Origin: Chitinophaga pinensis
GTDB lineage: Bacteria; Bacteroidota; Bacteroidia; Palsa-965
Direction of reading: 5' to 3'
Length of the DNA stretch: 64,000 nucleotides
Assembly (NCBI GenBank): GCA_943372645.1
Contig: CALRZN010000011.1
Location: 20,200 to 84,199, forward strand
Every line of letters begins with the position of its first letter. Positions within the stretch are counted from its first letter, which is position 1. Below are positions 1-64,000 of this stretch, one piece after another. The translations under genes and the position numbers were made by a program. The notes under the pieces were generated by a model. That model was given only the letters and a program-made list of their open reading frames with translations, searched no databases and was not told the origin of the DNA.

Positions 1-978
1 CGTATCAGGTGCCACAATGGGTTTGCCCATCGCGCCGTATTCAAAAATTTTCACCGGCGATCCGTACCAGTTTGATTTGGCCATTACCGTTACATCCATT
101 TTTGCGATGTATGAAGCCACATCACTTGCGGCAACGGGGCCTGTAAACGTAACTGCATCCGCACAGCCCAGTTCCGCCGCACGTTGCTTCAGTTGCGGCA
201 GCAGGTACCCGTCGCCCACCAGCAGCAGGCGGATGTTATTTTCTGTTTTGCGCAATGCGGCAAACGCATCCAGCAAAATATCCACGCCGTGATACGGAAA
301 GATAGAACCCACAAAACCGATAACGCGTTCGCCCGGTAAAATGTATTTCGTAACCGTGGCGGTTGCAGCGTCATTGATGTGCAACGTTTCGGGTGCCACG
401 CAGTTCGGGGCCACAATGAATTTTGTTTCCGGAATCTGAAACTGGTTCACAAACGCATCACGCAGCGCCGACGACACCACCACTACGCGGAACGCCTGTT
501 GCATCACCTGCTGCATGCACTGTTCAGCGGCTGCGGCATAAAACGAACCGGCGCCTTCAAACGTGCGAACTTCCTCGGTGAGCGGTGCATTCACTTCTAC
601 GATGTGTATTACTCCTGCTGCTTTTGCGGCGTTGCTTCCCGAAGGCTGCAGGTAGGCCATGCGTTCGTAAATCAGTTCGGGGTTAAATGTGCGGATGCGC
701 GCTTCCAGTTGCTGCTGTGCCTGTGCATCAAACGCACGCAGACGACGATCTTTGAGTGAACGCCAGAGATACCGCGGAACAATTTTTCGTAAAATGGTTT
801 TCAGTCCGCCCGCTGCCGGTGCAGTTACCGTTGCAGTGGCATTTCCGCCCATCACCAATACCTCTACCTCATGCCCCAGCGCGCGCATGGCAGCGATGGT
901 TTCGCGCATGTGGGTGCCGTATCCCGTCGGACTGCCTGTGCTGAGGTGGGGATGCGGCGAATAATAGAGGATGCGCAT
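1..978 (-). CDS. Glycosyltransferase family 4 (GT-B); C-terminus runs off the window edge
   Basis: Hand translation of the minus strand from ATG at 978: MRILYYSPHPHLSTGSPTGYGTHMRETIAAMRALGHEVEVLVMGGN..., a typical GT4 N-terminus. No listed ORF in this frame, consistent with an open frame continuing past position 1. Stop of wecB at 982 is adjacent (operon). Confidence 0.6.
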   Translation of the reverse strand, partial: MRILYYSPHPHLSTGSPTGYGTHMRETIAAMRALGHEVEVLVMGGNATATVTAPAAGGLKTILRKIVPRYLWRSLKDRRLRAFDAQAQQQLEARIRTFNPELIYERMAYLQPSGSNAAKAAGVIHIVEVNAPLTEEVRTFEGAGSFYAAAAEQCMQQVMQQAFRVVVVSSALRDAFVNQFQIPETKFIVAPNCVAPETLHINDAATATVTKYILPGERVIGFVGSIFPYHGVDILLDAFAALRKTENNIRLLLVGDGYLLPQLKQRAAELGCADAVTFTGPVAASDVASYIAKMDVTVMAKSNWYGSPVKIFEYGAMGKPIVAPDT

Positions 979-981
979 GGT

Positions 982-2076
982 TTAAGATTGCAATACTTCC
1001 CGGATGTGTTCGAAAATGCGTTCGGTAGATTGGCCGTCCCAGTAACGCGGAATTTCGCCTTTTTTATACGTTCCGTTCATCACATCGTCGAGGCGCTTTT
1101 CAATACGCGGTATATCAAACGGCATCAGTTCATTCGTTCCAACTGTTACCGTTACCGGGCGTTCCGTATTCGGGCGCAGTGTAAAACAGGGCACGCCGAG
1201 GAACGTTGATTCTTCCTGGATGCCGCCGCTGTCGGTTACCACGCAACGCGCTTCTTTTACGAGGCGCTGAAAATCAAAATAGCCGAGCGGTTCAAGCAGG
1301 TGCACATTCGGAATGGCTTTCAGTTTTTCTTCCAGGCCCAGCGTACGCATTTTGCTGAGTGTGCGCGGATGCACCGGGAATACGAGCGGCAGGCGTTTGG
1401 TGAGTGCCGCAATGAGATCGAGTAATTTTTCAAGTCCTTCGGGCGTATCAACCGTCGCGGGACGGTGCATGGTCATAAGCAGGTAATTATTTTGCTGCAC
1501 GCCCAGTTTTTCAAGTACATCCGATGCATCAATCTGTTTTGAAAATGCCACGAGTGTATCAATCATCGTATTGCCTACAAAAAACACCTGTCCTTTTTTG
1601 CCTTCGCTTTTCAGGTGATCGGTGCCGCTCTGTTCGGTTACAAACAGGTAATCGCACAGTTCATCGGTGATGAGGCGGTTAAATTCTTCGGGCATCGTGC
1701 GGTCGAAACTGCGCAGGCCACTTTCGATGTGGCCGATGGGAATGCCGCATTTGTTGCCGGTAAGCGCGGCAGCAGCAGTACTGTTCACATCACCCACCAC
1801 CAGCAGCAGGTGCGGGCGGAAGGTGGCAAACAGTTCTTCGAGGCGCAGCATGATGTTCGCCATCTGGCTGTTCGGCGAAGTGGCCGGGATATCCAGGAAA
1901 AAATCAGGCTGCAGGCCAAACTGCTGGAAAAATACTTCGGCCATGGCATGGTCATAATGCTGGCCGGTATGTACAATGCGCAGGTTGATATCCGGGTAAC
2001 GCGAAGCCACTTCGCGGAAACGGGTTACTTTGATAAAATTCGGGCGCGTGCCTACCACCACGAGAATGTTTTTCAT
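982..2076 (-). CDS. wecB: UDP-N-acetylglucosamine 2-epimerase (non-hydrolysing)
   Basis: 364 aa; MKNILVVVGTRPNFIK...HTGQHYD...GDVNSTAAAAL...HIESGLRSFD... is the family signature. Right length. Confidence 0.9.
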   Translation of the reverse strand: MKNILVVVGTRPNFIKVTRFREVASRYPDINLRIVHTGQHYDHAMAEVFFQQFGLQPDFFLDIPATSPNSQMANIMLRLEELFATFRPHLLLVVGDVNSTAAAALTGNKCGIPIGHIESGLRSFDRTMPEEFNRLITDELCDYLFVTEQSGTDHLKSEGKKGQVFFVGNTMIDTLVAFSKQIDASDVLEKLGVQQNNYLLMTMHRPATVDTPEGLEKLLDLIAALTKRLPLVFPVHPRTLSKMRTLGLEEKLKAIPNVHLLEPLGYFDFQRLVKEARCVVTDSGGIQEESTFLGVPCFTLRPNTERPVTVTVGTNELMPFDIPRIEKRLDDVMNGTYKKGEIPRYWDGQSTERIFEHIREVLQS

Positions 2077-3378
2077 GCAGAAGCTTGATTTAAGTCGTCA
2101 AATATAGCCACTATTTTTTCGGCAACCCGGTCGAACGAAAACGAGGCGATCACGTTTTCATCGGGCTTTATCAGTGCATTTAAGTTACCGCGGTTTTCGA
2201 GCAGCAGTTCGAGCTTTGCAGCAACTGCATTTTCATCAAACGGGTCGGCCACAATGCCCAAACCTGCCTGTTTCAGCAGATCGGTGCAGTCCGAATCGCC
2301 GGCCAGTGCCAGCACCGGTTTGCGCGCGGCGAGGTATTCGTAAAATTTACCGGGAATGAACAGCGGACGTTGCCCGTCTTTGCCCGATTCGAGCGGAAGA
2401 AACAACACATCGGCGCGTTGCAGCGCGGCGAGTGATTCTGCTTTGGGTTTATAACCTTCAATATGCACGAGTTCGCGCAGACCCATTGCTTCGGCCTGTG
2501 CAGCGGTGCGTTTATCAATGAGTCCCCAGAACCGGATTTCGATTTCGGAAGCGAGTTGCGGACGGCGTTTTTGTAAAAGCTGCAGCCCGCGGAACAGGTA
2601 ATACGCCGAGCGGGTGGAATGATCCACATTGTTTACACGATACGTTCCGAACCGCGACGCCGTTCCTGATCCTGTTGCCGGATCATAAAAAGCGAGGCTG
2701 CCCGCATACGCAATCACGAGGCGATCAGTAGCCATTGGTTACCACCTCCATTTTATGTTCGTTTACCCAGCCGCGTTTGCTGTACAGCTTTTTCACTTCG
2801 GGTGTATTCACAATCAGTTTATCCGGCAGGGCAAGCAGTTTTTGCTCCACGCGGCGCGACATGTTCCAGTGCCAGCGCGAAGGCCATTGCCACGAGTAAC
2901 TGTCGCTGTAGGGATCGCGCAGATCGGCCACCCATTGCAGTCCCTGTTCCTGCAAGGCTTTGCCGATGAAGAACGGGCTGAACGGTCCGCTGGTAGTATA
3001 AACGATTTTTATGTTTTTTTCTTTCGCGAGTTGTGTGGCATACGGAATCACCTGCACAGGCCAGCGCGCAGCGGTTTCCCAGAAGCGGCGGTAAAATATA
3101 AACCAGCAGAAACGAAAGAGGCGCAGTTGCATCATGCGTTTTTTAAAAGCGCGTGGTTCGCCGGTGGCAATGCGGTGTATTTCCACTTCCGGCGGCAATT
3201 GCAGCAACAACGATTCGTCGGCGGGATAAGCGCCTGCTTTTACATCATCATCTGAAATGGTAATGACAATGGGTTTGTAACCCAATGCGGGCAGGCGTTT
3301 TACGAGTTGCAGCGTGCGCTGGGTGCCCGGCCCTCCCATGGGCGGAAAGTGGTGCGCAATGATGAGTACCGGCTGCAT
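2073..3378 (-). pseudogene. GT4 glycosyltransferase split by a single-base frameshift into two ORFs (3378..2725 N-domain, 2735..2073 C-domain)
   Basis: N-half ends ...EVVTNGY*. C-half begins MATDRLVIAYAGSL... in the +1 frame. Deleting one T in AATGGCTAC[T]GATCGC restores the canonical TNGYD..L.YAG(R/S)L GT4 interdomain motif. The two ORFs overlap by 11 nt. Confidence 0.6.
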
Positions 3379-3387
3379 AAGGCGTGT

Positions 3388-3792
3388 TTATTGCCCCGCA
3401 AGGCGGCTGCGGATGAGCGTGGTGGAAAGTCCGTGACTGCGGTCGGTGTAATATATCGGGATGTTCAGCTCCGCGCCTGTAATCGGTTTGCCGCGGTAAT
3501 CTTCGCCGAGAAAACGCACCCCGAAATTCTGCGTGCGTAAAATTTCGAGCAGTTCTTCTTCGGAATTGTAAACGAGCACCTCGTCCACAAAGCGGCACGA
3601 CTTCATCACAAGCACGCGTTCTTCGATGGAAAACACCGGTTTCTTTTTGCCGGGATTGATATCGGCCGAAATGTTTTCAGCCTTGTTGAGTGCAACAACG
3701 AGGTAGTCGCAGTGCTGTTTGCATTCCTGCAGCATCAAAACATGCCCGGCATGGAACAGATCAAAAACACCGCAGGCAAATCCTTTTTTCAT
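3388..3792 (-). CDS. Cytidylyltransferase-like nucleotidyltransferase (TagD / RfaE domain II fold)
   Basis: 134 aa; GVFDLFHAGH motif (HxGH nucleotidyltransferase). Size matches glycerol-3-phosphate cytidylyltransferase or the heptose-1-P adenylyltransferase domain. Confidence 0.7.
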   Translation of the reverse strand: MKKGFACGVFDLFHAGHVLMLQECKQHCDYLVVALNKAENISADINPGKKKPVFSIEERVLVMKSCRFVDEVLVYNSEEELLEILRTQNFGVRFLGEDYRGKPITGAELNIPIYYTDRSHGLSTTLIRSRLAGQ

Positions 3793-4706
3793 TTCGCAAT
3801 CGCTTTACGGATGTATTCGTGCAGCGGATGTTCGGGGCTCCAGCCCAGCACTGCACGCGCTTTCGTAGTATCGGCAAACGTGATGTCGGCCTCCCCTTCC
3901 CGCTTCGCAATGAAATCGTATTTGTCCGAAATCAGCTGCGCCAGTTCGAGGATGGAAAGCGTTGCACCAAAACCGATGTTGAATGCGGTGTTTAATTTTT
4001 CGGGATGAATGGCCGCGAGGTAATTCGCTTTCGCCAGGTCCGACACGTGTATAAAATCACGTTTCTGCTGCCCGTCGCCGGTAATCAGCAGCGGCTCCCC
4101 GTTCGCATGGCGGTTCAGGAAAATACCCACCACACTGCTGTACGCATTAAACTTGTTGGCCGGGTTAAAACTGCGCGGTCCGTACGGATTAAAATAACGC
4201 AGCGTTACGTAATCGAACGGGTAACGCGTAGCCAAAAGTTCGAGGTAACGTTCAAATTCGTACTTCTGAAACGCATACGGACTGAGGCAGTCCACACGTT
4301 CGTTTTCTGCGGTCGGAATGGTTTCGGGTGTGCCGTAAATGGCGCTGGAGCCGCTGTAAATGATGCGCGGGAAATTGTTTTCGCGGATCATTACTTCCAG
4401 CAGGTGCGTACCGTTAAGTACGTTGGCTGCAATGTGTTCATACACCAGCTCAAAGCTGGGCTGTATGCGCGGCAGGGCGGCGAGGTGAAAAACGTAGTTG
4501 TATGGTTTCAGCGTTTTTACATCGGTACAGCTTTGCACCGAAAACTGAAAACGCGGGTTGCCGAAATGATGGCGGATATTTTCTTCGGAACCGGTGCTCA
4601 GGTTGTCGATACCGTGAATGGTCCAGCCGGTTTTTTCCAGCAGGTAATCCAGCAGGTTGGAACCGATGAACCCGGCCACGCCGGTAATAAGAACGTGCTC
4701 AGCCAT
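3789..4706 (-). CDS. NAD-dependent epimerase/dehydratase (extended SDR), possibly a nucleotide-heptose/hexose epimerase
   Basis: 305 aa; N-terminal ITGVAGFIGSNL Rossmann motif and SPYAFQKYEFERY active-site region (the YxxxK is substituted). Overlaps neighbours by 4-8 nt (operon). Confidence 0.8.
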   Translation of the reverse strand: MAEHVLITGVAGFIGSNLLDYLLEKTGWTIHGIDNLSTGSEENIRHHFGNPRFQFSVQSCTDVKTLKPYNYVFHLAALPRIQPSFELVYEHIAANVLNGTHLLEVMIRENNFPRIIYSGSSAIYGTPETIPTAENERVDCLSPYAFQKYEFERYLELLATRYPFDYVTLRYFNPYGPRSFNPANKFNAYSSVVGIFLNRHANGEPLLITGDGQQKRDFIHVSDLAKANYLAAIHPEKLNTAFNIGFGATLSILELAQLISDKYDFIAKREGEADITFADTTKARAVLGWSPEHPLHEYIRKAIAK

Positions 4707-5223
4707 TCAGCGAGTCGAGTATGGCGTGCAGAATCACCTGGTGAAAACATTCCACGATACCGTAATTACGCACCGGGGTGTGGAAATTGATGCTGCCCAT
4801 TTTACTGAGCGTGTTGCCCGGGTTAAAACCGGAAACGGTAAGCACCTGCCCGCCTTTTTCAAGCGCAGCCTGTGATGCGTTCACAATGTTTTTCGATTCG
4901 CCCGAGGAACTGATGGCCACCAGCAGATCGCCGGGAACCATGTGCACCTTGAGCCATTCGGCCATGGCGTTTTCGTAGCCGTAGTCGTTGGCGTAACAGG
5001 TAATAAGTGCCGCATCTGAAAATGCGAACGTGGGAAAACGGCCGATTTTCGCATAGTCTTCCATCATGTGCGAACAGATGGCCATTGACCCGCCGTTGCC
5101 GATAAAAAAGATACGTTTAACCGAACCGCTTTTCAGCAGGGCCACCGCATCATCAACCCCTTTGCGGATACCGGCATCGGTAAACCAGGCGCTGAAATGC
5201 GTGTTATAAAGATCGAGTTGCAT
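4699..5223 (-). CDS. gmhA: SIS-domain sugar-phosphate isomerase (GmhA-like, sedoheptulose-7-phosphate isomerase family)
   Basis: 174 aa; FFIGNGGSMAICSHMMEDY resembles the GmhA GNGGSAADAQHFAAEL motif. Size fits GmhA and is too short for KpsF. Confidence 0.65.
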   Translation of the reverse strand: MQLDLYNTHFSAWFTDAGIRKGVDDAVALLKSGSVKRIFFIGNGGSMAICSHMMEDYAKIGRFPTFAFSDAALITCYANDYGYENAMAEWLKVHMVPGDLLVAISSSGESKNIVNASQAALEKGGQVLTVSGFNPGNTLSKMGSINFHTPVRNYGIVECFHQVILHAILDSLNG

Positions 5224-5285
5224 GTCGTTTTTCGTTCAGGTGAATTGATACTTCAAAGTTACGGATTTTTTGTGGTCGTAACTCA

Positions 5286-5440
5286 GACATGAGACGAATA
5301 GATGTGAGATATGAGACTCCCGCTTTCCGGGAACTGAAGTCTCAAATCTCATATCTGTTTGTCTCAAATCTCAAATCTAAAAGTCTGATGTCTGAAAATC
5401 TCATATCTGGTTGTCTCATATCTGAAGTTTATGTTTCGTA
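5286..5440. promoter_or_regulatory. Divergent promoter region with at least 5 copies of a ~13-nt motif GTCTCAWATCTCA in direct and inverted orientation
   Basis: Seen directly: gtctcaaatctcatatctg (5339), gtctcaaatctcaaatcta (5361), gtctgatgtctgaaaatctcatatctgg (5383), gtctcatatctgaag (5413), inverted gagatatgagac (5306-5317). The 240-bp gap lies between the divergent gmhA-like operon and the POT transporter. Confidence 0.5.
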
Positions 5441-5463
5441 TAAATTAGTTTATCTTCAACCCC

Positions 5464-7095
5464 ATGGAAAAATTAAAACACCCGAAGGGCCTGCCCTACC
5501 TGTTTTTTGCCGAGATGTGGGAACGTTTCGGTTATTACCTGATGATCGGCATTTTCGTGTTGTACATGATGGATGGCGACAAAGGCGGCTGGGGCTGGGA
5601 CCGCACGAAGGCGTATGATATTTACGGAACATTCATCGCGCTCGTTTTTTTAACCCCGTTTATCGGCGGCCTGCTGGCTGACCGGTTACTGGGCTACAGC
5701 CTTTCCATTACGCTCGGCGGTATAATGATGGGCTCCGGTTATTGCCTGCTGGCCGTCAAAGGCGAAGCGGTTTTCTGGATTGCGCTTACACTGATTATAG
5801 TGGGGAACGGTTTTTTCAAGCCGAATATATCCACGCTGCTCGGCAACCTATATAATGACGAAAAGTACAAACCGCTGAAAGATTCCGGGTACAATATATT
5901 TTACATGGGCATTAATATCGGTGCGGCCATCTGCAACTTTTTCGGTGCGGCCATGCGCAACAACTGGGGCTGGTCGGCAGCATTTTTTACCGCCGGCATT
6001 GGCATGTTTGTGGGTGTGGCTATTTTCTGGCTGGGCATGAAACATTACCGGCATGCCGATGTGCGGAAGCCGCTGAAACAGGGCGATCTGCCCTTGGGGG
6101 TGATTCTTGGTTCCACCATCGTTCCGGCCATTGCTGCCGGTATCGGGGGCTGGTTTCTTCCCGGCAATGTGTTCGGCAGCGATTCAACAGATGCATTTAT
6201 TTTCGGTGCGCTGCCGGTGCTGGGGTATTACATCTTTATTCTTGTACGTGCCGAAAAAACCGAAAAACGTCCGCTGGGCGCAATGATGGCCATTTTTGCG
6301 ATTGTGATTGTATTCTGGGCGGTATTCAAACAAAACGGTACGGCGCTCACCACCTGGGCGGAGTCGTACACGAACCGCAATTTGCCGGCGGCGGCTGTAC
6401 CTGCAGTTGAAAAACTGTCGCTGGCGCAAACGGTAACGATGAAACAGGATTCGGTTGTGCTTACCGATCACCATTTCCGGAAAATCAAAAACGCAGAAGG
6501 CCAGCCGCAGAAAGTAGTGGCTTACCCCGATTATTTTAAAAACGAAAACCCGAAACCGGCCGAAGGGGCGACCTACAACCTCGTAAACACCGAAATTTTC
6601 CAGTCCATTAACCCGCTGTGGGTAGTAATTCTCAGCTTGCCCGTAGTGGCGTTTTTTGTCTTTCTCAACCGGCGACGGCGCGAGCCATCCACACCTACGA
6701 AAATTGCCATCGGTTTAGTTATCAGCGCACTTTCTACGCTGGTAATGGTGGCGGCGGTTTATGCGGGCGATAATGGTGCCACCAAGGTGAGCCCGCTCTG
6801 GCTCATTGGTGCGTATGGTGTTATAACGGTGGGCGAACTGTTCCTCAGCCCGATGGGACTGAGCCTCGTTTCCAAACTCTCCCCGCCCCGCCTCACCGCA
6901 CTCATGATGGGTGGCTGGTTTCTGTCCACATCAATCGGTAATAAACTTTCAGGTATTCTTGCCACCATGTGGGACGGGTACGAAGACAAACGCATTTTTT
7001 TCCTCGTCAATTTTGCGTTGCTCGGCGGAGCGGCCATTGCGCTGTTTTTAATGCTGCGCTGGCTGAATAAGATTTTCAGGGAGTACGGCGGGTAA
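5464..7095 (+). CDS. Proton-dependent oligopeptide transporter (POT/PTR2 family, DtpT-like)
   Basis: 543 aa, multi-TM; N-terminal FFAEMWERFGYY is the POT family signature (ExxERFxYY). Confidence 0.85.
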   Translation: MEKLKHPKGLPYLFFAEMWERFGYYLMIGIFVLYMMDGDKGGWGWDRTKAYDIYGTFIALVFLTPFIGGLLADRLLGYSLSITLGGIMMGSGYCLLAVKGEAVFWIALTLIIVGNGFFKPNISTLLGNLYNDEKYKPLKDSGYNIFYMGINIGAAICNFFGAAMRNNWGWSAAFFTAGIGMFVGVAIFWLGMKHYRHADVRKPLKQGDLPLGVILGSTIVPAIAAGIGGWFLPGNVFGSDSTDAFIFGALPVLGYYIFILVRAEKTEKRPLGAMMAIFAIVIVFWAVFKQNGTALTTWAESYTNRNLPAAAVPAVEKLSLAQTVTMKQDSVVLTDHHFRKIKNAEGQPQKVVAYPDYFKNENPKPAEGATYNLVNTEIFQSINPLWVVILSLPVVAFFVFLNRRRREPSTPTKIAIGLVISALSTLVMVAAVYAGDNGATKVSPLWLIGAYGVITVGELFLSPMGLSLVSKLSPPRLTALMMGGWFLSTSIGNKLSGILATMWDGYEDKRIFFLVNFALLGGAAIALFLMLRWLNKIFREYGG

Positions 7096-7133
7096 CCTGG
7101 TTTTTCAACAACCCGTAAAACAGGCCGTGTGTT

Positions 7134-8717
7134 TTGGTATATTCGTTCAAAACTAAAACATACGAACCTGTTATGGCACTTTCTGTATTTACCAGTGTGA
7201 ATTCTGATGTTTCCGGATCACCTGGGCAAACTATTCCTGTTGACAGCATTAAATACATCGCATTTGAAGGTGGCGGCGGTAAAGGATTAGCCTATTTCGG
7301 GGCCATACGCGTGTTTGAACGGCCCGATGTGAAACTGCTGCCGCTCAATAACAGCAATGTGTCGGGCATTTCCGGCGCATCGGCGGGAGCCATCACAGCG
7401 TTTTTTCTTTCGGTGGGCATGAAAGGCGACGACATTCTCGGGCGCATCAAAAACAATGATTTCTCCAATTTCTGGGACAACCCGATTCCGGGCGTGTACA
7501 AAGCCGTGTTTTACAATCCCAACACAAAAACAAATGTGGTGGGTTACACCTGCGATAAAATTCTGACCAGCGAAGAACAAGGACTTACGCAGAAAAAAAC
7601 GGTGCTTGATGGACTTGTTTCCGGCGCGCTGTTTTACAAAACACTGGATGAAGCACGCGCCGTAGGCACTGCCAATCAGCTGCTGCTTTCGGATAAAATG
7701 AATATGCTGCGCCTGCTGAAATCGGGCATGGACCTGTTCAACGTGAGCAAAAAAGTATTGAAAAAAAGTTCGCAGGAACTGGTGAAAGTACTCACCACCA
7801 CCGGCGGCAAAGCCGATGATAAAAAAACGTTCGATTACCTGTACAGTGAACTCATGGACCGCGGCCTGTTTACCGGAGCCGGCATTCGCACGTACCTCTG
7901 CAAAGCCATGGCCAAAGGACTGCTTGACAATTACGCCATACCTGCGGTGAAGGCCGGCATTTTCACCGATGCGTCCATGATTACACCCGAACGTTGCGAA
8001 GCGGTAACATTTGCGCAGCTTAAAAAAATCACGGGCAAAGATTTTGTGGTTACCAGCACCAACCTCATCAGCGAATCGTCGAAACTGTTTTCGGCAACAC
8101 ACACACCCGATTTCCCGGTGGCCGATGCGGTGTGCATGTCCATGTCTATTCCCGGGGTGTTTAAACCGACTTTTGTAAATGCTTCGGTTGACCTCTCGAA
8201 AAAACCGGACGATCCGTATAACCTGTCGTACCGCGGTTTTTATGTGGACGGCGGCATGATGAACAACCTGCCGATACATGTGTGGGACGGCGGTCCTGAC
8301 CAGCCCATGAATCCCGGTGTAATTGGCATCCGCGTAAGCAGCGGCTTCGATCCGGCCGATAAAACGTACGCAGCCGATGCCGACTGGAAAAAATACGTGG
8401 ACGCTGTAATGCCCGGAACACCTTACACACGCACCATCCGCAGCAATACCAGTTACGATGCCAACGGTACACTGACGGTTAAAACCGATGTAAATAATTT
8501 CATCAGTGTGTTCGGCGGTTACGGCGGCGATATTTTAAGCACGCTGATGACACCTTCGGAAGCCGGGCAGATCCGCACCGAAGCCGAACGTGCACGCACC
8601 GTGGAGTTTTTCTCGTACGACATCGGCCTGCTCGATTTTACACCGAATGATTCGCTGAACACATTTGTACAGAAACGCGCGGCGGAGAAACTGACTGCGC
8701 GGCTGGGGTTGAAATAG
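7134..8717 (+). CDS. Patatin-like phospholipase with ~200-aa C-terminal extension
   Basis: FEGGGGKG oxyanion motif, GISGASAG (GxSxG nucleophile), DGGMMNNLP (catalytic Asp). Start may be the internal Met at 7173. Confidence 0.8.
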   Translation: MVYSFKTKTYEPVMALSVFTSVNSDVSGSPGQTIPVDSIKYIAFEGGGGKGLAYFGAIRVFERPDVKLLPLNNSNVSGISGASAGAITAFFLSVGMKGDDILGRIKNNDFSNFWDNPIPGVYKAVFYNPNTKTNVVGYTCDKILTSEEQGLTQKKTVLDGLVSGALFYKTLDEARAVGTANQLLLSDKMNMLRLLKSGMDLFNVSKKVLKKSSQELVKVLTTTGGKADDKKTFDYLYSELMDRGLFTGAGIRTYLCKAMAKGLLDNYAIPAVKAGIFTDASMITPERCEAVTFAQLKKITGKDFVVTSTNLISESSKLFSATHTPDFPVADAVCMSMSIPGVFKPTFVNASVDLSKKPDDPYNLSYRGFYVDGGMMNNLPIHVWDGGPDQPMNPGVIGIRVSSGFDPADKTYAADADWKKYVDAVMPGTPYTRTIRSNTSYDANGTLTVKTDVNNFISVFGGYGGDILSTLMTPSEAGQIRTEAERARTVEFFSYDIGLLDFTPNDSLNTFVQKRAAEKLTARLGLK

Positions 8718-8775
8718 GGGCTTATTAAGTAGCCGCAGTTTCATGGAGCGTATCTTTAAAACAGTACCTGGAATT

Positions 8776-8878
8776 AGTGGCAGGGGCAGTTGGCAGAGGC
8801 AGTCGTGTTACTTGTAAGGAACAGATTCTTCTTCTGAAATACAAACCGACTGCCGCTGCTGCCTGCCACTGCCACTCC
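8776..8878. repeat. Imperfect long inverted repeat built from pentamer arrays: (GGCAG)n arm and (CTGCC)n arm
   Basis: agtggcaggggcagttggcagaggcagtcg (8776-8805) against cgactgccgctgctgcctgccactgccactcc (8847-8878), separated by about 40 nt. The inner 8 bp are perfectly complementary. Lies in the 5' region of mnmE. Confidence 0.45.
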
Positions 8879-8944
8879 GTACAGAACTACTTTACGGAAA
8901 ACAGCTCATGTAAACGGTCTGTTTTAAACTCGTATTTTTGCCCC

Positions 8945-10345
8945 ATGCACGGATTAAAAGCCCTGAACAAGGATACCATTGTTGCCCTCGCCACTGCGCA
9001 GGGAACAGCGGCGATCGGCGTTATACGCCTTTCGGGTCCGCAGGCTATTGCTATTTGTGAAGGTGTTTTCCGTACGCGCAAACTGCAGCCCAAAACATTG
9101 CACGATAAAAATTCGCACACGTTGCATTTTGGCGTCATTGCGTTAAACGACCTGGTGCTGGATGAAGTGGTAGTGAGTCTTTACAAAAATCCGCATTCGT
9201 ACACCGGCGAAGATGTCATTGAAATTTCGTGCCACGGTTCGCCTTACATCCAGCAGCAGATTTTACACCTGCTTGTAAAAGGCGGTGCGCGTATGGCCGA
9301 GCCGGGCGAGTTTACCATGCGGGCGTTTATGAACGGCAAGCTCGACCTCAGCCAGGCCGAAGCAGTGGCCGACCTCATCGCGTCCAACTCGGGCGCCTCG
9401 CACCAGGTGGCCATGCAGCAGATGCGCGGCGGCTTTTCGGAAAAAATCCAGGTGCTGCGCGAACACCTCATCAACTTTGCTTCGCTGATTGAACTCGAAC
9501 TCGATTTTGCCGAAGAAGATGTGGAATTCGCCAACCGCGACGATCTCAAAAAATTACTTTACACCATACAAGGCATTTCGCAGCGCCTCATTGATTCGTT
9601 TGAGGTGGGCAACGTAATCAAAAACGGTATTCCCGTAGCCATCGTAGGCAAACCGAACGCCGGCAAAAGTACGCTGCTGAACACGCTGCTGGACGAAGAC
9701 CGCGCCATTGTAAGCGAAATTCCAGGCACCACGCGCGACACGATTGAAGATGAAATCACCATTGACGGCATCCTGTTCCGTTTTATCGATACGGCCGGCA
9801 TACGCGCCACCACCGACGCGGTGGAAGGCATAGGCGTAGGCAAAACGTTTGAGAAAATGAAACAGAGCGCCATTGTGCTCTATGTGTTTGATGTGCACGA
9901 AATCACCATCCGCGCACTCAACGAAGCACTGGACGAAGTAATGCCGCAGATCGGCAACGCGCAGCTGCTGCTGGTGGGCAACAAAATGGATATGGAAGAC
10001 CTCACCTACATCCAGGATGAGTTCAAAGATTTTGACGTGCTGTTTATTTCCGCCAAAGAAAAACTGTACATCGAAGACCTCAAAGCGCGCCTGGTAGGCC
10101 TGTTCGACAACCGCACCGTTAACGTAACCGAAACCGTAGTAACCAACGCCCGCCACGTGGAAGCCCTGCGCAACACGAACGGCGCCGTTTCGCGTGTGAT
10201 TGATGGCCTGAACCAGAACCTTACGGGTGATTTGCTGGCGGCGGATATACGGCTGGCGCTGGCTTATCTGGGGGAGATTACGGGACAGATATCGAATGAA
10301 GACCTGCTCTCGAACATCTTTTCGAAGTTTTGTATCGGCAAATAA
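8945..10345 (+). CDS. mnmE: tRNA modification GTPase MnmE (TrmE)
   Basis: Listed ORF starts at an upstream GTG. The MnmE-like protein begins at ATG 8945 (MHGLKALNKDTIVALATAQG...). G-domain GKPNAGKSTLLN...DTAG...NKMD. Family-typical C-terminal ...CIGK. Confidence 0.9.
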   Translation: MHGLKALNKDTIVALATAQGTAAIGVIRLSGPQAIAICEGVFRTRKLQPKTLHDKNSHTLHFGVIALNDLVLDEVVVSLYKNPHSYTGEDVIEISCHGSPYIQQQILHLLVKGGARMAEPGEFTMRAFMNGKLDLSQAEAVADLIASNSGASHQVAMQQMRGGFSEKIQVLREHLINFASLIELELDFAEEDVEFANRDDLKKLLYTIQGISQRLIDSFEVGNVIKNGIPVAIVGKPNAGKSTLLNTLLDEDRAIVSEIPGTTRDTIEDEITIDGILFRFIDTAGIRATTDAVEGIGVGKTFEKMKQSAIVLYVFDVHEITIRALNEALDEVMPQIGNAQLLLVGNKMDMEDLTYIQDEFKDFDVLFISAKEKLYIEDLKARLVGLFDNRTVNVTETVVTNARHVEALRNTNGAVSRVIDGLNQNLTGDLLAADIRLALAYLGEITGQISNEDLLSNIFSKFCIGK

Positions 10346-10407
10346 ATTTTCGTCGGTAAACAACTTTCATCCTATTCCATTTTAGTTTTAAAGTAGCAGA
10401 TCATTTA

Positions 10408-10560
10408 CCCGTTAATGTGCCGAAAATCCGGGAGGAAACCGAATACGCGGCCGGTACGAAAAAGCCAAATACATAAAAGACAGAAATCCCTTTCAGTTGG
10501 GGTTACCCGTTGATGCGCCATGCATGGCGCATCAACGCGAACCAAAAACAAAAAACGAAC
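10408..10560. repeat. Composite repeat element copy A, containing the perfect 28-bp palindrome GTTGATGCGCCATGCATGGCGCATCAAC (10509-10536)
   Basis: Conserved ~110-bp left module (cgttaatg.gccg.aaatccgg...aaccgaatacgcggccggtacgaaaaagccaaatac.taaaagacagaaatccctttcagttggggttaccc) followed by the palindrome and an A/C-rich tail gcgaaccaaaaacaaaaa. Shared with copies B-E. Confidence 0.85.
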
Positions 10561-10663
10561 CCGGAACCAAACGTAACACGAACTTTACCGTGAACAGGAA
10601 TCCCAAACGAAAATCGCCCCCATTCCCGCGCGTAAATAAAAACCTCCTGCGTACCTTTACCCC

Positions 10664-11150
10664 AATGACCAATCCACCTCCCTCCAATTTCGAACGCATG
10701 CTCGCCCTCATCGACGAGGTGTTTGCCACGCGCAGCGATCCCGATCAGCTGCAGGTGGATGAAACGGTGATTGAAAAGCTGCAGGCCATTCACCCGGCCA
10801 CACTGGGCGAATACAACGAGGGAAACGGCCCCTGCGTGTGGGTGCTGGTGATTCCGACCACGAAAGAAGTGATGAATGATTTCCTGGCGGGGCGCATCAC
10901 CGAACAGCAGCTGCTCGATAACACAAAACCCGGTCAGCAGTTTGAAGCACTGTACCTCTGCTCCGCCACCGTGCTCCCCGAATACCGCCGCCGTGGGCTT
11001 GCACTGAATCTTTGTATTGATGCTGTAAATGCGATTCAGCAGCAGTATCCGCTGCAGTACCTGTACACCTGGCCGTTTACGCCGGAGGGCCGCGCACTGG
11101 CCGAACACGTGGCAAAAAAAACAGGGCTGACGCTTTTTTCCCTTCCCTGA
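10664..11150 (+). CDS. Putative GNAT-like N-acetyltransferase (small, 162 aa)
   Basis: Real start probably ATG 10664 (MTNPPPSNFERMLAL...). The upstream part of the listed ORF is the repeat element read through. VLPEYRRRGLALNL resembles the GNAT motif A (R-x-x-G-x-A). Confidence 0.4.
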
Positions 11151-11214
11151 GTTTTTATAAATCCAAAAACGGTATCGCGGTTGAAAAAACGACTTATCGG
11201 GAAAACCAAAAAAT

Positions 11215-11580
11215 CCATTTCAATTGGAGTTACGCGTTGAACCGCCGGAAATCCGGAAAGAAAACGAAAGCGCGGCCGGTACGAAAAAGCCGAATACGTA
11301 AAGACAGAAATCCCTTTCAGTTGGGGTTACCCGTTGATGCGCCATGCATGGCGGATCAACGCGAACCAAAAACAAAAACGCCCCCAAAACCAGCAATCGC
11401 ATAAAATAATGCGAACCGCTAACCCCAAAAGTAAAAACAGCAGCTGTTGATCCGCCATGCATAGCGGATCAACGCGAACCAAAAACGCCCCCAAAACCAG
11501 CAATCGCATAAAATAATGCGAACCGCTAACCCAAAAGTAAAAACAGCAGCTGTTTCGATATACCCTATCTTTGGGAAATG
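11215..11580. repeat. Composite repeat element copy B: both hairpin modules plus two near-perfect 28-bp palindromes (11333-11360, 11444-11471) and a ~112-bp tandem duplication (about 2 copies)
   Basis: caattggagttacgcgttgaaccgccggaaatccggaaagaaaacgaaagcgcggccggtacgaaaaagccgaatacgtaaagacagaaatccctttcagttggggttacccGTTGATGCGCCATGCATGGCGGATCAAC. The unit gatcaacgcgaacc...aatcgcataaaataatgcgaaccgctaacc..cagcagctgtt recurs at 11353 and 11467. Confidence 0.85.
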
Positions 11581-11639
11581 ATTTCCGGCGCATGCCAGCC
11601 CTTTAACGTAAAATCAATACTCACCGGGATCATCTGCCT

Positions 11640-12173
11640 ATGAAATCACTCCGGCTGCTCTCCTTTTTTGTACTCCTGGCCTGTTCCTGTTTTGCCCAGG
11701 AGAAGCTAAAATTTACTGACCGGTTGTATGGCGCCGACATGGCATCTACTTACCACTATATACAAGGACGATTTTCCTGGATGCCTTCGAATTTATTATA
11801 TGGTATTCAATACAAAAGAATCCGCTCCGACAACGAGGCCGGCGTTTTCACATTTGAAACCGGGCAAACGTTCTCCCTGAACTATACAAAACTGAACGGG
11901 CAGGATATGTTGAATACGAACCTGGAAGCACACTTCCGGTCGTTTCCGTTAACCGCGGGAATAATCCGGATCGGGGCGGGTATTGATTACACTACCGATT
12001 TTCAGCAGCGCAATTTCTTGTCCGTATATCCTTCTGCGGGTTTGGATATCGGCGGTATTGAAATCATTTACGCGTATCTCATCAATGGAAAAAAAGCTGC
12101 AGAAATTTCAGATCACCGGATAAGCCTTGCTTTCGGACTATGGGTGAAATCGAAAAAAAACGAGAGCCGTTGA
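11640..12173 (+). CDS. Hypothetical secreted protein (signal peptide; possibly a small beta-barrel/OMP-like)
   Basis: 177 aa; N-terminal MKSLRLLSFFVLLACSCFAQE signal peptide. Alternating hydrophobic pattern and C-terminal aromatic residues. No recognisable catalytic motif. Confidence 0.4.
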   Translation: MKSLRLLSFFVLLACSCFAQEKLKFTDRLYGADMASTYHYIQGRFSWMPSNLLYGIQYKRIRSDNEAGVFTFETGQTFSLNYTKLNGQDMLNTNLEAHFRSFPLTAGIIRIGAGIDYTTDFQQRNFLSVYPSAGLDIGGIEIIYAYLINGKKAAEISDHRISLAFGLWVKSKKNESR

Positions 12174-12266
12174 CAACCGTAACAGGAAATGCATCCGGAC
12201 ATACAGGCATGAAAACAACTGTAACGCGCTGATCGTATTAATACCAACAACTAAAAAAACAAAACC

Positions 12267-12968
12267 ATGCTGACGATAGACAATTACTTAGACAGCCACT
12301 ACATCCACCGGAGCAATTGGTTGCGGGCAGCCGTGCTGGGCGCCAACGACGGCATCATTTCCATTTCGAGCCTTGCTGTGGGTGTGGCTGCGGCAAGTTC
12401 GGATCGTGAACCGATTATTCTCGCAACCGTTGCCGGACTTGTGGCGGGGGCGTTATCCATGGCTGCCGGGGAATATGTATCGGTAAGTTCACAAACCGAT
12501 ACCGAAACGGCCGACATTGAACGGGAAAAACGGGAGCTTAAAGAAATGCCGGAAGCGGAGCTGAACATTCTGGCCCAGATTTATGAACGTCGCGGACTGA
12601 AAAAAGAAACGGCCATGCAGGTGGCCATTGAACTGACGGAAAAAGATGCCCTCGGCACACACATCAGGGACGAACTGGGCATTAACGAAATAAGCCAGGC
12701 GAAACCCATACAGGCCGCCGTCGCATCGGGCGCATCATTTACCGCCGGGGGCCTGCTGCCCATGCTGGCTGTGCTTTTTGCGCCGATAAAAGGAATGGAA
12801 TACTGGCTTTATGGATTCACCATTATTTTCCTCGTTGTGCTCGGCGCCATAGCCGCACGGGCCGGCGGATCAAGCATCCGGAAAGCAATTCTGCGCATCA
12901 CCATCTGGGGCACCATTGCAATGGGATTATCCGCAGGCGTAGGATATATTTTTGGCGTTAAGGTTTAG
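12267..12968 (+). CDS. VIT1/CCC1-family iron/manganese transporter
   Basis: 233 aa; WLRAAVLGANDGIISISSLAVGVAAA...MAAGEYVSVSSQ is the VIT family N-terminal signature. Central acidic loop, C-terminal TM helices. Confidence 0.8.
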   Translation: MLTIDNYLDSHYIHRSNWLRAAVLGANDGIISISSLAVGVAAASSDREPIILATVAGLVAGALSMAAGEYVSVSSQTDTETADIEREKRELKEMPEAELNILAQIYERRGLKKETAMQVAIELTEKDALGTHIRDELGINEISQAKPIQAAVASGASFTAGGLLPMLAVLFAPIKGMEYWLYGFTIIFLVVLGAIAARAGGSSIRKAILRITIWGTIAMGLSAGVGYIFGVKV

Positions 12969-12974
12969 AAAAAA

Positions 12975-13360
12975 CGAATCGCGGCCGGAACGAAAAAAAC
13001 GAAAAGAAACGCGGAAAATCCCTTTCAGTTGGAGTTACGCGTTAATGCGCCGGAAAATCCGGAAAGAAAACGAAAGCGCGGGCGGTACAAAAAGTAAAAT
13101 AAGTAACGAAAGAAAAACATTCGGGTTTGTATTCCCCGTTGATGCGCCATGCATGGCGCATCAACGCGAACCAAAAACAAAAACGATCTGCTTTCAAAAC
13201 GAAATTGAACCTGGAACAGGGATGAATCCAAAACCGACGCATCAACGCGAACCAAAAACAAAAACGATCTGCTTTCAAAACGAAATTGAACCCGGAACAG
13301 GGATGAACCAAAAACCGGCGCATCAACGGCGAACCAAAAACAAAAACGATCTTCATTTAA
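12975..13360. repeat. Composite repeat element copy C: duplicated left module, perfect 28-bp palindrome (13138-13165), then ~81-bp tandem repeat x ~2.4 (13158-13355)
   Basis: Each tandem unit starts with the right half-palindrome gcatcaacgcgaaccaaaaacaaaaacgatctgctttcaaaacgaaattgaacc.ggaacagggatgaa.ccaaaaccg. Repeats at 13158, 13239, 13319. Confidence 0.85.
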
Positions 13361-13431
13361 CGATATTTAATAACCCCAATACCAGCCGTTTCGTTTTATA
13401 CCCGAAATTTGGCAAAACCAACCCAGCTACT

Positions 13432-13752
13432 ATGCCCACGAAATACAAAGCCACATTTCTTCTGCTCCTTGCTTCTGCCCTCCCCTGTTTTGCAGGCGGA
13501 TTAAAAGGCGGGCCGTTTATCAGCGATACAATGATTTATGTTTTCTTCGGTTATCTTATTTTTGTACACGGGCTCGGCATTGTAACGTTTGTACTGCGTA
13601 AACTCTGGCTCCGCATCGTTTCCGGTATTTTATACCTTCCTGTTTTTCTTGTGGTTGTCGGTCTCTTTTTTATCAACCCGCTGATTGGCGTTGCCGCCCT
13701 GCTTTTTGCAATGGTCTTTTTGATTTTTCTCATCATCTGGCCGCGTAAATGA
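13432..13752 (+). CDS. Small membrane protein (106 aa), paralog 1 of a tandem pair
   Basis: MPTKYKATFLLLLASALPCFAGG... N-terminal signal/anchor plus 2-3 predicted TM helices. Ends ...IWPRK*. The upstream part of listed ORF 12952..13752 is repeat read-through. Confidence 0.5.
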   Translation: MPTKYKATFLLLLASALPCFAGGLKGGPFISDTMIYVFFGYLIFVHGLGIVTFVLRKLWLRIVSGILYLPVFLVVVGLFFINPLIGVAALLFAMVFLIFLIIWPRK

Positions 13753-13799
13753 GTACCCTATACAGGATAAATGGCTTACGCCTTTAGATAAGTAAATCA

Positions 13800-14114
13800 A
13801 TGCCTGGTAAATACACCGCGACACTGCTGCTCCTCTGTTCTGCAATACCCTGTTTTGCAGATGAAGTGGAACCCATCAAGCTTTTCAGCGATACGTTTAT
13901 TAACAGTTTGCTTGCATACATCTATTTTGTGCATGTGCTGGCTATCGTAGCATTTTTTTTACGTTACGAATGGTTGCGTGTAGTTGCAGGTGTACTCTAC
14001 GCACCTGTATTTTTGATTCCAACAGGCCTCTGCTTTGTCAATTTTGCTTTTGCGCTTCTCTTTCTTTTTACCGGGGCATTTTTCACCTTTACCATCATTA
14101 TCAGACGTAAATGA
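13800..14114 (+). CDS. Small membrane protein (104 aa), paralog 2 of a tandem pair
   Basis: MPGKYTATLLLLCSAIPCFADE... same architecture and same C-terminal ...IIRRK* as paralog 1. Stop overlaps the start of the next gene (TAAATGA). Confidence 0.5.
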   Translation: MPGKYTATLLLLCSAIPCFADEVEPIKLFSDTFINSLLAYIYFVHVLAIVAFFLRYEWLRVVAGVLYAPVFLIPTGLCFVNFAFALLFLFTGAFFTFTIIIRRK

Positions 14115-16015
14115 GCACCCGTATCCGCATAGTCCTGCTTGCCCTGCTGCTCTGTAGTTCCATTGCCGGCGTGTGGATCTATTTTTACAAATCGCGCACC
14201 GCACCGGTGAAAACAGATGACCTGGCGTTTGTGCATACACTAAACACCTCCGCCGATTTTCAAAACTTTGCCGGGGCCCCGCTCGACAATGCGTACCCGG
14301 ACATCAGTAGCGTAAAAGCGGTGTACGACCTCGACCGGAAAGAAATCTACTACATAAACTCGAACCTGTACCGGCTGCACTTCGATTTCTGCAGCAAGGT
14401 GCTGGGGTATAAAATGGGACTGCGTTTGTTCAACATTGCCAACTACGGCAGCGAACGCGATTATTATTTAGCCAACATCAATTACCTGCGGAAAAGCAAC
14501 AGCTATGTGCTGGAGTTTGGCATGTACGATGAAATAGACAGCGTACAGATTGCGGAGATGTTCAACAAGGTGCGTGAAAGTCCGCTGTTTATCAACAACC
14601 TGCGCCTGCTGCTGAACAATACGAACAGCATTCAGTATTTCAGCAACGGAAAAACCATTCCCACCTGCAACCCGAATGAACTGAACGACGGCCTTCCCTT
14701 CCAGGCCATCCAGCCCGGCACCTGCACCGGCAGGCTGGTGGTGTGCGACGATCTGAAAACACAGTATCTTACCATTACGCCCGGTGATATTCTTGTACTG
14801 AAAGGTTCACCCACTGATATTCCTTTGTGCAAAGCCATTATCAGCGACTGTTTTCAGACCCCGCTGAGCCACATCCAGGTGCTGAGTCACAATAAAAAAA
14901 TGCCTTCGGCGTATTTGAAGGATGTTTTTACAAACAACAGCATTACACAATACAACGGGCAGTATGTAAAACTGGTGGTTACAGCCGACACGTTGCGCAT
15001 TACACCCGCTTCGCCGGATGCGGTGGAAGAACAGCAGCAGCAAAAGGTCGTTTTAAAATTAAACACAGCAATTCATTCCATTGTGCCGATTGAAAAATGC
15101 AGCAACCTTACCAACGCCGATATCGGAACAAAAGCAAAAGGATTCTCCGACCTGAAACAGATCGCTGATAAAAACTTCAGCCTGTTTCGTGTGCCGGAAG
15201 GTGCGTTTGTGATCCCGTTTTATTTTTACCGGCAGCACCTGCAAAACGCAAACGTTGCCCCGCAGCTGGTCGCACTGGAACAATGTCCTGCACACGAAAC
15301 ACAAAAGATGGATGAACTGCTGAGGCAGATCCGCAAAGCGATTGAAGAAACACCGGTTGATGCCGGGCTGCTGCTGCAGATCAACACGCAGATCCGCAAA
15401 AACAACTGCGGTAACAGTTACCGCTTCCGCAGCAGCAGCAATGCCGAAGACCTCGCCGAATTCAGCGGGGCCGGGCTGTACACCAGCAAAACCGGCGAAC
15501 TGAACGGGAAGAAAAAAACAATTGAACGTGCCATCAAAAAAGTGTGGATCAGCATGTACAACTACCGCGCTTACCAGGAACGCCGCTTCGCACATATTGA
15601 TGAAAACACCGCTGGTATGAGCATACTCGCGCACCGGAATTTCCCGGATGAAGACATCAACGGCGTAATTATTACCAAAAACAACTACCGCGCGAACTAC
15701 CCCGGCCTGGTAATCAATGCGCAGCTGGGCGATGTATCAACCGTAAGTCCGCCCGACAGTGTGCGCTGCGAACAGTTGATACTGACGGAGAACAAACTGA
15801 TGAATCCGTTCAGCAAAAAAGTAAGCGCGAAATACATCTGCTTCAGCAGCCTGCACACCGAAGGGCCGCTGCTGCGGTATGAACAGTTGCTGCAGCTTCA
15901 GCAAAGCACCAAAGCCGTGCAGGAATTTTATGCCGCAAAGAAACTGGACTGGGATATTGAGTTTAAGTTTGAAGGCGGTATTCTGTATTTTAAACAGGTA
16001 AGGCCGTACAGGTAA
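14111..16015 (+). CDS. Membrane-anchored PEP-utilizing-enzyme homolog with permuted domain order (swivel phospho-His-like domain before the PPDK_N-like nucleotide-binding domain)
   Basis: 634 aa; N-terminal TM helix. GDILVLKGSPTDIPLCKAIISDCFQTPLSHIQVLSHNKKMP resembles the PEP-utilizers mobile domain (GeILV..t.P.w.....aaiit..GGrTSHAAIvARE.G.P). About 190 aa further downstream, FRSSSNAEDLAEFSGAGLYTSK...KKVWISMYNYRAYQERR resembles the PPDK_N/PpsA ATP-binding motif (VRSSATAEDLPGASFAGQQET...CYASLFTDRAIKYR, compare ppsA at 31431). Confidence 0.55.
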   Translation: MSTRIRIVLLALLLCSSIAGVWIYFYKSRTAPVKTDDLAFVHTLNTSADFQNFAGAPLDNAYPDISSVKAVYDLDRKEIYYINSNLYRLHFDFCSKVLGYKMGLRLFNIANYGSERDYYLANINYLRKSNSYVLEFGMYDEIDSVQIAEMFNKVRESPLFINNLRLLLNNTNSIQYFSNGKTIPTCNPNELNDGLPFQAIQPGTCTGRLVVCDDLKTQYLTITPGDILVLKGSPTDIPLCKAIISDCFQTPLSHIQVLSHNKKMPSAYLKDVFTNNSITQYNGQYVKLVVTADTLRITPASPDAVEEQQQQKVVLKLNTAIHSIVPIEKCSNLTNADIGTKAKGFSDLKQIADKNFSLFRVPEGAFVIPFYFYRQHLQNANVAPQLVALEQCPAHETQKMDELLRQIRKAIEETPVDAGLLLQINTQIRKNNCGNSYRFRSSSNAEDLAEFSGAGLYTSKTGELNGKKKTIERAIKKVWISMYNYRAYQERRFAHIDENTAGMSILAHRNFPDEDINGVIITKNNYRANYPGLVINAQLGDVSTVSPPDSVRCEQLILTENKLMNPFSKKVSAKYICFSSLHTEGPLLRYEQLLQLQQSTKAVQEFYAAKKLDWDIEFKFEGGILYFKQVRPYR

Positions 16016-16020
16016 GCGAA

Positions 16021-16260
16021 CAAAATCGCCGCCGTTACGAAAAAGCCAAATACGAAAAGAAAGAAATCCGTCCAGGTTTGTATTCCCCGTTGATGCGCCA
16101 TGCATGGCGCATCAACGCGAACCAACAACGCCAGGAAAACGCGAACCAAAAACGAAAAGGAATTTCGAACTAAAAAAAAACCATCAACGCGAACCAAAAG
16201 CGAAAAGGAATTTCGAACTAAAAAAAGCGGATCAACGCGAACCCCAAATCCGGAAGAACC
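16021..16260. repeat. Composite repeat element copy D: left module, perfect 28-bp palindrome (16089-16116), then 48-bp tandem repeat x ~2.5 (16117-16245)
   Basis: Units gcgaaccaaaa.cgaaaaggaatttcgaactaaaaaaa..c..atcaac each end in the right half-palindrome (atcaacgcgaacc at 16111, 16183, 16230). Confidence 0.85.
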
Positions 16261-16390
16261 GGATACCGACGGATCGGCTTAGTCCCCAGGGGAAAGCGGC
16301 GCAACCACCCATCCACAAACTTCTGCTGTTCGCCCCGGACCCAATACCATATTCGGGCTTCCATTATCTTTATGCAATTAAACACACGTT

Positions 16391-19300
16391 TTGAAAACAT
16401 TCTTGCGGCTGATTTTCCTGCCTTTCCTGTTGTGGTGTTCCGTTTATGCGAATGCCCAGGGAACGAATTATATCGTGCAGAAAAAACTGTACACGTATTC
16501 CGACGGCATACCGGGAAACAAGGTGTCGTGCGTGGCGCAGGACGAACTGGGCTATATCTGGATCGGAACCACTTACGGAATCTGCCGTTTCGACGGGCGC
16601 AGGTTTGAAGTCTTTACCCCAAAAACACACGGACTGCAGAACAAACCGGTCGGCATGGTGTATTCCGACGGGCAGCACGGACTCGTTATTGCCTATCAGA
16701 GCAGTTTTTACGACAACCAGGTAACATATGAAAACCTGGATGTGCTTGACATCCGCACGCTGCAGGTGAAACCGCTTGATGTGTATTACCGCAACATGCC
16801 TTTCGCACGCGACCAGGTTCACAACCTCTATGTAGATCAGCGTAACCGGGTAAAAGGATTTTTTATTACGCCTTATGATTATTATAATATCCAAACCCGC
16901 GTTAGCTGCCCCCGCTGGATTCCCGATGCTAACGGCGGGCTTGTGAAAAAAGAACGCACCGTAAGGAAATGCGTGATTTTTGAAGACAACGGCAAAACGG
17001 AAACTGCCAAAAGTGTGGACTTTCAAGCACAAACCGATTTGCGTTCCGTTGACCTGGTGCTGATGGCCGACAGCGAGCTTATACTTAACGAACAGGATCA
17101 ACAGCAATTTGTTTTTCGCGACGACAGCGGCAATGTGTTTCGGCGGACGGATACGCGTGGAAAATGGGGATATTATTTCATCAGTTATGCAGGTGATGTG
17201 CACTACCTCGGCGAAACCCAGGCTGCAATAGGGAATTATACAGCACAACTGCAGAACCAGTACACGAGTCAATGCTACGGACTGGAGGAAGGACCGCAGC
17301 ATTATCTTGCTGTTTTTTCGCGGGAAACGGGCGCTGTTCCGGTAACCGATTCGACTGACCGGGAGGAACTGAAACGTGCGCATCCCATCAGCATGATCCG
17401 CGACCGCACCGGCAATTACTGGATCGGTACCACGGAAGGGTTGCTGAAAGTAACGCTTGCTGAAAAATATTTTCATACGTTATATACTGCAGCAACCGAA
17501 CCGGTGAACGGAAACCAGTCGGTGCGCGGCATTCTTGTGCTTCCTGATTTTTCAGCGGTGGCGCTGGGCAGTCACCAGAACATCCGATACAAGGACAGGG
17601 TATATCGCACCCCAACAAACTTCAATCATTCGTCGCTCTATTTCAACAACACGTTATGGCTGGGATCCTTTGATTTAAAAACTTTTGATTTTGTTACCGG
17701 CCAAACCATACAGAAACAGCAATCTGCCAGCGACGAAATATGGAGCATGTTCCCGTGCGGCGGCAACCGCATTTTATTAGGCTGCACCAAAAACCTCGAT
17801 GTTTACGACTGCGACGCGGATACGATTACGCATATTGATGCGGGTGTGTTTCCGGTTCCGCAACTGGTGTATCGCATTTTTTCTGCAGGCGAAAACCGGA
17901 TCATCTGCGTGGCCTCCAACGGCATTTATGAACTGGACAGCACGTGCCGCATACGCGATTATTTCGGTAAAAAGGCCGGGCCGGCAGAACACCGGTTGCC
18001 TTTCGAAAACATCAACGACCTGCATATCGACCGGCAGGGTATTTATTGGTTCGCCACTGCGCAGGATGGGCTGTTCCGCTGGGACCGCACGCATAACGCG
18101 TTTACCCGTTTCGGTATTGATGACGGATTTTTAACTGCCAAACTCTGCCGCATCGAAGCGACTGGTACAGACATTCTCTGGATCAGTACGGATTTCGGAC
18201 TGGCCCGTTTCAACAAACAAACCGGCCGTGCAAAAACATACACCACTGCCGAAGGTCTTCATCACAATGAATTTAACCGCAGTTCCAGTTTCAAAGATGC
18301 TTCCGGAAACCTGTGGTTCGGTACCATTGACGGATGTGTATATTTTACCCCGGAAGACCTTGCCGGTACTGCCGCACTTGCCACCAGTCCGTTTCTCATC
18401 CGCAGCATCGCCAGGTTCAATCCGGCCACCAGCATGCAGGAAGATGTTTCGGAAGAACTGCGTGAACGCGGATACCTCGAACTGCGCGGCAACAGCCGGA
18501 GCCTCAGCCTCCGTGTGCTGCTGCTCGATCTGCAGGAACGCGAACACCTCTATCTGTACGAAATCAAAGGGCAGGATCCGGAGAAAAAATATGCGTACGA
18601 TGGACAGATCAACCTCAGCAACCTGCCTTATGGTACATTCACACTCGTAATAACCGCGCAGCAGGCTGACGGTACGTGGAATACACAGCCCTTAAAAATA
18701 GAATTGCATGTGCTGCCGCCATTTTACCGGTCAGCATGGTTTATTGCATTGGTCATCATTGTGCTTATTCTCCTCGTATGGCTGTATTTCCGCTACCGGA
18801 TACGCAAAATAAGCAAGGAGAAAAAACGACTGGAAAACACCGTAACAGAACGTACAGCCGAACTGCGTGCATCGCTGGCGGAGCAAACCGCATTACTCCA
18901 GGAGGTGCATCACCGCGTTAAAAACAACCTCCAGTTTATCGTGGCCATGCTGCAGATGCAGATCAATGCAGTGAAAGATGAAACGAACAAGGCAGTACTC
19001 AAAGACACGTCGCTGCGGATTAACGCGATGAGCCTTGTGCATGAAATGCTCTATAACAAAGACAAACTGGAATACATTGCCATCGAAACCTATCTGCACG
19101 AACTGGTCTCCAAACTGCGTGAACTGGTTTATGCAGAACATACACCGGTTACAATTAAACTGGATATTGACCCGGTAAAATTTAATGTAAATGAGAGCGT
19201 TGCATTGGGTATGCTGACTTCGGAGATTATCAGCAATTCCATTAAATATGCGTTTGCCGGCAATCCTGATCCGCTTATTGAAATCAGCCTGAAATTCGCT

Positions 19301-19498
19301 CCCGGCAGTAAAACAATAACCTACCGCATTGGGGATAACGGCTGCGGTATAAACGAAAACAACAAAGGCAAAGGTCTTGGCCTGCGGCTGATTGATATTT
19401 TTTCACGGCAGCTGGAGGCTACATACAAAATAAACAACGGGAACGGTTTAACCTTTTCCTTTGAAATTCCATACACGCCCGATGAAAAACCTGTTTAA
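16391..19498 (+). CDS. Sensor histidine kinase with periplasmic two-component-regulator propeller/Y_Y_Y domain, TM helix, HisKA_2-type phosphoacceptor and HATPase_c
   Basis: 1035 aa; signal peptide, repeated ...YIWIGT.. propeller motifs, TM FIALVIIVLILLVWLYF. HHRVKNNLQFIVAMLQMQ (HisKA_2 H-box). C-terminal GDNGCGI...GKGLGLRLI (ATP lid). Listed start codon is TTG, so the start is uncertain. Confidence 0.85.
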   Translation: MKTFLRLIFLPFLLWCSVYANAQGTNYIVQKKLYTYSDGIPGNKVSCVAQDELGYIWIGTTYGICRFDGRRFEVFTPKTHGLQNKPVGMVYSDGQHGLVIAYQSSFYDNQVTYENLDVLDIRTLQVKPLDVYYRNMPFARDQVHNLYVDQRNRVKGFFITPYDYYNIQTRVSCPRWIPDANGGLVKKERTVRKCVIFEDNGKTETAKSVDFQAQTDLRSVDLVLMADSELILNEQDQQQFVFRDDSGNVFRRTDTRGKWGYYFISYAGDVHYLGETQAAIGNYTAQLQNQYTSQCYGLEEGPQHYLAVFSRETGAVPVTDSTDREELKRAHPISMIRDRTGNYWIGTTEGLLKVTLAEKYFHTLYTAATEPVNGNQSVRGILVLPDFSAVALGSHQNIRYKDRVYRTPTNFNHSSLYFNNTLWLGSFDLKTFDFVTGQTIQKQQSASDEIWSMFPCGGNRILLGCTKNLDVYDCDADTITHIDAGVFPVPQLVYRIFSAGENRIICVASNGIYELDSTCRIRDYFGKKAGPAEHRLPFENINDLHIDRQGIYWFATAQDGLFRWDRTHNAFTRFGIDDGFLTAKLCRIEATGTDILWISTDFGLARFNKQTGRAKTYTTAEGLHHNEFNRSSSFKDASGNLWFGTIDGCVYFTPEDLAGTAALATSPFLIRSIARFNPATSMQEDVSEELRERGYLELRGNSRSLSLRVLLLDLQEREHLYLYEIKGQDPEKKYAYDGQINLSNLPYGTFTLVITAQQADGTWNTQPLKIELHVLPPFYRSAWFIALVIIVLILLVWLYFRYRIRKISKEKKRLENTVTERTAELRASLAEQTALLQEVHHRVKNNLQFIVAMLQMQINAVKDETNKAVLKDTSLRINAMSLVHEMLYNKDKLEYIAIETYLHELVSKLRELVYAEHTPVTIKLDIDPVKFNVNESVALGMLTSEIISNSIKYAFAGNPDPLIEISLKFAPGSKTITYRIGDNGCGINENNKGKGLGLRLIDIFSRQLEATYKINNGNGLTFSFEIPYTPDEKPV

Positions 19499-20156
19499 AA
19501 TATTAATTGTTGATGATGAAGTGCTGATTGCTGAGTTTCTGAAAGATGTACTCACCGGCCTGGGATACGCGCAGCTGATGCTGGCCCACAACCGGAGACA
19601 GGCCATAATTCAGCTCGAAGAATTCAAACCGGACCTCGTATTGCTCGATATCCGGATGAAAGAAGAACTGGAAGGCATCCAGATTGCTGAACGGATTAAC
19701 CAGGAGTTCAAAATTCCGTTTATTTACATCACCGCACAGTCGGACAAAGAAATCATCGGCAAAGCGCTCAGTACAAAACCGGCCGGTTATATTACCAAAC
19801 CATTCAAACAGGCCGACGTGTTTGCAGCCATCCGGCTGGTGGAAGAAAACGCCGAAAGCAGCAGCGAAAAATTTCTTGTTTTTAAAGACGGTTACGATAC
19901 GATCAAACTCTCAGTTGACGATGTTTTATATGCCAAAAGCAACGACAACTATATTGATGTTTATACCACCACGAAAAAATACACCCTGCGTTATACGCTC
20001 GACTGGTTGTGCGAAAATACACCTGACGGCATGTTCCACCGCACGCACCGCTCGGCGGTGGTAAACATTACCAAAATTACACGGGCCACATCGAAATCGG
20101 TTTTTATCGGCGAGGTGGAAATACCGGTCTCCCGCGGGAACCAGGTAAAGCTGTAA
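19482..20156 (+). CDS. LytTR-family response regulator (REC + LytTR DNA-binding domain)
   Basis: MKNLFKILIVDDE...LLDIRM (receiver domain with phospho-Asp). C-terminal LytTR domain ...YAKSNDNYIDVYTTTKKYTLRYTLDWL...FHRTHRSAVVN. Start overlaps the kinase stop (operon). Confidence 0.85.
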   Translation: MKNLFKILIVDDEVLIAEFLKDVLTGLGYAQLMLAHNRRQAIIQLEEFKPDLVLLDIRMKEELEGIQIAERINQEFKIPFIYITAQSDKEIIGKALSTKPAGYITKPFKQADVFAAIRLVEENAESSSEKFLVFKDGYDTIKLSVDDVLYAKSNDNYIDVYTTTKKYTLRYTLDWLCENTPDGMFHRTHRSAVVNITKITRATSKSVFIGEVEIPVSRGNQVKL

Positions 20157-20379
20157 GTTTTACACACTGCATTTTTATACCGGCCGGGCAGCATAAAACG
20201 CCCCGGTTACCGGCTATAAAAAAACAGCATTCACCACGTTTTCTGCTGCAGTTGTGATTACCCCCTGTCATTTAACTACAAACTTTTGCTGTTCACCCCG
20301 GTTTTGAAAAAGCAGGGAGGGAACTCCTTTTTTTTGTACAACAAAAGAGCAGTAGAAAAGACCTAAAAAATTTAAAACC

Positions 20380-22848
20380 ATGTTCAGAAAAACAATGACA
20401 CTTATAGTTGCTGCCATACTTTCCCTTCCGGGTATGGCGCAGCAGCAGCGTACTAACAGCGAAAGTCAAACCGGCGGCATCACGCGGTCAGCTGATTTAC
20501 CGGGAAGTCCGGCTACCGTTCCCGGTGCAGCCCTGCATTTCGACGGAACCAACGACCTGGTGAACAATACCAACCCGGCTTTTGATTTTAACACCGGCAC
20601 TGCAGAATGCTGGTTTAACGCGGCCCCGTCAACCGGCAACAAATGTGTGATGGCCATGCGCACCAGTACCTCCGGAGCACGCTGGAGCATTCACGTGAAT
20701 GAAGGAGGCAACGAAATCGGTTTCTTCAACGGGGCCTCCTATATCGGACTGCCTGCAGTCATCAACGCGAATACCTGGTACCACCTCGCCGTAGTGATGA
20801 ACACTACCAATACCTATGTGTATCTGAACGGAACAGCTGTGGGTACAATTTCACTCGGGCTCCAGGCCAGTGCCACCGGGCAGCCATTCTCCATCGGCGG
20901 ACACTATGACCTGGCCTGGCCCGAATACTTCAATGGTATGATTGACGAAGTGCGCATCTGGAACCGTGCCCTCTGCGCTTCAGAAATACAAAACAACAGG
21001 AATGGTGAAATACCTGCAGCTGCACCCGGGCTGATTGCAAACTACCATTTCAACGAAGGAGTTGCCGGCGCCAACAATGTTTCTGTAATCTCCCTTCCCG
21101 ACGCCAGCGGCAACAACATCCACCTCGTATTAAATGGCTTCCTGCTGTCCGGATCAACGTCCAACTGGATTTCACCGGGCGCTGTAACTTCAGGAAGCAG
21201 TATCACACCGTACATCAGCACCAGTGTTTCATCAGCCAACATTACCTGCAACGGCGCAGGAAACGGTACTGCAACTGTAACTGCTTCCGGCGTAGGTCCG
21301 TTTACCTACAGCTGGGCACCTTCGGGTGGCACGGGTCCGACTGCTTCTGGTCTCTCGCCGGGAACATATACCTGCACGATAAATGGCGGCTGTGCTTCCG
21401 TAACGCAAACGGTGACGATTACACAACCTGCCGCGATTTCGCTTTCCACGGCGGTAACCCACATTTCCTGCGCCAGCAGCAACGACGGCGCCATTAACCT
21501 TACCGTAACCGGCGGCACCGGCCCCTTCAGCTACGACTGGTCGTTTGGTTATACCACCGAAGACATCAGCGGACTTTACCCCGGAACATATATGGTAACT
21601 GTTACGGATGCCAACGGCTGTACCGCAACCAGCCAGATGGTAACGGTATCGTATGCGTCCACCCTTTCCTCATCACTTAGCATTGCACCTTTTCCGTGCA
21701 ACAGTCCGACAACCACCGCTACGGTTACCGCATCGGGCGGAACACCGGGTTATACGTATTCGTGGTCGCCTTCGGGTGGCAACGGGGCAACAAGCACACC
21801 GCTCACACCGGGATATTATAGCTGCACGGTACAAGATGCGGCAGGCTGTATCTCTTCCCAGAGCATGATCATCACAACGCCCGCAACACTAACCGCTACG
21901 TCTGCTGTAACATCCAACTTCAACGGATATAACATAAGCTGTTACGGCGCTGCCGACGGCCAGGTAACTGTTATGCCTTCCGGCGGCACACCACCTTATA
22001 CCTACATGTGGAACAATGGTGGTATAACACAAACGATAAACAATGTGGCCATGGGCATGTACACCTGCACGGTTACCTGCTCCGGCGGATGTGTTTATAC
22101 AACAGCCCCGGTTAACGTACAGTTTCCTGCACAGCTTTCAGCAGGCAGCGTGGTAACACAGGTATCATGTACCAACACCAGCAGCGGTGCAATTGACCTC
22201 ACCCCGGCCGGTGGCGCAGGTTCATACACGTTTGCCTGGTCGAACAACGCAAACACCGAAGATATAAGCGGACTTACTGCCGGAATATACAGCGTTACGC
22301 TGACGGATATAAACGGCTGCACCGCCACTGCTTCGGTTACGGTAACACAGGCCACAGCCCCGGCCGTAGCATATACCGAACCGATGGATTCGGTTTGCCA
22401 GCTGACCACCGCGCCCTTCACACTCAGCGGTGCATCTCCTGCCGGCGGAACGTGGAGTGGAACCGGTGTAACCGACACCATTTTTAATCCGGGTACTGCA
22501 TCGGTTGGATTTAACGTAATCACGTACACGTACACCGACAACCTGGGGTGCACCGGTTCGGCAACAGATTCGGTTTATGTGGACATCTGCACCGGCCTGG
22601 ACGAAAATGCGTTGCAAACGATGCACATTTATCCCAATCCTTCGGGTGGTTATTTTAATCTGCAGTTACAAACCCCTGCAGCAGTTATGCTTGAACTTTT
22701 TGCTGCCGACGGCCGGCTGATAAAGCGTGAGCAGTACAACGGAACAACAGCCGTTACCCTTAACCTGGGTGATGAAGCCGCAGGAATTTATTTTCTCCGG
22801 CTCACCTCGGGCGATACCATTAAAACCGCGTACCTGGTGCGGCAGTGA
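20380..22848 (+). CDS. T9SS-secreted protein: N-terminal LamG/concanavalin-like domain, multiple SprB-type repeats, C-terminal Por sorting domain
   Basis: 822 aa; signal peptide. ...MIDEVRIWNRAL (LamG_3-like). Repeats ...TCNGAGNGTATVTASGG.PFTYSW.PSG...GTYTCT..D.NGC... (SprB repeat pattern). C-terminus MHIYPNPSGGYFNLQL...GIYFLRLTSGDTIKTAYLVRQ (T9SS CTD). Confidence 0.8.
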   Translation: MFRKTMTLIVAAILSLPGMAQQQRTNSESQTGGITRSADLPGSPATVPGAALHFDGTNDLVNNTNPAFDFNTGTAECWFNAAPSTGNKCVMAMRTSTSGARWSIHVNEGGNEIGFFNGASYIGLPAVINANTWYHLAVVMNTTNTYVYLNGTAVGTISLGLQASATGQPFSIGGHYDLAWPEYFNGMIDEVRIWNRALCASEIQNNRNGEIPAAAPGLIANYHFNEGVAGANNVSVISLPDASGNNIHLVLNGFLLSGSTSNWISPGAVTSGSSITPYISTSVSSANITCNGAGNGTATVTASGVGPFTYSWAPSGGTGPTASGLSPGTYTCTINGGCASVTQTVTITQPAAISLSTAVTHISCASSNDGAINLTVTGGTGPFSYDWSFGYTTEDISGLYPGTYMVTVTDANGCTATSQMVTVSYASTLSSSLSIAPFPCNSPTTTATVTASGGTPGYTYSWSPSGGNGATSTPLTPGYYSCTVQDAAGCISSQSMIITTPATLTATSAVTSNFNGYNISCYGAADGQVTVMPSGGTPPYTYMWNNGGITQTINNVAMGMYTCTVTCSGGCVYTTAPVNVQFPAQLSAGSVVTQVSCTNTSSGAIDLTPAGGAGSYTFAWSNNANTEDISGLTAGIYSVTLTDINGCTATASVTVTQATAPAVAYTEPMDSVCQLTTAPFTLSGASPAGGTWSGTGVTDTIFNPGTASVGFNVITYTYTDNLGCTGSATDSVYVDICTGLDENALQTMHIYPNPSGGYFNLQLQTPAAVMLELFAADGRLIKREQYNGTTAVTLNLGDEAAGIYFLRLTSGDTIKTAYLVRQ

Positions 22849-22870
22849 ACCATTCAGGAACTATGAGCAA

Positions 22871-22902
22871 AACGCATCCGTATTTCCGGGTGCGTTTTTT
22901 TT
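22871..22902 (+). terminator. Rho-independent terminator after the T9SS SprB-repeat gene
   Basis: aacgcatccg-tatttc-cgggtgcgtt (10-bp stem with one G·U wobble) followed by tttttttt. Lies 23 nt after the stop at 22848. Confidence 0.7.
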
Positions 22903-22907
22903 GATAC

Positions 22908-23035
22908 CCGTTGATCCGCCGGAAAACCGGAACGTAAACGAAAGCGCGGCCGGTACGAAAAGCAAAATACGGAAAGAAAGAAATCCGTTTTAGTCGGAGT
23001 TACCTGTTGATGCGCCATGCATGGCGCATCAACAA
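22908..23035. repeat. Composite repeat element copy E with the first hairpin (gttgatccgccggaaaaccgg) and the perfect 28-bp palindrome (23006-23033)
   Basis: cccgttgatccgccggaaaaccggaacgtaaacgaaagcgcggccggtacgaaaagcaaaatacggaaagaaagaaatccgttttagtcggagttacctGTTGATGCGCCATGCATGGCGCATCAAC. Sits immediately downstream of the terminator. Confidence 0.85.
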
Positions 23036-23213
23036 GTACCCAAAACAAAGACGAAACTGAAACGGAGAACCTGAACGAACTACGATCTTCGTTATTCCCG
23101 GCAGAACGACGCCTACCAAAAAACATATAATCACCGCGTTCCCCGTTCCTTCCCAAAACCTGTTAATCTGTTACCGTTGCAGCCAATAACTTTCTAATTT
23201 TGGATGCAATTCC

Positions 23214-26200
23214 ATGAAAACAACTCCGCTTCATATCGCCGGCCTGCTGCTTGTGCTGCTCGTTTCGGTTTCCGGCTTCGCGCAGCGCGATACCGTATTT
23301 TTCCCCGATTCCCGGAACATACAGCTGATTACCGTTACCAAGGGAAACAAAAAGGTAACCAAAGAATTTGACCAGGCCGGGCATCAGCTTGCTGAAAACA
23401 ATTACGAAAACAATAAACAGCACGGAACCCAGCGCCGCTGGAACAGCAACGGCAAACTGGTGCAGGAAGGCCATTATAAGAACGGGCTGCGCGAGGGAAA
23501 ACAGTCCACCTGGTATGCCGACGGCAAAAAGAAAGAAGAATTTAATTTCGCTGTAATTCAAATAGAAACACGATGGGCTTCGGTAGAGCATGGCAAACAA
23601 ACCAGCTGGAACGCCAATGGCAAACCATTTAAAATAAGCAACTACCGCAACGGCGAAAAATGGGGCACCGAAGAAGAATGGTTTCCGAACGGCAACAAAC
23701 GCCACGAACTGACCTTCGAAGCCGGCAAACGCATTGGTGCTTACTCGTTCTGGCACGATAACGGAAAAGTTGCTGAAACCGGCGCGTTTGATACCATTCA
23801 CAAAAAATACGGCGACCGCAAAGTCATAGAAGAAGTAAAAACCGGTCTGTGCAAAACCTGGAACAAAGCCGGTGTGCTCACCGCCGAAGGCAGCTACAGC
23901 AAAGGCAAACAGGAAGGCAAACACATCTCCCGCTACGAAGACGGCACCCTAAAATCAGAACTCACCTACCGCAAAGGCGAAGTATACGGCCCGCAGCGGT
24001 TCTGGTTCAGCAACGGGCAGCTGCAGTATTTACGCGAACAGTACATGGATTATGATTCCATCCGCCGGTCGCCGTATTACCGCATGGAAGGCGTTTATGA
24101 AGAATACCGCGAAGACGGCAGCCTTGTAAAAAAAGGCAACTACATCAAAGGCAAACAACACGGCCATTGGGTGCAGTACAGCAAAAACACGTTATATGAA
24201 GAAGCCGATTACCACTACGGCATGTTGCTTAACACCCATAAAATTTATCACCCGAACGGCAAACTGCTGCGCGAAGAACACTACGATCTGTACCGCATCA
24301 AAAACCGTGACACCACCATGCTCAACGGGCCTTACATTGATTATTACGACAACGGCGCCGTGAGTATGCGCAAAAATTATGTGGACGGCAAACTCGTAAA
24401 CGACAACGCCAAAACATACAGCAGATCCGGGTTTGTGATGATGGAATATATTGACGAAGGCGCTACCGTACGTAAAATTGATTACAGCGAAAATGGTGTT
24501 ATTAAACTCGAATCGGTGGCCGTGAAAGAACCCAACGTTTCCGTTGAGCGGCTGAAATTTTTGTCCGAAAAACTTTACGATGAAAACGGAAAACTGCGCA
24601 AAACAATTAATTACATCAACGGCAAAGCACAGGGATTTGTGCGCGAATGGAATGCCGGCGGGCAACTGGTGAGCGAGACTTACCTGTTTAATCCCCGCGA
24701 TGAAAGTCCGTACGTAGGCAATACACTCAACTCCTGGAATGCGCTGTATTACAGCAACGGGCAGATCTGGAAAGAACAATACATCCGCAACAGCTGGGGC
24801 ACCGGTTACGAAATTGAATGGTACATCACCGGCCAGCTGAAACGCGTGCAGCAGCAGGGCATTTACGATGCACAGTGGCTGCAAAACGGGGCGCTTTTTT
24901 CGCTCGCGTTTTTTGAACGTAATAACACCAACCTGCCAAAAGATACCGTGGTGCCGCCTGAATTTGCAGCTAAGCTGTACCAGCAGTTCAGTAACCCGAA
25001 AACAAAAATGCTGCGTTTCGAAAATGCAACAGACGGCTGGCAGCGGAGTTATTACAACGACAAACAGGTGCGGTTTGAAACCTACGTTGTAAACGGAAAA
25101 CCCGACAGCGTGTTCCGCGGCTACTTTCCCGACGGCAGTTTGTTTGTGGAATGGCACCTGCAGAACAGTTTGCCCCATGGAAAGTATGTGCTGATGAATA
25201 ACAACAATACGGTTTATGAAACCGGAACCTATTGCAATGGATCACCCTGCGGCGACTGGATTATCAACCAGGTGAACGGCAAGCCGTACCAGGAATACGG
25301 CATTGACGAAATGGGTAAACGCACCTACCAGAAAGAGTATTACCCCGAAAACGGCCGCCAACGTTCGCTGCAGAACTGGCGCAACGGCAAGCCATACGGC
25401 ATTCAGAAAAACTGGGCTCCCAACGGCACTTTAACCACTCAATATGAAATGCACGGCGATACCGCGGTGGGCATACACCTTACCTGGAACGAAATGGGCG
25501 AACTGCAGCGCCGCGTAACATACAACAGCACTGGTATCAAAGAGGGACCGGAAGAATCGTGGTGGTACAAAACCGGCAAAAAAGCATCGGAAGCAATTTA
25601 TGTGAACAACAGAAAAGAAGGTCCGGGAAAAACATGGTGGCCCAACGGCCGCCTGCGCGGAGAAGGCAATTATGTTAACGATGCGGCCGAAGGTTACTGG
25701 ATGGTATACGACAGCACCGGCGCACCAGGCCGCAAAGTGATGTATGTGAAAGGCGAAGAACAGCTTGCGCCTGACAACAACCCCTGCGCATGCGTGGAGC
25801 AAAAACGCGACATCCGATTCGCCCCGCTCATTACCGACCTGGTTGACAGCACACGCTTCCCGAAATGGCAGTTCGGGTATCACGAAAAAATTCCGAACCG
25901 TGTGCTCGCGCATTTGTTTTACATGGACTTTCAGAATTCGTATTCCGGCAATTCGAAATTCAACAGCATGACGCTAATTGCTTTTCAGCCGCTGGAAGTG
26001 CGCCTGCCGGATAAAAACGGCATCCTGCTCGTGCTTACTCCCTGCAAAAGCAAAGGCGCCCAGCTGCCCATAACGGCCAATACCGAAAAGGGTAACCCCG
26101 ATGCCACGCACATCGAATTTTCGCCGTACCGCCTTGCCTTCCGGTTTGATAACCGCCTGCTGAAACCGGTTGACACCAACATTAAAAACAGCGAAGCGTC

Positions 26201-26726
26201 GTTCAATGTAAAGTTCATGGAATACGAACAGCGGGGCATTACGCTGCACCAGCCCACGGCTGTTTGTTTTAATGCGGCTTACATCGGTAAAACCAACATG
26301 CAGCTTTCGCTGAACAACTTTGTGCCGGTGCTTACTGCCAGGGAAAATACAACCTCGCCCCTGCTCGATTCGACGTGGGATGCGCAACCGGCATTTTTTA
26401 ACGAACACCTGCAGCCGTATTTTAAAACCATGTTCAACGGTATTATCAACGGCAACGGCATGCTAACGGTGCCTTTTGTGAACAATACCACATTGCAGCT
26501 GCCCGCGCGAAGCGTTACCAGCAACGACCAGTTTGTGGCCCTTGAACTGCTGCTTACCGATGTGAAAATAAAAGACAATACCGTGCAGTTCAAAAACAAC
26601 GGCAAAAACATAAACACCAGCGTTGACGAACTGAAAAAACATTTTACGGCCGCCGGATTCCGTGTGAATACGGTTACCGCGGCGGATAACAAAACCATTC
26701 GCATCCAACTCGTTTACCGGAAATGA
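23214..26726 (+). CDS. Large secreted MORN-repeat-variant / YwqK-like repeat protein (1170 aa)
   Basis: Signal peptide. Dozens of W..NG.L..EG.Y.NGK..G..T.WY.NG.K repeats of ~23 aa. A possible Bacteroidota -7 promoter box TAatTTTG lies ~15 bp upstream of the ATG. Confidence 0.65.
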   Translation: MKTTPLHIAGLLLVLLVSVSGFAQRDTVFFPDSRNIQLITVTKGNKKVTKEFDQAGHQLAENNYENNKQHGTQRRWNSNGKLVQEGHYKNGLREGKQSTWYADGKKKEEFNFAVIQIETRWASVEHGKQTSWNANGKPFKISNYRNGEKWGTEEEWFPNGNKRHELTFEAGKRIGAYSFWHDNGKVAETGAFDTIHKKYGDRKVIEEVKTGLCKTWNKAGVLTAEGSYSKGKQEGKHISRYEDGTLKSELTYRKGEVYGPQRFWFSNGQLQYLREQYMDYDSIRRSPYYRMEGVYEEYREDGSLVKKGNYIKGKQHGHWVQYSKNTLYEEADYHYGMLLNTHKIYHPNGKLLREEHYDLYRIKNRDTTMLNGPYIDYYDNGAVSMRKNYVDGKLVNDNAKTYSRSGFVMMEYIDEGATVRKIDYSENGVIKLESVAVKEPNVSVERLKFLSEKLYDENGKLRKTINYINGKAQGFVREWNAGGQLVSETYLFNPRDESPYVGNTLNSWNALYYSNGQIWKEQYIRNSWGTGYEIEWYITGQLKRVQQQGIYDAQWLQNGALFSLAFFERNNTNLPKDTVVPPEFAAKLYQQFSNPKTKMLRFENATDGWQRSYYNDKQVRFETYVVNGKPDSVFRGYFPDGSLFVEWHLQNSLPHGKYVLMNNNNTVYETGTYCNGSPCGDWIINQVNGKPYQEYGIDEMGKRTYQKEYYPENGRQRSLQNWRNGKPYGIQKNWAPNGTLTTQYEMHGDTAVGIHLTWNEMGELQRRVTYNSTGIKEGPEESWWYKTGKKASEAIYVNNRKEGPGKTWWPNGRLRGEGNYVNDAAEGYWMVYDSTGAPGRKVMYVKGEEQLAPDNNPCACVEQKRDIRFAPLITDLVDSTRFPKWQFGYHEKIPNRVLAHLFYMDFQNSYSGNSKFNSMTLIAFQPLEVRLPDKNGILLVLTPCKSKGAQLPITANTEKGNPDATHIEFSPYRLAFRFDNRLLKPVDTNIKNSEASFNVKFMEYEQRGITLHQPTAVCFNAAYIGKTNMQLSLNNFVPVLTARENTTSPLLDSTWDAQPAFFNEHLQPYFKTMFNGIINGNGMLTVPFVNNTTLQLPARSVTSNDQFVALELLLTDVKIKDNTVQFKNNGKNINTSVDELKKHFTAAGFRVNTVTAADNKTIRIQLVYRK

Positions 26727-28510
26727 TGAAACAGCCTGCATTGCTCACCCTGTTTTTGCTGCTTGCCGGTTTTACCGCGCGGGCCGGTGATGAAACAACG
26801 TACACCGATTTTTACACAAACAACAAAATCACCTACGTTACCAAATACAAGGAACTGAAGAATAACCCGTTTAACCTGTTCGATGAGATCAGTGTAAACT
26901 ACCCGGTTATCAGCGGCTACCCGAAGGCGAACGACAAACTGTACTACTACTGTGTGCCGTACATGGAAACAGACAGTTTTAAATTGGAACTGCTGCAACG
27001 ATCGAAAATAGCGGCCGGCATTTTTCTTGCCAATCATGTGAACGATTACAGCCGGTACATGAACAACAACCACACAAACCTGCTGCCCACCATTACCGAT
27101 GTGGATTTCCGGCTGCTGTTCCTGTTCGACGGGGTGCTGGCCATAAACATTACGTACACCTACAGCCTCGGTGCTTCGGGCGAACAGCTTGACGAATCCT
27201 TTGTAATGGAAAAACAGTTGTTTATACGCCTCAGCGACGGGCAGGTAAACAAACCGGCTGATGTAATTGCACTGAACAAACGCAGCGCATTTAAAAGCGA
27301 TATTGAAAAACGAGTTATTGCTTTTGCATTGCAGCAACCCGCAACAATGCAGGGCGACGATGACAACGGCAATGATGGCGACGACGATAACGGATACTAT
27401 TCATCAGGCCAGCCTCCACGATCCGAAACGCCGCCCATTGAACTGAACGACCTCGTGCTTACCATCAGTCCGTATGGTGCCATCGTACACATCCCGGCAT
27501 ATTCGGTAAACAGCAGTGCCTGCTTCGGTCTCGCAGCAGACCTCACCTACACCACCGCCGAACTCAAAAGTTTCCTGGATGCGGTAAGCCCGCTGAAAAA
27601 TTACCTGAAATACAACAAAACGTTTTCCACCACGCTGCAGGGCGTTAACCTGTTCCGCGAGACGCATTATACCGGCTGGAGTGCGACCTACAACCCGCAG
27701 CATGACAATAACATTTTTGCCAAAGCCCCGGCAGGAGTAAAATCGGTAAGCCATTATATCCGATATAAAAACCAGTCCGACACCGCTGCCGAATTGCAGC
27801 GCATCCGCCTGTACGATAAAGCAGGCCGTCTTACCGAGGAACAATACTACAACAACGGTAACGGCAAAATGAGCGGCAACAAAACATTTGAATACAATAC
27901 CGACGGCCTGCTCGTAAAAATTACGGACAATGCCGACCGGAATGATAAAACAGCCTATCAGTGGTTCACATACGATGCTGCCACCAATCTTACCGAGTGG
28001 AAAGAAAAAGACAGCGATGGCATCATGGTAACACACCGGTATAAGTACGAAAACATGACCGTTACGGAAATCACCGAATCAAGCGAACCGGATGACGATG
28101 CTGAAAAAATCCGCGTTTACAGCCTCACCCCGGGTGGAAAGATAATCAGCTCGTGGAATTTTGGTGAAGTACAGCAATGGAAAAACCACTACGACGGCGA
28201 ACGTTTACTCGCCAGCGGCAGCATAAAACGGCCAACGCTGGACAATACGATTTACGGTTACAACACGGCCGGCAAACTGCTCACCATACAGCTTGACAAT
28301 GGCCGCCACCTCACCGAGTTCAGCTACAACACCAAAGGTGAACTTAAAGAAGTTACGCATATGGACAGCCGCCAGCTGAAAGGCCGCTGGGTGTATGAAT
28401 ACAACAGCAAAGGCCTGCGTTCCGCCTGCTCCATGAACAATGAAATGTATGGTTACGGCAGCGGCGGAAATTTTTACAGGTACCTGTTTGTTTATACGTT
28501 TTACGAATAG
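26723..28510 (+). CDS. Hypothetical secreted protein, translationally coupled to the MORN protein (ATGA overlap)
   Basis: 595 aa; signal peptide MMKQPALLTLFLLLAGFTARA. Acidic low-complexity linker QGDDDNGNDGDDDNGYY. No catalytic motif recognised. Confidence 0.45.
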   Translation: MMKQPALLTLFLLLAGFTARAGDETTYTDFYTNNKITYVTKYKELKNNPFNLFDEISVNYPVISGYPKANDKLYYYCVPYMETDSFKLELLQRSKIAAGIFLANHVNDYSRYMNNNHTNLLPTITDVDFRLLFLFDGVLAINITYTYSLGASGEQLDESFVMEKQLFIRLSDGQVNKPADVIALNKRSAFKSDIEKRVIAFALQQPATMQGDDDNGNDGDDDNGYYSSGQPPRSETPPIELNDLVLTISPYGAIVHIPAYSVNSSACFGLAADLTYTTAELKSFLDAVSPLKNYLKYNKTFSTTLQGVNLFRETHYTGWSATYNPQHDNNIFAKAPAGVKSVSHYIRYKNQSDTAAELQRIRLYDKAGRLTEEQYYNNGNGKMSGNKTFEYNTDGLLVKITDNADRNDKTAYQWFTYDAATNLTEWKEKDSDGIMVTHRYKYENMTVTEITESSEPDDDAEKIRVYSLTPGGKIISSWNFGEVQQWKNHYDGERLLASGSIKRPTLDNTIYGYNTAGKLLTIQLDNGRHLTEFSYNTKGELKEVTHMDSRQLKGRWVYEYNSKGLRSACSMNNEMYGYGSGGNFYRYLFVYTFYE

Positions 28511-28618
28511 CAGTTATGCCGGTTGTTTAATTGCAATGCATGGTCCGTGTTATCGAATTGACGTTGGTGCCTGGCTGATGCAGGCTGTATGCACGAATAA
28601 TTAAGCCTATATTTGGGT

Positions 28619-31141
28619 ATGCCTGCAAATCCGTACAACATATCCGGTCTGACCAATGAACAGGTCAATCTTGCGCGGGAACAATCAGGGCCAAACAAAC
28701 TGAATTTTAAAAATGAAAACGGGGTCTGGAATGCGGTAAAACGCCTGGCCACCGACCCGATGATACTTTTATTGCTCTCCGCTTCTTCCATTTATTTTAT
28801 AAGCGGTAAAACAGGCGACGGCATTTTTCTTGCTGCGGCAATTGTGTTCCAGGCATCCATTTCCGGCTATCAGTATTCAAGGAGCAAAAATGCACTTGAA
28901 AAACTGAATGCGTTTACACAGCCACGCTGCAAGGTGATACGGAACGGTGAAACCGAAGAAATAAAAAGCGAAGACCTTGTTCCAGGCGATTGTCTGATTG
29001 TTGAAGAAGGCACTGCAGTTCCGGCAGACGGAGAAATTATCCAATCAAACGATTTTGCTGTTAACGAATCAATACTTACGGGCGAATCGCTGCCGGTGTA
29101 TAAGGACAAAACAATAGCAGATAAATTTATTTACAGCGGCACAACCGTAGCCAGCGGGTCGGCCATTATAACAATAACAGCCACCGGCAATGCCACCAGG
29201 CTGGGTAAAATCGGGAAGAGCCTGGAAAACATCAGCGAAGAAAAAACACCGCTGGAAATACAGATTACAAACTTTGTAAAAAAAATGGCCATTGCAGGTG
29301 CTGCCGTGTTTGCAATTGTATGGGTGTTTAATTACTGGCATTCGCAAAACCTGCTGAACAGTTTATTGCAGTCGCTCACACTGGCCATGAGTATTCTGCC
29401 CGAAGAAATCCCGGTTGCATTTACTACGTTTATGGCATTGGGCGCATGGCGTTTAATGAAAACGGGCATCGTTGTTAAACAGATGAAAACTGTTGAAACC
29501 CTGGGCAGCGCAACCATTATCTGCACCGACAAAACAGGCACCCTGACGGAAAACAAAATGAGTCTTGCAAAATTGTTTTTGCTCGGATCAAATAAAATGG
29601 CGCTGCCGGGAGACGAACTCTCCGGCGATGAAAAGGAACTGATTACGCTGGCCATGTGGGCCAGTGAACCGATACCCTTCGATCCCATGGAAGTGGCGCT
29701 CCACCAGGCATACAGTAATGTTGCTGAAAATGACGAACGGCCCGGTTCCTCACTCATTTATGAATATCCGCTGAGCGGCAAACCGCCCATGATGACACAT
29801 GTTTTTGAAGACCGCAGCGGCAAAAAAATAATCGCTGCCAAAGGTGCTCCTGAAGCACTTATGGCGGTTTCAACTCTTTCGGCAGCTGAAAAACAGCAGA
29901 TACATCAAGCCATCGAAGTGATGGCCGGTGATGGGTTCAGGGTGCTGGGCGTGGGCGTTTCCGACTTTACCGGACAGGAGTTTCCGGAACAACAGCAGCA
30001 ACTTGCCTTCCGGTTTACAGGACTGGTTGCTTTTTACGATCCGCCAAAAAAGAACATTCAAACCGTACTGAACGATTTTTATTCCGCAGGCATTGCTGTA
30101 AAAATTATTACCGGCGATAATGCCGTAACTACCGCTGCAATTGCAAAACAGATTGGATTCAGGGGATACGAAAAAACAATAACCGGCGATGAACTGATGC
30201 GGTTAAACGAAACGGAGTTAAAAACCCGGGTTATGGAAACCGCCATTTTCACCCGCATGTTTCCAGAAGCAAAATTGAAAATAATCAATGCCTTAAAATC
30301 ATGTAACCAGGTTGTGGCCATGACGGGCGACGGCGTAAATGACGGGCCTGCCCTGAAAGCGGCGCATATCGGCATTGCAATGGGCAAAAAAGGAACAGAA
30401 ATAGCCAAACAGGCCGCATCACTCATTCTGCTGGATGATGATTTATCAAAAATGGTGTATGCCGTTGCTATGGGCCGGAAAATTTACACCAACCTGAAAA
30501 AAGCAATTCAGTATATCATATCCATCCACGTCCCGATAATCCTGACCGTATTTATTCCGCTGGTGCTCGGATGGATTTATCCGAATATATTTTCACCGGT
30601 TCACATCATTTTCCTCGAAATTATAATGGGGCCTACCTGCTCGGTGATTTATGAAAATGAACCGATCGAAAAAAATGCCATGACGATGAAACCCAAACCG
30701 TTAACAACAACGTTTTTCAACTGGCAGGAACTCGCGGTGAGCATTATCCAGGGCCTTGTAATTACGGCTGCAACCTTATTTATTTACCGGTATTCGGTTA
30801 GCCAGGGATATAACGAAGCGCTTACACGAACCATGACGTTTACCGTTTTAATCGCCGCAAACATCTTCCTCACACTCATCAACCGTTCCTTCTATTATTC
30901 CATACTCACAACGCTGAAGTATAAAAACAAAATGATTTTATTTATCATTTTTGCGACCATAGGCATTACCGCTCTGCTTTTGTATGTACCACCCCTGTCC
31001 GCCTTTTTTGAGTTTGAACGGTTAAATGGTGTGCAACTGTTAACCTGCATTGCTGTCGGTTTTATCGCTGTAACCTGGTTCGAAATTGTAAAGCTGATCA
31101 AACGGCATAAAACAAAACAGGTAAACAGCAGCGCCCCCTGA
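28619..31141 (+). CDS. Cation-transporting P-type ATPase (P2/P3-type, Ca2+/Mg2+-like)
   Basis: ICTDKTGTLTEN phosphorylation motif, TGDGVNDGPALKAAHIGIAMG hinge motif, about 10 TM helices. The ATG at 28619 is preferred over the upstream TTG. Confidence 0.85.
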   Translation: MPANPYNISGLTNEQVNLAREQSGPNKLNFKNENGVWNAVKRLATDPMILLLLSASSIYFISGKTGDGIFLAAAIVFQASISGYQYSRSKNALEKLNAFTQPRCKVIRNGETEEIKSEDLVPGDCLIVEEGTAVPADGEIIQSNDFAVNESILTGESLPVYKDKTIADKFIYSGTTVASGSAIITITATGNATRLGKIGKSLENISEEKTPLEIQITNFVKKMAIAGAAVFAIVWVFNYWHSQNLLNSLLQSLTLAMSILPEEIPVAFTTFMALGAWRLMKTGIVVKQMKTVETLGSATIICTDKTGTLTENKMSLAKLFLLGSNKMALPGDELSGDEKELITLAMWASEPIPFDPMEVALHQAYSNVAENDERPGSSLIYEYPLSGKPPMMTHVFEDRSGKKIIAAKGAPEALMAVSTLSAAEKQQIHQAIEVMAGDGFRVLGVGVSDFTGQEFPEQQQQLAFRFTGLVAFYDPPKKNIQTVLNDFYSAGIAVKIITGDNAVTTAAIAKQIGFRGYEKTITGDELMRLNETELKTRVMETAIFTRMFPEAKLKIINALKSCNQVVAMTGDGVNDGPALKAAHIGIAMGKKGTEIAKQAASLILLDDDLSKMVYAVAMGRKIYTNLKKAIQYIISIHVPIILTVFIPLVLGWIYPNIFSPVHIIFLEIIMGPTCSVIYENEPIEKNAMTMKPKPLTTTFFNWQELAVSIIQGLVITAATLFIYRYSVSQGYNEALTRTMTFTVLIAANIFLTLINRSFYYSILTTLKYKNKMILFIIFATIGITALLLYVPPLSAFFEFERLNGVQLLTCIAVGFIAVTWFEIVKLIKRHKTKQVNSSAP

Positions 31142-31430
31142 AAAAAACAGTTTACCGGTCGCAACAACTAAAAAGGACTTTAAAAGTACCCCGCTCATAT
31201 AATTCCGGTTATCCGCATGAGCCTTATCATAGCGAAGCGGTATAATTATCCGGTACTTTATATCGTTCACCGGGGGCTATCCGCAGCGTATGCGGTTGTT
31301 TATGTTTGCATGATCCACCGGCTTGTACTGCCGTTGTCATGTTGTTTCAGGAAATAAACCGGGATTACGCATTCGATTTCGTAGTGAGCGTGCAACGCAT
31401 AAAACATTCCTGCATTTTCAAAAAAAGCCA

Positions 31431-33848
31431 ATGAAACGAATCAAACATTTTTCAGCAATTTCCATCGATGACATATCCAGCGTAGGCGGTAAAAATGCGT
31501 CGCTTGGTGAAATGTATCGTTCGCTTAAGGGAAAAGGAATAAACGTGCCCGAAGGGTTTGCTGTTACTGCCGAAGGCTATAAACAGTTCCTGGAAGCGAA
31601 TAACCTCGTACCTGTGCTGCAGGAGTTGCTTGCATCACTCGATGTAATAAACTGGAGCAACCTTGCTGCAGTTGCACTGCAGATCCGGGAACAGTTCATG
31701 CAGGCCATTTTTCCGGAATCATTAAAAAATGAAATTATAGCCGCGTATCAGTTACTGGCAGCAAACGCCGGCAGCGGACAATCGTTCGCTGTACGCAGCA
31801 GTGCCACCGCCGAAGATTTGCCGGGAGCAAGTTTTGCAGGGCAGCAGGAAACCTATCTCCACGTAAAAGGCGAAGTGAATTTAATACGCGCCTGCCAGCG
31901 CTGCTATGCCTCGCTGTTCACTGACAGGGCCATCAAATACCGGGCTGATAACGGATTCGATCACCTGAAAGTAGCACTCTCCATTGGCGTACAAACAATG
32001 ATCCGGTCAGACCTCGCCTGCTCCGGCGTTTTATTTACCATTGATCCGGACTCCGGTTTCGACCAGGTTGTGTTAATTTCCGGTGCGTGGGGGCTGGGGG
32101 AAAATGTGGTGCAGGGAACGGTTAATACCGACGAGTTTTTGGTATTCAAACCCTTCCTGGGCAAGGTGAAAAATCCCGTCATCGCGCACAAACTGGGCAG
32201 CAAAAACAAAACAATGGTCTACTCCGACCGCAGCACTGCCGAAATCGTAAAACCCGAAGATGCAGTTATAAACACCGATACTTCCGAAGACAAGAGCAAT
32301 ACCTTTGTGTTAAGTGATGAAGAACTGGTACAACTTGCCGGCTGGGCATGTATCATTGAAGCACATTATAAACGCCCCATGGACATTGAATGGGCCAAAG
32401 ACGGACTTACGGGCAAACTGTACATTGTGCAGGCTCGGCCCGAAACGGTTCACAGCAATAAAAAACAAACCGCCTATAAACAATACACCTTACTCGAAAA
32501 AGGAGAACTGCTGTGCGCCGGTGCCGGCCTTGGTAAAAAAATAGTTTCGGGGAAAGCACGCATTATAAACTCCCCGGCTGAAATAGCAAAATTAAATGCC
32601 GGCGAAATACTGGTTACCGAACGAACCGATCCCGACTGGGATCCGGTATTGAAAAAAGCCGCAGCTATAATTACCGACCAGGGCGGCCGCACCTCACATG
32701 CCGCCATTGTTGCCCGCGAAGTAGGCGCAATAGCTGTTGTAGGCACCGGTAACGGAACAAAAAACATAAAAGATGGACAGGTCATTACCGTTTCTACCGT
32801 AAAAGGCAATACCGGTTCGGTGTATAACGGGGCGTTAAAATGGAAAGAAGAAGAAGTCATTCTTACCGATGTGCCTAAAACACAAACGAAGGTGATGCTC
32901 ATTCTTGCCCATCCCGACGAAGCATTTGGTTATTCGCTTTTGCCATGTGACGGCGTTGGGTTGCTTCGCATCGAATTTATTATCAGCAATACCATCGGAA
33001 TTCACCCCATGGCGTTAATCCATTTTGATACCATAAACGATCCGGCGGTAAAAGCCCGCATTGAAAAGGCGACACGGCTTTTCAGCAGCAGGGAAGACTT
33101 TTTTATTCATAAACTGGCAGAAGCAACGGCCAAAATTGCGGCGGCATTTTATCCCCGGGAGGTAATTGTACGCATGAGCGATTTCAAATCAAACGAATAT
33201 GCAAACCTGCTTGGGGGAAAACAGTTTGAACCCGCCGAAGAAAACCCGATGATCGGTTTCAGGGGCGCTTCGCGGTATTATCACCCGCTGTACAAAGCGG
33301 CGTTTGAAATGGAATGCAAAGCCATGAAAAAAGTGCGCGATGAAATGGGATTTACCAATGTAAAACTCATGATCCCGTTCTGCAGAACCACCGCCGAAGC
33401 CGAACAGGTAATTGAAGTGATGCGGGGGTGCGGACTGAACCGGAAAGAAAACGGACTGGAACTGAATGTGATGATCGAAATACCAAGCAATGCATTGCTT
33501 GCCGAAGAATTTGCAAAACACTTTGACGGATTCTCGGTCGGGTCAAACGACCTTACGCAGCTTACGCTGGGAGCCGACAGGGACTCGGAACTGCTGAGCG
33601 AAATATTCAGCCCGTTCGATCCGGCGGTAATGCAGCTCATCGAAATGACGTTAAACAAATCAAAAAAAACAGGCACGCATACCGGCCTCTGTGGCCAGGC
33701 TCCGAGCGATTACCCGGAATACGCAAAATTTCTTGTGAAAAACGGGATTGACAGTATCTCCTTCAACCCCGATGCACTTATTAAAGGCATTGAAAACATT
33801 GCTGAAGCCGAAAAAATATACACCGTTAAAAACAAAAAAAATGCATAA
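31431..33848 (+). CDS. ppsA: Phosphoenolpyruvate synthase (pyruvate, water dikinase)
   Basis: MKRIKHFSAISIDDISSVGGKNASLGEM..., AVRSSATAEDLPGASFAGQQETYLHV, TDQGGRTSHAAIVAREVGAIAVVGTG (phospho-His), C-terminal TIM-barrel with ...NDLTQLTLG. About 805 aa from ATG 31431. Confidence 0.9.
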   Translation: MKRIKHFSAISIDDISSVGGKNASLGEMYRSLKGKGINVPEGFAVTAEGYKQFLEANNLVPVLQELLASLDVINWSNLAAVALQIREQFMQAIFPESLKNEIIAAYQLLAANAGSGQSFAVRSSATAEDLPGASFAGQQETYLHVKGEVNLIRACQRCYASLFTDRAIKYRADNGFDHLKVALSIGVQTMIRSDLACSGVLFTIDPDSGFDQVVLISGAWGLGENVVQGTVNTDEFLVFKPFLGKVKNPVIAHKLGSKNKTMVYSDRSTAEIVKPEDAVINTDTSEDKSNTFVLSDEELVQLAGWACIIEAHYKRPMDIEWAKDGLTGKLYIVQARPETVHSNKKQTAYKQYTLLEKGELLCAGAGLGKKIVSGKARIINSPAEIAKLNAGEILVTERTDPDWDPVLKKAAAIITDQGGRTSHAAIVAREVGAIAVVGTGNGTKNIKDGQVITVSTVKGNTGSVYNGALKWKEEEVILTDVPKTQTKVMLILAHPDEAFGYSLLPCDGVGLLRIEFIISNTIGIHPMALIHFDTINDPAVKARIEKATRLFSSREDFFIHKLAEATAKIAAAFYPREVIVRMSDFKSNEYANLLGGKQFEPAEENPMIGFRGASRYYHPLYKAAFEMECKAMKKVRDEMGFTNVKLMIPFCRTTAEAEQVIEVMRGCGLNRKENGLELNVMIEIPSNALLAEEFAKHFDGFSVGSNDLTQLTLGADRDSELLSEIFSPFDPAVMQLIEMTLNKSKKTGTHTGLCGQAPSDYPEYAKFLVKNGIDSISFNPDALIKGIENIAEAEKIYTVKNKKNA

Positions 33849-34650
33849 AACCATCGAAAAATTATTTGACCTGTCGGGCAAAGTAGCCATCGTTACCGGC
33901 GGCGCCATGGGTATCGGAAAAGGGATTGCCCTGCGGCTGAGCGAAGCCGGTGCAGCCATTTTGATCGTTGATCTTGTTGCACCCCAGGAAGCGGAAACGG
34001 TACTGGAAGAAATTCGAAATCGCGGAGGCCGTGCCGCATACCTCCAGGCCGACCTGCGGGAATTCAGTAACCTCGAAAAGATTATCGCACATACCGAAAC
34101 CGTTTTTGGCGATCTCCATATCCTGGTGAATAATGCCGGTATTTTCACCTATTGCCCCGTTACAGAATTAACCGAAGAATTATGGGACAACACCCTCGCT
34201 GTTAATTTAAAGGCCGTTGCATTTCTTTCGAAGGCAGCCGTCAATAAAATGATCGAAAAAAAACACGGCGGAAAAATCATTAACGTTTCATCGGTTGACA
34301 GCATTAAACCTTCCGGCAATTTATCCCAATACGATTCATCCAAAGGCGGTGTGCGTATGCTTACACGGGCTTTTGCAAAAGAAGCAGGCAAACACGGCAT
34401 CAATGTAAATGACATCGCTCCCGGTGGCGTAAACACACCCGGTGCTGCTAAAATAGCAGGAACAGCACTGTCTGCCGACCAGCTGCAAGCCATGAAAGCA
34501 CAATCCGAACAGTTTATCAAAATGCTGCCGCTGCAGCGCATGGGTGAACCCGATGACATCGGTAATGCAGCTTTATTCCTCGCCAGCGATGCCTCCGATT
34601 ATATGACCGGCAGCACACTGGTGGTTGACGGCGGCCTGCTAATCATGTAA
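33841..34650 (+). CDS. Short-chain dehydrogenase/reductase (classical SDR)
   Basis: LSGKVAIVTGGAMGIGKGIA (TGxxxGIG), NNAG, S...YxxSK catalytic region. 269 aa. Overlaps the ppsA stop (ATGCATAA). Confidence 0.85.
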   Translation: MHKTIEKLFDLSGKVAIVTGGAMGIGKGIALRLSEAGAAILIVDLVAPQEAETVLEEIRNRGGRAAYLQADLREFSNLEKIIAHTETVFGDLHILVNNAGIFTYCPVTELTEELWDNTLAVNLKAVAFLSKAAVNKMIEKKHGGKIINVSSVDSIKPSGNLSQYDSSKGGVRMLTRAFAKEAGKHGINVNDIAPGGVNTPGAAKIAGTALSADQLQAMKAQSEQFIKMLPLQRMGEPDDIGNAALFLASDASDYMTGSTLVVDGGLLIM

Positions 34651-34694
34651 ATGCAGCAGTATCCTAAAATGCTTCGCGTGCCAATACCCGTGCG

Positions 34695-34745
34695 ACCGGC
34701 GGGACGATAACAAATGCCAACCGCCGGTTCAACAGCGTTTTTTTT
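34695..34745 (+). terminator. Possible terminator for the SDR gene
   Basis: accggcgg/ccgccggt 8-bp stem with a 19-nt loop, then tcaacagcg-tttttttt. The gap between stem and T-run is looser than canonical. Confidence 0.35.
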
Positions 34746-34761
34746 AAGTGTTTTAATAATA

Positions 34762-34797
34762 CAAAAAAAGTTTAGTGAAACCAGTTTCACTAAACTT
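34762..34797 (-). terminator. Rho-independent terminator for mntH (minus strand)
   Basis: Perfect 13-bp inverted repeat aagtttagtgaaa-ccag-tttcactaaactt, with an A7 run on the plus strand (T-run on minus) immediately adjacent. Lies 67 nt downstream of the mntH stop. Confidence 0.7.
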
Positions 34798-34864
34798 TCT
34801 TGTATCTCAATATTTACGAAGCTTTCGGCCGTTTTTACCAACTATTTTTCAGTAATATGCGGTA

Positions 34865-36754
34865 TTACTTCACAATCAAAACCGGCACATGCACCCGGTG
34901 GCGCACCTTCTCCACCGTTGTTCCGAAAATAATATCCTTGAACATGCGGTGGCCGTGTGCGCCGACGACGAGCAGCGAAGCGTTGCTGCGGTTCACGATT
35001 TCCGGAATGCTGTCTTTCGGACTGCCGAAGCCGAGTTCCGTTTCTACGGTGTAGCCTTTTTCACGCAGTGTTTCCGCATAAATGGCTAACTGTTCGCGGT
35101 CGAATTCGGTTTCGTAATCGTCGGTTTCATTTCCGGAAACCCGTGCACCCACTGTTTCCACGATATGGATGAGCAGGTACGTAGCATTGGTGTTGCCCTG
35201 CTGTATGGCCGTGCTGATGGCCTGCCGGTCTTTTTCGGAAAAGTCAACACACACCGCAATTTTGGCGTAATGTTTCACGGTATCAATTTCCAGTTTGGCC
35301 GGAATGGCATGCGGTTCGCCGTGCTGCAGTTTTTTACGCGCAAAGAAAAACGGCTGCACGATGATGTAGAGGAGCAAAATAAATGCGCCCACGGTAAGCG
35401 GTACCGCTGTGAAATAATAAATCGTCGGGTTACTGCTTTCCGCGATCCAGCCGAGCAGTGTATCGAATATGAGTTTGATATTGAGCGCCACAATTAACCC
35501 CGCACTGATCCACGCCAGTGTTTTTACTTTCCAGCCGATCACCAGTTCGCCCATCATTTTGCGGCTGCTTACAAAATGAATCAGCGGAATAACTGCAAAG
35601 CCGAGTTGTAAACTCAAAATCACCTGGCTGAAAATAAGCAGGTCGTTCATTTTCGATTCACCGGCAATGAGCAGTACCAGCACCGCGGGAATAATGGCCA
35701 CAAGCCGCGTAATCAAACGCCGCAGCCACGGCTGTATGCGCAGGTTGAGATAACCTTCCATTACAATCTGCCCCGAAAGTGTGCCGGTGAGTGTAGAACT
35801 TTGTCCCGCCGCAATCAGTGCCACGGCGAAAAGAATCGGCGCCAGTGTACTGCCCAGTTCGCGCCCGAGCAGGCGGTGCGCTTCCTGGATGTCGTCCACC
35901 TTACCGATGTTGTGATCGTAAAACGCCGCCGCCGCAAGAATAAGAATGGCGGCATTTACAAACAACGCGAGGTTGAGCGCAATAGCCGAATCAATAAAAT
36001 TGTATTTGATGGCCTGTTTCAGTCCGGGCAGCGTGCGTTCCACCTTGCGTGTTTGCACCAGCGACGAGTGCAGGTAGAGGTTATGCGGCATTACCGTTGC
36101 ACCGATGATGCCGATGGCAATGTAAAGCGATTCACTGCCTTCGCCGGGAAGCGAGGGTTTGAGGCCGGAAATTACATCACCCATTGCGGGCTGCGATAAA
36201 ATCATTTCGGCAAGAAATGCCATACCGATAATGCCGATGATACCGATAATGAAGGCTTCCATTTTGCGGATGCCATAGCGTTGCAGGATGAGGATGAGAA
36301 ACGTATCGAGTACGGTAATGATTACACCCACGAGCAGCGGCAAACCAAAAAGCAGTTTTAAACCAATGGCCATACCGATGACTTCGGCGAGGTCGGTGGC
36401 GGCGATGGCGATTTCTGCAAAAAACCAGAGCACCATGTTTACGCTGCGCGGATACCAGCTTTTGGATGCCTGCGCCAGGTCGAGTCCCGCAACGAGACCG
36501 AGGCGCGCGCTGAGGCTTTGCAGCAGCAACGCCATGAGGTTCGACATTACAAGCACCCAGATGAGCGCGTACCCGAATTTGCTGCCGCCCGCAATGTCGG
36601 TGGCCCAGTTGCCCGGATCCATATAACCAACGCTTACGAGGTATGCAGGACCAAGAAAGGCAAAAAGTTTTTTCCAGCCTTTGCCCGCAATTTTGGTGGT
36701 ATCAACGCTTCCATGCACTTCGCCGAGAGAACGGCGGCCGGTTTGCTGTTTCAT
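34865..36754 (-). CDS. mntH: NRAMP-family Mn2+/Fe2+ transporter fused to a C-terminal universal stress protein (UspA) domain
   Basis: GPAYLVSVGYMDPGNWATDIAGG (NRAMP consensus), 11-12 TM helices. C-terminal ~140 aa VKHYAKIAVCVDFSE...LLVVGAHGHRMFKDIIFGTTVEKVRHRVHVPVLIVK is Usp-like. Confidence 0.85.
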   Translation of the reverse strand: MKQQTGRRSLGEVHGSVDTTKIAGKGWKKLFAFLGPAYLVSVGYMDPGNWATDIAGGSKFGYALIWVLVMSNLMALLLQSLSARLGLVAGLDLAQASKSWYPRSVNMVLWFFAEIAIAATDLAEVIGMAIGLKLLFGLPLLVGVIITVLDTFLILILQRYGIRKMEAFIIGIIGIIGMAFLAEMILSQPAMGDVISGLKPSLPGEGSESLYIAIGIIGATVMPHNLYLHSSLVQTRKVERTLPGLKQAIKYNFIDSAIALNLALFVNAAILILAAAAFYDHNIGKVDDIQEAHRLLGRELGSTLAPILFAVALIAAGQSSTLTGTLSGQIVMEGYLNLRIQPWLRRLITRLVAIIPAVLVLLIAGESKMNDLLIFSQVILSLQLGFAVIPLIHFVSSRKMMGELVIGWKVKTLAWISAGLIVALNIKLIFDTLLGWIAESSNPTIYYFTAVPLTVGAFILLLYIIVQPFFFARKKLQHGEPHAIPAKLEIDTVKHYAKIAVCVDFSEKDRQAISTAIQQGNTNATYLLIHIVETVGARVSGNETDDYETEFDREQLAIYAETLREKGYTVETELGFGSPKDSIPEIVNRSNASLLVVGAHGHRMFKDIIFGTTVEKVRHRVHVPVLIVK

Positions 36755-36759
36755 GTTCG

Positions 36760-37458
36760 TTATTTTTTACGGAGCAGGATGTTTTTCGCTACGTCGTGAC
36801 TGATGTAAATGGATTTTTTTTTGTTCACCAGCAGGTGCATGGACGAATCGTATTCCAGCACCTCCCGCACTTTCAGCTCCGCGCCCAGCCCGATGCCCGA
36901 TTTATCGAGGTAGCGCAGAAACGCCGGGGCATGATCGGCCACACCGGTCATAATGCCCGACTGGTTTTTCTTCAGGCTGCTGAGCAGCTGCGTATCCGTT
37001 GCCGGAAACTTGCCCTGCCGGTCGGGAATCGGGTCGCCGTGCGGATCTACACGCGGGTTGTCGAGAAAATCATCGAGGCGTTCAATCAGCATGTCGGACT
37101 GGATGTGTTCCAGCTGCTCGGCCATGTCATGTACTTCGTCCCAGCGGAAATCGAGCTTTTTTACCAGAAACACTTCCCAAAGCCGGTGTTTGCGGATGAT
37201 GTGTACGGCTACCTTGCGCCCGCTGTCGGTAAGCGTTACGCCCTGGTATTTGCGGTAATGAATCAGTTTTTTCTCCGCCAGTTTTTTCAGCATATCCGTA
37301 ACCGAAGCCGCTTTCGTCTGCATTTTCGCAGCAATGGCGTTGGTGGTTACTTCCTCCGCGTGTACAGGGGCGGCACTGCCGGAAGCCTCGTTCTGCGCCT
37401 GTTCCAGCAATTTGTAGATCGCTTTCAGGTAGTTTTCTTCGGTATAAGAATGTGTCAT
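36760..37458 (-). CDS. mntR: DtxR/MntR-family metal-dependent transcriptional repressor with C-terminal FeoA/SH3-like domain
   Basis: NYLKAIYKL...HTH, metal-binding region, ...HLLVNKKKSIYISHDVA (FeoA-like). Directly upstream of, and co-oriented with, mntH. Confidence 0.8.
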   Translation of the reverse strand: MTHSYTEENYLKAIYKLLEQAQNEASGSAAPVHAEEVTTNAIAAKMQTKAASVTDMLKKLAEKKLIHYRKYQGVTLTDSGRKVAVHIIRKHRLWEVFLVKKLDFRWDEVHDMAEQLEHIQSDMLIERLDDFLDNPRVDPHGDPIPDRQGKFPATDTQLLSSLKKNQSGIMTGVADHAPAFLRYLDKSGIGLGAELKVREVLEYDSSMHLLVNKKKSIYISHDVAKNILLRKK

Positions 37459-37502
37459 GACAATGCAAAGCTAAATCAACTTTACGATTCCTACAAAATT
37501 AT

Positions 37503-37520
37503 TTTTAGACTTGTCTAAAT
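37503..37520. promoter_or_regulatory. Candidate MntR operator: palindrome TTAGAC-TT-GTCTAA about 50 bp upstream of mntR
   Basis: tttttagacttgtctaaatttt seen at 37503-37524. DtxR-family operators are AT-rich palindromes overlapping the promoter. Confidence 0.35.
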
Positions 37521-37752
37521 TTTGATTTGGGAACAATGCAGTCTGAGGAACTGTGCTATCGCTTCGTTAAGCGAAAAGTGTCAGCCCACACCCTCCCCCC
37601 ACCCCGCAAAGTCTCACATAAAGTAACGCAAAGAACATGGCGGTACTTTGCGTAAAACCTTGTGATACTTTGCGCCTGCCAAGCCGAAGGCGTGGGTTAA
37701 GGTTGAAGGTGCAGTTCCTAAAACGCCCTAACAATAATTTAAACGATCAGAA

Positions 37753-38886
37753 TTACTTCCGCTCCCGCAGATTCGTAAACGGCATTTCCACATATTTATA
37801 CCAGCACACGGAAACCAGCAGCACAGCAAGCAGGTAAAGCAAAAACAACCCGGAGGTTTGCAGCAGCGTTGTATTATGCATCAGCAGCGTAAAGTCTTCG
37901 GCCAGCGGGCTGAGGTGGAACAGGTAAAATGAAAACGAGATCAGGCTGAGTGTAGTAAAAAAATGAAAGCGGAATCCGCTTGCGCGTTTGCGTTTGTAAA
38001 ACCACGGAATGAGTAATACAAACGAAACCGGTATGACTGTAAAATAAACCACATTGTACATCATGCCTTCCGGGTAACGGATACGGAAAAGCAGCATGAA
38101 CATATAAAGTAAAATTCCTGCCGCAAAAAGCCATCCTGAAATACGCAGCAGTTGTTCTTTATAGCGGTAGAAAAGTGCGGCCAGCAGCACCCCGTAAACA
38201 CTGCTGTCAATCCGCATCAGCAGCGAACGGCGCATTACACTATCCCAATGCGGATGGTATTCAAAATAAAAATACAGCCGCAGCGCTACCGAAACCACGA
38301 TAATCAGTCCGCAGGTAATGAACAGTGCACGGATAGCGTTTACTTTTTTCCCGGTGAGGTAAACCAATGCGAGAAACAGCAGCGGGAACAGAATATAAAA
38401 CCATTCTTCGATTGCAAGGCTGTAACTGATCGGAAAAAACCAGCTGTCGGCGGCAAAAACGTTTTGCAGGAACAACAGGTGTTTCCATGAAAAATCGTGG
38501 TGATAACCGGTGATGAAATAACCATTGAGGTACACAATCAGCAATGCGATATAATACACCGGCAACGTTTTATACCAGCGCCTGCGGCAGAATTCATAAA
38601 GTGCTTTCCCTGAAAAATCGTTCCGCGCAATCATGCCTTTGATGAGCATGTTGCCGATGAGAAACCCGCTGAGCGCAAAAAACAATTCCACGCCGTTGAT
38701 ACAGAAATGTTCAAGGCGCAGGATTTTCGGAAAAAACGGTTCAAAAAAATGGAGCGAGTGCCCCGTGAGCACCATGATCATACCGATGGCGCGCATCACA
38801 TCCAGGCCAAAGTTGCGCTGCTCCAGTTCCGTTTCTATCGAAAAAAAACGGACGAGTGGATTCCGCGGAGAGGCTGGCGTACTCAT
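37753..38886 (-). CDS. Acyltransferase family 3 (OafA/OatA-like membrane O-acyltransferase)
   Basis: 377 aa, about 10 TM helices. N-terminal LDVMRAIGMIMVLTGH and FFALSGFLI are acyltransferase_3 hallmarks. Confidence 0.7.
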   Translation of the reverse strand: MSTPASPRNPLVRFFSIETELEQRNFGLDVMRAIGMIMVLTGHSLHFFEPFFPKILRLEHFCINGVELFFALSGFLIGNMLIKGMIARNDFSGKALYEFCRRRWYKTLPVYYIALLIVYLNGYFITGYHHDFSWKHLLFLQNVFAADSWFFPISYSLAIEEWFYILFPLLFLALVYLTGKKVNAIRALFITCGLIIVVSVALRLYFYFEYHPHWDSVMRRSLLMRIDSSVYGVLLAALFYRYKEQLLRISGWLFAAGILLYMFMLLFRIRYPEGMMYNVVYFTVIPVSFVLLIPWFYKRKRASGFRFHFFTTLSLISFSFYLFHLSPLAEDFTLLMHNTTLLQTSGLFLLYLLAVLLVSVCWYKYVEMPFTNLRERK

Positions 38887-40352
38887 GCTACAGGTTCTTC
38901 AGGCTGTGCCGGTTTCTTCCGTTCCACATCGAGGTAAACGATTAAGGCCATGCTTACAAATACAAGCGAAGCCATTTTATCATCGTCCATAAACCCGTTG
39001 AAGCCGCCGTGAATGAGGTACGTAATGAAACCAAGCAGGGCCATCAGCGCAAGCAGTTTGTTGCGGCGGTTGGTGGTGAGGCGGTAACACTCGATGCCTT
39101 TGTATGTCATCAGGATAAAAAGCACGATGTGCAGCGCAAAACCGAACACACCTGTTTCCGCATAATACTGCAGGTATTCCGAATGCGCATGGCCGCGGTT
39201 GCCGGTAAACGTACTGGTGTAGGTCATGTCCTGGCGCAACTGGTACTTCCCGTAATAAAACTTATACGTCCGCGGTCCGAAGCCGAACACCGGGCGTTCG
39301 TTGCCCATACGTATGGCGCATTTCCAGCGGTTGATGCGCTCTTTGTTTGATACGTCGGCTTCGATGCTGGTAATGGATTTGATGTGCTGATCAAGTGCTT
39401 CGCGATTGCTCACCGCTTTGTTCTCGGCCAGTTTGCCATACAGCGCATCGAAATTGAGCACCACTGCTGCAAACACCAGGATCACCCCGATGATAAACGT
39501 TCGTCCGCCCATGCCCATGCGCAGCGCGATGTACAACACCAGCGCCCCGATGAGGCTGAGCCACGCGGCCCGCGAGAACGACAGAAATTCGGCGACGCAG
39601 AGAAACAGCAGCATCAGCAACAGGAAACCGGGAAGTATTCGGCTGCTGCTGAACAAACGGATATTAAAAAAAAGAATGAGCAGTATGGGCAACAGGAACG
39701 CAATGCAGGCTCCGTAAACCGTATGGTCGTTAAAAAACGGTTTCGACATTACGTAGGCTCCTTTCTGCGAAAAATCGAGCGTGGCATGAAACGTCATGGC
39801 TTTAATTACCGGCAGAATTGTTCCGATGGCGTACATCAGGTAAATAATCCACGGCCGTTTTTCATGCCTGAAAAAGAAGGCAGCCATCAGGAAAAAAGTA
39901 CCCACGTAACAAAAACGGATGAGCAGGTATTTCATCGAAACGGCCGGCAACGCACTGTTTATGGTAGATACACCGAGCCAGAGCAGTTCAATAAAAAGTA
40001 CAATGGTAATCGGATGCACCAGTATTGCCTTTACATCGCGCCACATGCGGGGCAGGTACATTACCAGCAGCAGCGTAAGCATACCGATCATGGGTTCGGT
40101 GGGCAGCTGTATTTCGGCTTCGCCGGGCAGACTTACGGCGATGGAAAGCGGTGCAAACAGAAACAACAGGCGAAAAAGCTGGGCGCGGTTGAGTACAAAA
40201 TACCCGGCTGTTAACGCCGCAAACGAGATGATAAAAACAATGTAAATGAGCAGGTAATTCGAAACGGCAATACTGTAAAAGGAAACGGCACTCAGCAAAA
40301 TGCAGAATGCAACCAGTCCTCTTTCGTATGTGAGCCGGAACGATCGGAACAC
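38883..40352 (-). CDS. O-antigen ligase / Wzy-type polymerase family membrane protein
   Basis: 489 aa polytopic. Wzy_C-like region ...FSRAAWLSLIGALVLY... with a periplasmic loop. Overlaps the acyltransferase start by 4 nt. Confidence 0.65.
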   Translation of the reverse strand: MFRSFRLTYERGLVAFCILLSAVSFYSIAVSNYLLIYIVFIISFAALTAGYFVLNRAQLFRLLFLFAPLSIAVSLPGEAEIQLPTEPMIGMLTLLLVMYLPRMWRDVKAILVHPITIVLFIELLWLGVSTINSALPAVSMKYLLIRFCYVGTFFLMAAFFFRHEKRPWIIYLMYAIGTILPVIKAMTFHATLDFSQKGAYVMSKPFFNDHTVYGACIAFLLPILLILFFNIRLFSSSRILPGFLLLMLLFLCVAEFLSFSRAAWLSLIGALVLYIALRMGMGGRTFIIGVILVFAAVVLNFDALYGKLAENKAVSNREALDQHIKSITSIEADVSNKERINRWKCAIRMGNERPVFGFGPRTYKFYYGKYQLRQDMTYTSTFTGNRGHAHSEYLQYYAETGVFGFALHIVLFILMTYKGIECYRLTTNRRNKLLALMALLGFITYLIHGGFNGFMDDDKMASLVFVSMALIVYLDVERKKPAQPEEPVA

Positions 40353-40356
40353 GTTT

Positions 40357-41295
40357 TTATTTTTTTTGCCGGATCACCTGCACCACATGTTTCAGGTACA
40401 AACCGGTGAGCATAAGAAACAGGGAACCGAAGAAACCGATACAGATATTAAACAGCGTAAGCGGATACGCTTTTTTGTAAAGCGGGGTGGCCTCATCCAG
40501 GATATAAAACTGCGGGATCGGGCTGTTGCCGATGTTCGCTGCGTTTTCGTAACGGATGCGCAATTCACCGAGTTGTTTCTGTTCGTTGATGTGTTCCTGG
40601 CTGAGTGCTTCCAGTTCAAGCTGCAGCGCCGGGTCGGAACTTGCTGTTTTGCTGTTTACCAGTATCTGCGATTCCATAATCGTTACATTCGATTCACCCA
40701 GCGTTTTGCGGATGGCAAGAATGCGGCTGCGGAGGCTGTCCACTTCGGCGCGTTTGTGTTCATAATCAACACGGAACCGTTCGCCGGCCAGCTGGCTGTT
40801 GGTTTTCATAAACCGTTCGCGCATACGCCCGGCCAGTTTTACGATGTAATCGACAATCTGCGCAGAAAACTTCGGATCGTGCGTTTCCGCTTCCACCACA
40901 ATCGACATTACATTGGTGCGGTTTGAAATGAAGCGCTGGTCGTACAACTCATTCAGCCCCGCCTGCCAGCCAAACCGGGTGGTATCGATTTCATAATATT
41001 TTACGAGGTTGAATTTGTGGATCACCGAATCTTTCATCTGCTCCGAATGCAGCAGTTGCAGCAGGCGGTCGGCCTCCACATCGTATCCGAACTGCGGATT
41101 TTCAACCGTCTGTTCCAGCGAAATGGTGTACGGAATAAAAAACGAAGCCTTGGCCCGGTAACGCGGCGTAAGCATCAGGGTAAAAATGATTGCACCCGTG
41201 GTACAAAGCAAAACAACGCCGGCAATCAGTTTCCAGTTTTTCAGGTAAATGGATTCTACCGAAAGCGTGGAGCTCTTCTCATCAAAAACAGACAT
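40357..41295 (-). CDS. Polysaccharide chain-length determinant (Wzz/GumC-like) protein
   Basis: Start at the internal Met (MSVFDEKSS...) is preferred. N-terminal TM, long coiled-coil periplasmic domain, C-terminal TM ...LTLFNICIGFFGSLFLMLTGLYL. Confidence 0.6.
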   Translation of the reverse strand: MSVFDEKSSTLSVESIYLKNWKLIAGVVLLCTTGAIIFTLMLTPRYRAKASFFIPYTISLEQTVENPQFGYDVEADRLLQLLHSEQMKDSVIHKFNLVKYYEIDTTRFGWQAGLNELYDQRFISNRTNVMSIVVEAETHDPKFSAQIVDYIVKLAGRMRERFMKTNSQLAGERFRVDYEHKRAEVDSLRSRILAIRKTLGESNVTIMESQILVNSKTASSDPALQLELEALSQEHINEQKQLGELRIRYENAANIGNSPIPQFYILDEATPLYKKAYPLTLFNICIGFFGSLFLMLTGLYLKHVVQVIRQKK

Positions 41296-41411
41296 AGTTA
41301 AAAATTTGCCCAATGATACGGATTTTCCCGCGAAAAGGGAGGCCGAAAAAGCATACCGCAGCACGATTTTACCGTTATCTTTACGGCGCATTTTCAAAAT
41401 CAGAACACGTT

Positions 41412-42683
41412 ATGTTACCGACCAACGATCCGTCACTGCGCAGCTGGGTGAATGTTTCACCCGGCAGCGATTTCCCGATTCAGAACCTGCCTTTCGGCAT
41501 TTTTATCACAGCAACCCGCTCGCCCCGCGCCGGTGTGGCCATCGGCGATTTTATTATTGATCTGCCGGCCCTCGCCTACCTCGGATTTTTAGACGCGCTG
41601 GAAATTGACCGTGCTGTTTTTGAAATGCCCACGCTCAACGCGTTCATCGCGCTCGGCCAGCCCAAATGGCGTGCTGTACGCGAACGCATATCGCAGCTGC
41701 TGCGCAGCGACAATACGGAACTGCAGAACCAGGCTGCCCTGCACGCACAATGCCTCGTGCCCCAGGCCGAAGCCGAAATGCTGCTGCCGGTAACCATCGG
41801 CGATTACACCGACTTTTATTCGAGCATCGACCACGCCACCAACATGGGCAAAATGCTCCGCGATCCGGCCAACGCGCTGTTGCCGAACTGGAAACACATC
41901 CCGGTGGGTTACCACGGCCGCGCCTCCAGCATCGTTATTTCCGGCACACCCATCCACCGCCCGAAAGGCCAGACCAAAGCACCCGACGCGGATGTGCCTT
42001 CGTTCGGTCCGACCAAACTGCTCGACTTCGAACTCGAAACCGCATTCATCATTGGTAAACCCACCGCACTCGGCGAAAGTGTTACCACGGCCGAAGCCGG
42101 CAATCACATCTTCGGCATGGTACTGTTTAACGACTGGAGCGCACGCGACATCCAGGGCTGGGAATATGTGCCGCTGGGACCGTTCCTGAGTAAAAATTTC
42201 GGTTCCACCATTTCGCCGTGGATTGTAACAATGGATGCACTCGAACCGTTCCGCGTAAAAGGCTACGTGCAGGAACCAAAAGTGCTGCCCTACCTCGAAT
42301 ACAGCGGCGACAAAAACATTGACATCACGCTCGACGTGTTCATCAAACCCGAAAACAGCGACGAATCACGCATCTGCCGTTCCAACTACAAATACATGTA
42401 CTGGACAATGGAACAGCAGCTCACGCACCACACGGTGAACGGCTGCAACATCAACATCGGCGACATGATGGCCTCCGGCACCATCAGCGGTCCGGACGAA
42501 GGCAGCTTCGGCTCGATGATGGAAATCACCTGGCGCGGCACCAAACCCGTTAAAATGGCCGACGGCACCGAACGCAAATTCATCAACGACGGCGACACGC
42601 TCATCATCCGCGGGTTTGCGGAACGGGATGGCGTACGAATTGGCTTCGGAGAATGTTCCGGAAAAGTGCTGCCTGCTACTTAG
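41412..42683 (+). CDS. fah: Fumarylacetoacetase (fumarylacetoacetate hydrolase)
   Basis: MLPTNDPSLRSWVNV...DFPIQNLPFGIF N-terminal domain is characteristic of FAH. C-terminal FAA_hydrolase fold ...GDYTDFYSS...ELE.AFIIGK. Confidence 0.85.
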   Translation: MLPTNDPSLRSWVNVSPGSDFPIQNLPFGIFITATRSPRAGVAIGDFIIDLPALAYLGFLDALEIDRAVFEMPTLNAFIALGQPKWRAVRERISQLLRSDNTELQNQAALHAQCLVPQAEAEMLLPVTIGDYTDFYSSIDHATNMGKMLRDPANALLPNWKHIPVGYHGRASSIVISGTPIHRPKGQTKAPDADVPSFGPTKLLDFELETAFIIGKPTALGESVTTAEAGNHIFGMVLFNDWSARDIQGWEYVPLGPFLSKNFGSTISPWIVTMDALEPFRVKGYVQEPKVLPYLEYSGDKNIDITLDVFIKPENSDESRICRSNYKYMYWTMEQQLTHHTVNGCNINIGDMMASGTISGPDEGSFGSMMEITWRGTKPVKMADGTERKFINDGDTLIIRGFAERDGVRIGFGECSGKVLPAT

Positions 42684-42743
42684 GATTTTGGGAGTTGAAG
42701 ATCGGGCCGGAAATCAAACGCTCAATTTTCAAACAAAACAACA

Positions 42744-43274
42744 TCAATACTCCCCAAACGCCGCCGCATGGTCTGCGATCATTTTCAGTGCAGCTTCGCT
42801 GGTTACTTTTTCCGTATCCGTAATTTCCCGCACCAGGGCAAGGATGAGTTTGTGGTAAAACACATTGATTTTCAGGTAATGAAACGCGTTGGTCAGGTCA
42901 TCCACCCCGCGCAGGTTGCCCCCGCGTCCGGAAGCGACGCCAACCAGGGCCGTTTTTTTGCCGGCGAGGTCGGCGGGCGGAATAGCGTCTATCAGCAGTT
43001 TAAAAATGCCGGGATAGGAACCGTTGTATTCAGGTATTACCATCACTAATTTGTCGGCCGGAAGGATGTATTGTTCCATTATGCCCTGGAAGGCCGGGCT
43101 CCGTTTACCGTAAAAATCGCTCACGATAAAGTCAGCCGGCAACTGCTGCAGGCTAAACACCTGGTTTTCAATATTTAATTGCGTAAGTGCGGTACTGTAG
43201 GCGGTGGCCACCTTATGGGTATTGCTGCCGGGGCGGTTGGTTCCGGAAATAATTGTGAGCATAGGTCTGTTCAA
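42744..43274 (-). CDS. NAD(P)H-dependent FMN reductase (flavodoxin-like fold)
   Basis: MLTIISGTNRPGSNT... N-terminal pattern and ...PEYNGSYPG motif of the FMN_red family. 176 aa. Confidence 0.7.
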   Translation of the reverse strand: MNRPMLTIISGTNRPGSNTHKVATAYSTALTQLNIENQVFSLQQLPADFIVSDFYGKRSPAFQGIMEQYILPADKLVMVIPEYNGSYPGIFKLLIDAIPPADLAGKKTALVGVASGRGGNLRGVDDLTNAFHYLKINVFYHKLILALVREITDTEKVTSEAALKMIADHAAAFGEY

Positions 43275-43422
43275 ATTTAAAGTGCGGCTTGTTTATAATT
43301 TGCTTCCCCGTGAAACGCTTTATTCCCTACCTTCGGGCGATAATTCAGGGCGGCTACAAAGAACGCGTTTTCATGCCACTTTGTTCATCCGTTCCCCGGA
43401 TTTCCAAGATACTTTTTACAGC

Positions 43423-44112
43423 ATGCAGATTTCATATTACGGACATTCCTGTTTTGGCGTGGAAATCAAAGGCAAACACCTGCTTTTTGATCCGTTTATC
43501 ACGTACAACCCGCTTACTTCCGGAACCGGCGTTACGGCCGAAACCGTAAAAGCAGATTATATCCTGGTTTCACACGGGCACGAAGATCATGTGGCCGACC
43601 TTGTTGCCATTGCAAAACGCACCGGCGCAAAAGTGATAAGCGCCTTCGAAATCCACGCCTGGCTGAATAAACAGGGCGTTGAAAACACGCACCCGATGAA
43701 CACCGGTGGAAAATGGATGTTCGATTTCGGCAAAGTAAAATGCGTAGTGGCACAGCACAGCAGCAGCCTGCCCGACGGCACCTACGCCGGAAACCCGATG
43801 GGTTTTATCGTGGAAAGCGACGAAGGCAGTTTTTATTACGCCGGCGATACCGCACTTACGTATGATATGAAACTGATCGGCGAATACCGCTCGGTTGATT
43901 TCGCGTTCCTGCCTATCGGCGATAACTTTACCATGGGCGTTGATAACGCCATTATTGCCTGCGATTTTATTGCCTGCAACGACATTATCGGGATGCACTT
44001 CGATACGTTCGGGTACATCAAAATAGATCACAACGAAGCGCGCGAAAAATTTGAACGTGCCGGGAAAAAACTGAAATTAATGCAAATCGGGGAAACCATT
44101 TCGAAACCCTGA
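43423..44112 (+). CDS. MBL-fold metal-dependent hydrolase (UPF0173 family)
   Basis: Start at the internal ATG (MQISYYGHSCF...). LVSHGHEDH metallo-beta-lactamase zinc-binding motif. 229 aa. Confidence 0.75.
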   Translation: MQISYYGHSCFGVEIKGKHLLFDPFITYNPLTSGTGVTAETVKADYILVSHGHEDHVADLVAIAKRTGAKVISAFEIHAWLNKQGVENTHPMNTGGKWMFDFGKVKCVVAQHSSSLPDGTYAGNPMGFIVESDEGSFYYAGDTALTYDMKLIGEYRSVDFAFLPIGDNFTMGVDNAIIACDFIACNDIIGMHFDTFGYIKIDHNEAREKFERAGKKLKLMQIGETISKP

Positions 44113-44133
44113 TCCGATCGGAGCACATACACT

Positions 44134-44946
44134 ATGGGGAAAATTATTGCAATAGCAAATCAGAAGGGCGGAGTCGGAAAAACAACGACAGCAATTAACC
44201 TGGCGGCCAGCCTCGCCGTACTCGAATACCGTACACTGCTGGTAGATGCCGACCCGCAGGCCAACGCCACTTCCGGTGTAGGCCACGATCCGAAGAACGT
44301 AAAAACGAGCATTTACGAGTGCATCATCGAAGACCGCGATCCGAAAGACGTGATTCTTACAACCAGCACGCCCCACCTCGACCTGCTGCCCGCACACATC
44401 GACCTGGTAGGTGCTGAAATTGAAATGATCAACCTGCCCAGCCGCGAAAAAATGATGCGCCATGTGCTCGGCAAAATCAAAAACAACTACGATTTTATCA
44501 TTCTCGATTGTTCACCTTCACTCGGCTTGGTAACGGTTAACTCGCTCACGGCTGCCGATTCGGTGATTGTGCCGGTGCAATGTGAATACTTTGCACTCGA
44601 AGGACTGGGCAAACTGCTGAACACGATTAAAATTGTACAGACACGCCTCAACCCGGACCTGGCCATCGAAGGCATCCTGCTCACGATGTACGACATCCGC
44701 CTGCGCCTGAGCAACCAGGTAGTGGAAGAAGTGAAAACACATTTTCAGAGCATGGTGTTTGATACAATTATCCAGCGCAACACCAAACTGGGCGAAGCAC
44801 CGAGCTTCGGCGAAACCATCATCATGCACGATGCAACCAGCAAAGGCGCAATCAACTACCTGAACCTGGCGCGCGAAATTCTGCAGAAAAACAACATGAC
44901 GCGGATGAGCGATGAAGAAAAAATCATCAACCTCACCGGCAAATAA
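44134..44946 (+). CDS. parA: Chromosome partitioning ATPase ParA/Soj
   Basis: KIIAIANQKGGVGKTTTAINLA deviant Walker A. 270 aa. Confidence 0.9.
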   Translation: MGKIIAIANQKGGVGKTTTAINLAASLAVLEYRTLLVDADPQANATSGVGHDPKNVKTSIYECIIEDRDPKDVILTTSTPHLDLLPAHIDLVGAEIEMINLPSREKMMRHVLGKIKNNYDFIILDCSPSLGLVTVNSLTAADSVIVPVQCEYFALEGLGKLLNTIKIVQTRLNPDLAIEGILLTMYDIRLRLSNQVVEEVKTHFQSMVFDTIIQRNTKLGEAPSFGETIIMHDATSKGAINYLNLAREILQKNNMTRMSDEEKIINLTGK

Positions 44947-45017
44947 GTAACGCATTATGCAACTACCAATCCTGCCGGCACCCGCCAGCAGGATTTTATT
45001 TTCAGAAGGATAAAACG

Positions 45018-45929
45018 ATGAGCATTAAAAAATCAGCTTTAGGCAAAGGACTCAGTGCACTGCTCGAAAACGCAGGAACCGACATCACCAGCAAACCGCA
45101 GGTGAGTGCTGAAACAACCACGACCAGCACCGCTGTTGCAGGCGGCATCAGCACCATTCCGGTGAACCAGATTGAGACCAACCCGTTTCAGCCGCGTACG
45201 CATTTTGAAGAACAGGCGCTGCAGGAACTGGCCGAATCCATTAAGGTACACGGCATCATTCAGCCGGTTACCGTGCGTAAAATGGGCTACGACAAGTACC
45301 AGCTCATTTCGGGTGAGCGCCGTTTCCGCGCATCGCAGCTGGCCGGCCTCGAAAGCATCCCGGCTTATGTGCGCATTGCAAACGACCAGGCCATGCTCGA
45401 AATGGCGCTCGTGGAAAACATCCAGCGCGAAAACCTCGACGCCATCGAAATTGCCATCAGCTATCGCCGCCTCATTGACGAGTGCAGCCTCACGCAGGAA
45501 CAGCTCAGCGAAAAAGTAAGCAAGCAGCGCTCCACCATCACCAATTACCTGCGTCTGCTTAAACTGCCCGCCGAAATTCAGCGCGGCATCCGCGAAAAAA
45601 GCATCACCATGGGCCACGCCCGTGCACTCATCAACATCGAGAACCCGAAAACGCAGATTGACCTGTACAAACAGATCATCACCGACGAACTTTCGGTACG
45701 CGATGTGGAAAATATGGCCCGCGGCGAAAAAACCGTTCCGCAGCGCGCCAGCCACGAAAAAATGCGCGGCGACCTGGATGAAAAATATGCCGACAAACTG
45801 AAAGCGCTGGCCAAACAGTACGGCGGAAAACTGGAACTGAAAAGCAACGAAGCCGGAAAAGGCCGTCTTACCATACCGTTCGACAGCGAAGAAAACCTGG
45901 AACGGCTTTTGGACATCCTCGACGTTTAA
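45018..45929 (+). CDS. parB: Chromosome partitioning protein ParB/Spo0J
   Basis: ...IQPVTVRK..YQLISGERRFRA (ParB box II GERRxRA), HTH, C-terminal dimerisation domain. Confidence 0.9.
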   Translation: MSIKKSALGKGLSALLENAGTDITSKPQVSAETTTTSTAVAGGISTIPVNQIETNPFQPRTHFEEQALQELAESIKVHGIIQPVTVRKMGYDKYQLISGERRFRASQLAGLESIPAYVRIANDQAMLEMALVENIQRENLDAIEIAISYRRLIDECSLTQEQLSEKVSKQRSTITNYLRLLKLPAEIQRGIREKSITMGHARALINIENPKTQIDLYKQIITDELSVRDVENMARGEKTVPQRASHEKMRGDLDEKYADKLKALAKQYGGKLELKSNEAGKGRLTIPFDSEENLERLLDILDV

Positions 45930-45938
45930 TACTCCCTC

Positions 45939-46562
45939 ATGCGCCTGTTTTCTGTTCCCAACCTGCTCCTGCTGCTGGTGCTGTTTACCGGCGCCGCTGC
46001 CTTTGCGCAGCAGGATTCCGTTACAAAATGGAATGTGGTGGTTGGCGATTCAGCAGTGCGCAAAGACAGTTTAGCGTTCCGCAAAGAAAAAGGTCCGCCC
46101 GAACATTCCCCGAAAAAAGCGGCCATCCTCTCCGCCTGCCTTCCCGGCGCCGGACAGGTGTACAACGGCAAACCCGGTTACCTGTGGAAAGTGCCCGTAA
46201 TTTATGTCGGGTTTGGTGCACTCACCTACTCCACCATCTGGAATAACCAGCAGTTTAAAATATATGCCGAGGCTCTGCATTTCCGTTACGATGATGATCC
46301 TGCTACCATTGATCCCCTTTCCCGCTACAGCGACAACGACCTCGTTACCCTGAAAGATTATTACCGCCGCAACCGCGATTTGTCCATCATCGGCATCGGT
46401 GCATTATATGTGCTGCAGATAGTGGATGCCACTGTGGATGCGCACCTCTACCAGTTCGATAAAAAGATGGACGGCCCGCTTACACTGCAGGTAAAACCAC
46501 GCTGGATGTATGCAGATCAGCGCATGTATCCGGGCGTTTGCGTAACGCTGGGGTTGCATTAA
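45939..46562 (+). CDS. Conserved hypothetical secreted protein immediately downstream of parB (DUF5683-like position)
   Basis: Signal peptide MRLFSVPNLLLLLVLFTGAAAFAQ. ...LSACLPGAGQVYNGKPGYLWKVPVIYVGFGAL motif. 207 aa. Confidence 0.45.
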   Translation: MRLFSVPNLLLLLVLFTGAAAFAQQDSVTKWNVVVGDSAVRKDSLAFRKEKGPPEHSPKKAAILSACLPGAGQVYNGKPGYLWKVPVIYVGFGALTYSTIWNNQQFKIYAEALHFRYDDDPATIDPLSRYSDNDLVTLKDYYRRNRDLSIIGIGALYVLQIVDATVDAHLYQFDKKMDGPLTLQVKPRWMYADQRMYPGVCVTLGLH

Positions 46563-46713
46563 TCCCGCAATCCGCATTTGCCGTGATCTTGTTTTTTTGT
46601 TGCAAATGCTGCGGGATCCTCAAATTTAAGCACCAGTCAATAATCGGTTTGCTGTAATAACAGGTGCAATTTGCCTGCCGCTTAATTTGGGTTAAACCAA
46701 AAAATATTCGAAC

Positions 46714-47220
46714 TTGGCTCCTGCCATGAACGAAAAATGGACCTCGTTTACCCTTACCGCTAACTTTACAGCGCCCGTTTCCGAAGTGTATCGGGTGTGG
46801 GCCACGCAGCGCGGCATCGAAAAATGGTTTCTCCGCAAAGCCATTTACAAAACACCGGAAGGCGACCGCCTCGCAAACGACACCTACGTCCGCGCAGGTG
46901 ATTCGTTTGAATGGTACTGGCACGGTTTCCCCGATTCGGTTGCGGAAAAAGGACGCATCCTCGAAGCCAACCACAAAGACCGGTTCAGCTTTACATTTAC
47001 CGGCGACACCATTGTTACCGTACACATTTACACCCGCGAAAGCGAAACCATGCTGGAACTCACGCAGGGGCAAATTCCGGTAGAAACCGATCCGGAGAAA
47101 AGCCTGTACGTGCAGTGCTCGCACGGCTGGCTGTTTTACCTCACCAACCTCAAATCGTACCTCGAAGGCGGCATGGACCTGCGTAACAAAAGCCTTGCGG
47201 TGAAAAGTCATTTTAAATAA
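46714..47220 (+). CDS. SRPBCC-superfamily protein (AHSA1/Activator-of-Hsp90-ATPase-like)
   Basis: ...FTAPVSEVYRVWATQRGIEKWF... pattern of AHSA1/polyketide_cyc2 proteins. 168 aa. Start may be 46726. Confidence 0.55.
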   Translation: MAPAMNEKWTSFTLTANFTAPVSEVYRVWATQRGIEKWFLRKAIYKTPEGDRLANDTYVRAGDSFEWYWHGFPDSVAEKGRILEANHKDRFSFTFTGDTIVTVHIYTRESETMLELTQGQIPVETDPEKSLYVQCSHGWLFYLTNLKSYLEGGMDLRNKSLAVKSHFK

Positions 47221-47309
47221 CAGAGCCTAAGTCGGTAAATTCCCGGTGTTCGTCGGTATCTGAAATTCCGCATGTTTTTCCTTTCTAATTTTCAGGAAAA
47301 GAAAAACGC

Positions 47310-48509
47310 ATGCGTGCACTTTACTGTTTTGCTGCACTGCTATTTGCGGCTTTCGCCGGAAAAGCACAGCCCTTTACCAAAAACTACATCATGAGTTTTC
47401 ACACCTGCGATGCCAGCTGTACCGGCTTCCAGGATCACATGGTACACCTTGCGGAATCAAACGACGGGATAACGTGGACAACGGTTCCGAACTTTGTTCC
47501 ATACACGGGTAGCGTGCCGGATGTGATTGTGCGTGGTACCAAAGTGTACATCTTTACACCGGGCATGGTAAAACGCTACGATCATACCACGGGCCTGTGG
47601 GAAAACAACCCGCAACCGGTAAGCATTGTTGATTCGAATAATGTGCCCGTATCATTTGTCGATCCGTCGGCCATTGTGGACAGCAACGGCAACCTCGTGT
47701 TGTTTTTCCTCAACGCCACCGGCCTCACCGGCGATCCCGCGGGATGCAGCAGTTATCCGTGCAACAAGTATTTTGATTCAGCCACGGAAGTCCCGGGATC
47801 GGATGGTACCCAGTTCGTGATGAATGCCGGCCACCGCGCCAGCGTTACACTAAACAGCAGCCCGCAAACCGCTTCCGATCCCGATATTTATTTCGACGGT
47901 ACAAATTACCAGCTCTACATTTCCAGCGGGCCTTCTACGCTTGCGGCGCACTCCGCTTCGCTGCACGGTCCGTATGCATTATACGCCCTGCCAAACAACG
48001 GCACGCTCATCCAGAACGGAGGCGTACCCTGCGGGATGTATGATACGCAGGCTTCCACCTACCGCACGTATGCGCATGCAGCAAATATGAGTGCGGCAGC
48101 GGAAATACGGATGTTTGCGCACACGGGGTTTGCATCACAACTCAGTACCTACACCACGGTTATTTCCGGTCCCATTATCGGCGAACCGGTAACTACAAAA
48201 ACAGAAAGTCCGGGCATTTGCAGCAACACATTGCTAACGCTCGGCATGGCCGCGCAGCAGTCCACACTCCCCTGCCGCGTATATCCGAACCCGGTAACAA
48301 CAGCAAATGATGCGCTTACCATAGAACTGGATGTACCTGCAACAACATTTACAGTTCACCTGTATGATCTTTCGGGCCGCCGCATTTACACCGAATCGTT
48401 TACCGGTCAGCAGGCAATCCTGACAGGGCTGCATCCCGCACCGGGAATTTATGTGATGGAGCTGATTTCCGGAAACCGGCGCAGTTACCGGAAAGTAACA
48501 TGGCAGTGA
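47310..48509 (+). CDS. T9SS-secreted hypothetical protein (possible beta-propeller/GH-like N-domain) with C-terminal sorting domain
   Basis: Signal peptide. C-terminus CRVYPNPVTTANDALTIELD...VHLYDLSGRRIY...GIYVMELISGNRRSYRKVTWQ is a Por secretion CTD. Confidence 0.65.
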   Translation: MRALYCFAALLFAAFAGKAQPFTKNYIMSFHTCDASCTGFQDHMVHLAESNDGITWTTVPNFVPYTGSVPDVIVRGTKVYIFTPGMVKRYDHTTGLWENNPQPVSIVDSNNVPVSFVDPSAIVDSNGNLVLFFLNATGLTGDPAGCSSYPCNKYFDSATEVPGSDGTQFVMNAGHRASVTLNSSPQTASDPDIYFDGTNYQLYISSGPSTLAAHSASLHGPYALYALPNNGTLIQNGGVPCGMYDTQASTYRTYAHAANMSAAAEIRMFAHTGFASQLSTYTTVISGPIIGEPVTTKTESPGICSNTLLTLGMAAQQSTLPCRVYPNPVTTANDALTIELDVPATTFTVHLYDLSGRRIYTESFTGQQAILTGLHPAPGIYVMELISGNRRSYRKVTWQ

Positions 48510-48544
48510 TTACGCTGCAGCATATTGCTGCGTTATAAAACAAA

Positions 48545-48576
48545 AGAGGCTGCCTTTTCAGACAGCCTCTTTTTTA
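48545..48576. terminator. Bidirectional rho-independent terminator between convergent T9SS genes
   Basis: aaaag-AGAGGCTG-ccttttcaga-CAGCCTCT-tttttt. 8-bp GC-rich stem with an A-run on the left and a T-run on the right. Confidence 0.7.
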
Positions 48577-48593
48577 TTCCAATGAATTACTGT

Positions 48594-50912
48594 TTACTGT
48601 TTTACAAACGGGTAATTTGCTTTACCGGTTTCAGAAATCAGCACCAGGTTGTAGTTGCCCATCGGCAGTGCTTCAACGTTGATATCAGCAGCGCCGTTAC
48701 CGGAAACCTGCTGTGTAGCAACGAGGCTACCGCGAACATCACGAATTTCGATTGTGTTAACAGCTACTTTCGAAGCATCCCAACGCACCTGCAGTGTTGT
48801 TGTTGCAGGGTTCGGCATGTAACGAACACCCGGGAAGCCGGCAATTTCGTTAATGCCGGTACATGGGTTTACAACAATTGTTCCTGTTGTAGTATTCGAA
48901 CAGCCATTCGCATCGGTATACGAATATGTAATTGTGTGTGTACCGTTACCGGCAGTAAGCGGGGTAAACACACCGGCAGTTACACCCGGGCCGGTATAGG
49001 TTCCGCCTGCAGGCGATCCCTGGCTCAGTGTAATTACACCGTCATTCAAACAATGGGTACCGAGGCTGCTCATTGTAACTGTGGGCAGCGGGTTTACGGT
49101 TACTGTAGCGTTTGCCGTATTTGAACAGCCATTCGCATCAGTTCCGGTTACAGTATAAGTGAGCGTTGATGTCGGAATGAACGGAACGTTATTGGTAATG
49201 CCACCGGTCCATGCATATGAAACAGCTCCCTGTCCGAACAGTATTACCGAATCACCGGCACAAACTGTAATTGAAGACAGGTTTGTGGAAACTGTCGGAA
49301 GCGGATTAACAGTAATGTCAATCGTAGCTGTATTTACACAACCTGAACTGTCGGTACCAGTTACGGTATAGGTTGTTGTAGCTGTCGGTGAAACAGTTAC
49401 CGGTGAGCCGCTGAGTGAACCCGGATTCCATGCATACGATGCAGCACCAGAACCTGAAAGGCTGGTTGAAGAACCAAGACAGATTGCAGAATCAGAAGCA
49501 GTTGCAGCAACTACCGGAAGTGCATTAACACCAACTGTAACTGTTCCTGTATTCGAACAGCCGTTGCCGTCGGTACCGTTAACAGTGTAGGTTGTAGTTG
49601 TAGCCGGTGAAACCATCAGCGGGTTGCTGGTAGAAGATCCCGGGGTCCATACATACGAAGTGGCACCGGTAGCGGTAAGTGTTGCTGAGTCACCGGCACA
49701 AATTGCAGATGCGCTTGAAGTAGCAGCTACTGTCGGCAGTGCATTTACAGTTACAGCAATGCTGTCCATCGGACCATTCAGTGCGCAGGGAACGTTTTGT
49801 CCCATTACATAGATCCAGTAGTTACCCGGAGTTGTTCCGGTTACGTTGATGGTAGTAGTTCCCTGTCCCGAGTTTAAAGTCAGGCCCGAAGGAACAGTCC
49901 ACTGGTATGCTGTTGAGTTTGCATCGGTAGATGATGTATAGCTAACTGATGCACCCTCGCAGAATGCAGCCGAACCGGTAATGGTATGTGTTCCCGGTGT
50001 CGGGCTTGTCCAGGAAATAGTTACCTGTCCGTTTCCGAGCCAGATACCATTGTTAACAACGCCGCTGGTTACACCGCCGATAAACGTTGATCCGCCGCCG
50101 CCGCCGCCGCCTGCACCTTTTGAGTTACCGGCACAACCGGTAGTTCCTGCAGAACCACCGCCGCCGCCGCCGCCGCCAAGCTGTCCGCCGCCGCCGCCGC
50201 CGCCACCAACAACACTGTTGGATGAAGAGCAGCAGCAGGTTTGTCCGGCACCGCCGTTACCACCTGTGCCTGTTGTAGCCGTAGATCCCGGTCCACCAAG
50301 AAATCCGGAACAACCTACACCGGCTGCACCTAATGCACCCTGTATGCTTCCGAAGTTTCCGCCTTTACCGCCACCGGCAACGCCAGAGCTTTGGGGCGAG
50401 TCATTGCCATTTACGCCAACTCCGCCGCCGCCGAAACCGCCGTTTCCACCTACACCACCAACACCGCTGCCTTCGTGGCAACCGCCACGTCCGCCGCCGC
50501 CGCCGCCACCGGCAGTGATTACACGGTTTGCTTCTGCTGTGCCGCCGATACGGATATCTGTTGCGCCACCGCCGCCACCGGCATTCTGTGATCCGCCGTT
50601 GGCACCGCCGTTAAAACCGCCGGCAGGTGTTGCACCCTGGCCACCTACGAAAATATTCAGAATATCGCCGGGAGCTACAGCACGGAAGCCTTCTGCATAT
50701 CCGCCGAGTCCGCCGTTTCCACCGGAAACATTGTTTCCGCCGAGCGCACCCGAGCCGCCCTGTGCACCCCAGGTTTGAATAAATACAGAAGTTACACCGC
50801 AGGGAACCGTAAAGGTCTGGATGCCTCCTGTAAAGTTAAATGTGGCTGTTTGCGCAGAAAGCCCGAGGGACAATCCGGCAAATAAACCAACTAATACGTT
50901 AGTTTTTCTCAT
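48594..50912 (-). CDS. Glycine-rich secreted protein with Ig-like repeats and T9SS C-terminal sorting domain
   Basis: 772 aa; signal peptide. N-terminal ~300 aa of GGxGGxG low complexity (GGNGGLGG...GGGGGGGRGG...), repeated ...NPLPTV...GDS..L...G..SYAW..G... Ig-like units. C-terminus ...YMPNPATTTLQVRW...GNYNLVLISETGKANYPFVKQ (CTD). The antisense proline-rich ORF 49981..50778 is an artifact. Confidence 0.75.
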   Translation of the reverse strand: MRKTNVLVGLFAGLSLGLSAQTATFNFTGGIQTFTVPCGVTSVFIQTWGAQGGSGALGGNNVSGGNGGLGGYAEGFRAVAPGDILNIFVGGQGATPAGGFNGGANGGSQNAGGGGGATDIRIGGTAEANRVITAGGGGGGGRGGCHEGSGVGGVGGNGGFGGGGVGVNGNDSPQSSGVAGGGKGGNFGSIQGALGAAGVGCSGFLGGPGSTATTGTGGNGGAGQTCCCSSSNSVVGGGGGGGGQLGGGGGGGGSAGTTGCAGNSKGAGGGGGGGSTFIGGVTSGVVNNGIWLGNGQVTISWTSPTPGTHTITGSAAFCEGASVSYTSSTDANSTAYQWTVPSGLTLNSGQGTTTINVTGTTPGNYWIYVMGQNVPCALNGPMDSIAVTVNALPTVAATSSASAICAGDSATLTATGATSYVWTPGSSTSNPLMVSPATTTTYTVNGTDGNGCSNTGTVTVGVNALPVVAATASDSAICLGSSTSLSGSGAASYAWNPGSLSGSPVTVSPTATTTYTVTGTDSSGCVNTATIDITVNPLPTVSTNLSSITVCAGDSVILFGQGAVSYAWTGGITNNVPFIPTSTLTYTVTGTDANGCSNTANATVTVNPLPTVTMSSLGTHCLNDGVITLSQGSPAGGTYTGPGVTAGVFTPLTAGNGTHTITYSYTDANGCSNTTTGTIVVNPCTGINEIAGFPGVRYMPNPATTTLQVRWDASKVAVNTIEIRDVRGSLVATQQVSGNGAADINVEALPMGNYNLVLISETGKANYPFVKQ

Positions 50913-51098
50913 GAGTTGTTTGGTTTGGTTTAGTTCGGAAAAATACGCCTAAAATTGGTTCTACCCTAAAAAGAGCGAAATAAACAAGTCGTTTAATCCT
51001 GTACAATGCCGCCTGCACTGGCTTAATGCCGGCAGCTAATCTTTTAATAAGGAACTGTTTACGTGCAAATCATGTTCACGTAATTTTCAGGAACACCC

Positions 51099-51551
51099 CT
51101 ATACACTTTTTATGCGCGGATCAAATTGAAAGGATTCGGTACGCAGCAATTTGATTTTCGGGAAATCGGGATGTGACGTATTTAAAACGTAATTAAATTC
51201 ATCCGGGATTATTGCAGAAGGTACTTCCAGAACGGCACTTTCGCGACGCATTGCCCACGAATCACCAATGGAGCGGGTATAGGATGAAGCAGCCCATTCC
51301 CGCCAGGTAGTTTCCAGCTGATGAAGCGGAATGGATGTGATTTTCAGATCGTCCGGTATTTGAATGAGCATTGTTCGGAAATTCTGGCTGAGTCCTTGTC
51401 CGTCGCGGTGTACCACGTTTTCCAGGCAGGCCAGTGAGCGTGAACTGGCAGCATATAACACATAAACGCCTTTGGAATTCCACCGTGCAGCGTTTCCGGA
51501 AGCGACCAGTTTGTCGGCCCATTTTTCGAGTGAAATCCTGTAAACGATCAT
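51099..51551 (-). CDS. RES-domain toxin (putative NAD+-targeting toxin of a RES/Xre-type TA pair)
   Basis: 150 aa; MIVYRISLEKWADKLVASGNAARWNSKGVYVLYAASSRSLACLE matches the RES-domain opening (v.R....., .GgRWN..G...lY.a.s...A.lE) with the conserved R...S...E triad context. Confidence 0.7.
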   Translation of the reverse strand: MIVYRISLEKWADKLVASGNAARWNSKGVYVLYAASSRSLACLENVVHRDGQGLSQNFRTMLIQIPDDLKITSIPLHQLETTWREWAASSYTRSIGDSWAMRRESAVLEVPSAIIPDEFNYVLNTSHPDFPKIKLLRTESFQFDPRIKSV

Positions 51552-51554
51552 GGC

Positions 51555-52166
51555 TCAGGCGAGATCTCCGTATTCGATGCGGATAACTTCTTCGGTGACA
51601 AGTTCGGTGCCGCCGGGGGTTTGGATGAGTTCGAAGGGAACCTGCCGGCCCAATCCAAATGCGGGCTGGTGCATCCAGGTGTTAAAGGATGTAATGCTGC
51701 CGAATACCTCGTAGCCTTTTTCGTAAAGAGAAATAATGCGGATGAGGTGCTCGGCGGTGGAGCGATCTAAGAGGGTGGCATTGCTGCGGTAACGGGTAAG
51801 CGTTTTGAGAGAAAGCTGTAGTTTCTCGGCAAGCTGTTCTTTGGAGATGGCTGCCTTATCGGCAAACTGAAAAAACAAACCAGAAGGAACACCGGCTGCC
51901 GCTTTAATATAAACCGCGAGGTTGTCGCCGGCTTTAACGGCATAGGAGGCGAGTTCGGGATTTGCTTTGGAACGGCTCCGGGGGGTGTAGTTTGATTTAA
52001 AAGCGGGAGCTACTGCCAAACCGTATGCCTGGAAGGGCTCCGCAGCAATAAGATGTGCTGCAGCCGGATTTTTTTTAAGGGGTTTGGCCTTGCTGGCGGA
52101 TGCGGGGGCTGTTTTTTTCTTTTTCATTTCTTTTTTCCTCCACCACAAATATAGACTTTTTTCCAT
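51555..52166 (-). CDS. Xre-type antitoxin with C-terminal toxin-binding domain (ParS/MbcA family, DUF2384-like)
   Basis: HTH ...ISKEQLAEKLQLSLKTLTRY.... C-terminus ...AEHLIRIISLYEKGYEVFGS...NTWMHQPAFGLGRQVPFELIQTPGGTELVTEEVIRIEYG fits the MbcA/ParS toxin-neutralising domain. Lies 4 nt upstream of the RES gene. Basic N-terminal extension, so the true start may be an internal Met. Confidence 0.65.
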   Translation of the reverse strand: MEKSLYLWWRKKEMKKKKTAPASASKAKPLKKNPAAAHLIAAEPFQAYGLAVAPAFKSNYTPRSRSKANPELASYAVKAGDNLAVYIKAAAGVPSGLFFQFADKAAISKEQLAEKLQLSLKTLTRYRSNATLLDRSTAEHLIRIISLYEKGYEVFGSITSFNTWMHQPAFGLGRQVPFELIQTPGGTELVTEEVIRIEYGDLA

Positions 52167-52292
52167 TGCACAATATACTTTTGTCTACATCTTTTCAACA
52201 CCCTCCCATTTCCCCTTTTCAGGTAGTAATATATGTTGCTCCCCGGCAAGCGCCGAATTTTGTACCTTTGCACCGTTTTATACCAAAAAACT

Positions 52293-53498
52293 ATGTTGCA
52301 TAAAATTGAAGAAGCGCTCGAAGCGATCAGGGCCGGAAAAGTGATAATTGTGGTGGATGATGAAGACCGCGAAAACGAAGGCGACTTCATTACCGCAGCG
52401 CGCAATGTTACACCGGAAGTAATCAACTTTATGGCCACTCACGGCCGCGGCCTGATCTGTGCTCCCATCATTGAAGACCGTGCTGACGAACTGGGCCTCG
52501 AACTGATGGTGCGAAACAACTCGTCCATTCACGAAACGCCTTTTACGGTTTCTATTGACCTGCTTGGGCATGGCTGTTCTACCGGAATTTCGGCACACGA
52601 CCGTTCAAAAACCATCCAGGCGCTGATTGATCCGACTATCCGCCCGGAAGAATATGGCAAACCGGGACATATTTTCCCGCTCCGCGCCAAAAAAGAAGGT
52701 GTGCTGCGTCGTGCCGGCCATACCGAAGCCACCATTGACCTTGCTCGCATGGCCGGTTTTGAGCCGGTAGGTGCACTGGTCGAAATCATGAATGAAGACG
52801 GAACCATGGCGCGTCTTCCCGAACTGCTGGAAATTGCCAAAAAGTTCGATCTGAAAATCATCTCCATCAAAGACCTCATTGAATACCGCCTGCGCACAGA
52901 AACCGTTATCCATAAAGACGTGCAGGTACAACTGCCCACCCGCTTCGGCAGTTTCGAACTGGTATGTTATACGCACGAAACCACCGCACAGCAGCACCTC
53001 GCACTCATCAAAGGCAGTTGGGAAAAAGAGGAACCCGTATTGGTGCGTGTGCATTCGTCGTGCATGACCGGCGATATTTTCGGATCGTGCCGCTGCGATT
53101 GCGGACCACAACTGCAGAAAGCCATGGAACTGATTGAAGCCAATGGCAAAGGCGTAATCCTGTATATGAACCAGGAAGGCCGCGGCATCGGGCTGCTGAA
53201 TAAACTGAAAGCATACAAACTGCAGGAAGAAGGCCGCGATACCGTGGAAGCCAATATCGAACTCGGGTTCCGTATGGACGAACGCGATTACGGAATCGGT
53301 GCACAGATCCTGCGCGATCTTGGTATCTCGAAAATAAAACTGCTCACCAACAATCCGAAAAAACGCGCCGGCCTGATGGGTTACGGCCTCGAGATTGTAG
53401 AAAATGTGGGACTGGAAATCAAGTCCAATGCCCACAACAAACTGTATCTTGAAACCAAGCGCGACAAAATGGGCCACACACTCAAGATGGGCGAATAA
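52293..53498 (+). CDS. ribBA: Bifunctional 3,4-dihydroxy-2-butanone-4-phosphate synthase / GTP cyclohydrolase II
   Basis: [32 protein letters not shown] (RibB), ...[23 protein letters not shown] (RibA zinc motif). 401 aa from ATG 52293. Confidence 0.9.
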
Positions 53499-53557
53499 GC
53501 CACGTGCAATATTTTAAAGCGTAACGCGTTTCAGAAACATACCATAACCATTCTCCC

Positions 53558-54901
53558 ATGTATTCACTCCGGCTCCTGGTGCCCGCGCTCCTGCTTTGTT
53601 TTAAACTTACAGCGCAGGAAGCGATTCCCGAAACGTATGTTCCGTTTGAACCCAAACGTGTAAAAGTAGAAGCCCCGCAGGAAGCCGTCATAAACGCGGC
53701 ATGGGATGCGCTGCCCGTGGGCAAACGTATGCGCCTTACTACGCTTTCGCCGGCCGAAAACAAACTGAAGAATGCCGACCGCATGGTGCTTTCTGAAAAA
53801 CGGTGTCAGTACATCATGAAGTACCTTATGAAACTGGATATTCCGGTAACCTCCTACGCGGTACTCATTAATCCGTTTGACAAAAAGAAAAAACCGGCCG
53901 TAAGTGAAATGACCAACGCCGGTTACCGCACCATGACCAGCGCCGGGCAAGGCATTTATACCGTGGTGCTTTACCGCGAAGGATACGAAGGCATTCCGTT
54001 CACCGGCAGCGATACCATGGATTATGAGTTTACATCGTGCCAGGACCTGAAACTCAATATTGGTGCCGGCGGCCAGTTAATCGGCATGCAGGGCACTGTA
54101 ATTATTTTCCCGCCGGCCGCGCTGGTGTATGAAAATGGCGACAAACCGGAATGCGACATTGCCGATATCTGCCTCCGCGAGTTTTATGAAAAAGGCGACA
54201 TCCTCGCAGCAGGCCTCACCACACATTCCGGCAGGCGCATGCTGCAGAGCGGCGGCATGATTTACCTGCAGGCCACCTGCAAGGGCAAAAAAATGCGCCT
54301 CGTGAGCGGTAAAACAATCAAAGTGCAGTTTCCGACCAACGGTGCCAAAAAAGAAAAAGGCATGCATACGTTTTACGGCCGCCACCAGGATAACCTCACC
54401 AACTGGGTGCCGTCAATCCGGGAAGAAGGAAAAACACAGGACAAACCCAAACCGGAAGTGCTCATTGCACCGATTGAAGGCGAAGGCGATAGCGAAATCG
54501 AATACGAAGGCGAAGAAGAACAAATGTACGCCGATAAAAGCGAAGCCTATTTTATGGAAAGTTCACGCCTCGGCTGGATCAACTGCGACCGGTTTTATGA
54601 TATCCCGGAAAAAACAGACCTGTTTGTAAAAGCCGACAGTGCAATGAAACCTTCGGTACGCCTCGTGTTTGCAGACATCAAATCGGTGGTGCCGGGTTAT
54701 AAATACGGCAAGGATTACACCGTAAAATTTGATGATATGCCGAAAGGAAAAGTGGCAACCGTGGTGGTGTTTGTTACCAAAGGCGACCAGATTTACCTCG
54801 GTATGGAAGAAGTAACCTTAGGCAAAGTAACAAACCTGGATGTGGCCATGCGGCCTGTGAGCAAAGATGAATTCCGGAGGGAAATCGGTGCCTTGAATTA
54901 A
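53558..54901 (+). CDS. Hypothetical secreted protein
   Basis: 447 aa; signal peptide MYSLRLLVPALLLCFKLTAQE. Acidic stretch EGEGDSEIEYEGEEE. No recognisable domain. Confidence 0.4.
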   Translation: MYSLRLLVPALLLCFKLTAQEAIPETYVPFEPKRVKVEAPQEAVINAAWDALPVGKRMRLTTLSPAENKLKNADRMVLSEKRCQYIMKYLMKLDIPVTSYAVLINPFDKKKKPAVSEMTNAGYRTMTSAGQGIYTVVLYREGYEGIPFTGSDTMDYEFTSCQDLKLNIGAGGQLIGMQGTVIIFPPAALVYENGDKPECDIADICLREFYEKGDILAAGLTTHSGRRMLQSGGMIYLQATCKGKKMRLVSGKTIKVQFPTNGAKKEKGMHTFYGRHQDNLTNWVPSIREEGKTQDKPKPEVLIAPIEGEGDSEIEYEGEEEQMYADKSEAYFMESSRLGWINCDRFYDIPEKTDLFVKADSAMKPSVRLVFADIKSVVPGYKYGKDYTVKFDDMPKGKVATVVVFVTKGDQIYLGMEEVTLGKVTNLDVAMRPVSKDEFRREIGALN

Positions 54902-55695
54902 ATCTTGTGTTTGATCTGGTCTACCAGTTCAATAAACTCCTTCTTCTTTTTGATATCCGGGTTCCAGGTTAATCCCATCGCGGCGAGGTCGAGCGTTTCG
55001 GTAACGGTGGCGCCTTCTTTTTCTCCTTCGCGCGCAAGAATGTACACCATATCCGAAATGGCCATGGCGTTTTCGATGTCGTGGCTTACAATCACCAGCG
55101 TGTTATGATCATGCAGCTGCGATACTTTTACAAGCAGATCCACCACCCGATCCAGCACCAGCACATCGAGGCCGGAGAACGGCTCATCAAACAAAATAAA
55201 ATTATTACCGGCCAGCACCTGCTGCAATATGCTCACCCGCTGGCGTTGACCGCCGGAAAGCTGCATCGGGTATTTTTTAAGATGTTCCTTGATCTGGAAA
55301 TCGTCCGCGTGTTTTTCGATGATGTCTTTGATCTGCTTTTCCGTTAATTTCTGTCCCGACTGCACGAGACCGATCTGCAGGTTCTGGTATACCGTACGGT
55401 GATTAAACAGGATGTAATTCTGCGGCACAATGCCTACTTCACCGGGTTGTACCGGGTGCTGATCAACGCCAATGTGAACCGTTCCCGAAGTCGGTTTATT
55501 AAGCCCGGCCAGTATTTTAAACAACTGCGTCTTCCCGATCCCGCTCCGCCCGATAAGCGAAACGATCTGCCCCTGCTGTATATCCGGACGGGTTATGTTC
55601 AATATCTTGAAATTGACATCGCGCAGAATCGTTTTATCGTATTTCAGGCTCACGTTCTCAACGTGGAGCAGGCATTCGTTACGCTGGTAGTTCAT
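54898..55695 (-). CDS. ABC transporter ATP-binding protein (NitT/TauT-type)
   Basis: Start taken at the Met overlapping the permease stop (MNYQRNECLLHVENVSL...). GRSGIGKTQL Walker A, LSGGQRQRVSI signature, ILFDEPFSGLD Walker B. Confidence 0.8.
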   Translation of the reverse strand: MNYQRNECLLHVENVSLKYDKTILRDVNFKILNITRPDIQQGQIVSLIGRSGIGKTQLFKILAGLNKPTSGTVHIGVDQHPVQPGEVGIVPQNYILFNHRTVYQNLQIGLVQSGQKLTEKQIKDIIEKHADDFQIKEHLKKYPMQLSGGQRQRVSILQQVLAGNNFILFDEPFSGLDVLVLDRVVDLLVKVSQLHDHNTLVIVSHDIENAMAISDMVYILAREGEKEGATVTETLDLAAMGLTWNPDIKKKKEFIELVDQIKHKI

Positions 55696-56477
55696 TATTT
55701 CGACGTTCCGAGATTCGTGTAAGGGAATAACCATTTGCGCATTTGTCCGAGCAGCAGGTCGAACAAAATACCGATCACAAAAATGATGATCAGGATTGCA
55801 AACACGGCCGGCAGGTTCACCACCTTGTTGTATTTGATGATGAGCGTACCCAGCCCGCCTTCCGACATGCTGTACCCTTCCACCATCGTAATCATCATCC
55901 ACGCAATGGCAAAGTTCTGGCGCATCACTTCAAACACGCTATCGAAACGGCCCACGATCACCACTTCCCACAGTGTGCGCCACGTGCTCATGCGCAGGGT
56001 GCGGCAGAGTTCGTATTCCTGGCGATTGATTTCCGAAATGATCGATAGCAGCGAGGTGGTGAAAAACGGAACAATACCGAAAATAAGCAGGCTCATTTTC
56101 AGTTGTGAACCATTGCTCGTAATCAGCACAAACAAAAAGATGAGGCCGGTTAACGTGAGGTAACGGCACTTCACAATAAAGTTGGCAATGGGTTCAAACA
56201 CCGGGATGAGCGAGAGGTAGGAAATCAGCAGCGCAATAACAATAGAAATACCCATGCCTTTCAGCGTGAGGATAAGACTTGCGAAAAAGTCATCCATGAA
56301 ACTGGAGCGCGTAAACACCTCGTTCATCGCCGACAGCACCCTGCCCGGTGTCGGTATCAGGTCGCCGCTGGCAAACTGCCATAGCAATACCGCGATAACG
56401 ATTTCGATTGCGGCCAAAATAAGAACCGTTTTCCGGTTGATTACGGAAAACGGTTCGAAAAGTGCTTTAATATTCAT
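55695..56477 (-). CDS. ABC transporter permease (binding-protein-dependent inner membrane component)
   Basis: 260 aa, 6 TM helices. EAA-like loop ...EYELCRTLRMSTWRTLWEV.... Confidence 0.75.
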   Translation of the reverse strand: MNIKALFEPFSVINRKTVLILAAIEIVIAVLLWQFASGDLIPTPGRVLSAMNEVFTRSSFMDDFFASLILTLKGMGISIVIALLISYLSLIPVFEPIANFIVKCRYLTLTGLIFLFVLITSNGSQLKMSLLIFGIVPFFTTSLLSIISEINRQEYELCRTLRMSTWRTLWEVVIVGRFDSVFEVMRQNFAIAWMMITMVEGYSMSEGGLGTLIIKYNKVVNLPAVFAILIIIFVIGILFDLLLGQMRKWLFPYTNLGTSK

Positions 56478-56515
56478 GCCTGTTGATTAGCGAATTAATA
56501 AGGCAATACAATTGG

Positions 56516-58288
56516 TTACTGACCGAGTACGATCTGCACGCGGCGATTTTTGGCTTTGCCGGCAGCAGAAGAGTTGTCAGCAATCGGCTGCGACTGGCCA
56601 AAGCCTTTCGACTCGATACGGTTTACCGAAAGCCCTTTGCTTACAAGGTACTTTTTCACCGCAGCAGCGCGTTCTTCCGAAAGCAGCTGGTTTTTATCGG
56701 CGTTACCGGTATTGTCGGTGTGTCCGTAAACACCCAGTTTCAGGTTCTCCGCAACAACCGCGCTGTTTTTGATTTCTTCAAGAACTGCGTACGATTCCGG
56801 GAGAATTTCAGAACTGCCGGTAGCAAACTGGATTTCATACGACTTGGATGAAACCACATCCTTGATATCTTCTTTTTTGTAGTTCACCGCAATGGCTTCG
56901 CCGGTAAGCAGTTCCGGGTGGTTAGCAATTACAGTTGCGATAAACGATTTGTCAACCACAGTTGAATACTCCGGATACGTCGGATTGTCAACCGGGTACA
57001 GTTTTTTAATGATGTCGCCGAAGGTGATGTACACCGCTTTGTAACGGTCCAGTTTGTCATCACCCAGTCCGAAGGTGTTTGCCGCATCGGCCAGGTTAAA
57101 CGCCATAGAACCGCCCAGGTTCACTTCGTTGCCCTGCATGTCTTTTTCTACAATGCCGTCGTAGTATTTCATCCAGTATGCACCGTTCTGTTCGTTATAT
57201 ACTTTGGCAGAAACATCGGCAGCAAATTTTTTGGCATCGCTGAACGAACGTACCTGATCGCCGGCCTGGGCCAGTGCAACAATCAGGTTCTCCACATCCA
57301 TGCGGTGATCGTTCAGGTATTTTTTAATGGTGATGGTGATGTTCGGCATCTGGGTCGAATATTGCTTGGTAGAAGCAATGGTAACCAGTCCACCTTTTTT
57401 CTGCGCGATGTTAACGTCGCCGGGAGTCCAGGTAGCAACGGCATCCACGCCTACTTCAATTTCTTCGGCCGTGATTTTACCGTCTTTTACAATTTTGCGT
57501 TTTTCTTTATAGCCGGTGATGTAGTTGTTTGCAGCAGCCAGGAAGTCAGGTGCGGCAATCAGGTTGATCGCGTCTTTATCGTATGTTTTTTCATCCGGGT
57601 TTACTTTCAGGCCGTTATCGCCTGCCCATTTGAGCATGATGTTCATATCACCATCTTTCAGTACGCAGCATACGGTGCGGCCGATGGCGTTTTTCGGATC
57701 CAGCTTCCACGAAGCCGGGCCCATCAGCTGGTCTTCTCCATACGATTTACCCATGGCATAAAAAGCCACCGGCTGGTATTCCGGACCGAGCGGCTCCAGT
57801 TCTTTTGCAAGACTGGCAAAAAACACCGGCATACCGTCGCCCATAAACGAGGCGAAAACACCGGGCGTCTGCGGATCATTTTTGTAATCCTGCGCAAACT
57901 TTACAATGTCGGCGATGGATTTGAAGCAGTCGTCCTGGCGCACTACTTCCACCTGCAGTTTCGCATTGTCAATCAGCGAACCTTTGGTGGTCATCGGGCC
58001 GCCGTTGGCGTACATGAGCGGGAACTGGCTGTTCCAGGCCATCACTTTCCAAACAATCTTCGATCCGCCGTTGGCAGTCGGTTCTGCTGAAGGCAGGTTG
58101 TATTTCGTGGTCTGTGCCTTAAAAGACGAGTTCGGTTCATCCGGCAGGGCCAGTGTTCCTACAACAGTCGTTTTCAGTTCTGAATCTTTCGGCAGTTTGC
58201 TGAACCAGAAATAATATGCGGCATAAAGCCCTCCAACAAAAAGTGCAATGATTGCAATTTTACCAGCAGGTTTAATTTTAGTTGCCAT
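56516..58288 (-). CDS. ABC transporter substrate-binding protein (NMT1/TauA-like) fused to a C-terminal OmpA-like peptidoglycan-binding domain
   Basis: 590 aa; N-terminal membrane anchor, ~400-aa periplasmic binding fold. C-terminal ~110 aa ...LGVYGHTDNTGNADKNQLLSEERAAAVKKYLVSKGLSVNRIESKGFGQSQP...NRRVQIVL is a canonical OmpA/MotB C-domain. Confidence 0.7.
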   Translation of the reverse strand: MATKIKPAGKIAIIALFVGGLYAAYYFWFSKLPKDSELKTTVVGTLALPDEPNSSFKAQTTKYNLPSAEPTANGGSKIVWKVMAWNSQFPLMYANGGPMTTKGSLIDNAKLQVEVVRQDDCFKSIADIVKFAQDYKNDPQTPGVFASFMGDGMPVFFASLAKELEPLGPEYQPVAFYAMGKSYGEDQLMGPASWKLDPKNAIGRTVCCVLKDGDMNIMLKWAGDNGLKVNPDEKTYDKDAINLIAAPDFLAAANNYITGYKEKRKIVKDGKITAEEIEVGVDAVATWTPGDVNIAQKKGGLVTIASTKQYSTQMPNITITIKKYLNDHRMDVENLIVALAQAGDQVRSFSDAKKFAADVSAKVYNEQNGAYWMKYYDGIVEKDMQGNEVNLGGSMAFNLADAANTFGLGDDKLDRYKAVYITFGDIIKKLYPVDNPTYPEYSTVVDKSFIATVIANHPELLTGEAIAVNYKKEDIKDVVSSKSYEIQFATGSSEILPESYAVLEEIKNSAVVAENLKLGVYGHTDNTGNADKNQLLSEERAAAVKKYLVSKGLSVNRIESKGFGQSQPIADNSSAAGKAKNRRVQIVLGQ

Positions 58289-58337
58289 AGTGTACTTCTA
58301 TTTATCGTGTTAAAATTGTTCGTTTAAAATCTGAAAT

Positions 58338-59324
58338 TTATTTAAGCAGGTCGTTGTAGCTGTCGCTGTTGCCGCCGCTGTTCGTATTGGAATGTGTCAC
58401 CGGGTTTGCAGTTGACGTATTCAGGCGGAACTTGTCGTCGTTGCCAAATTCTTCCAGCATCTTAATGCCTTCCTGTTCGTAAGTTGCATTGTCCAGGTCA
58501 ATCGAGCGCATGAAGTCGGACGAATAGCTGATCGCCTTTTTCATGTTGGCCAGTTTGGTGGCAATGTCTTCTTTCAGGTATTCCATCGACTGCTCCACCA
58601 TCAGTTTCTTTTCCGGGTCGCCGTTAAAGATTTTCATGGCCGAAGTAAGCGCCTTGTTGCCTGATGTTACCGACTTGTACAGGTCTTTTTTCAGTTCCAG
58701 TTCGTTCTTCGCATCTTCGATGAGGTACGCACTGTTTTTGTGGATCTTGGTCAGGTAATCACCAATGCGCGCCAGGTTGTCGCGGATGGGCGTAAGCTGT
58801 TTGATGTACTCGTTGAGGCGGCCGATCTGGCGTGTGGCGTTGCCAAGTTCGGGCAGCATGTTGCGGTCTTTTGCAACCTGTGCTTTCACCACGAGTTTGT
58901 TCAGCTCGTCATTTTTCTCTTTGATCTTGAGATCAATTTTCTCTTTCTGCGCATCCACATCTACCGTTTGTTTGTAGAGTTTTTCGCGCTGCTCTTCCAT
59001 GTCTTCGATGTAATCTTCGGCAATCAGGAAGGGATCAAGCTCAATCACCAGGCCAACGAGTTTACGCATCAGCCATTCGTAAAAGTAATAGAGGCTGAGG
59101 CGCAGTTTGCGGTGTGTGATTGCGTACAGGAATACGAAAAGGCACACACAGGCTACTGCGAAGTTGAATGTATTCCACACCACGGTGGTGAGAATCGGTA
59201 CCACAAACCAGCCAACAGCAACAAGCGCTGCGATACCGGCAAGTATCCCGAATTTACCGCCCGGACGGTTCCAGTACGAGCGTAATTTTTCTTTTCCGTC
59301 TGTCGGGAAAATGTTCGTTTCCAT
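58338..59324 (-). CDS. Hypothetical membrane-anchored coiled-coil protein (weak TelA-like resemblance)
   Basis: 328 aa; two N-terminal TM helices then ~230 aa of heptad-rich sequence. C-terminal S/N/G-rich tail. Confidence 0.4.
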   Translation of the reverse strand: METNIFPTDGKEKLRSYWNRPGGKFGILAGIAALVAVGWFVVPILTTVVWNTFNFAVACVCLFVFLYAITHRKLRLSLYYFYEWLMRKLVGLVIELDPFLIAEDYIEDMEEQREKLYKQTVDVDAQKEKIDLKIKEKNDELNKLVVKAQVAKDRNMLPELGNATRQIGRLNEYIKQLTPIRDNLARIGDYLTKIHKNSAYLIEDAKNELELKKDLYKSVTSGNKALTSAMKIFNGDPEKKLMVEQSMEYLKEDIATKLANMKKAISYSSDFMRSIDLDNATYEQEGIKMLEEFGNDDKFRLNTSTANPVTHSNTNSGGNSDSYNDLLK

Positions 59325-59332
59325 AAGCTAAA

Positions 59333-59992
59333 TCAAAGAATGGTTTTAATTTTTTCGATATCACTGGTAATCTTGGTGAGCATGGCCTGGCAGGCTACGT
59401 TGTAACCGCCTTTGCTGCTGCTGATCTTGGCCTCCTCATCAATCACTTCTTTTTTCAGGGTGGTAATACGGCCCTGTGCTTCTGTAATTTCTTTGGTCAG
59501 CTTCTGAATCATTTCCGAATTCGACGCAATTTTCAGTTCCAGTTCTTTCACTAAGCTCTGGCGCGTCTGTATTTCCTGGCCGGCCTTTGCGGCAGCGGCT
59601 TTTTCAAATGCGGCTTTGTCTTTTTCCACCACCTGCAGGTATGCACCGGCCGTGCTCAGCAGTTTGTCTTTGGTCAGGCCCTGGATGGTGAGCGAAGCAT
59701 ACGTTGCACCGAACCGCGCTTTTTCATCCGGAATGTGCGCCTCCAGCGTGTCCATCATTTTCATGAACTCGTAATAATCCGGACCGGGCAGGTTGGTTTC
59801 GTCAAACAGTTTGTCGAAATGCCGCTCAAATTTGTCCAGTTCATCCTTGCTCAGGTTGTTGGCAAAAGTGGTTGTTACCGGTCGCGAGGTAAAATCGGCC
59901 GGCGGCACATCAGATGAAGATGATTGTTCCGTTTTCTGCGGATCTTCTTCAATCTCAACGAAAAAGCCCATTGCTTTTTTGAAAAAACTCAT
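59333..59992 (-). CDS. Hypothetical coiled-coil protein
   Basis: 219 aa; acidic N-terminus, C-terminal coiled coil ...KELELKIASNSEMIQKLTKEITEAQGRITTLKKEV.... Lies 9 nt upstream of the previous gene (operon). Confidence 0.4.
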   Translation of the reverse strand: MSFFKKAMGFFVEIEEDPQKTEQSSSSDVPPADFTSRPVTTTFANNLSKDELDKFERHFDKLFDETNLPGPDYYEFMKMMDTLEAHIPDEKARFGATYASLTIQGLTKDKLLSTAGAYLQVVEKDKAAFEKAAAAKAGQEIQTRQSLVKELELKIASNSEMIQKLTKEITEAQGRITTLKKEVIDEEAKISSSKGGYNVACQAMLTKITSDIEKIKTIL

Positions 59993-60265
59993 AGTTCGGT
60001 GGTGTTAAGCGGTTCAAAGATAATATTTTTTCCTCCCGGCGAACGGGAAAATTGACTGATGTTCCGCAGGATGAAAAATCGCGCAGAAACGTGCAGTAAT
60101 TCCGGGAAATGAGGAGGGAAAAATGAAAACGGTGTAGTTGTTTTTACATTTTCAGTTTGAATGGTGATAATGCAGTGAAAAACAAGCAGCAGCTACGTTT
60201 GTTTAAGACAAGCGCATTTTTTCTTTAAAAAAGTTAAACTGTACTGATTTTCAACTGGTTAATTT

Positions 60266-63200
60266 TCACAAAACACGAACACCGATCACGCAGATATCGT
60301 CCACCTGCTCGTAATTCCCTTTCCAGTTGCGGAAATGCTGTCCCAGTTTTTGCTGCTGCACGGCCGTACTTTCCGGCGACAATTCGGCAAGCAGTTTTAC
60401 AAAATTGGAGGTCTTGAATTTCTTGCCTTTTTCACCGCCGAACTGATCGGCATACCCGTCGGAACTCATGTAAATCAGATCGTCTTTTTCCAGCTGCAGT
60501 TCCTGCGCCGTAAACGGTTTGATGTTGCCCGCATAAATACCAATGGGTTGTTTGTCGGGGCGCAGATCAATTACTTCACCTTTACGGATGATGTACACCG
60601 GCGTGTTTGCCCCGGCATAGGCCAGCAAGCGCGTCTGCGGATTAAAACGGCACAGCGTGATGTCCATACCGTCGCTGCTTTCACCAAAATTTCCTTTTTG
60701 TTTCAGCGCCAGGATTACACGGTCGCGGAGCCGGTTCAGGATTTCGGCGGGATCGGTGATGCGTTCTTCGTTTACAATCTGGTTCAGCAATCCCGAACCG
60801 AGCATACTCATAAACCCGCCGGGAACGCCGTGCCCCGTACAATCCACCACCGCCCACAGCACCGCACCGGCATGATCGGAGTACCAGTAAAAGTCGCCGG
60901 ACACAATGGCTTTGGGCTGGTAAAAAATAAAATGATCCGGAAGTCCTGCAAGCATCGTCTGGCGCTCGGGCAGAATGCTTTGCTGGATGCGCTGCGCGTA
61001 GTGGATGGAATCGGTAAGCTCTTTGTTTTTCTCTTCAATGATTTCTTTCTGCACCTTTATTTTTTCTGCGTTCTGCACCACTTCCGCCGTGCGTTCGTGA
61101 ATTTCGGTTTCTAATTTTTCCTTGTAAGCGCGCGAAGCCCGTTCGCGGTAGCGTATCACATACACAATCACCAGCAGCGCGGCCCCCAGCAGCAGCAACA
61201 CAAACCACCACGTGGTCCAGAACGGACGGCTGATTTCAAACGGCAGGCGGAGCAGTTCACTCTCGCGACCGTAAGCGTTGGTCATTTTTACTTCCAGCAC
61301 ATACGCACCGTGATCAAGACTCGTAAAACGGAAACGGTTCGATGTGCCGTTATCCAGCCAGGTTGTATCCAGGCCAACCAGCCGGTAATAAAAACGGTGC
61401 GGTGTGGGTGCATAAATCTGGCTCGGACGCACTTCAAACGTAAGGAAGTTTTCGTTCCAGGCCAGGTGTACATCTCCTTTTGTAAATGCATCGCGTTGTT
61501 CGCCGCTGAGGGTATCCTCGGCAATGAGTACCTGCTTCAAAAACAGTTTCGGCTGCAGTCGGGGAATCATAATGCGGCGCGGATTAAACACCACCACCCC
61601 GTTCATCGAAGCCATATAAATTTTTCCGGCGTTATCGGTTTGCGCCACCGAAGGCATAAATCGGCCCAGGCGCGCACCAAGAAGATTACCGAAGCGGTAC
61701 CTTTTATCGTTTTTCGCATCCCACATTAAAATATCGTCGGCCATCGCAAACCAGGCAATGCCCTGCTTATCAATAATCATGGTATTCACCGTTTCGCGGC
61801 CGATACCGATTTTGCTGTTCAGCAGTTTCGCTTTACCTGTTTTGTAATCAAACGCATACAGTCCGTTTGCCGAACCGATCCACACTTCACCTGCAGGTGT
61901 CAGCATCGCCGAAGTAATCGTACTGTCGGGAAAATACCCTTCGCGTTTGTCGGGTCCGTAAACTTTAAACGATTTGTCTGCCGGATTAAAAATTACAAAG
62001 GCCCGTTCGCCGCCGGCAATCATCCAGCGCCCATCGGGCAGTATAAACGAATAGGTTTCCCGGATTTCAAAACCTTTCAGCGTTGCAAACACGTTCAAAC
62101 GGCCGGCCAGCTTATCCACTTCGTATATCCTGCTTGTGTTTATGAAGCTCAGGTAATCCTGGCAAAACAATTTTTCATGATACCCCTGGTGGCGAAAAAG
62201 AATGTTGAATAATTTCCGGTCATCCACGCATTTCAGCAGTTGCAGCCGGTCTGGAGCGGTATCGAGCAGTGCTGCCCCGCCGATGGTTATGGTCAGCATC
62301 TGCCCGTTGTCAAGCGTTTTAAAGTTACCAACCCGCGGATTTACATCCGATGCCACTTTTTTCGGAACGATGTTTTTAATCAGGCGTTGGTTTTCGGGAT
62401 CATACACCGAAATGCCGTTTTCGTTGGACGCATAAATTCTTCCGTCCGCACTGATCAGCATCTGGTTTACCGGAATCGGTTGCTGCGAACGGTTGGAGAA
62501 ATCCAGCTTCATGTTTTCCCACGGGCAAATGGAGAACTGCTGCAGACGCGGATTGTAGATGCTGAACGCACCCGATTCGGTACTGATCCAGATGTTTTCT
62601 TCGGGATCTTTGCGCACCGTCAAGATGTGGTTATCCGCAATGCTTGTCTCCTGCCCGATTTTAAAGGTGAGGTAACGCACATCTTTCGTCAGCACATTCA
62701 CCAGCATTACGCCTGAATTGGTTGTGGCAATCCACAGCCGGCCGCTTTCATCCACCGCATAATTGCGCGCATTCTCGAGGTTGTTCTGCGATTTTATAAA
62801 CTGTTTGCCGGTAACGCGCGATGCGATTTTGTTGCGTGTATCCAGGCGAATGAGGCAGCTGTATGTTCCGAACCACAGATTTTCGTATTCGTCGCGATAA
62901 ATAAAATTGGTGATTTTAATGGCTGCGCTGATCTGGAACGCTTCTTCCGCATCAATGCCGGTAAGGTATTCCGCCAGCGGAAACGGTGTAAAGGTTTCTT
63001 TTACCGGGTCGAAATAACAGGGATCGGCTTTCGGATTTTTTTCATCAAAAAAACCAAGCAGCACACGGCCGTCAGGCAATTCCAGGAAACCTTTTACCAC
63101 ATTGCAGGGAATGTTTTTCGGGCTGTCCGCTTTACTTCCATCACGCACATAAATTTTAAACGTGCCCTTGTCGCGGTCCATTTTCACCAGCCCGCTTCCC

Positions 63201-63658
63201 CAGGTCGAAATCCAGAAATTGCCTTTCGAATCTTCGCGGAAACCCGTAACGCGGAAGGGCGGAAACCCGCCTTTGCCCGTGGTATCAGCCGGGTAATGCG
63301 TAAACCTGTTTTCGAACACCTGGTAACGCGAAATACCGGACAGGTCGCTGTAACACACCCACAGGTCGGAGCGTTCATCAATATACACCGAACGTATTTT
63401 ATTGCTGAGCGGGGAATTCGCATCGGCGGGATTATGTTTCAGCTTTTGCGATGTGTAGCCATCAAAATACACAATGCCGTTTTCCGAAGCCATCCACATG
63501 CGGCCCTGTTTGTCCCAGTGCTGAAAATACGCCGGTTCGTCGGGCAGTTTTTCTTTGGCAAGCTGCTGAAAGATGGGTTCACCGGCCTGCTGCGCAGCAA
63601 GTCGGGTAACCAGGAACAGGAGTAAACATGTGTTGCGTAAATAGGTGTGCATAACCAA
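60266..63658 (-). CDS. Sensor PP2C-type phosphatase (SpoIIE family) with periplasmic two-component-regulator propeller/Y_Y_Y domain
   Basis: 1130 aa; signal peptide, propeller repeats, TM WWFVLLLLGAALLVIVYVI, coiled coil. C-terminal ...GDFYWYSDHAGAVLWAVVDCTGHGVPGGFMS...DGMDITLCRF...MSSDGYADQFG (SpoIIE/PP2C metal-binding Asp). Confidence 0.85.
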   Translation of the reverse strand: MVMHTYLRNTCLLLFLVTRLAAQQAGEPIFQQLAKEKLPDEPAYFQHWDKQGRMWMASENGIVYFDGYTSQKLKHNPADANSPLSNKIRSVYIDERSDLWVCYSDLSGISRYQVFENRFTHYPADTTGKGGFPPFRVTGFREDSKGNFWISTWGSGLVKMDRDKGTFKIYVRDGSKADSPKNIPCNVVKGFLELPDGRVLLGFFDEKNPKADPCYFDPVKETFTPFPLAEYLTGIDAEEAFQISAAIKITNFIYRDEYENLWFGTYSCLIRLDTRNKIASRVTGKQFIKSQNNLENARNYAVDESGRLWIATTNSGVMLVNVLTKDVRYLTFKIGQETSIADNHILTVRKDPEENIWISTESGAFSIYNPRLQQFSICPWENMKLDFSNRSQQPIPVNQMLISADGRIYASNENGISVYDPENQRLIKNIVPKKVASDVNPRVGNFKTLDNGQMLTITIGGAALLDTAPDRLQLLKCVDDRKLFNILFRHQGYHEKLFCQDYLSFINTSRIYEVDKLAGRLNVFATLKGFEIRETYSFILPDGRWMIAGGERAFVIFNPADKSFKVYGPDKREGYFPDSTITSAMLTPAGEVWIGSANGLYAFDYKTGKAKLLNSKIGIGRETVNTMIIDKQGIAWFAMADDILMWDAKNDKRYRFGNLLGARLGRFMPSVAQTDNAGKIYMASMNGVVVFNPRRIMIPRLQPKLFLKQVLIAEDTLSGEQRDAFTKGDVHLAWNENFLTFEVRPSQIYAPTPHRFYYRLVGLDTTWLDNGTSNRFRFTSLDHGAYVLEVKMTNAYGRESELLRLPFEISRPFWTTWWFVLLLLGAALLVIVYVIRYRERASRAYKEKLETEIHERTAEVVQNAEKIKVQKEIIEEKNKELTDSIHYAQRIQQSILPERQTMLAGLPDHFIFYQPKAIVSGDFYWYSDHAGAVLWAVVDCTGHGVPGGFMSMLGSGLLNQIVNEERITDPAEILNRLRDRVILALKQKGNFGESSDGMDITLCRFNPQTRLLAYAGANTPVYIIRKGEVIDLRPDKQPIGIYAGNIKPFTAQELQLEKDDLIYMSSDGYADQFGGEKGKKFKTSNFVKLLAELSPESTAVQQQKLGQHFRNWKGNYEQVDDICVIGVRVL

Positions 63659-63949
63659 GGAAGCGGAAAATTACACATTTCCCGGAATATCAGAATTTTT
63701 TATACTTGGCAATCGCGTCTGAAAATACACCGGCTCGGAATTGTAAAAAAATGAAGTTAGCGCGGATTTTGTGTGTAGTTCAGTGCGGTTGCTAATCCGT
63801 GCTGAACTAACGGCTTAAGCGCGGAGATTCGTGAACAGGAGTGTAATTATACACGCGCAAATCGTATGCTGTCACGGATTATCCTGCTCACATGCACCCC
63901 ACAAAACCTGTCAAGCGGGAGGCATGATCCGCGACAACATCAAAAAAGG

Positions 63950-64000
63950 AATGGCGAAGTGGCTTGCTTTTTTAGCAGCAATTGCCTTGATTGTTTCACA
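63950..64000 (+). CDS. Possible start of a membrane/secreted protein gene truncated by the window end
   Basis: ATG GCG AAG TGG CTT GCT TTT TTA GCA GCA ATT GCC TTG ATT gives MAKWLAFLAAIALI, a hydrophobic N-terminus. Only 17 codons are visible. Confidence 0.2.

What the first reader, a model, noticed from the sequence alone, without database searches (positions are those of the whole stretch)
10408..23035. Undescribed composite palindromic repeat family (REP/BIME- or MITE-like) occupying almost every intergenic gap in a 6-kb stretch, plus one distal copy
Six copies of the 28-bp palindrome GTTGATGCGCCATGCATGGCGCATCAAC are present. Four are perfect (10509, 13138, 16089, 23006) and two carry a single mismatch (11333, 11444). 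Each is embedded in a conserved ~110-150-bp element with a second hairpin (cgccggaaa(a/t)ccgg), a conserved gcgcggccggtacgaaaaag...aaatccctttcagttggRgttac spacer and an A/C-rich tail (gcgaaccaaaaacaaaaa). Copies sit after mnmE, after the GNAT-like gene, after the VIT transporter, after the dikinase homolog, and directly after the terminator of the T9SS SprB gene. That is 5 loci in 64 kb, all intergenic. No transposase is present, so the elements appear non-autonomous. Translating them gives spurious ORFs sharing ...VDAPCMAHQR... in both orientations.
Basis: seen in the sequence. Interest (0 to 1): 0.7.

Follow-up and report, generated by a model that had tools for sequence, protein, structure and literature searches.

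The report
Palindrome-cored intergenic repeats in plastic region
A real, apparently undescribed family of 150-400-bp non-coding repeats, built around an almost invariant 28-bp palindrome, sits at the ends of gene units in one fast-changing chromosome region of a group of uncultured Bacteroidota; it behaves like the REP/BIME elements of E. coli or the stem-loop cassettes of T4-type phages, not like a jumping MITE.

Summary
GTTGATGCGCCATGCATGGCGCATCAAC occurs six times in five intergenic gaps (0 expected by chance). Two details need correcting: the sixth copy is at 11446, not 11444, and has 3 mismatches, not 1.

Each copy has three parts: an A/G-rich ~85-97-nt "U" segment, the palindrome, then an A/C-rich tail. 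Isolated half-palindromes come from tandem duplications that start or end at the palindrome centre.

The family is absent from Rfam, GTDB representative genomes, IMG/VR, plasmid and phage collections, and the literature searched. I found it in six related genomes (coding DNA 82-92% identical), often at orthologous sites. Between orthologous copies the palindrome is 95% identical, against 70% and 57% for its flanks. Two compensatory double changes keep the pairing.

All copies share one orientation. They start 0-63 nt after a stop codon and lie upstream of the next promoter box. About 87 kb sampled outside the mnmE-to-SprB zone holds no copy. Gene-content differences between relatives lie next to copies. 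I saw no terminal inverted repeats, target-site duplications, transposase or recombinase.

Best reading: a vertically inherited, REP/BIME-like (or PeSL-like) 3'-end hairpin module that is fragile and recombinogenic. A RAYT-driven REP system or a new recombination site is not excluded. It is a new variant of a known kind.

The parts
10405..10558 (+). Element E1, after mnmE (stop at 10345). Left half-site GTTAATGTGCC 10411-10421; U segment 10422-10508; palindrome 10509-10536 (perfect); tail 10537-10558.
   Evidence: An orthologous copy with the same left flank is in L074. A decayed ortholog lies upstream of the GNAT-like gene in L073.
11165..11554 (+). Element E2, after the GNAT-like gene (stop at 11150). 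Partial U 11165-11235; left half-site GTTGAACCGCC 11236-11246; U 11247-11332; palindrome 11333-11360 (C22G); tail; second palindrome 11446-11473 (G7C, G18A, C22G); tail to 11554. This is a 107/113-nt tandem repeat of 2.0 copies.
   Evidence: L006 has a palindrome-less short version at the orthologous site.
12970..13352 (+). Element E3, after VIT1 (stop at 12968). Partial U 12970-13040; left half-site GTTAATGCGCC 13041-13051; U 13052-13137; palindrome 13138-13165 (perfect); 81-nt tandem repeat of 2.4 copies at 13157-13352. Each unit restarts with the right arm (CATCAAC at 13240 and 13321).
   Evidence: The right flank is orthologous in L005, L006, L007 and L008.
16016..16243 (+). Element E4, directly after the PPDK_N-domain gene (stop at 16015). 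5'-truncated U 16016-16088; palindrome 16089-16116 (perfect); tail with a 48-nt tandem repeat of 2.2 copies. Right half-sites at 16182-16188 and 16229-16236.
   Evidence: Orthologs are in L005 (11942) and L007 (2883). L006 has a palindrome-less remnant.
22905..23080 (+). Element E5, immediately after the canonical terminator (22869-22898) of the SprB/T9SS gene. Left half-site GTTGATCCGCC 22910-22920; U 22921-23005; palindrome 23006-23033 (perfect); tail variant 23034-23080. The next promoter-like -7 box, TAATTTTG, is at 23195.
   Evidence: The orthologous copy is at L006 17859-18038.
10346..16390 (+). Hyperplastic zone between the mnmE stop and the start of the histidine-kinase gene. Relatives differ here by gene-module gains and losses, nearly all next to an element.

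Best explanation
This is a vertically inherited, lineage-restricted family of cis-acting intergenic modules. I call the parts U (~85-97 nt, A/G-rich), the 28-bp perfect palindrome (11-bp arms plus ATGCAT), and the tail (20-50 nt, A/C-rich).

Shown:
- Each module sits in the 3' zone of the upstream transcription unit, in the sense orientation. It starts 0-63 nt after the stop codon and lies upstream of the next gene's promoter box.
- The palindrome is kept by selection, both as a pairing structure and as a sequence.
- The palindrome centre is a breakpoint for tandem duplications. These produce left half-sites upstream and right half-sites downstream.
- Copies are concentrated in one hyperplastic region, where related species differ by gene modules bordering them.

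Inferred mechanism:
- When transcribed from the upstream gene, the palindrome forms a 12-13-bp hairpin of -23 to -25 kcal/mol. This hairpin marks or protects the transcript 3' end, as REP/BIME elements do in E. coli and the stem-loop part of PeSL cassettes does in T4-type phages.
- In DNA the same palindrome extrudes as a hairpin or cruciform. This makes it fragile, and the dispersed direct copies become substrates for duplication and deletion.
- The family has therefore spread and rearranged locally by recombination, not by transposition.
- The invariance of the loop and arms suggests that a trans-acting protein, not identified here, also reads the sequence.
For: Reality and anatomy:
- Six copies against 0 expected.
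- RNAalifold keeps only the palindrome hairpin.
- The hairpin energy is -23 to -25 kcal/mol as RNA and -17 to -18.5 as DNA, with z about -6.

Conservation:
- The family is in six other genomes (L005, L006, L007, L008, L073, L074). Their coding DNA is 82-92% identical to the window.
- Between orthologous copies the palindrome is 95% identical, against 70% for the 60 nt upstream and 57% for the 60 nt downstream.
- 97.4% of hairpin cells are paired. There are two double changes: G7C/C22G at window 11446 and A5C/T24G in L008. The closing pair varies as CG, UG and UA and is never broken.

Position:
- All copies are co-oriented with the upstream gene, including the one between convergent genes in L005.
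- TAnnTTTG boxes, where present, always lie between the palindrome and the next start codon.
- No canonical terminator follows mnmE, the GNAT-like gene, VIT or PPDK.

Fragility:
- Tandem repeats of 107, 81, 48 and 78 nt begin in the right arm.
- L007 has a single tail where L005 has the duplicated one.

Local confinement and plasticity:
- There are no copies in the window outside 10.4-23.1 kb.
- There are none in L010, the 21 kb around parAB on another contig of the L005 metagenome, or in L009.
- Gene-module differences border the elements.
Against: - No transcript data exist, so a 3'-end function is inference only.
- The hairpin has no U-tract.
- At E5 a canonical terminator already precedes the element, so a terminator role is not needed there.
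- An RNA hairpin alone does not explain an invariant loop or perfect dyad symmetry to the centre. That points to a sequence-reading protein, which would fit a RAYT, a recombinase or a repressor.
- Wobble evidence for the folded strand is mixed. The closing pair favours the + strand, but three of four single changes inside the stem favour the - strand.
- Only about 87 kb outside the zone was sampled, so a low-density genome-wide family cannot be excluded.
- The link between elements and indels is partly trivial, because nearly every long gap in the zone holds an element.
Confidence: 0.4

Rival explanations
1. A true REP/REPIN-type system. The palindrome would be the hairpin substrate of a single-copy Y1 HUH transposase (RAYT) encoded elsewhere in the genome. 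That enzyme would copy and maintain it on single-stranded DNA, and the window would simply hold a dense patch.
For: - The element is extragenic, sits downstream of genes, and is hairpin-centred.
- Sequence and pairing are conserved across species at orthologous sites. REPIN-RAYT systems are described as vertically inherited and long-lived (abstracts listed).
- RAYT subclasses 2.4 and 2.6 occur in Bacteroidetes, with 'double foot' and atypical structures (PMC6006769).
- The arms begin GTTG and end CAAC, which resembles a double foot GT[AG]G...C[TC]AC.
Against: - There is no unpaired GTAG/GTGG/CGTC foot; the GTTG is base-paired.
- There are no inverted REP doublets.
- There are 0 copies in about 87 kb outside one zone.
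- No Y1_Tnp hit appears in any ORF scanned or in the precomputed Pfam lists of the fetched loci.
- No insertion polymorphism with defined ends was seen.
Confidence: 0.22
2. A site-specific recombination site. The 11-6-11 palindrome would be the core site of a recombinase encoded elsewhere. The genes between copies would be cassettes that are excised or integrated, as in integron arrays, Acinetobacter pdif modules or accreted cis-mobilisable islands.
For: - The 11-bp arm + 6-bp centre + 11-bp arm geometry equals that of dif/pdif sites.
- All sites are co-oriented at gene 3' ends.
- One-gene and few-gene modules are flanked by copies in one genome and absent in others. Examples are DUF2200 and HxlR-hydrolase-218aa in L005.
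- An 'empty' 113-nt unit lies between two palindromes at 11333 and 11446.
- Half-sites break exactly at the centre.
- The palindrome at 11333 is a left(wild-type)/right(variant) hybrid.
- The array lies at the 3' end of mnmE. From my own knowledge, this gene is a known island integration site in other phyla.
Against: - The central ATGCAT is itself symmetric, so it would give no directionality. Natural tyrosine-recombinase sites have asymmetric spacers.
- No recombinase lies within the array or within 10-40 kb.
- All seven arrays are ordered subsets of one gene order. I saw presence/absence only and no shuffling.
- Some extra genes lie between the upstream gene and the element with no second site: 141 aa in L008, and 362aa-AraC-DUF1398 in L006.
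- The conserved U and tail flanks are not expected for a bare core site.
- Tandem duplication explains the half-sites.
Confidence: 0.15
3. An operator or roadblock site. A dimeric DNA-binding protein would bind the palindrome to co-regulate or insulate the units of this gene cluster. Candidates are the conserved LytTR response regulator at 19461-20156, or another factor. This would be akin to the 'stoperators' of mycobacteriophages.
For: - Perfect dyad symmetry runs to the centre, and the sequence, loop included, is invariant across species.
- Copies are confined to one gene neighbourhood that always contains the HK/LytTR pair.
- The arm (A/C)CCGTTGAT resembles the LytTR 9-mer consensus. That consensus is recalled from memory and is a low-information match.
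Against: - The distance from the palindrome to the next start codon varies from 116 to about 275 nt because of tandem repeats.
- One copy lies between convergent genes, where there is no promoter.
- Symmetric double changes are better explained by base pairing than by a dimer site.
- From my own knowledge, LytTR regulators usually bind direct, not inverted, repeats.
- The conserved orientation of U and tail relative to the upstream gene is unexplained.
Confidence: 0.1
4. A MITE mobilised by a DDE transposase encoded elsewhere.
For: The size range of 150-250 bp, the lack of coding capacity and the multiple copies all fit. The 11-bp left and right half-sites are inverted repeats of each other.
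Against: - The palindrome is internal, not terminal.
- Element ends are ragged and there are no target-site duplications.
- Orthologous old copies dominate.
- Every copy has the same orientation.
- The half-sites are explained by centre-anchored tandem duplication.
Confidence: 0.03

Closest known systems
REP/BIME elements of Enterobacteriaceae and GTAG/CGTC-tagged REP superfamilies (PMC3733652)
   Same: Both are short GC-rich extragenic palindromes downstream of genes. Both combine with other motifs into composite, variable mosaics, lack coding capacity, are family-specific to a lineage and are recombinogenic. REPs are hypothesised to act in transcript 3'-end stabilisation and termination.
   Different: Here the palindrome is perfect to its centre and has no unpaired GTAG/CGTC foot. 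Copies are never in alternating or inverted pairs. Conserved asymmetric flanks of about 100 nt travel with it. As far as sampled, copies are confined to one zone of about 13 kb.
REPIN-RAYT systems (PMC3116915; bioRxiv 10.1101/2021.07.10.451892; PMC6006769)
   Same: Both show vertical inheritance, long persistence at orthologous sites and conservation of a hairpin sequence. RAYT subclasses with atypical or 'double foot' REPs exist in Bacteroidetes.
   Different: No RAYT was found and there are no REP doublets. Copy number and dispersal are untested and look low. Evidence for replication by transposition is lacking.
PeSL regulatory cassettes of T4-type phages (PMC2839356, PMC4122927)
   Same: Both are conserved intergenic modules containing a stem-loop. 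Both are concentrated in hyperplastic regions, flank the genes that differ between close relatives, and appear to recombine to give deletions and replacements.
   Different: PeSLs carry a strong promoter next to the stem-loop, are in phage genomes and are shown terminators. Here there is no promoter motif inside the element, the context is chromosomal, and no functional data exist.
dif/pdif sites and dif modules of Acinetobacter (e.g. PMC6449649, PMC13141974)
   Same: Both are 28-bp sites with 11-6-11 geometry that recur between small gene modules whose content differs between relatives.
   Different: pdif sites have distinct XerC and XerD arms and an asymmetric spacer, alternate in orientation and have no conserved flanks. 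Here the site is fully symmetric, always has the same flanks, and no shuffling of module order is seen.
Integron attC sites / CALIN arrays
   Same: Both are co-oriented conserved repeats directly after stop codons of small cassettes in a variable array that lacks a nearby integrase.
   Different: From my own knowledge, attC has the order R''(..AAC)...R'(GTT..), forms an imperfect long hairpin and has extrahelical bases. Here the order is GTT...AAC, the stem is a perfect 11-13-bp one, and no long-range pairing occurs.

Membership tests
REP / REPIN-RAYT | Short (20-40 nt) palindrome able to form a hairpin | tested here: met
   The palindrome is 28 nt and forms 12-13 pairs. Energy is -23 to -25 kcal/mol as RNA and -17 to -18.5 as DNA. 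It is perfect, whereas REPs are usually imperfect.
REP / REPIN-RAYT | Conserved unpaired 5' tetranucleotide foot (GTAG/GTGG, or CGTC) | tested here: not met
   The arms start with GTTG, which is base-paired with CAAC. The flanks are (C/T) and G/A with no GTAG or CGTC. Definition taken from PMC3733652 and PMC6006769.
REP / REPIN-RAYT | Inverted doublets (REPINs) as the common unit | tested here: not met
   All 19 copies and all flanks have one orientation, and no inverted pairs were seen.
REP / REPIN-RAYT | Many copies dispersed over the genome | tested here: inconclusive
   There are 0 copies in about 87 kb outside the mnmE-to-SprB zone (window 51 kb, L005 flanks 15 kb, L010 21 kb).
REP / REPIN-RAYT | Cognate Y1 transposase (RAYT) gene flanked by the repeats | not testable with these tools
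   None is present in the 64-kb window or in any fetched locus. The rest of the genomes could not be read.
BIME | Alternating-orientation REP types separated by defined linker motifs | tested here: not met
   The composite structure comes from direct tandem duplications anchored at the palindrome centre.
MITE | Terminal inverted repeats at the element ends | tested here: not met
   The palindrome is internal. Left ends (TACCC + left arm, or truncated U) and right ends (tail) are unrelated to each other.
MITE | Target-site duplication; filled versus empty sites | tested here: not met
   No direct repeats flank any copy. Differences between orthologous gaps are deletions, duplications or gene-module indels, not clean insertions.
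Integron attC | R''-L''...L'-R' imperfect hairpin with AAC...GTT order and extrahelical bases; intI/attI nearby | tested here: not met
   The order is GTT...AAC, the stem is perfect, and no long-range pairing occurs. No integrase was found in the Pfam scans. The attC definition is from my own knowledge, and no attC covariance model was available.
Xer dif/pdif site | 11-6-11 site with distinct XerC and XerD arms and an asymmetric central region | tested here: not met
   The geometry is met, but the arms are exact reverse complements and the centre ATGCAT is symmetric. Recombinase binding is not testable.
Intrinsic terminator | GC-rich hairpin followed directly by a U-tract | tested here: not met
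   The hairpin is followed by GCGAACCAAAAAC or similar. The terminator scan reports none of the 28-mer hairpins as a terminator; its one hit touching a copy (- strand, 11458-11437) is a different, weaker stem. Its strongest site, and the only convincing intergenic one on the coding (+) strand, is the terminator at 22869-22898.
PeSL-like regulatory cassette | Promoter plus stem-loop in one conserved intergenic module, enriched in hyperplastic regions | tested here: inconclusive
   The stem-loop and the hyperplastic-region association are met. No sigma-70-like or Bacteroidetes TAnnTTTG box lies inside the element; the boxes lie downstream of it.
Any Rfam RNA family | Match at gathering score | tested here: not met
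   There are 0 matches in the window. Only chance-level hits (E of 1.4 or more) touch the elements.

The most novel reading that the evidence does not exclude
The 28-bp perfect palindrome would be the recombination site of a so far unknown chromosomal gene-cassette system in Bacteroidota. Gene modules downstream of mnmE would be excised or captured by a recombinase or HUH nuclease encoded elsewhere. That enzyme would cut at the palindrome centre (ATGCAT). The system would be integron-like or dif-module-like in logic, but with a new, fully symmetric site type and conserved arm-like flanks.
Probability: 0.12. Interest if true: 0.8.

Novelty: new variant of a known kind. Interest (0 to 1): 0.45.

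Why it matters
- It adds a well-delimited case of a repeat family that is old, vertically inherited and under clear selection on a palindrome. The lineage is a poorly studied, uncultured Bacteroidota group known only from metagenomes and MAGs.
- It shows directly, from orthologous comparisons, how a long perfect palindrome seeds centre-anchored tandem duplications and marks the borders of gene gain and loss.
- If the palindrome proves to be read by a dedicated enzyme, the locus would be a compact natural model. It could inform either REP maintenance outside Proteobacteria or a new cassette-exchange system.
- Practically, the elements break short-read assemblies. Every Logan contig of this region ends inside one. 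They also generate spurious ORFs, which matters for MAG annotation.

Tried and rejected
1. Exact and N-relaxed 28-mer scans found nothing in GTDB representative genomes, JGI metagenome contigs or IMG/VR.
2. Using the spurious ORF peptides as a proxy DNA search in the 5.8-billion-protein database gave no hits, not even the known partial ORF.
3. blastn of locus 2 against plasmids and phages gave nothing.
4. The nearest GTDB genome (L002, 67% aa) shares only two genes and has no element, so it was uninformative.
5. The last metagenome scan, with the 18-mer core, returned 62 contigs. None has family flanks. About 25 are the 5' end of a group II intron family, which I judge a coincidence of an 18-mer in about 10^12 bases.
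6. A non-canonical parS reading was rejected. The site is too long, and it has conserved asymmetric flanks and tandem halves. In the L005 metagenome parAB is on another contig, with no copy within 10 kb on either side.
7. Structured RNA in U or the tail was rejected. RNAalifold keeps only the palindrome hairpin. The small UCCN...NGGA hairpin and the CCGGAAAWCCGG hairpin are not maintained in all copies.
8. An attC-like long hairpin was not seen.
9. A full-text search for either 11-mer arm found only unrelated primers.
10. Inferring the folded strand from wobble pairs gave mixed signals.

Full report
**1. Observation**

The 28-mer GTTGATGCGCCATGCATGGCGCATCAAC matches six times in the window, allowing up to 3 mismatches. 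No match appeared in any of 100 dinucleotide-preserving shuffles.
- Four copies are perfect: 10509, 13138, 16089 and 23006.
- The copy at 11333 has one mismatch (C22G).
- The sixth copy is at 11446, not 11444, and has three mismatches (G7C, G18A, C22G).

A profile built from the five loci finds no further copy anywhere in the 64 kb, on either strand.

The five loci lie after five genes (Pfam; sequences):
- mnmE;
- a weakly GNAT-like gene;
- a VIT1 transporter gene;
- a gene for a 634-aa PPDK_N-domain protein;
- a SprB-repeat/T9SS gene. Here the element follows a canonical terminator.

None of about 47 ORFs scanned in the window is a transposase or recombinase.

**2. Anatomy**

Alignments resolve each locus into three parts:
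- U, an A/G-rich segment of about 85-97 nt (...cggaaagaaaacgaaagcgcggccggtacgaaaaagcc...gaaagaaatccgtt...gttaccc, or ...gtattcccc);
- the palindrome;
- an A/C-rich tail, G(Y)G(W)ACCAAAA(W)CAAA(R)ACG, of 20-50 nt.

Everything else in the 'mosaic' is tandem duplication anchored at the palindrome centre.
- Upstream there are extra [U + left arm] units. This gives left half-sites such as GTTGATCCGCC|GGAAAACCGG.
- Downstream there are extra [right arm + tail] units. This gives right half-sites such as (ATGG)CGCATCAAC|GCGAACC.
- Tandem Repeats Finder reports 107 nt x 2.0 at 11333, 81 nt x 2.4 at 13157 and 48 nt x 2.2 at 16138. In the relative L005 it reports 78 nt x 1.9, twice.
- An orthologous comparison shows the event directly. 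L007 has one tail where L005 has the duplicated one.

It is missing at locus 4 and loses complementarity in L006 and L008. RNAalifold on 12 copies keeps only the palindrome hairpin.

**3. Finding relatives**

Direct DNA and peptide searches failed. The route that worked started from the neighbouring PPDK_N-domain protein.
- It has homologues at 83-88% identity. Their contigs, plus contigs carrying near-identical MnmE and ParB, could be fetched.
- Six further genomes carry the family: L005 (JGI 3300045051), L006, L007, L008, L073 and L074. Their coding DNA is 82-92% identical to the window.
- Across the seven genomes I count 19 palindromes plus one decayed copy. Twelve are perfect over the length seen.
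- Logan contigs of this region end inside the elements (L001, L003, L004, L007, L008, L074). This shows the elements act as assembly-breaking repeats.

**4. Evolution**

Several copies are orthologous between genomes.
- The copy upstream of the 106-aa membrane-protein gene is present in five genomes.
- The copy after PPDK is present in three, with a palindrome-less remnant in L006.
- The copy after the SprB terminator is present in two.
- The copy after mnmE is present in two, with a decayed copy in L073.

Over ten orthologous pairs, identity is 70% for the 60 nt upstream, 95% for the palindrome and 57% for the 60 nt downstream. The palindrome is therefore under constraint that its flanks lack.

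The constraint includes base pairing.
- 97.4% of cells in a 12-pair stem are paired.
- Two pairs changed on both sides. One is G7C/C22G at 11446, with the half-changed state at 11333. The other is A5C/T24G in L008, which is again a perfect palindrome.
- The closing pair outside the 28-mer is CG, UG or UA and is never broken.

The constraint also includes sequence. The loop ATGCAT is changed in one copy only.

**5. Position and distribution**

- Every copy has the orientation of the gene upstream of it. This includes the L005 copy that lies between convergent genes.
- Elements begin 0-63 nt after a stop codon.
- Where a Bacteroidetes-type -7 box (TAnnTTTG) exists in the gap, it lies downstream of the palindrome, 19-74 nt before the next start codon.
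- No canonical terminator follows mnmE, the GNAT-like gene, VIT or PPDK.

The elements thus occupy the 3' zone of the upstream unit.

I found no copy in the rest of the window (51 kb), the outer parts of L005 (15 kb) or L010. L010 is 21 kb around parAB on another contig of the L005 metagenome. That makes about 87 kb in total. L009 (13 kb), a relative with different genes after mnmE, also has none. The family is therefore concentrated in one zone, from the mnmE stop to the SprB/MORN genes.

**6. Link to gene-content change**

Between the mnmE stop and the histidine-kinase gene, the seven genomes differ at almost every junction.

| Module | Where it is found |
|---|---|
| bpMoxR-VWA | L005 and L006; the window has E1 at that position |
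| hyp177 + E2 | missing in L005 |
| 362aa-AraC-DUF1398 | only L006, before E3 |
| a 141/142-aa gene between PPDK and its element | L008 and L073 |
| HxlR-hydrolase-218aa-E | only L005 |
| DUF2200-E | L005 and L073 |

All arrays are ordered subsets of one gene order. The pattern therefore looks like differential loss and duplication next to the elements. It does not look like cassette shuffling. From the kinase gene to the MORN-repeat gene the genomes are collinear.

**7. Interpretation**

The best-supported reading is a REP/BIME-like, or in behaviour PeSL-like, cis module. It provides a very stable 3'-end hairpin (-23 to -25 kcal/mol) that punctuates transcription units. Its DNA palindrome is fragile at its centre, and its direct copies favour duplication and deletion.
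- Shown: its reality, anatomy, conservation, compensatory changes, orientation, placement, centre-anchored duplications, local concentration and adjacency to indels.
- Inferred: transcription into the element, a role at the transcript 3' end, hairpin or cruciform extrusion as the cause of fragility, and recognition by a protein.

The invariance of the loop and the perfect symmetry argue that some protein reads the site. That keeps three rivals open: a RAYT-type HUH transposase (rival 1), a recombinase (rival 2) and a repressor or roadblock protein (rival 3). A MITE is disfavoured, because there are no terminal inverted repeats, no target-site duplications and no clean filled/empty pairs.

**8. 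Comparison with known families**

The element fails defining REP features that could be tested.
- It has no unpaired GTAG/CGTC foot and no inverted doublets.
- The RAYT and copy-number criteria could not be tested on whole genomes.
- It shares the 11-6-11 geometry of dif/pdif sites but not their asymmetry.
- It has neither attC architecture nor a terminator U-tract.
- It has the PeSL stem-loop and the association with a hyperplastic region, but no internal promoter.
- It matches no Rfam family. I found no paper that mentions either arm in a relevant context.

**9. Verdict**

The finding is real and more interesting than a window-only duplication. It still belongs to the broad, known class of extragenic palindromic repeat modules, so I rate it a new variant of a known kind. 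Interest is moderate (0.45). The score rises only if the palindrome turns out to be the site of a dedicated enzyme (probability about 0.12 for a new cassette-recombination system).

Noticed in passing
L014 3575-3592, L022 5658-5675, L063 8732-8749, L011 2861-2878, L034 316-333, L041 3626-3643 (metagenome contigs): The 18-nt core of the palindrome (TGCGCCATGCATGGCGCA), preceded by G and followed by TAGCTAGGCGGT, is the first hairpin of a group II intron family. Rfam RF02001 matches begin 65-85 nt downstream. The family occurs in many unrelated metagenome contigs. There is no intron in the window, so I judge this a coincidence.
   Followed up: partly
window 2073-3378 (- strand); L004 3129-4395: A GT4 glycosyltransferase is split into two overlapping ORFs of 220 and 217 aa. 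One holds the Glycos_transf_1 C-half and the other the Glyco_transf_4 N-half. The same split is present in the independent Logan contig. It is either a frameshifted pseudogene or a genuinely split gene.
   Followed up: no
window 5344-5431: Three direct copies of about 36 nt (AAATCTCATATCTGKTTGTCTCAWATCT...) lie in the gap upstream of the POT-family transporter gene. They are unrelated to the palindrome family.
   Followed up: no
window 44134-45929 and whole window: parA and parB are present, but no canonical parS (TGTTTCACGTGAAACA, up to 3 mismatches) occurs anywhere in the 64 kb. In the L005 metagenome the parAB region is on a different contig from the mnmE region.
   Followed up: partly
window 13432-14114; L005 9401-10000; L006 8943-9263: Tandem paralogous genes encode small membrane proteins of 106 and 104 aa upstream of the PPDK_N-domain gene. 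The second paralog is absent in L006 and L008. In L005 a copy of the repeat element occupies its place.
   Followed up: partly
window 51099-52166 (- strand): A RES-domain toxin and Xre-type antitoxin pair. It is conserved at the same place in L010.
   Followed up: no
window 50060-50633: Dense CCGCCGCCG-type repeats lie inside the gene for a PKD/T9SS-sorted protein on the - strand. This is low-complexity coding sequence. It caused the only half-site-like chance match outside the element loci (50086).
   Followed up: no
L001, L003, L004, L007, L008, L074 (contig ends): Logan contigs of this region end inside the repeat elements, several at or within the palindrome. The family therefore fragments short-read assemblies and leaves partial spurious ORFs at contig ends.
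   Followed up: yes
window 16300-16390; L005 15560-15650; L006 11270-11355; L073 6740-6832: The roughly 90 nt upstream of the histidine-kinase gene (ccacaaacttctgctgttcgcccc...attcgggcttccattatctttatg) is highly conserved in all relatives. The rest of that gap is not. It is probably the kinase promoter or leader.
   Followed up: no

What the first reader, a model, noticed from the sequence alone, without database searches (positions are those of the whole stretch)
11353..16245. Locus-specific tandem duplications seeded by the half-palindrome inside three of the repeat elements
At copy B a ~112-bp unit is duplicated (11353, 11467). At copy C an 81-bp unit occurs ~2.4 times (13158, 13239, 13319). 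At copy D a 48-bp unit occurs ~2.5 times (16117-16245). Unit sequences differ between loci, but every unit begins or ends with the right half-site (g/c)(a/g)TCAACGCGAACC. This pattern suggests replication slippage or recombination nucleated at the palindrome, or a protein that repeatedly nicks at the half-site. Within a locus the units are near-identical, with indels such as the aaaaac deletion in B unit 2, so the duplications look recent.
Basis: seen in the sequence. Interest (0 to 1): 0.5.

Follow-up and report, generated by a model that had tools for sequence, protein, structure and literature searches.

The report
Palindrome-anchored tandem arrays in intergenic repeats
Five gaps between genes in an uncultured Bacteroidia genome carry the same mosaic repeat built around a perfectly conserved 28-30 bp palindrome, and the DNA just to the right of it has been duplicated in tandem again and again; this resembles known bacterial intergenic repeats (REP/BIME, BOX, MIRU) and is most likely hairpin-provoked copying errors, not a new system.

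Summary
Tandem Repeats Finder reports arrays at 11333-11554 (about 107-113 nt x2.0), 13157-13352 (81 nt x2.4) and 16138-16243 (48 nt x2.2). Each abuts a copy of GTTGATGCGCCATGCATGGCGCATCAAC. These are the only arrays in 64 kb with a period of 40 nt or more.

Two corrections. Array B duplicates the whole palindrome, not only its right half. One D unit carries only ACGCGAACC.

The palindrome belongs to a mosaic intergenic element of about 155-300 nt. It has 97-nt left units that each start with the forward arm, then the palindrome, then right units that each start with the inverted arm, then a Bacteroidetes-type promoter. Five copies lie within 10.4-23.1 kb and none elsewhere in the window.

Four related metagenome genomes (83-88% aa identity in one neighbouring protein) carry the same element. 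They show independent arrays starting at the dyad centre, lineage-specific copy numbers, palindrome deletions and a 162-nt block copied 631 nt away. Three compensatory double substitutions keep the dyad perfect.

Duplication endpoints scatter from -3 to +49, one array has no half-site, and no transposase or recombinase is nearby. Best reading: a REP/BIME-like hairpin element whose flank expands by template switching and unequal recombination. A dedicated nicking enzyme is not excluded. Interest is moderate to low.

The parts
10411..10560 (+). Element A. Degenerate forward arm (GTTAATGTGCC, 10411-10421), a 98-nt left unit, the 30-nt perfect palindrome at 10508-10537, and the start of the A/C-rich spacer. 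No tandem array.
   Evidence: (nhmmer E 8e-47)
11169..11332 (+). Element B, left side. A partial left unit (11169-11235) and a full 97-nt left unit that starts with the forward arm GTTGAACCGCC (11236-11246).
   Evidence: (family D6)
11333..11554 (+). Array B. Unit 1 is 11333-11445 (palindrome 11333-11360, 1 mismatch). Unit 2 is 11446-11552 (palindrome 11446-11473 with the compensatory G7>C change). It is followed by GTT, which is shared with the start of the unit.
11566..11573 (+). TATCTTTG, a Bacteroidetes -7-type box downstream of array B and 66 nt before the start codon at 11640.
   Evidence: the same motif sits just upstream of many starts in the window (8933, 28608, 52176 and others)
12972..13137 (+). 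Element C, left side. A partial left unit (12972-13040) and a full 97-nt left unit that starts with the forward arm GTTAATGCGCC (13041-13051).
13137..13166 (.). Palindrome C, a 30-nt perfect dyad: CGTTGATGCGCCATGCATGGCGCATCAACG.
   Evidence: DNA hairpin -16.9 kcal/mol, z -5.6
13157..13352 (+). Array C. Three units each led by the right arm (13155, 13236, 13317). Units 1 and 2 are 96% identical. Unit 3 is partial, and weaker similarity continues into the conserved anchor TCATTTAACGATATTTAATA.
   Evidence: (D11); anchor compared with L084/L083/L088
16016..16117 (+). Element D. A truncated left unit that starts right after the stop codon at 16015, then the 30-nt perfect palindrome at 16088-16117.
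16113..16243 (+). Array D. A degenerate 24-28-nt first unit, then 48-nt units at 16138 and 16186 (98% identical), then a terminal right arm plus tail (16226-16243). ATCAACGCGAACC occurs at 16111, 16183 and 16231.
   Evidence: (D5)
22869..22898 (+). A canonical hairpin-plus-T-run terminator of the upstream gene, immediately before element E.
   Evidence: conserved in L084 17831-17860
22903..23057 (+). Element E. Forward arm GTTGATCCGCC (22910-22920), a 96-nt left unit, and the 30-nt perfect palindrome at 23005-23034 whose outer pair is T-A instead of C-G. No array. A -7 box TAATTTTG lies at 23195-23202.

Best explanation
The three arrays are expansions of the right flank of a lineage-restricted, mosaic intergenic repeat.

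Anatomy (shown). Each element has:
- one to about 2.6 left units of about 97 nt, each starting with the forward arm GTTGATGCGCC;
- a 28-30 bp perfect palindrome, read as 11-nt arm + ATGCAT + 11-nt arm;
- one to three right units of 48-113 nt, each starting with the inverted arm GGCGCATCAAC;
- an A/C-rich spacer, then the -7-type promoter box of the next gene.

Mechanism (inferred). The palindrome can fold into a stable hairpin or cruciform when the DNA is single-stranded during replication. Stalling there lets the growing strand detach and re-pair nearby (template switching or slipped mispairing). This creates a duplication with one end in or at the edge of the palindrome and the other at an arbitrary point in the low-complexity spacer. 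Once two right arms plus tails exist as 20-55-nt direct repeats, unequal recombination or further slippage adds or removes whole units. The same structure-dependent process explains three other findings: the symmetric (compensatory) changes that keep the dyad perfect, the deletions that removed the palindrome in one relative, and the small AAAAAC-type indels.

Why the palindrome is kept unchanged across species is not settled. It is probably also bound by some protein, as REP elements are. No dedicated enzyme is needed to explain the arrays.
For: Anatomy.

The hairpin is strong: -16.9 kcal/mol as DNA, z -5.6, 0 of 200 shuffles fold as well.

The dyad is maintained by pairing. Across 14 copies from 4 genomes, 97.8% of cells pair and 3 pairs changed on both sides: the outer C-G became T-A in both E copies, G7-C22 became C7-G22 in B', and A5-T24 became C5-G24 in L089. 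Only 1 of 500 shuffles reaches this. Intra-strand template switching at quasipalindromes is known to make them more perfect (PMC7202029).

Endpoints are imprecise: -3, 0-2, 14, 15, 17-19, 38 and 49 from the palindrome start. The B junction has a 3-nt GTT microhomology.

The spacer is generally slippage-prone: the AAAAAC indel, a 42-nt repeat without a half-site in L084, and a GAAAACY micro-duplication in L089.

Copy number is lineage-specific at orthologous loci.

Palindrome-removing deletions in L084 at loci B and D keep both element flanks.

No transposase, integrase or recombinase domain was found in the 64-kb window or in the gene lists of L083/L084.

Gene order and orientation between the identical palindromes are conserved in all genomes.

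Against: The 28 nt are identical in 9 of 14 copies across genomes whose neighbouring PPDK_N-like protein is only 83-88% identical. The left flanks are 60-91% identical and the right flanks are barely alignable. Slippage alone does not explain that level of constraint.

In old arrays the solitary right arm looks better kept than the rest of the unit: 12/12 versus about 76% in L083 15401-15536. This hints at selection on half-sites.

The spacing between right arms is similar at several loci (76-81 nt).

A 162-nt block (palindrome plus array) was copied 631 nt downstream into a gene in L083. That is more than simple slippage.

No experiment or read-level data were available. Replication direction through the locus is unknown: no DnaA-box cluster was found and the skew is ambiguous.
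Confidence: 0.5

Rival explanations
1. A dedicated structure-specific enzyme acts at the palindrome. It could be a HUH/Y1 nickase of the RAYT or IS200/IS605 or rolling-circle type, or a tyrosine or serine recombinase using the 11-6-11 site. The arrays, the B' copy and the 162-nt block in L083 would be products of repeated cleavage and one-ended copying that starts at the palindrome and ends at variable points to its right.
For: All array starts lie within the palindrome or at its edge in at least five independent events.

Two block copies, B' in the window and C' in L083, both begin 0-3 nt left of the palindrome.

The sequence is strictly conserved yet shows compensatory changes, as expected for hairpin-recognising enzymes.

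The 11+6+11 layout equals that of Xer/dif-type core sites (sequence; family knowledge).

In L083 extra genes (HxlR, a hydrolase, DUF2200) sit between three element copies where the window has one copy.
Against: Endpoints vary by more than 20 nt.

There is no target-site duplication at the C' insertion.

No candidate enzyme gene was found in 64 kb plus two loci of about 21 kb.

The palindrome has no GTAG or CGTC tag (versus PMC3733652).

Copies are seen only in one syntenic 13-kb neighbourhood: 5 of 7 adjacent gaps and 0 of 21 others.

Five identical, fully symmetric sites 0.8-7 kb apart have produced no inversion or excision of the genes between them in any of five genomes.

Other gene-content differences next to elements are not flanked by two copies.
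Confidence: 0.2
2. The arms are binding sites for a transcription factor or nucleoid protein, possibly the LytTR response regulator encoded inside the cluster at 19482-20156. The arrays would be kept because extra half-sites or altered spacing tune expression of the downstream genes, in the manner of iterons or operator arrays.
For: Every copy lies in a gap upstream of a co-directional gene, with a -7-type box after the array.

Element E lies between a canonical terminator and the next promoter, so it is probably untranscribed DNA.

Solitary arms are conserved in old arrays, and forward arms recur 97 nt upstream.

The cluster surrounds a histidine kinase/LytTR pair in all genomes.

CCGTTGAT loosely resembles the LytTR 9-mer consensus. 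I recalled this from memory; it was not tested.
Against: The distance from the last arm to the -7 box is not fixed, about 75-165 nt.

The central 6 bp are as conserved as the arms, and double compensatory changes are not expected for a protein-only readout.

L084 lost the palindrome at loci B and D but kept the downstream genes and promoter modules.

In L083 copy D faces a convergent gene, not a promoter.

LytTR sites are normally direct repeats about 21 bp apart, which is not seen here.
Confidence: 0.2
3. The element works as RNA. A transcribed hairpin with A-rich flanks would stabilise or process the neighbouring mRNAs, and the arrays would be neutral length variation of an untranslated region.
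For: All copies are co-oriented with the flanking genes, and both flanks are A-rich and T-poor on the sense strand.

The hairpin is stable and covaries.

REPs and BOX elements are thought to act partly as RNA (PMC3733652, PMC3049150).
Against: There is no Rfam match, even at E<=5.

Nothing beyond the hairpin folds better than shuffles convincingly: z -2.5 on the + strand and -1.7 on the - strand.

There is no T-run after the hairpin on either strand.

Element E follows a strong terminator and precedes the promoter box.

Imperfect copies show mismatches that would be wobble pairs on different strands, so no strand is consistently favoured.
Confidence: 0.07
4. The arrays are assembly artefacts of a metagenome-assembled genome.
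For: Short-read assemblies break at these repeats. The Logan contigs end inside palindromes and arrays.
Against: The unitig ends fall exactly where unit-specific SNPs or indels first enter a 31-mer, so both unit variants are in the reads.

Comparable arrays occur in an independent JGI assembly of a related genome.
Confidence: 0.03

Closest known systems
REP / BIME / REPIN clusters of Proteobacteria (e.g. E. coli BIME-2, Pseudomonas fluorescens SBW25 REPIN clusters)
   Same: A short G+C-rich extragenic palindrome that is kept conserved while its flanks drift. Units occur in both orientations. Clusters arise because the palindromic unit is reiterated in tandem together with variable lengths of flanking DNA (PMC3733652; PMC3116915).
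   Different: There is no GTAG or CGTC tag. The stem is longer and perfect (13-15 bp). Only a local cluster was seen (5 copies in 13 kb, none in the other 51 kb). No RAYT gene was found. Arrays grow on one side only. The phylum is Bacteroidota. The family is absent from GTDB species representatives.
BOX elements of Streptococcus pneumoniae (boxA-boxB(n)-boxC)
   Same: A modular intergenic repeat in which an internal module is present in a variable number of tandem copies that differ between strains. Larger arrays vary more. It sits next to genes and can affect their expression (PMC3049150).
   Different: BOX elements are dispersed (more than 100 copies) and have terminal inverted repeats and target-site duplications. 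Here the repeated module is led by one arm of a central palindrome, and neither TIRs nor TSDs were found.
MIRU-type intergenic minisatellites (VNTR) of Mycobacterium tuberculosis (from my own knowledge; not checked in the paper library)
   Same: Tandem units of about 40-110 bp in gaps between co-directional genes, oriented with those genes, with copy number differing between lineages.
   Different: MIRUs are not anchored on a palindrome. Their units often carry overlapping stop/start codons. They are scattered round the chromosome.
Quasipalindrome template-switch and palindrome-stimulated slippage hotspots (E. coli thyA, lacZ QP reporters)
   Same: A hairpin-forming inverted repeat stalls replication. 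The nascent strand switches template, which makes the arms more perfectly complementary and promotes nearby rearrangements (PMC7202029). This matches the compensatory changes, deletions and duplications seen here.
   Different: Those are mutational hotspots at single sites in laboratory reporters. Here the palindrome is a multi-copy element conserved across species, and the products are long tandem units.
Xer/dif and plasmid pdif modules (tyrosine-recombinase core sites)
   Same: 28 bp organised as an 11-bp arm, a 6-bp centre and an 11-bp arm. Several sites bound gene blocks.
   Different: The arms do not resemble the dif arms I recalled from memory. The site is fully symmetric. There are five copies close together near mnmE/parAB rather than one at the terminus. 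No rearrangement between sites is seen in five genomes. No extra recombinase gene is nearby.

Membership tests
REP / BIME / REPIN-RAYT | Short (20-60 bp) extragenic palindromic unit able to form a stem-loop | tested here: met
   28-30 bp dyad, always intergenic. DNA hairpin -16.9 kcal/mol, z -5.6.
REP / BIME / REPIN-RAYT | Conserved unpaired GTAG (or CGTC) tetranucleotide at one end of the stem | tested here: not met
   The flanks are ..TTACCC / ..ATTCCCY on the left and GCGAACC / GYGTACC / AAGTACC on the right. There is no GTAG or CGTC on either strand (definition from PMC3733652).
REP / BIME / REPIN-RAYT | High copy number dispersed over the chromosome | tested here: inconclusive
   Five copies in 10.4-23.1 kb and none in the remaining 51 kb (nhmmer). 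A search for spurious ORFs across the element found nothing.
REP / BIME / REPIN-RAYT | Cognate RAYT (Y1 transposase) gene, usually flanked by the repeats | tested here: inconclusive
   No Y1_Tnp or any transposase domain in the window or in the L083/L084 gene lists. Whole genomes were not searched.
REP / BIME / REPIN-RAYT | Clusters formed by tandem reiteration of units with flanking DNA | tested here: met
   Arrays B, C and D in the window, and L083 9153-9296, 9786-9930 and 15401-15536.
MITE (non-autonomous DNA transposon) | Terminal inverted repeats at the element ends and a target-site duplication | tested here: not met
   The inverted arms abut at the centre, not at the ends. The one clear new insertion (L083 9766-9927) has no flanking direct repeat and replaces about 240 nt of a gene.
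BOX-type modular repeat | Fixed end modules with a variable number of an internal module in tandem | tested here: met
   Left units x1-2.6, the palindrome, right units x1-3, and a conserved promoter-proximal module (GTTTCG..TATACCC..-7 box). This is an analogy of architecture only; there is no sequence similarity.
Integron attC / gene cassette array | Imperfect palindrome ordered RYYYAAC...GTTRRRY with extrahelical bases; nearby intI with attI; promoterless cassettes | tested here: not met
   The order is GTTGAT...ATCAAC, the reverse of attC. Pairing is perfect with no bulges. There is no integrase in 64 kb. Downstream genes have their own -7 boxes. The attC definition is from my own knowledge.
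Xer/dif or pdif recombination site | 11-6/8-11 core architecture | tested here: met
   GTTGATGCGCC ATGCAT GGCGCATCAAC.
Xer/dif or pdif recombination site | Arms resembling XerC/XerD arms; one chromosomal copy at the terminus, or alternating orientation around modules; evidence of recombination between sites | tested here: not met
   The arms are identical to each other, so the site is symmetric. There are five copies near mnmE and parAB. Gene order and orientation between copies are unchanged in five genomes. Comparison with the E. coli dif arms was by eye from memory.
LytTR response-regulator operator | Two imperfect 9-bp direct repeats separated by about 12-13 bp, at a fixed place upstream of the promoter | tested here: not met
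   The arms are inverted at the centre, and direct copies lie 48-113 nt apart. The distance to the -7 box varies from 75 to 165 nt. The definition is from my own knowledge.
Known structured RNA families (Rfam 15) | Match to a covariance model at or near the gathering score | tested here: not met
   0 matches at gathering score in the window. Only chance-level hits (E 0.7-2) in 10300-16500.
Group II intron 5' end | GUGYG start followed by domain I, with an intron-encoded protein or ribozyme domains | tested here: not met
   The 18-nt core TGCGCCATGCATGGCGCA is shared with intron-like elements in unrelated metagenomes. Here it is preceded by GTTGA, not G. No downstream similarity was found (nhmmer) and there is no Rfam intron hit.

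The most novel reading that the evidence does not exclude
The palindrome is the recognition and cleavage site of an as yet unidentified structure-specific enzyme in this Bacteroidia clade, either a hairpin nickase or a symmetric-site recombinase. Copying would start at the dyad and run rightwards for a variable distance. The product would be re-joined either in tandem (arrays B, C, D) or nearby (the 162-nt block in L083). The same sites would serve as entry points for the extra genes seen between element copies in L083. That would be a locally acting, one-ended copy mechanism different from REPIN-RAYT, integron or Xer systems.
Probability: 0.15. Interest if true: 0.7.

Novelty: new member of a known kind. 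Interest (0 to 1): 0.35.

Why it matters
If the main reading is right, this is a clean natural example of a perfect palindrome acting as a fixed anchor for repeated tandem duplication. It comes with five related genomes that show birth, growth, decay and loss of the arrays.

Practical consequences:
- The loci are VNTR-like markers for this uncultured lineage.
- They are a warning for assembly of these regions, because all short-read contigs break there.
- They are candidate sites where promoter-to-upstream distance changes between strains.

The unexplained part is why 28-30 bp stay identical across species while the flanks are scrambled. That is the only feature that could lead to something new, namely a hairpin-binding protein or enzyme in Bacteroidota, a phylum where REP-like systems are barely described.

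Tried and rejected
Public-collection scans:
- The palindrome, with three degenerate positions, gave 0 hits in GTDB species genomes, JGI metagenome contigs and IMG/VR. The JGI result is not proof of absence, because the JGI contig later fetched as L083 carries the exact palindrome.
- The 80 genomes with the closest MnmE (at most 72% aa) have no half-site or core.
- A second metagenome scan with the 18-nt core gave 62 loci. None belongs to the family. Many are 5' ends of group II intron-like elements.

Finding more copies through spurious ORFs failed: a protein search with the translated element shared no words with anything.

Relatives at 66-67% aa (L085-L087) lack the element, so they offer no deeper covariation.

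Families considered and rejected:
- Rfam: nothing.
- Sigma-70 promoter scan: uninformative for this phylum.
- oriC or iterons: no DnaA-box cluster.
- Also rejected: integron attC, dif/pdif, MITE, LytTR operator, a DGR template/variable-repeat pair (no reverse transcriptase, non-coding), CRISPR, and a large diverged inverted repeat (both flanks are A-rich on the same strand; nhmmer minus-strand hits cover only the palindrome).

Unknown neighbouring proteins gave no DNA-enzyme hits in Pfam or NCBIfam.

Full report
1. THE OBSERVATION

Tandem Repeats Finder on the whole window reports three arrays:
- 11333-11554: consensus period 107, two copies of 113 and 107 nt, 92% matches.
- 13157-13352: 81 nt, 2.4 copies, 95% matches.
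- 16138-16243: 48 nt, 2.2 copies, 91% matches, with weaker 13- and 24-nt periodicities from 16113.

No other array with a period of 40 nt or more exists in the 64 kb.

The motif TCAACGCGAACC occurs eight times, all on the + strand and all in these regions, against 0.7 expected. The 28-nt sequence GTTGATGCGCCATGCATGGCGCATCAAC occurs at 10509, 11333 (1 mismatch), 11446 (3 mismatches), 13138, 16089 and 23006, against 0 expected.

Three corrections:
- Array B starts at 11333, the left edge of the palindrome, and therefore duplicates the whole palindrome.
- The first 48-nt D unit carries only ACGCGAACC.
- The third C copy has an inserted G.

All three arrays begin within the 54-nt zones next to the five palindromes, which make up 270 of 7076 intergenic nt. 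I estimate this at about 6e-5 by chance.

Two Logan unitigs of run ERR9580603 are exact substrings of the window (11503-13153 and 13263-16104). Each starts exactly at the first 31-mer that tells unit 2 from unit 1. The unit variants therefore exist in the reads. Absolute copy number is unverified.

2. WHAT THE ARRAYS BELONG TO

The palindrome is the centre of a larger repeat. Alignment and an nhmmer profile of the five copies give five full matches (E 1e-41 to 1e-49) at 10405, 11229, 13034, 15985 and 22904. All are on the + strand and all lie in gaps between + strand genes. There are none elsewhere in the window: 5 of 7 consecutive gaps are occupied and 0 of the 21 others.

Searching the 18-nt extended arm with up to 3 mismatches gives 15 sites against 0.13 expected. 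The layout is:
- Forward arms lie 97 nt upstream of each palindrome (11236, 13041, 22910; degenerate at 10411). Each starts a left unit of about 97 nt, and a further partial left unit lies before B and C.
- The palindrome is a forward arm, then ATGCAT, then an inverted arm.
- Further inverted arms lead the right-hand units.
- After the arrays comes a module shared by B and C (GTTTCG..TATACCC) with a TAnnTTTG box. Exact matches lie at 11566 and 23195. The same box sits just before many other start codons in the window.

Element E is preceded by the only strong hairpin-plus-T-run terminator in the region (22869-22898).

Neighbouring genes are ordinary and unrelated to each other: MnmE, a GNAT-like protein, VIT1, two small membrane proteins, a PPDK_N-like protein, a Reg_prop/HisKA_2 kinase with a LytTR regulator, SprB-like and MORN proteins. 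ParA and ParB lie 21 kb further on.

No transposase, integrase or recombinase domain was found anywhere in the window. Rfam gives nothing.

3. RELATIVES

The palindrome is absent from GTDB species representatives, from the JGI contig collection that DNA-search scans, and from IMG/VR. The closest MnmE in GTDB is 72% identical, and those loci lack the element.

A protein search with the 634-aa PPDK_N-like protein found closer genomes. Their contigs were fetched:
- L083: 83% aa, JGI 3300045051, a 580-kb contig.
- L084: 87%.
- L088: 88%.
- L089: 87%.

L083 and L084 are syntenic with the window across this region. L088 and L089 are contigs of about 2.9 kb that cover only the small-gene/PPDK_N block. 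All four carry the element with the same palindrome. Genomes at 66-67% aa lack it, so the family is confined to a narrow clade.

Across 14 copies the 28 nt are identical in nine, and the rest differ at one to three positions. The 70 nt to the left are 60-91% identical, and the right side is barely alignable.

Some copies resemble non-orthologous copies more than their positional orthologue. For example, L084-C is 0.84-0.87 identical to window A/B but 0.70 to window C. This indicates exchange or turnover among copies.

4. DYNAMICS SEEN BY COMPARISON

(a) Locus C (after VIT1):
- The window has 2.4 units of 81 nt, 96% alike.
- L084 and L089 have one short unit.
- L088 has one unit of another sequence type.
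- L083 has two units of that type (78 nt, 83% alike).
- The window and L083 therefore expanded independently, each from its own unit. Both arrays start at the dyad centre or arm boundary (palindrome positions 15 and 17-19).

(b) L083 copy Y has two 79-nt units, 81% alike, starting at position 14, which is the exact centre. Copy D has a second right arm 76 nt downstream. Right-arm repetition is therefore old as well as recent.

(c) In L083 a 162-nt block, running from 3 nt left of the palindrome to the end of its array, is present a second time 631 nt downstream at about 93% identity. It replaces the 5' part of the second small membrane-protein gene and has no target-site duplication. Like B' in the window, this copy begins at the left edge of the palindrome.

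(d) L084 has lost the palindrome at locus B (GTTAAT fused to ACGAACCGC) and at locus D (gccaaa|CGCGAACCCC). It keeps both flanks of the element. Its C palindrome has two unpaired substitutions.

(e) L084 copy E has a 42-nt tandem repeat (30/32 identical) that starts 10 nt after the palindrome and contains no half-site.

(f) Gene content differs between genomes next to elements: MoxR-VWA; Reg_prop/AraC/DUF1398; HxlR/hydrolase/DUF2200; a 141-aa gene. Only in L083 are the extra genes bracketed by element copies.

5. THE DYAD IS KEPT BY PAIRING

Counting the 13-pair helix on the 14 copies gives 97.8% paired cells and three pairs with changes on both sides:
- the outer pair C-G became T-A in both E copies;
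- G7-C22 became C7-G22 in B', with copy B as the G-G intermediate;
- A5-T24 became C5-G24 in L089.

Only 1 of 500 shuffles reaches this, and slid controls give none. As DNA the hairpin has -16.9 kcal/mol, z -5.6.

Intra-strand template switching at quasipalindromes, which makes the arms more perfect, is an established replication error (PMC7202029).

6. MECHANISM

I commit to hairpin-associated replication template switching or slippage, followed by unequal recombination between the resulting direct repeats, with no dedicated enzyme.

Shown:
- one array end lies in the palindrome;
- the endpoints scatter (-3, 0-2, 14, 15, 17-19, 38, 49);
- there is a GTT microhomology at the B junction;
- small slippage indels occur in the spacer;
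- one array lacks a half-site;
- deletions have removed the palindrome;
- the dyad shows compensatory perfection;
- no enzyme genes lie nearby;
- no rearrangement has occurred between five identical symmetric sites.

Inferred:
- the hairpin forms in vivo and stalls replication;
- the direction of the fork;
- unequal exchange changes copy number.

Not explained by this alone:
- the near-absolute conservation of 28-30 bp;
- the good preservation of solitary right arms;
- the similar 76-81 nt spacing;
- the 162-nt block copy.

Because of these, I keep about 0.2 each for a dedicated structure-specific enzyme and for a protein-binding or regulatory role of the arms. Smaller weight goes to an RNA role and to an assembly artefact. 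The mechanism by which the arrays arise and the reason the palindrome is conserved are separate questions. A REP-like protein-binding role is compatible with the slippage origin of the arrays.

7. COMPARISON WITH KNOWN SYSTEMS

The closest known kind is the REP/BIME/REPIN world. [quoted passage not shown]

Membership fails on the GTAG/CGTC tag. It is untestable here for dispersion and for RAYT.

Architecturally it also resembles pneumococcal BOX elements, which have a variable number of boxB modules (PMC3049150), and mycobacterial MIRU minisatellites (my own knowledge).

Integron attC, dif/pdif, MITE, LytTR operator, group II intron and Rfam families were each tested on defining features and not met (see the membership table).

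8. VERDICT

The family itself is undescribed as far as these libraries show, but the phenomenon is of a known kind. Interest is moderate to low (0.35).

The most novel reading not excluded is a palindrome-specific nicking or recombination activity that drives one-ended local copying. I give it a probability of about 0.15.

Noticed in passing
window 8755-8900; L083 about 1600-1720 and 2720-2840: A segment of about 110 nt between the patatin gene and mnmE contains TGGCAG(A/G)GGCAGT twice (8778-8803) and an inverted partner (ACTGCC...CTGCCACTGCCAC) about 60 nt downstream. In L083 the whole segment is present twice as direct repeats, flanking an extra 267-aa minus-strand gene. This looks like an insertion bounded by a duplicated site.
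   Followed up: partly
window 34767-34798: A 32-nt near-perfect AT-rich palindrome, AAAGTTTAGTGAAACCAGTTTCACTAAACTTT, lies in the gap downstream of the Nramp-Usp gene (34865-36754, minus strand) and upstream of a 136-aa gene. A DtxR/MntR-type repressor is encoded at 36760-37458. It could be an operator or a terminator.
   Followed up: no
window 5224-5463 (repeats 5337-5431): The gap between divergently transcribed genes is filled with short TCTCAAA / AAATCTCATATCTG repeats. Gene orientation switches here. No DnaA-box cluster was found anywhere in the window.
   Followed up: partly
window 50092-50622: Long CCG/GGC trinucleotide runs lie inside the gene for a T9SS-tailed PKD/Ig-like protein (48594-50912, minus strand). 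They encode glycine-rich repeats and are another slippage-prone tract.
   Followed up: no
loci L090-L151, e.g. L093 3575, L101 5658, L116 60, L142 8732: The 18-nt core TGCGCCATGCATGGCGCA is also the first stem of a family of group II intron-like elements (G|TGCGCC..., then TAGCTAGGCGGTGAAAGTCCGC...). They are inserted just after terminator hairpins in unrelated JGI/ENA metagenomes. They have no other similarity to the element studied here.
   Followed up: partly
window 10568-10575, 11426-11433, 11532-11539 (minus strand): Exact TAnnTTTG boxes lie on the minus strand inside the spacer of element A and inside each B unit, pointing back towards the palindrome. These may be chance in T-rich sequence, or antisense promoters that are copied with the unit.
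   Followed up: no
window 13432-13752 and 13800-14114; L083 9401-10000; L084 8943-9263: The two small membrane-protein genes before the PPDK_N-like gene are diverged paralogues. L084 and L089 have one copy. L083 has one copy plus a remnant destroyed by the element block. L086 (67% relative) has two (family D14, 35, 36, 52, 61).
   Followed up: partly
window 51099-52166: A RES-domain toxin and an Xre/MbcA/ParS-type antitoxin pair lies on the minus strand.
   Followed up: no

What the first reader, a model, noticed from the sequence alone, without database searches (positions are those of the whole stretch)
13432..16015. Candidate novel three-gene module: two tandem small membrane-protein paralogs translationally coupled to a membrane-anchored, domain-permuted PEP-utilizing (dikinase-like) protein, bracketed by repeat elements
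The 634-aa protein carries a phospho-His swivel-like segment (GDILVLKGSPTD...TPLSHIQVLSHNKKMP) upstream of a PPDK_N/PpsA-type nucleotide-binding motif (FRSSSNAEDLAEFSGAGLYTSK; compare VRSSATAEDLPGASFAGQQET in the ppsA of this window). That order is the reverse of PpsA, PPDK and rifampin phosphotransferase. It also has an N-terminal TM helix and a ~200-aa N-terminal domain of unknown function. It is immediately preceded by two ~105-aa paralogs (signal/anchor plus 2-3 TM helices, both ending ...RRK or ...PRK), with stop/start overlaps TAAATGA and a 48-nt gap. The whole 2.6-kb unit lies between repeat copies C and D. A permuted, membrane-tethered His-phosphotransfer enzyme with dedicated small membrane partners is not a described system to my knowledge. 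It could be a phosphotransferase acting on a membrane or xenobiotic substrate, or a signalling or defence module.
Basis: partly seen in the sequence, partly recalled or inferred. Interest (0 to 1): 0.7.

Follow-up and report, generated by a model that had tools for sequence, protein, structure and literature searches.

The report
Membrane-anchored exported dikinase with small partners
A three-gene operon encodes a membrane-anchored enzyme built like the plant starch-phosphorylating dikinase, plus two small membrane proteins; it belongs to a large, unstudied Bacteroidota family that appears to work outside the cytoplasm, where its ATP-type chemistry is not expected.

Summary
Three co-directional genes lie at 13432-16015: two paralogous ~105-aa membrane proteins (50% identical) and a 634-aa protein whose start overlaps the second small gene by 4 nt. 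The large protein has a TM helix, a 160-aa domain with no detectable relatives, a swivel phospho-His domain (invariant His254) and a C-terminal PPDK_N ATP-grasp domain with every checked motif residue invariant in 75 homologues.

The His-then-ATP-grasp order is not unprecedented: it is the order in plant glucan/phosphoglucan water dikinases, and the His domain scores best against the GWD-type Pfam model. The flanking repeats are a mobile REP-like palindrome found throughout the region, not brackets.

What is unusual:
- The family (>600 clusters at 50% identity, nearly all Bacteroidota) almost always starts with a signal peptide, lipobox or TM anchor, so it looks extracytoplasmic.
- The small proteins occur only beside TM-anchored members, in arrays of 1-7.
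- In the sister clade the operon continues with a VTC polyphosphate-polymerase-like gene and DUF4956. Neither is in this window.

Best reading: an inner-membrane complex of a GWD-type dikinase acting on an unknown envelope substrate. It is a new variant of a known kind, of moderate to high interest.

The parts
13432..13752 (+). smp1: 106-aa small membrane protein with a signal-peptide-like N-terminus (…LPCFA|GG) and three TM helices, a basic loop after TM1 and a basic C-tail (PRK)
   Evidence: ORF. The start at ATG 13432 is supported by 111- and 108-aa homologues and by an independent 106-aa gene call; the NCBI record calls it as 235 aa, starting inside the repeat region. Family profile hits. 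Alignment.
13800..14114 (+). smp2: 104-aa paralogue of smp1 (50% identity) ending RRK; its stop overlaps the next start codon
   Evidence: In relative L081 a repeat element has replaced most of this gene, leaving only about the last 60 nt.
14111..16015 (+). Gene for the 634-aa membrane-anchored dikinase-like protein, GWD-type domain order
14117..14197 (+). N-terminal TM helix (residues 3-29), taken to be an uncleaved signal anchor
   Evidence: The AF2 model has a helix at 3-29. There is a 20-residue uncharged hydrophobic run. Flank charges are +2 on the N side and +3/-2 on the C side.
14216..14698 (+). N-domain (residues 36-196): alpha/beta domain with no detectable relatives, taken to be the acceptor-binding domain; K69, H90, F93 and Y112 are invariant, as is Q198 two residues past its end
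14699..15010 (+). Swivel phospho-histidine domain (residues 197-300) with the motif QTPLSH
14870..14872 (+). Codon of His254, the predicted phosphorylated histidine
   Evidence: Invariant in 75 of 75 homologues. Coordinate checked.
15116..16012 (+). C-terminal ATP-grasp nucleotide-binding domain (PPDK_N, residues 336-634) with invariant GxK341, R438-F-R440-S-S-x-N-x-E-D, D615-x-E617-F-K and K628-Q629-x-R631
13138..13165 (.). Upstream copy of the 28-nt REP-like palindrome GTTGATGCGCCATGCATGGCGCATCAAC (context only, not a functional part), followed by an 81-nt tandem duplication at 13157-13318
16089..16116 (.). Downstream copy of the same palindrome, 74 nt after the stop codon (context; could act as a hairpin at the operon end)

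Best explanation
The three genes form one operon.

The large protein belongs to a big, uncharacterised, almost exclusively Bacteroidota family in the PEP-utilising/dikinase superfamily. Its catalytic core has the same order as plant glucan water dikinase: acceptor domain, then swivel phospho-His domain, then C-terminal ATP-grasp domain.

Proposed mechanism (inferred from the superfamily):
1. The ATP-grasp domain binds a nucleotide triphosphate and transfers phosphate to His254.
2. The swivel domain rotates to the N-terminal domain.
3. The phosphate is passed to an acceptor bound by the N-domain, which has no detectable relatives.

The window's enzyme is held in the inner membrane by an uncleaved N-terminal helix. 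Its catalytic domains most likely face the periplasm, because most homologues carry cleavable signal peptides or lipoprotein signals.

The two small proteins are accessory membrane subunits. Each has a signal-peptide-like start plus three TM helices, and they occur only with TM-anchored members of the family. I infer that they assemble with the enzyme's anchor into an inner-membrane complex.

In the sister clade the same operon continues with a cytoplasmic VTC (polyphosphate-polymerase-like) protein and the membrane protein DUF4956. My best guess is therefore that the acceptor or donor is an envelope polyanion, polyphosphate first and a glycan second.

Shown: gene structure, domains, folds, conservation, synteny. 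Inferred: topology, complex formation, substrate.
For: Domains and active-site conservation:
- His254, K341, R438, R440, E617, Q629 and R631 are invariant in 75 of 75 homologues.
- GWD-type order: PF22973 matches 25 of 75 homologues and PF00391 matches 2 of 75. The GWD1 domain order is given in PMC13553574.

Export:
- 112 of 119 homologues start with a signal peptide, lipobox or TM segment.
- Variants of about 800 aa carry a signal peptide plus CarboxypepD_reg and Por_Secre_tail-like beta-sandwich domains.
- Lipoprotein-type members are nested among TM-anchored ones in the tree.

Linkage of the small proteins:
- Profile hits lie directly upstream on the same strand in the window, L081, L082/L083, L084, L002, L004-L007, L012, L085 and L086, with unrelated flanking genes and 4-nt overlaps.
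- They are absent from signal-peptide and lipoprotein members, including L167 and L168.
- The association with a long hydrophobic anchor is significant by a rough heuristic: Fisher p=3e-6.

VTC and DUF4956:
- Both lie immediately downstream in 7 loci.
- DUF4956 alone is adjacent to or overlaps signal-peptide-type members in 5 Flavobacteriaceae loci.
Against: - No source of ATP is known in the periplasm, so a conventional ATP-dependent dikinase there is biochemically awkward.
- The topology of the anchor was not determined. Both flanks are basic: on average +2.3 on the N side and +3.0 in the 15 residues after the helix, so the positive-inside rule does not decide.
- The window and its closest relatives (L081, L082) have no VTC or DUF4956 gene nearby.
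- None of 80 metagenomic DUF4956 loci carried the dikinase, so the polyphosphate link is a minority association.
- The small proteins have no detectable relatives outside this context and no known domain. smp2 has been lost in L081, so at least one copy is dispensable.
- No experiment on any family member was found.
Confidence: 0.55

Rival explanations
1. A cytoplasm-facing tethered dikinase. In this reading the N-terminal helix of the TM-anchored clades inserts N-out/C-in, so the catalytic domains stay in the cytoplasm, use ordinary ATP, and phosphorylate a substrate at the inner leaflet, beside cytoplasmic VTC.
For: - It removes the ATP problem.
- The segment just after the helix is strongly basic in many TM-anchored homologues, for example HTRKEKKK and YLKKNNHK, averaging +3.0 in 15 residues.
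- VTC has no signal peptide and sits in the same operon in the sister clade.
Against: - The short N-tails are also basic (MSTRIR, MKKLLK), as in ordinary signal anchors.
- Lipoprotein and signal-peptide members are nested inside the TM-anchored clades.
- The DUF4956-linked Flavobacteriaceae members have clear cleavable signal peptides.
- An inversion of topology within one orthologous family would be unusual.
Confidence: 0.2
2. A true functional analogue of glucan water dikinase: a periplasmic or surface enzyme that phosphorylates alpha-glucans or another polysaccharide during glycan foraging or exopolymer synthesis.
For: - It has the GWD-type His domain and domain order.
- Bacteroidota are glycan specialists.
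- TonB-dependent receptor genes lie nearby in L082 and L085.
Against: - No CBM45, CBM20 or other carbohydrate-binding module was detected.
- The N-domain is alpha/beta, unlike the all-helical GWD central domain.
- No conserved SusC/D or glycoside hydrolase neighbours appear across about 80 loci.
- The receptor genes mentioned above are on the opposite strand and are not conserved.
Confidence: 0.1
3. One reading: a categorically new, domain-permuted His-phosphotransfer system with dedicated partners, acting in signalling or phage defence.
For: - The order is reversed relative to PpsA, PPDK and Rph.
- The dedicated small partners are conserved.
- A sensor kinase and LytTR regulator lie downstream in the window.
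Against: - The order is that of GWD/PWD.
- There are no defence-library hits.
- In L081 four other genes separate the operon from the sensor kinase, and in L082 the neighbours are different altogether.
- The family is large, chromosomal and usually stand-alone.
Confidence: 0.07
4. A toxin-immunity module: the enzyme is an exported antibacterial effector and the tandem small polytopic proteins are immunity proteins.
For: The arrays of 1-7 diverged small membrane-protein paralogues (22-37% identity within L005) next to an exported enzyme resemble immunity-gene arrays.
Against: - The small proteins accompany exactly those enzymes that stay anchored in the producer's own membrane. They are absent beside the released signal-peptide and lipoprotein forms.
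- No secretion-system, polymorphic-toxin or mobile-element context was seen.
- One copy is lost in L081 with the enzyme intact.
Confidence: 0.05

Closest known systems
Plant/algal alpha-glucan water dikinase and phosphoglucan water dikinase (GWD1/PWD, EC 2.7.9.4/2.7.9.5)
   Same: The order of the catalytic core is the same: an acceptor-side domain directly N-terminal to the phospho-His domain, with the ATP-binding (PPDK_N) domain at the C-terminus (PMC13553574). The His domain scores best against the GWD-type Pfam model PF22973. Both have an LSH motif around the catalytic His.
   Different: There are no CBM45 or CBM20 starch-binding modules. The acceptor-side domain is a 160-aa alpha/beta fold, not the 20-helix central domain of GWD1. 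The protein is less than half the size, is bacterial, has a signal peptide or membrane anchor, and has small membrane partners. The substrate is unknown.
PEP synthase (PpsA), pyruvate phosphate dikinase (PPDK), rifampin phosphotransferase (Rph)
   Different: The domain order is reversed: in those enzymes the ATP-grasp domain is N-terminal. The third domain is unrelated to the PEP/pyruvate TIM barrel or the rifampin-binding domain. Those enzymes are cytoplasmic and soluble.
Split bacterial dikinases (HpeHI hydroxyphenylethanone kinase; phenylphosphate synthase)
   Different: Those are cytoplasmic multi-subunit enzymes of aromatic catabolism. Here all modules are on one exported or anchored chain.
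CotH-VTC-DUF4956 gene clusters of Firmicutes, Actinobacteria and Bacteroidota
   Same: An extracytoplasmic kinase-type enzyme is encoded next to a VTC polyphosphate-polymerase-like protein and DUF4956 (PMC7112168).
   Different: The kinase there is CotH, an unrelated fold. The window itself has neither VTC nor DUF4956. None of these clusters has been characterised.
Eukaryotic VTC polyphosphate polymerase/translocase with its small TM-only subunit Vtc1
   Same: This is an analogy only. In that complex several copies of a small TM-only subunit assemble with the catalytic subunits into a membrane complex (three Vtc1 protomers, PMC9911596). The small proteins here are about 105 aa, have three TM helices and occur in multiple copies.
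   Different: No sequence similarity was detected between the small proteins and any Pfam family or DUF4956 (hhalign probability 0.3%). Vtc1 has no signal peptide. The resemblance is untested.

Membership tests
PEP-utilising / dikinase superfamily (PpsA, PPDK, Rph, GWD) | ATP-grasp nucleotide-binding domain (PPDK_N) with conserved Lys, Arg-x-Arg-Ser-Ser and Glu/Gln/Arg Mg-nucleotide residues | tested here: met
PEP-utilising / dikinase superfamily (PpsA, PPDK, Rph, GWD) | Mobile phospho-histidine (swivel) domain with a catalytic His in a [TS]-H motif | tested here: met
PEP-utilising / dikinase superfamily (PpsA, PPDK, Rph, GWD) | Dikinase chemistry: autophosphorylation of His by the beta-phosphate of ATP and transfer to an acceptor | not testable with these tools
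   Needs labelling of purified protein with [beta-32P]ATP and an H254A control.
Glucan/phosphoglucan water dikinase (GWD/PWD) | Domain order: His domain followed by a C-terminal ATP-binding domain | tested here: met
   His domain at residues 197-300 and ATP-grasp at 336-634. GWD1 order: PMC13553574.
Glucan/phosphoglucan water dikinase (GWD/PWD) | GWD-type His domain (PF22973) at or above the family threshold | tested here: inconclusive
   E=0.022 and 14.8 bits, below the 27-bit cut-off, in the window protein. 25 of 75 homologues match at E<=0.1, the best at 1e-5.
Glucan/phosphoglucan water dikinase (GWD/PWD) | N-terminal starch-binding modules (CBM45 or CBM20) and the helical central domain | tested here: not met
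PpsA / PPDK / Rph architecture | N-terminal ATP-grasp domain, with the His domain downstream of it | tested here: not met
   All NCBIfam PpsA and Rph models match only residues ~330-632, using model positions ~8-330 and far below their cut-offs. The His domain lies upstream.
Sec-exported / extracytoplasmic proteins | N-terminal signal peptide, lipobox or signal anchor conserved across the family | tested here: met
   Heuristic classification of 119 homologues: 62 signal-peptide-like, 18 with a lipobox, 32 with a long TM-like segment, 7 with none. Exported-type beta-sandwich domains occur in the ~800-aa variants. No dedicated predictor or experiment was available, and the orientation of the window protein's anchor is inferred.
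VTC-DUF4956 (polyphosphate-polymerase-like) gene clusters | VTC (PF09359) and DUF4956 (PF16316) genes adjacent to the kinase gene | tested here: not met
   Neither is present anywhere in the 64-kb window, nor near L081 and L082. Both are present in the sister clade: L002, L004-L007, L085 and L086.
Anti-phage defence systems (PADLOC) | A match of any of the three proteins to a known defence-protein model | tested here: not met
   No hits at E<=0.01.

The most novel reading that the evidence does not exclude
The family would be an extracytoplasmic phosphotransfer system that does not depend on cytoplasmic ATP diffusing out. Polyphosphate would be made by VTC and threaded through DUF4956 into the periplasm. 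There it would serve the exported dikinase as phosphoryl donor, or be its acceptor or be end-capped by it. Running like PPDK in reverse, the enzyme could even regenerate ATP from AMP outside the cytoplasm. The small three-TM proteins would form part of the membrane complex that couples the anchored enzyme to this supply. In genomes such as the window's, the VTC and DUF4956 genes would lie elsewhere, or another donor would be used.
Probability: 0.12. Interest if true: 0.85.

Novelty: new variant of a known kind. Interest (0 to 1): 0.6.

Why it matters
Dikinases of this superfamily are known as cytoplasmic or plastid enzymes that need ATP. This family has more than 600 sequence clusters, an intact nucleotide site and export signals, which poses a concrete question: what supplies phosphoryl groups outside the bacterial cytoplasm?

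The recurrent neighbourhood with VTC and DUF4956 is a possible clue. That pair also accompanies exported CotH kinases, and in this survey it was usually followed by an outer-membrane beta-barrel gene. Together these features suggest an uncharacterised route for exporting and using polyphosphate. Extracellular bacterial polyphosphate of unknown origin has recently been reported (preprint PMC13484657).

The family is also a bacterial group with the GWD-type domain order, which may bear on where the plant starch dikinases came from.

Cultured Flavobacterium, Polaribacter and Tenacibaculum strains carry members, so the questions can be tested directly.

Tried and rejected
- A single-sequence search against PDB found nothing. 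Only the family profile reached PEP synthase and Rph.
- The AFDB Foldseek library was unavailable, so I could not rank plant GWD models against this model. I relied on Pfam PF22973 and the literature instead.
- The small proteins gave no Pfam, NCBIfam or PADLOC hits, only 7 hits in the 5.8-billion-protein search, and no relation to DUF4956 (hhalign probability 0.3%).
- Rfam found nothing in the window. The sigma-70 promoter and terminator scans were at or below chance and are not suited to Bacteroidota.
- The idea that the repeats bracket a mobile unit is rejected. There are six copies in the window, relative L081 has the same gene order with the repeat at other sites, and one copy there has destroyed smp2.
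- The reverse search from DUF4956 in metagenomes found VTC adjacent in 67 of 80 loci but the dikinase in none. This limits how far the polyphosphate link can be pushed.
- Literature searches found no paper on exported PPDK_N proteins and none characterising DUF4956 or bacterial VTC proteins. PMC1223868 is not held.
- The positive-inside rule did not decide the orientation of the anchor.
Full report

Yes. Three co-directional ORFs occupy 13432-16015:
- smp1: 13432-13752, 106 aa, read from the ATG inside a longer ORF.
- smp2: 13800-14114, 104 aa.
- A 634-aa gene: 14111-16015.

An independent gene caller made the same 106/104/634-aa calls on another assembly of the same sequence. The NCBI record starts smp1 further upstream, giving 235 aa that run through the repeat region. 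Homologues of 111 and 108 aa support the short form.

smp1 and smp2 are paralogues, with 50% identity and E=1e-30. The smp2 stop and the large gene's start overlap as ATGA. The smp1-smp2 gap is 47 nt.

**2. What is the large protein?**

- *ATP-grasp domain.* Pfam places PPDK_N at residues 338-632 with E=1e-20. NCBIfam PEP-synthase and rifampin-phosphotransferase models match only that region, using their own N-terminal ~330 positions.
- *Model.* An AlphaFold2 model built on 75 homologues is confident: pLDDT 91.9, pTM 0.87.
- *Catalytic His.* A family profile aligns QTPLSH254 with the TSH of PEP synthase.
- *Conservation.* In 75 homologues of 35-87% identity, the following are invariant: S253, H254, K341, R438, R440, S441, S442, N444, E446, D447, D615, E617, Q629 and R631.

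From what is known of PPDK and Rph, the ATP-grasp residues in this list (K341 to R631) are the nucleotide and Mg-site motifs. The enzyme therefore looks catalytically competent.

The order is helix 3-29, N-domain 36-196, His domain 197-300, linker, ATP-grasp 336-634.

**3. Is the order unprecedented?**

No. [quoted passage not shown]

Scanning the 75 homologues individually, the GWD-type His-domain model PF22973 matches 25, the best at E=1e-5. The classical PEP-utilizers model PF00391 matches 2. The core is therefore GWD-like in order and in its nearest His-domain family.

It is not a GWD, however. No carbohydrate-binding module is detectable. The domain in front of the His domain is a 160-aa alpha/beta fold, whereas the GWD central domain consists of 20 helices.

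A profile of the N-domain was searched against 1.84 billion representative proteins. It found 644 clusters at E<=1e-3 and 353 at E<=1e-10. Among the 150 best hits listed, essentially all are proteins of 620-670 aa with the domain at the same position, or fragments. A subgroup of about 800 aa is described in section 4. I did not see the domain combined with any other catalytic module.

**4. Where does the family live and work?**

More than 585 loci were found in species-representative genomes, and the record titles are overwhelmingly Bacteroidota: Chitinophagales, Flavobacteriales, Bacteroidales and Cytophagales. They include cultured Flavobacterium, Polaribacter and Tenacibaculum strains. Source names are generic, such as "PEP/pyruvate-binding domain-containing protein". 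I found no paper on the family.

The N-termini are the unexpected part. I classified the 119 near-full-length proteins among the 120 best hits with a simple heuristic:

| N-terminal type | Number |
|---|---|
| Short signal-peptide-like segment (many ending …AQ, …GQ or …SQ) | 62 |
| Lipobox cysteine | 18 |
| Long TM-like segment | 32 |
| None (mostly odd starts) | 7 |

The ~800-aa variants insert CarboxypepD_reg-like and Por_Secre_tail-like beta-sandwich domains between the signal peptide and the N-domain. These are typical extracytoplasmic modules.

In a neighbour-joining tree, lipoprotein-type members (P0066, P0054, P0047) are nested among TM-anchored ones. The type of export signal therefore interconverts within clades.

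I conclude that the catalytic domains are most likely extracytoplasmic across the family, with the window protein held at the inner membrane by an uncleaved signal anchor. This is an inference. Both flanks of the helix are basic, so the positive-inside rule does not decide.

**5. The small proteins.**

A profile seeded from smp1 finds relatives only directly upstream of the dikinase gene, on the same strand:

| Locus | Copies of the small protein |
|---|---|
| Window and L084 | 2 |
| L081 (83% identical enzyme) | 1 |
| L082/L083 (64% identical, different neighbours) | 1 |
| L002 | 3 |
| L004 | 2 |
| L005 | 7 |
| L006 | at least 5 |
| L007 | 3 |
| L012 | 1 |
| L085 | 1 |
| L086 | 2 |

The flanking genes differ between these loci, so the linkage is functional rather than inherited context.

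All of these proteins have a signal-peptide-like start that usually ends C-x-A. Three hydrophobic helices follow, with a basic loop after the first (…WKNxxVR…) and a basic C-tail. This fits a topology with the N-terminus outside and the C-terminus inside.

The family is small and has no known domain. Only 7 hits were found among 5.8 billion proteins. It is not related to DUF4956.

The small proteins track the anchor type. Every locus with a long uncharged anchor has one (10 of 10; Fisher p=3e-6 with a rough heuristic). The lipoprotein-type relatives P0066 and P0054, which sit inside the same clade, have none.

In L081 a repeat element has replaced most of smp2. Only its last ~60 nt remain, still overlapping the enzyme's ATG. 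Copy number is therefore flexible and one copy suffices.

Within the L005 array the paralogues are only 22-37% identical.

**6. A lead on function from relatives.**

In the 650-660-aa TM-anchored sister clade, the operon continues immediately downstream with two more genes, often with overlapping stop and start codons. The first is a ~250-aa VTC-domain protein (PF09359, the polyphosphate-polymerase fold of eukaryotic Vtc4). The second is a ~210-aa DUF4956 membrane protein (PF16316). Seven loci with unrelated flanks show this: L002, L004-L007, L085 and L086.

In Flavobacteriaceae, DUF4956 alone overlaps or abuts signal-peptide-type family members. It lies upstream in L053 and L066, and convergent downstream in L056, L059 and L077. 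L053 adds an exported histidine-phosphatase-superfamily gene.

The reverse search tempers this. Among 80 metagenomic DUF4956 loci:
- 67 have VTC directly upstream.
- 43 have a DUF2490 outer-membrane beta-barrel gene downstream.
- 8 have a CotH kinase.
- None has the dikinase.

The VTC-DUF4956 pair is thus a module in its own right. It sometimes recruits an exported kinase, either CotH or this dikinase.

The only paper I found that describes DUF4956 in a gene-cluster context lists it beside CotH and a "poly-phosphate polymerase" next to Gram-positive pel operons; it is not characterised there (PMC7112168).

The window has no VTC or DUF4956 gene in its 64 kb. Neither do the sequenced flanks (about 6 kb each side) of its closest relatives, L081 and L082.

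**7. Most likely mechanism.**

Shown here: a single chain carrying an intact ATP-grasp site, a swivel domain with an invariant histidine, and a family-specific N-terminal domain with invariant K69, H90, F93 and Y112 (invariant Q198 lies just past its end). It is co-transcribed and probably translationally coupled with two small membrane proteins.

Inferred from the superfamily: the nucleotide domain phosphorylates His254. The swivel domain then carries the phosphate to an acceptor held by the N-domain, as proposed for GWD1.

Inferred from distribution: the enzyme sits in the inner membrane facing the periplasm, and the small proteins pack against its anchor to form a complex.

The acceptor is unknown. 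Given the neighbours in relatives, my first guess is polyphosphate or a polyphosphate-dependent reaction, and my second is an envelope glycan.

The main difficulty is that no periplasmic ATP source is known. This is why the cytoplasm-facing rival keeps an appreciable probability, and why a polyphosphate-fed reaction is worth testing.

**8. Context and the repeats.**

The gene order in the window is MnmE, two small ORFs, a VIT1 transporter, then the operon. After the operon come a Reg_prop/Y_Y_Y sensor kinase, a LytTR regulator and an SprB-repeat T9SS protein.

L081 keeps the order VIT1, operon, sensor kinase, but has four extra genes between the operon and the kinase. The kinase is therefore not a dedicated partner.

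The 28-nt palindrome GTTGATGCGCCATGCATGGCGCATCAAC occurs six times in the window, against 0 expected, and three times in L081 at other positions. It is a mobile REP- or MITE-like intergenic element, not a boundary of the module.

**9. Verdict.**

The module is a new variant of a known kind. It is a GWD-type dikinase core with a previously undescribed acceptor domain, export signals and clade-specific small membrane subunits, from a large family that has never been studied.

Interest is moderate to high (0.6). An apparently competent ATP-grasp dikinase outside the cytoplasm is surprising, and the VTC/DUF4956 link makes the question of extracytoplasmic phosphoryl supply testable.

Noticed in passing
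window 10509-10536, 11333-11360, 11446-11473, 13138-13165, 16089-16116, 23006-23033; tandem 81-nt duplication 13157-13318: A REP/MITE-like element consisting of a perfect 28-nt palindrome (GTTGATGCGCCATGCATGGCGCATCAAC) plus an A-rich tail (GCGAACCAAAAAC…). It occurs six times in 13 kb of intergenic DNA, against 0 expected by chance. There is no Rfam match.
   Followed up: partly
L081 5755-6000 (relative with an 83% identical enzyme): A copy of the same palindromic element has replaced most of the second small-protein gene. Only its last ~60 nt remain, still overlapping the dikinase start codon. This shows that the element is mobile and that smp2 is dispensable.
   Followed up: yes
window 12952-13752: The NCBI record annotates smp1 as a 235-aa protein whose N-terminal part is a translation of the repeat region. 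Homologues and another gene caller support a start at 13432 (106 aa).
   Followed up: yes
L087-L166 (metagenome loci around DUF4956): VTC (polyphosphate-polymerase-like) and DUF4956 form a tight gene pair in 67 of 80 loci. A DUF2490 outer-membrane beta-barrel gene follows in 43 of 80, and a CotH kinase is nearby in 8 of 80. The arrangement looks like an uncharacterised system that spans the cell envelope.
   Followed up: partly
L053 5367-8334 (Tenacibaculum): This operon reads DUF4956, signal-peptide-type dikinase, then an exported (lipoprotein-signal) histidine-phosphatase-superfamily protein (His_Phos_1, E=5e-16). The phosphatase could act on the phospho-enzyme or on its product.
   Followed up: no
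P0184, P0226, P0234, P0238, P0251, P0259, P0262 (about 770-813 aa): A subgroup of the dikinase family has an extra N-terminal region: a signal peptide, a CarboxypepD_reg-like domain and a Por_Secre_tail-like beta-sandwich placed internally rather than at the C-terminus.
   Followed up: partly
homologues P0022, P0029, P0036, P0042, P0045 and others: the 15 residues after the TM anchor: The stretch just after the anchor is strikingly Lys/Arg-rich in the VTC/DUF4956-linked clade (for example HTRKEKKK, YLKKNNHK, KDKKGAHKK). It could be a topology signal or a polyanion-binding patch.
   Followed up: partly
window 11640-12173: A 177-aa signal-peptide-bearing protein with no Pfam match and a beta-strand-like alternating pattern, possibly a small outer-membrane protein. 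It lies upstream of the VIT1 gene, and L081 has a 159-aa gene without Pfam hits at the same position; homology between the two was not tested.
   Followed up: no
L010, L037, L070, L080 (record titles): A few loci carrying the family are labelled Bifidobacterium, Vulcanococcus, Henriciella or Fibrobacteres MAGs. These are probably binning or labelling errors, given that the rest are Bacteroidota.
   Followed up: no
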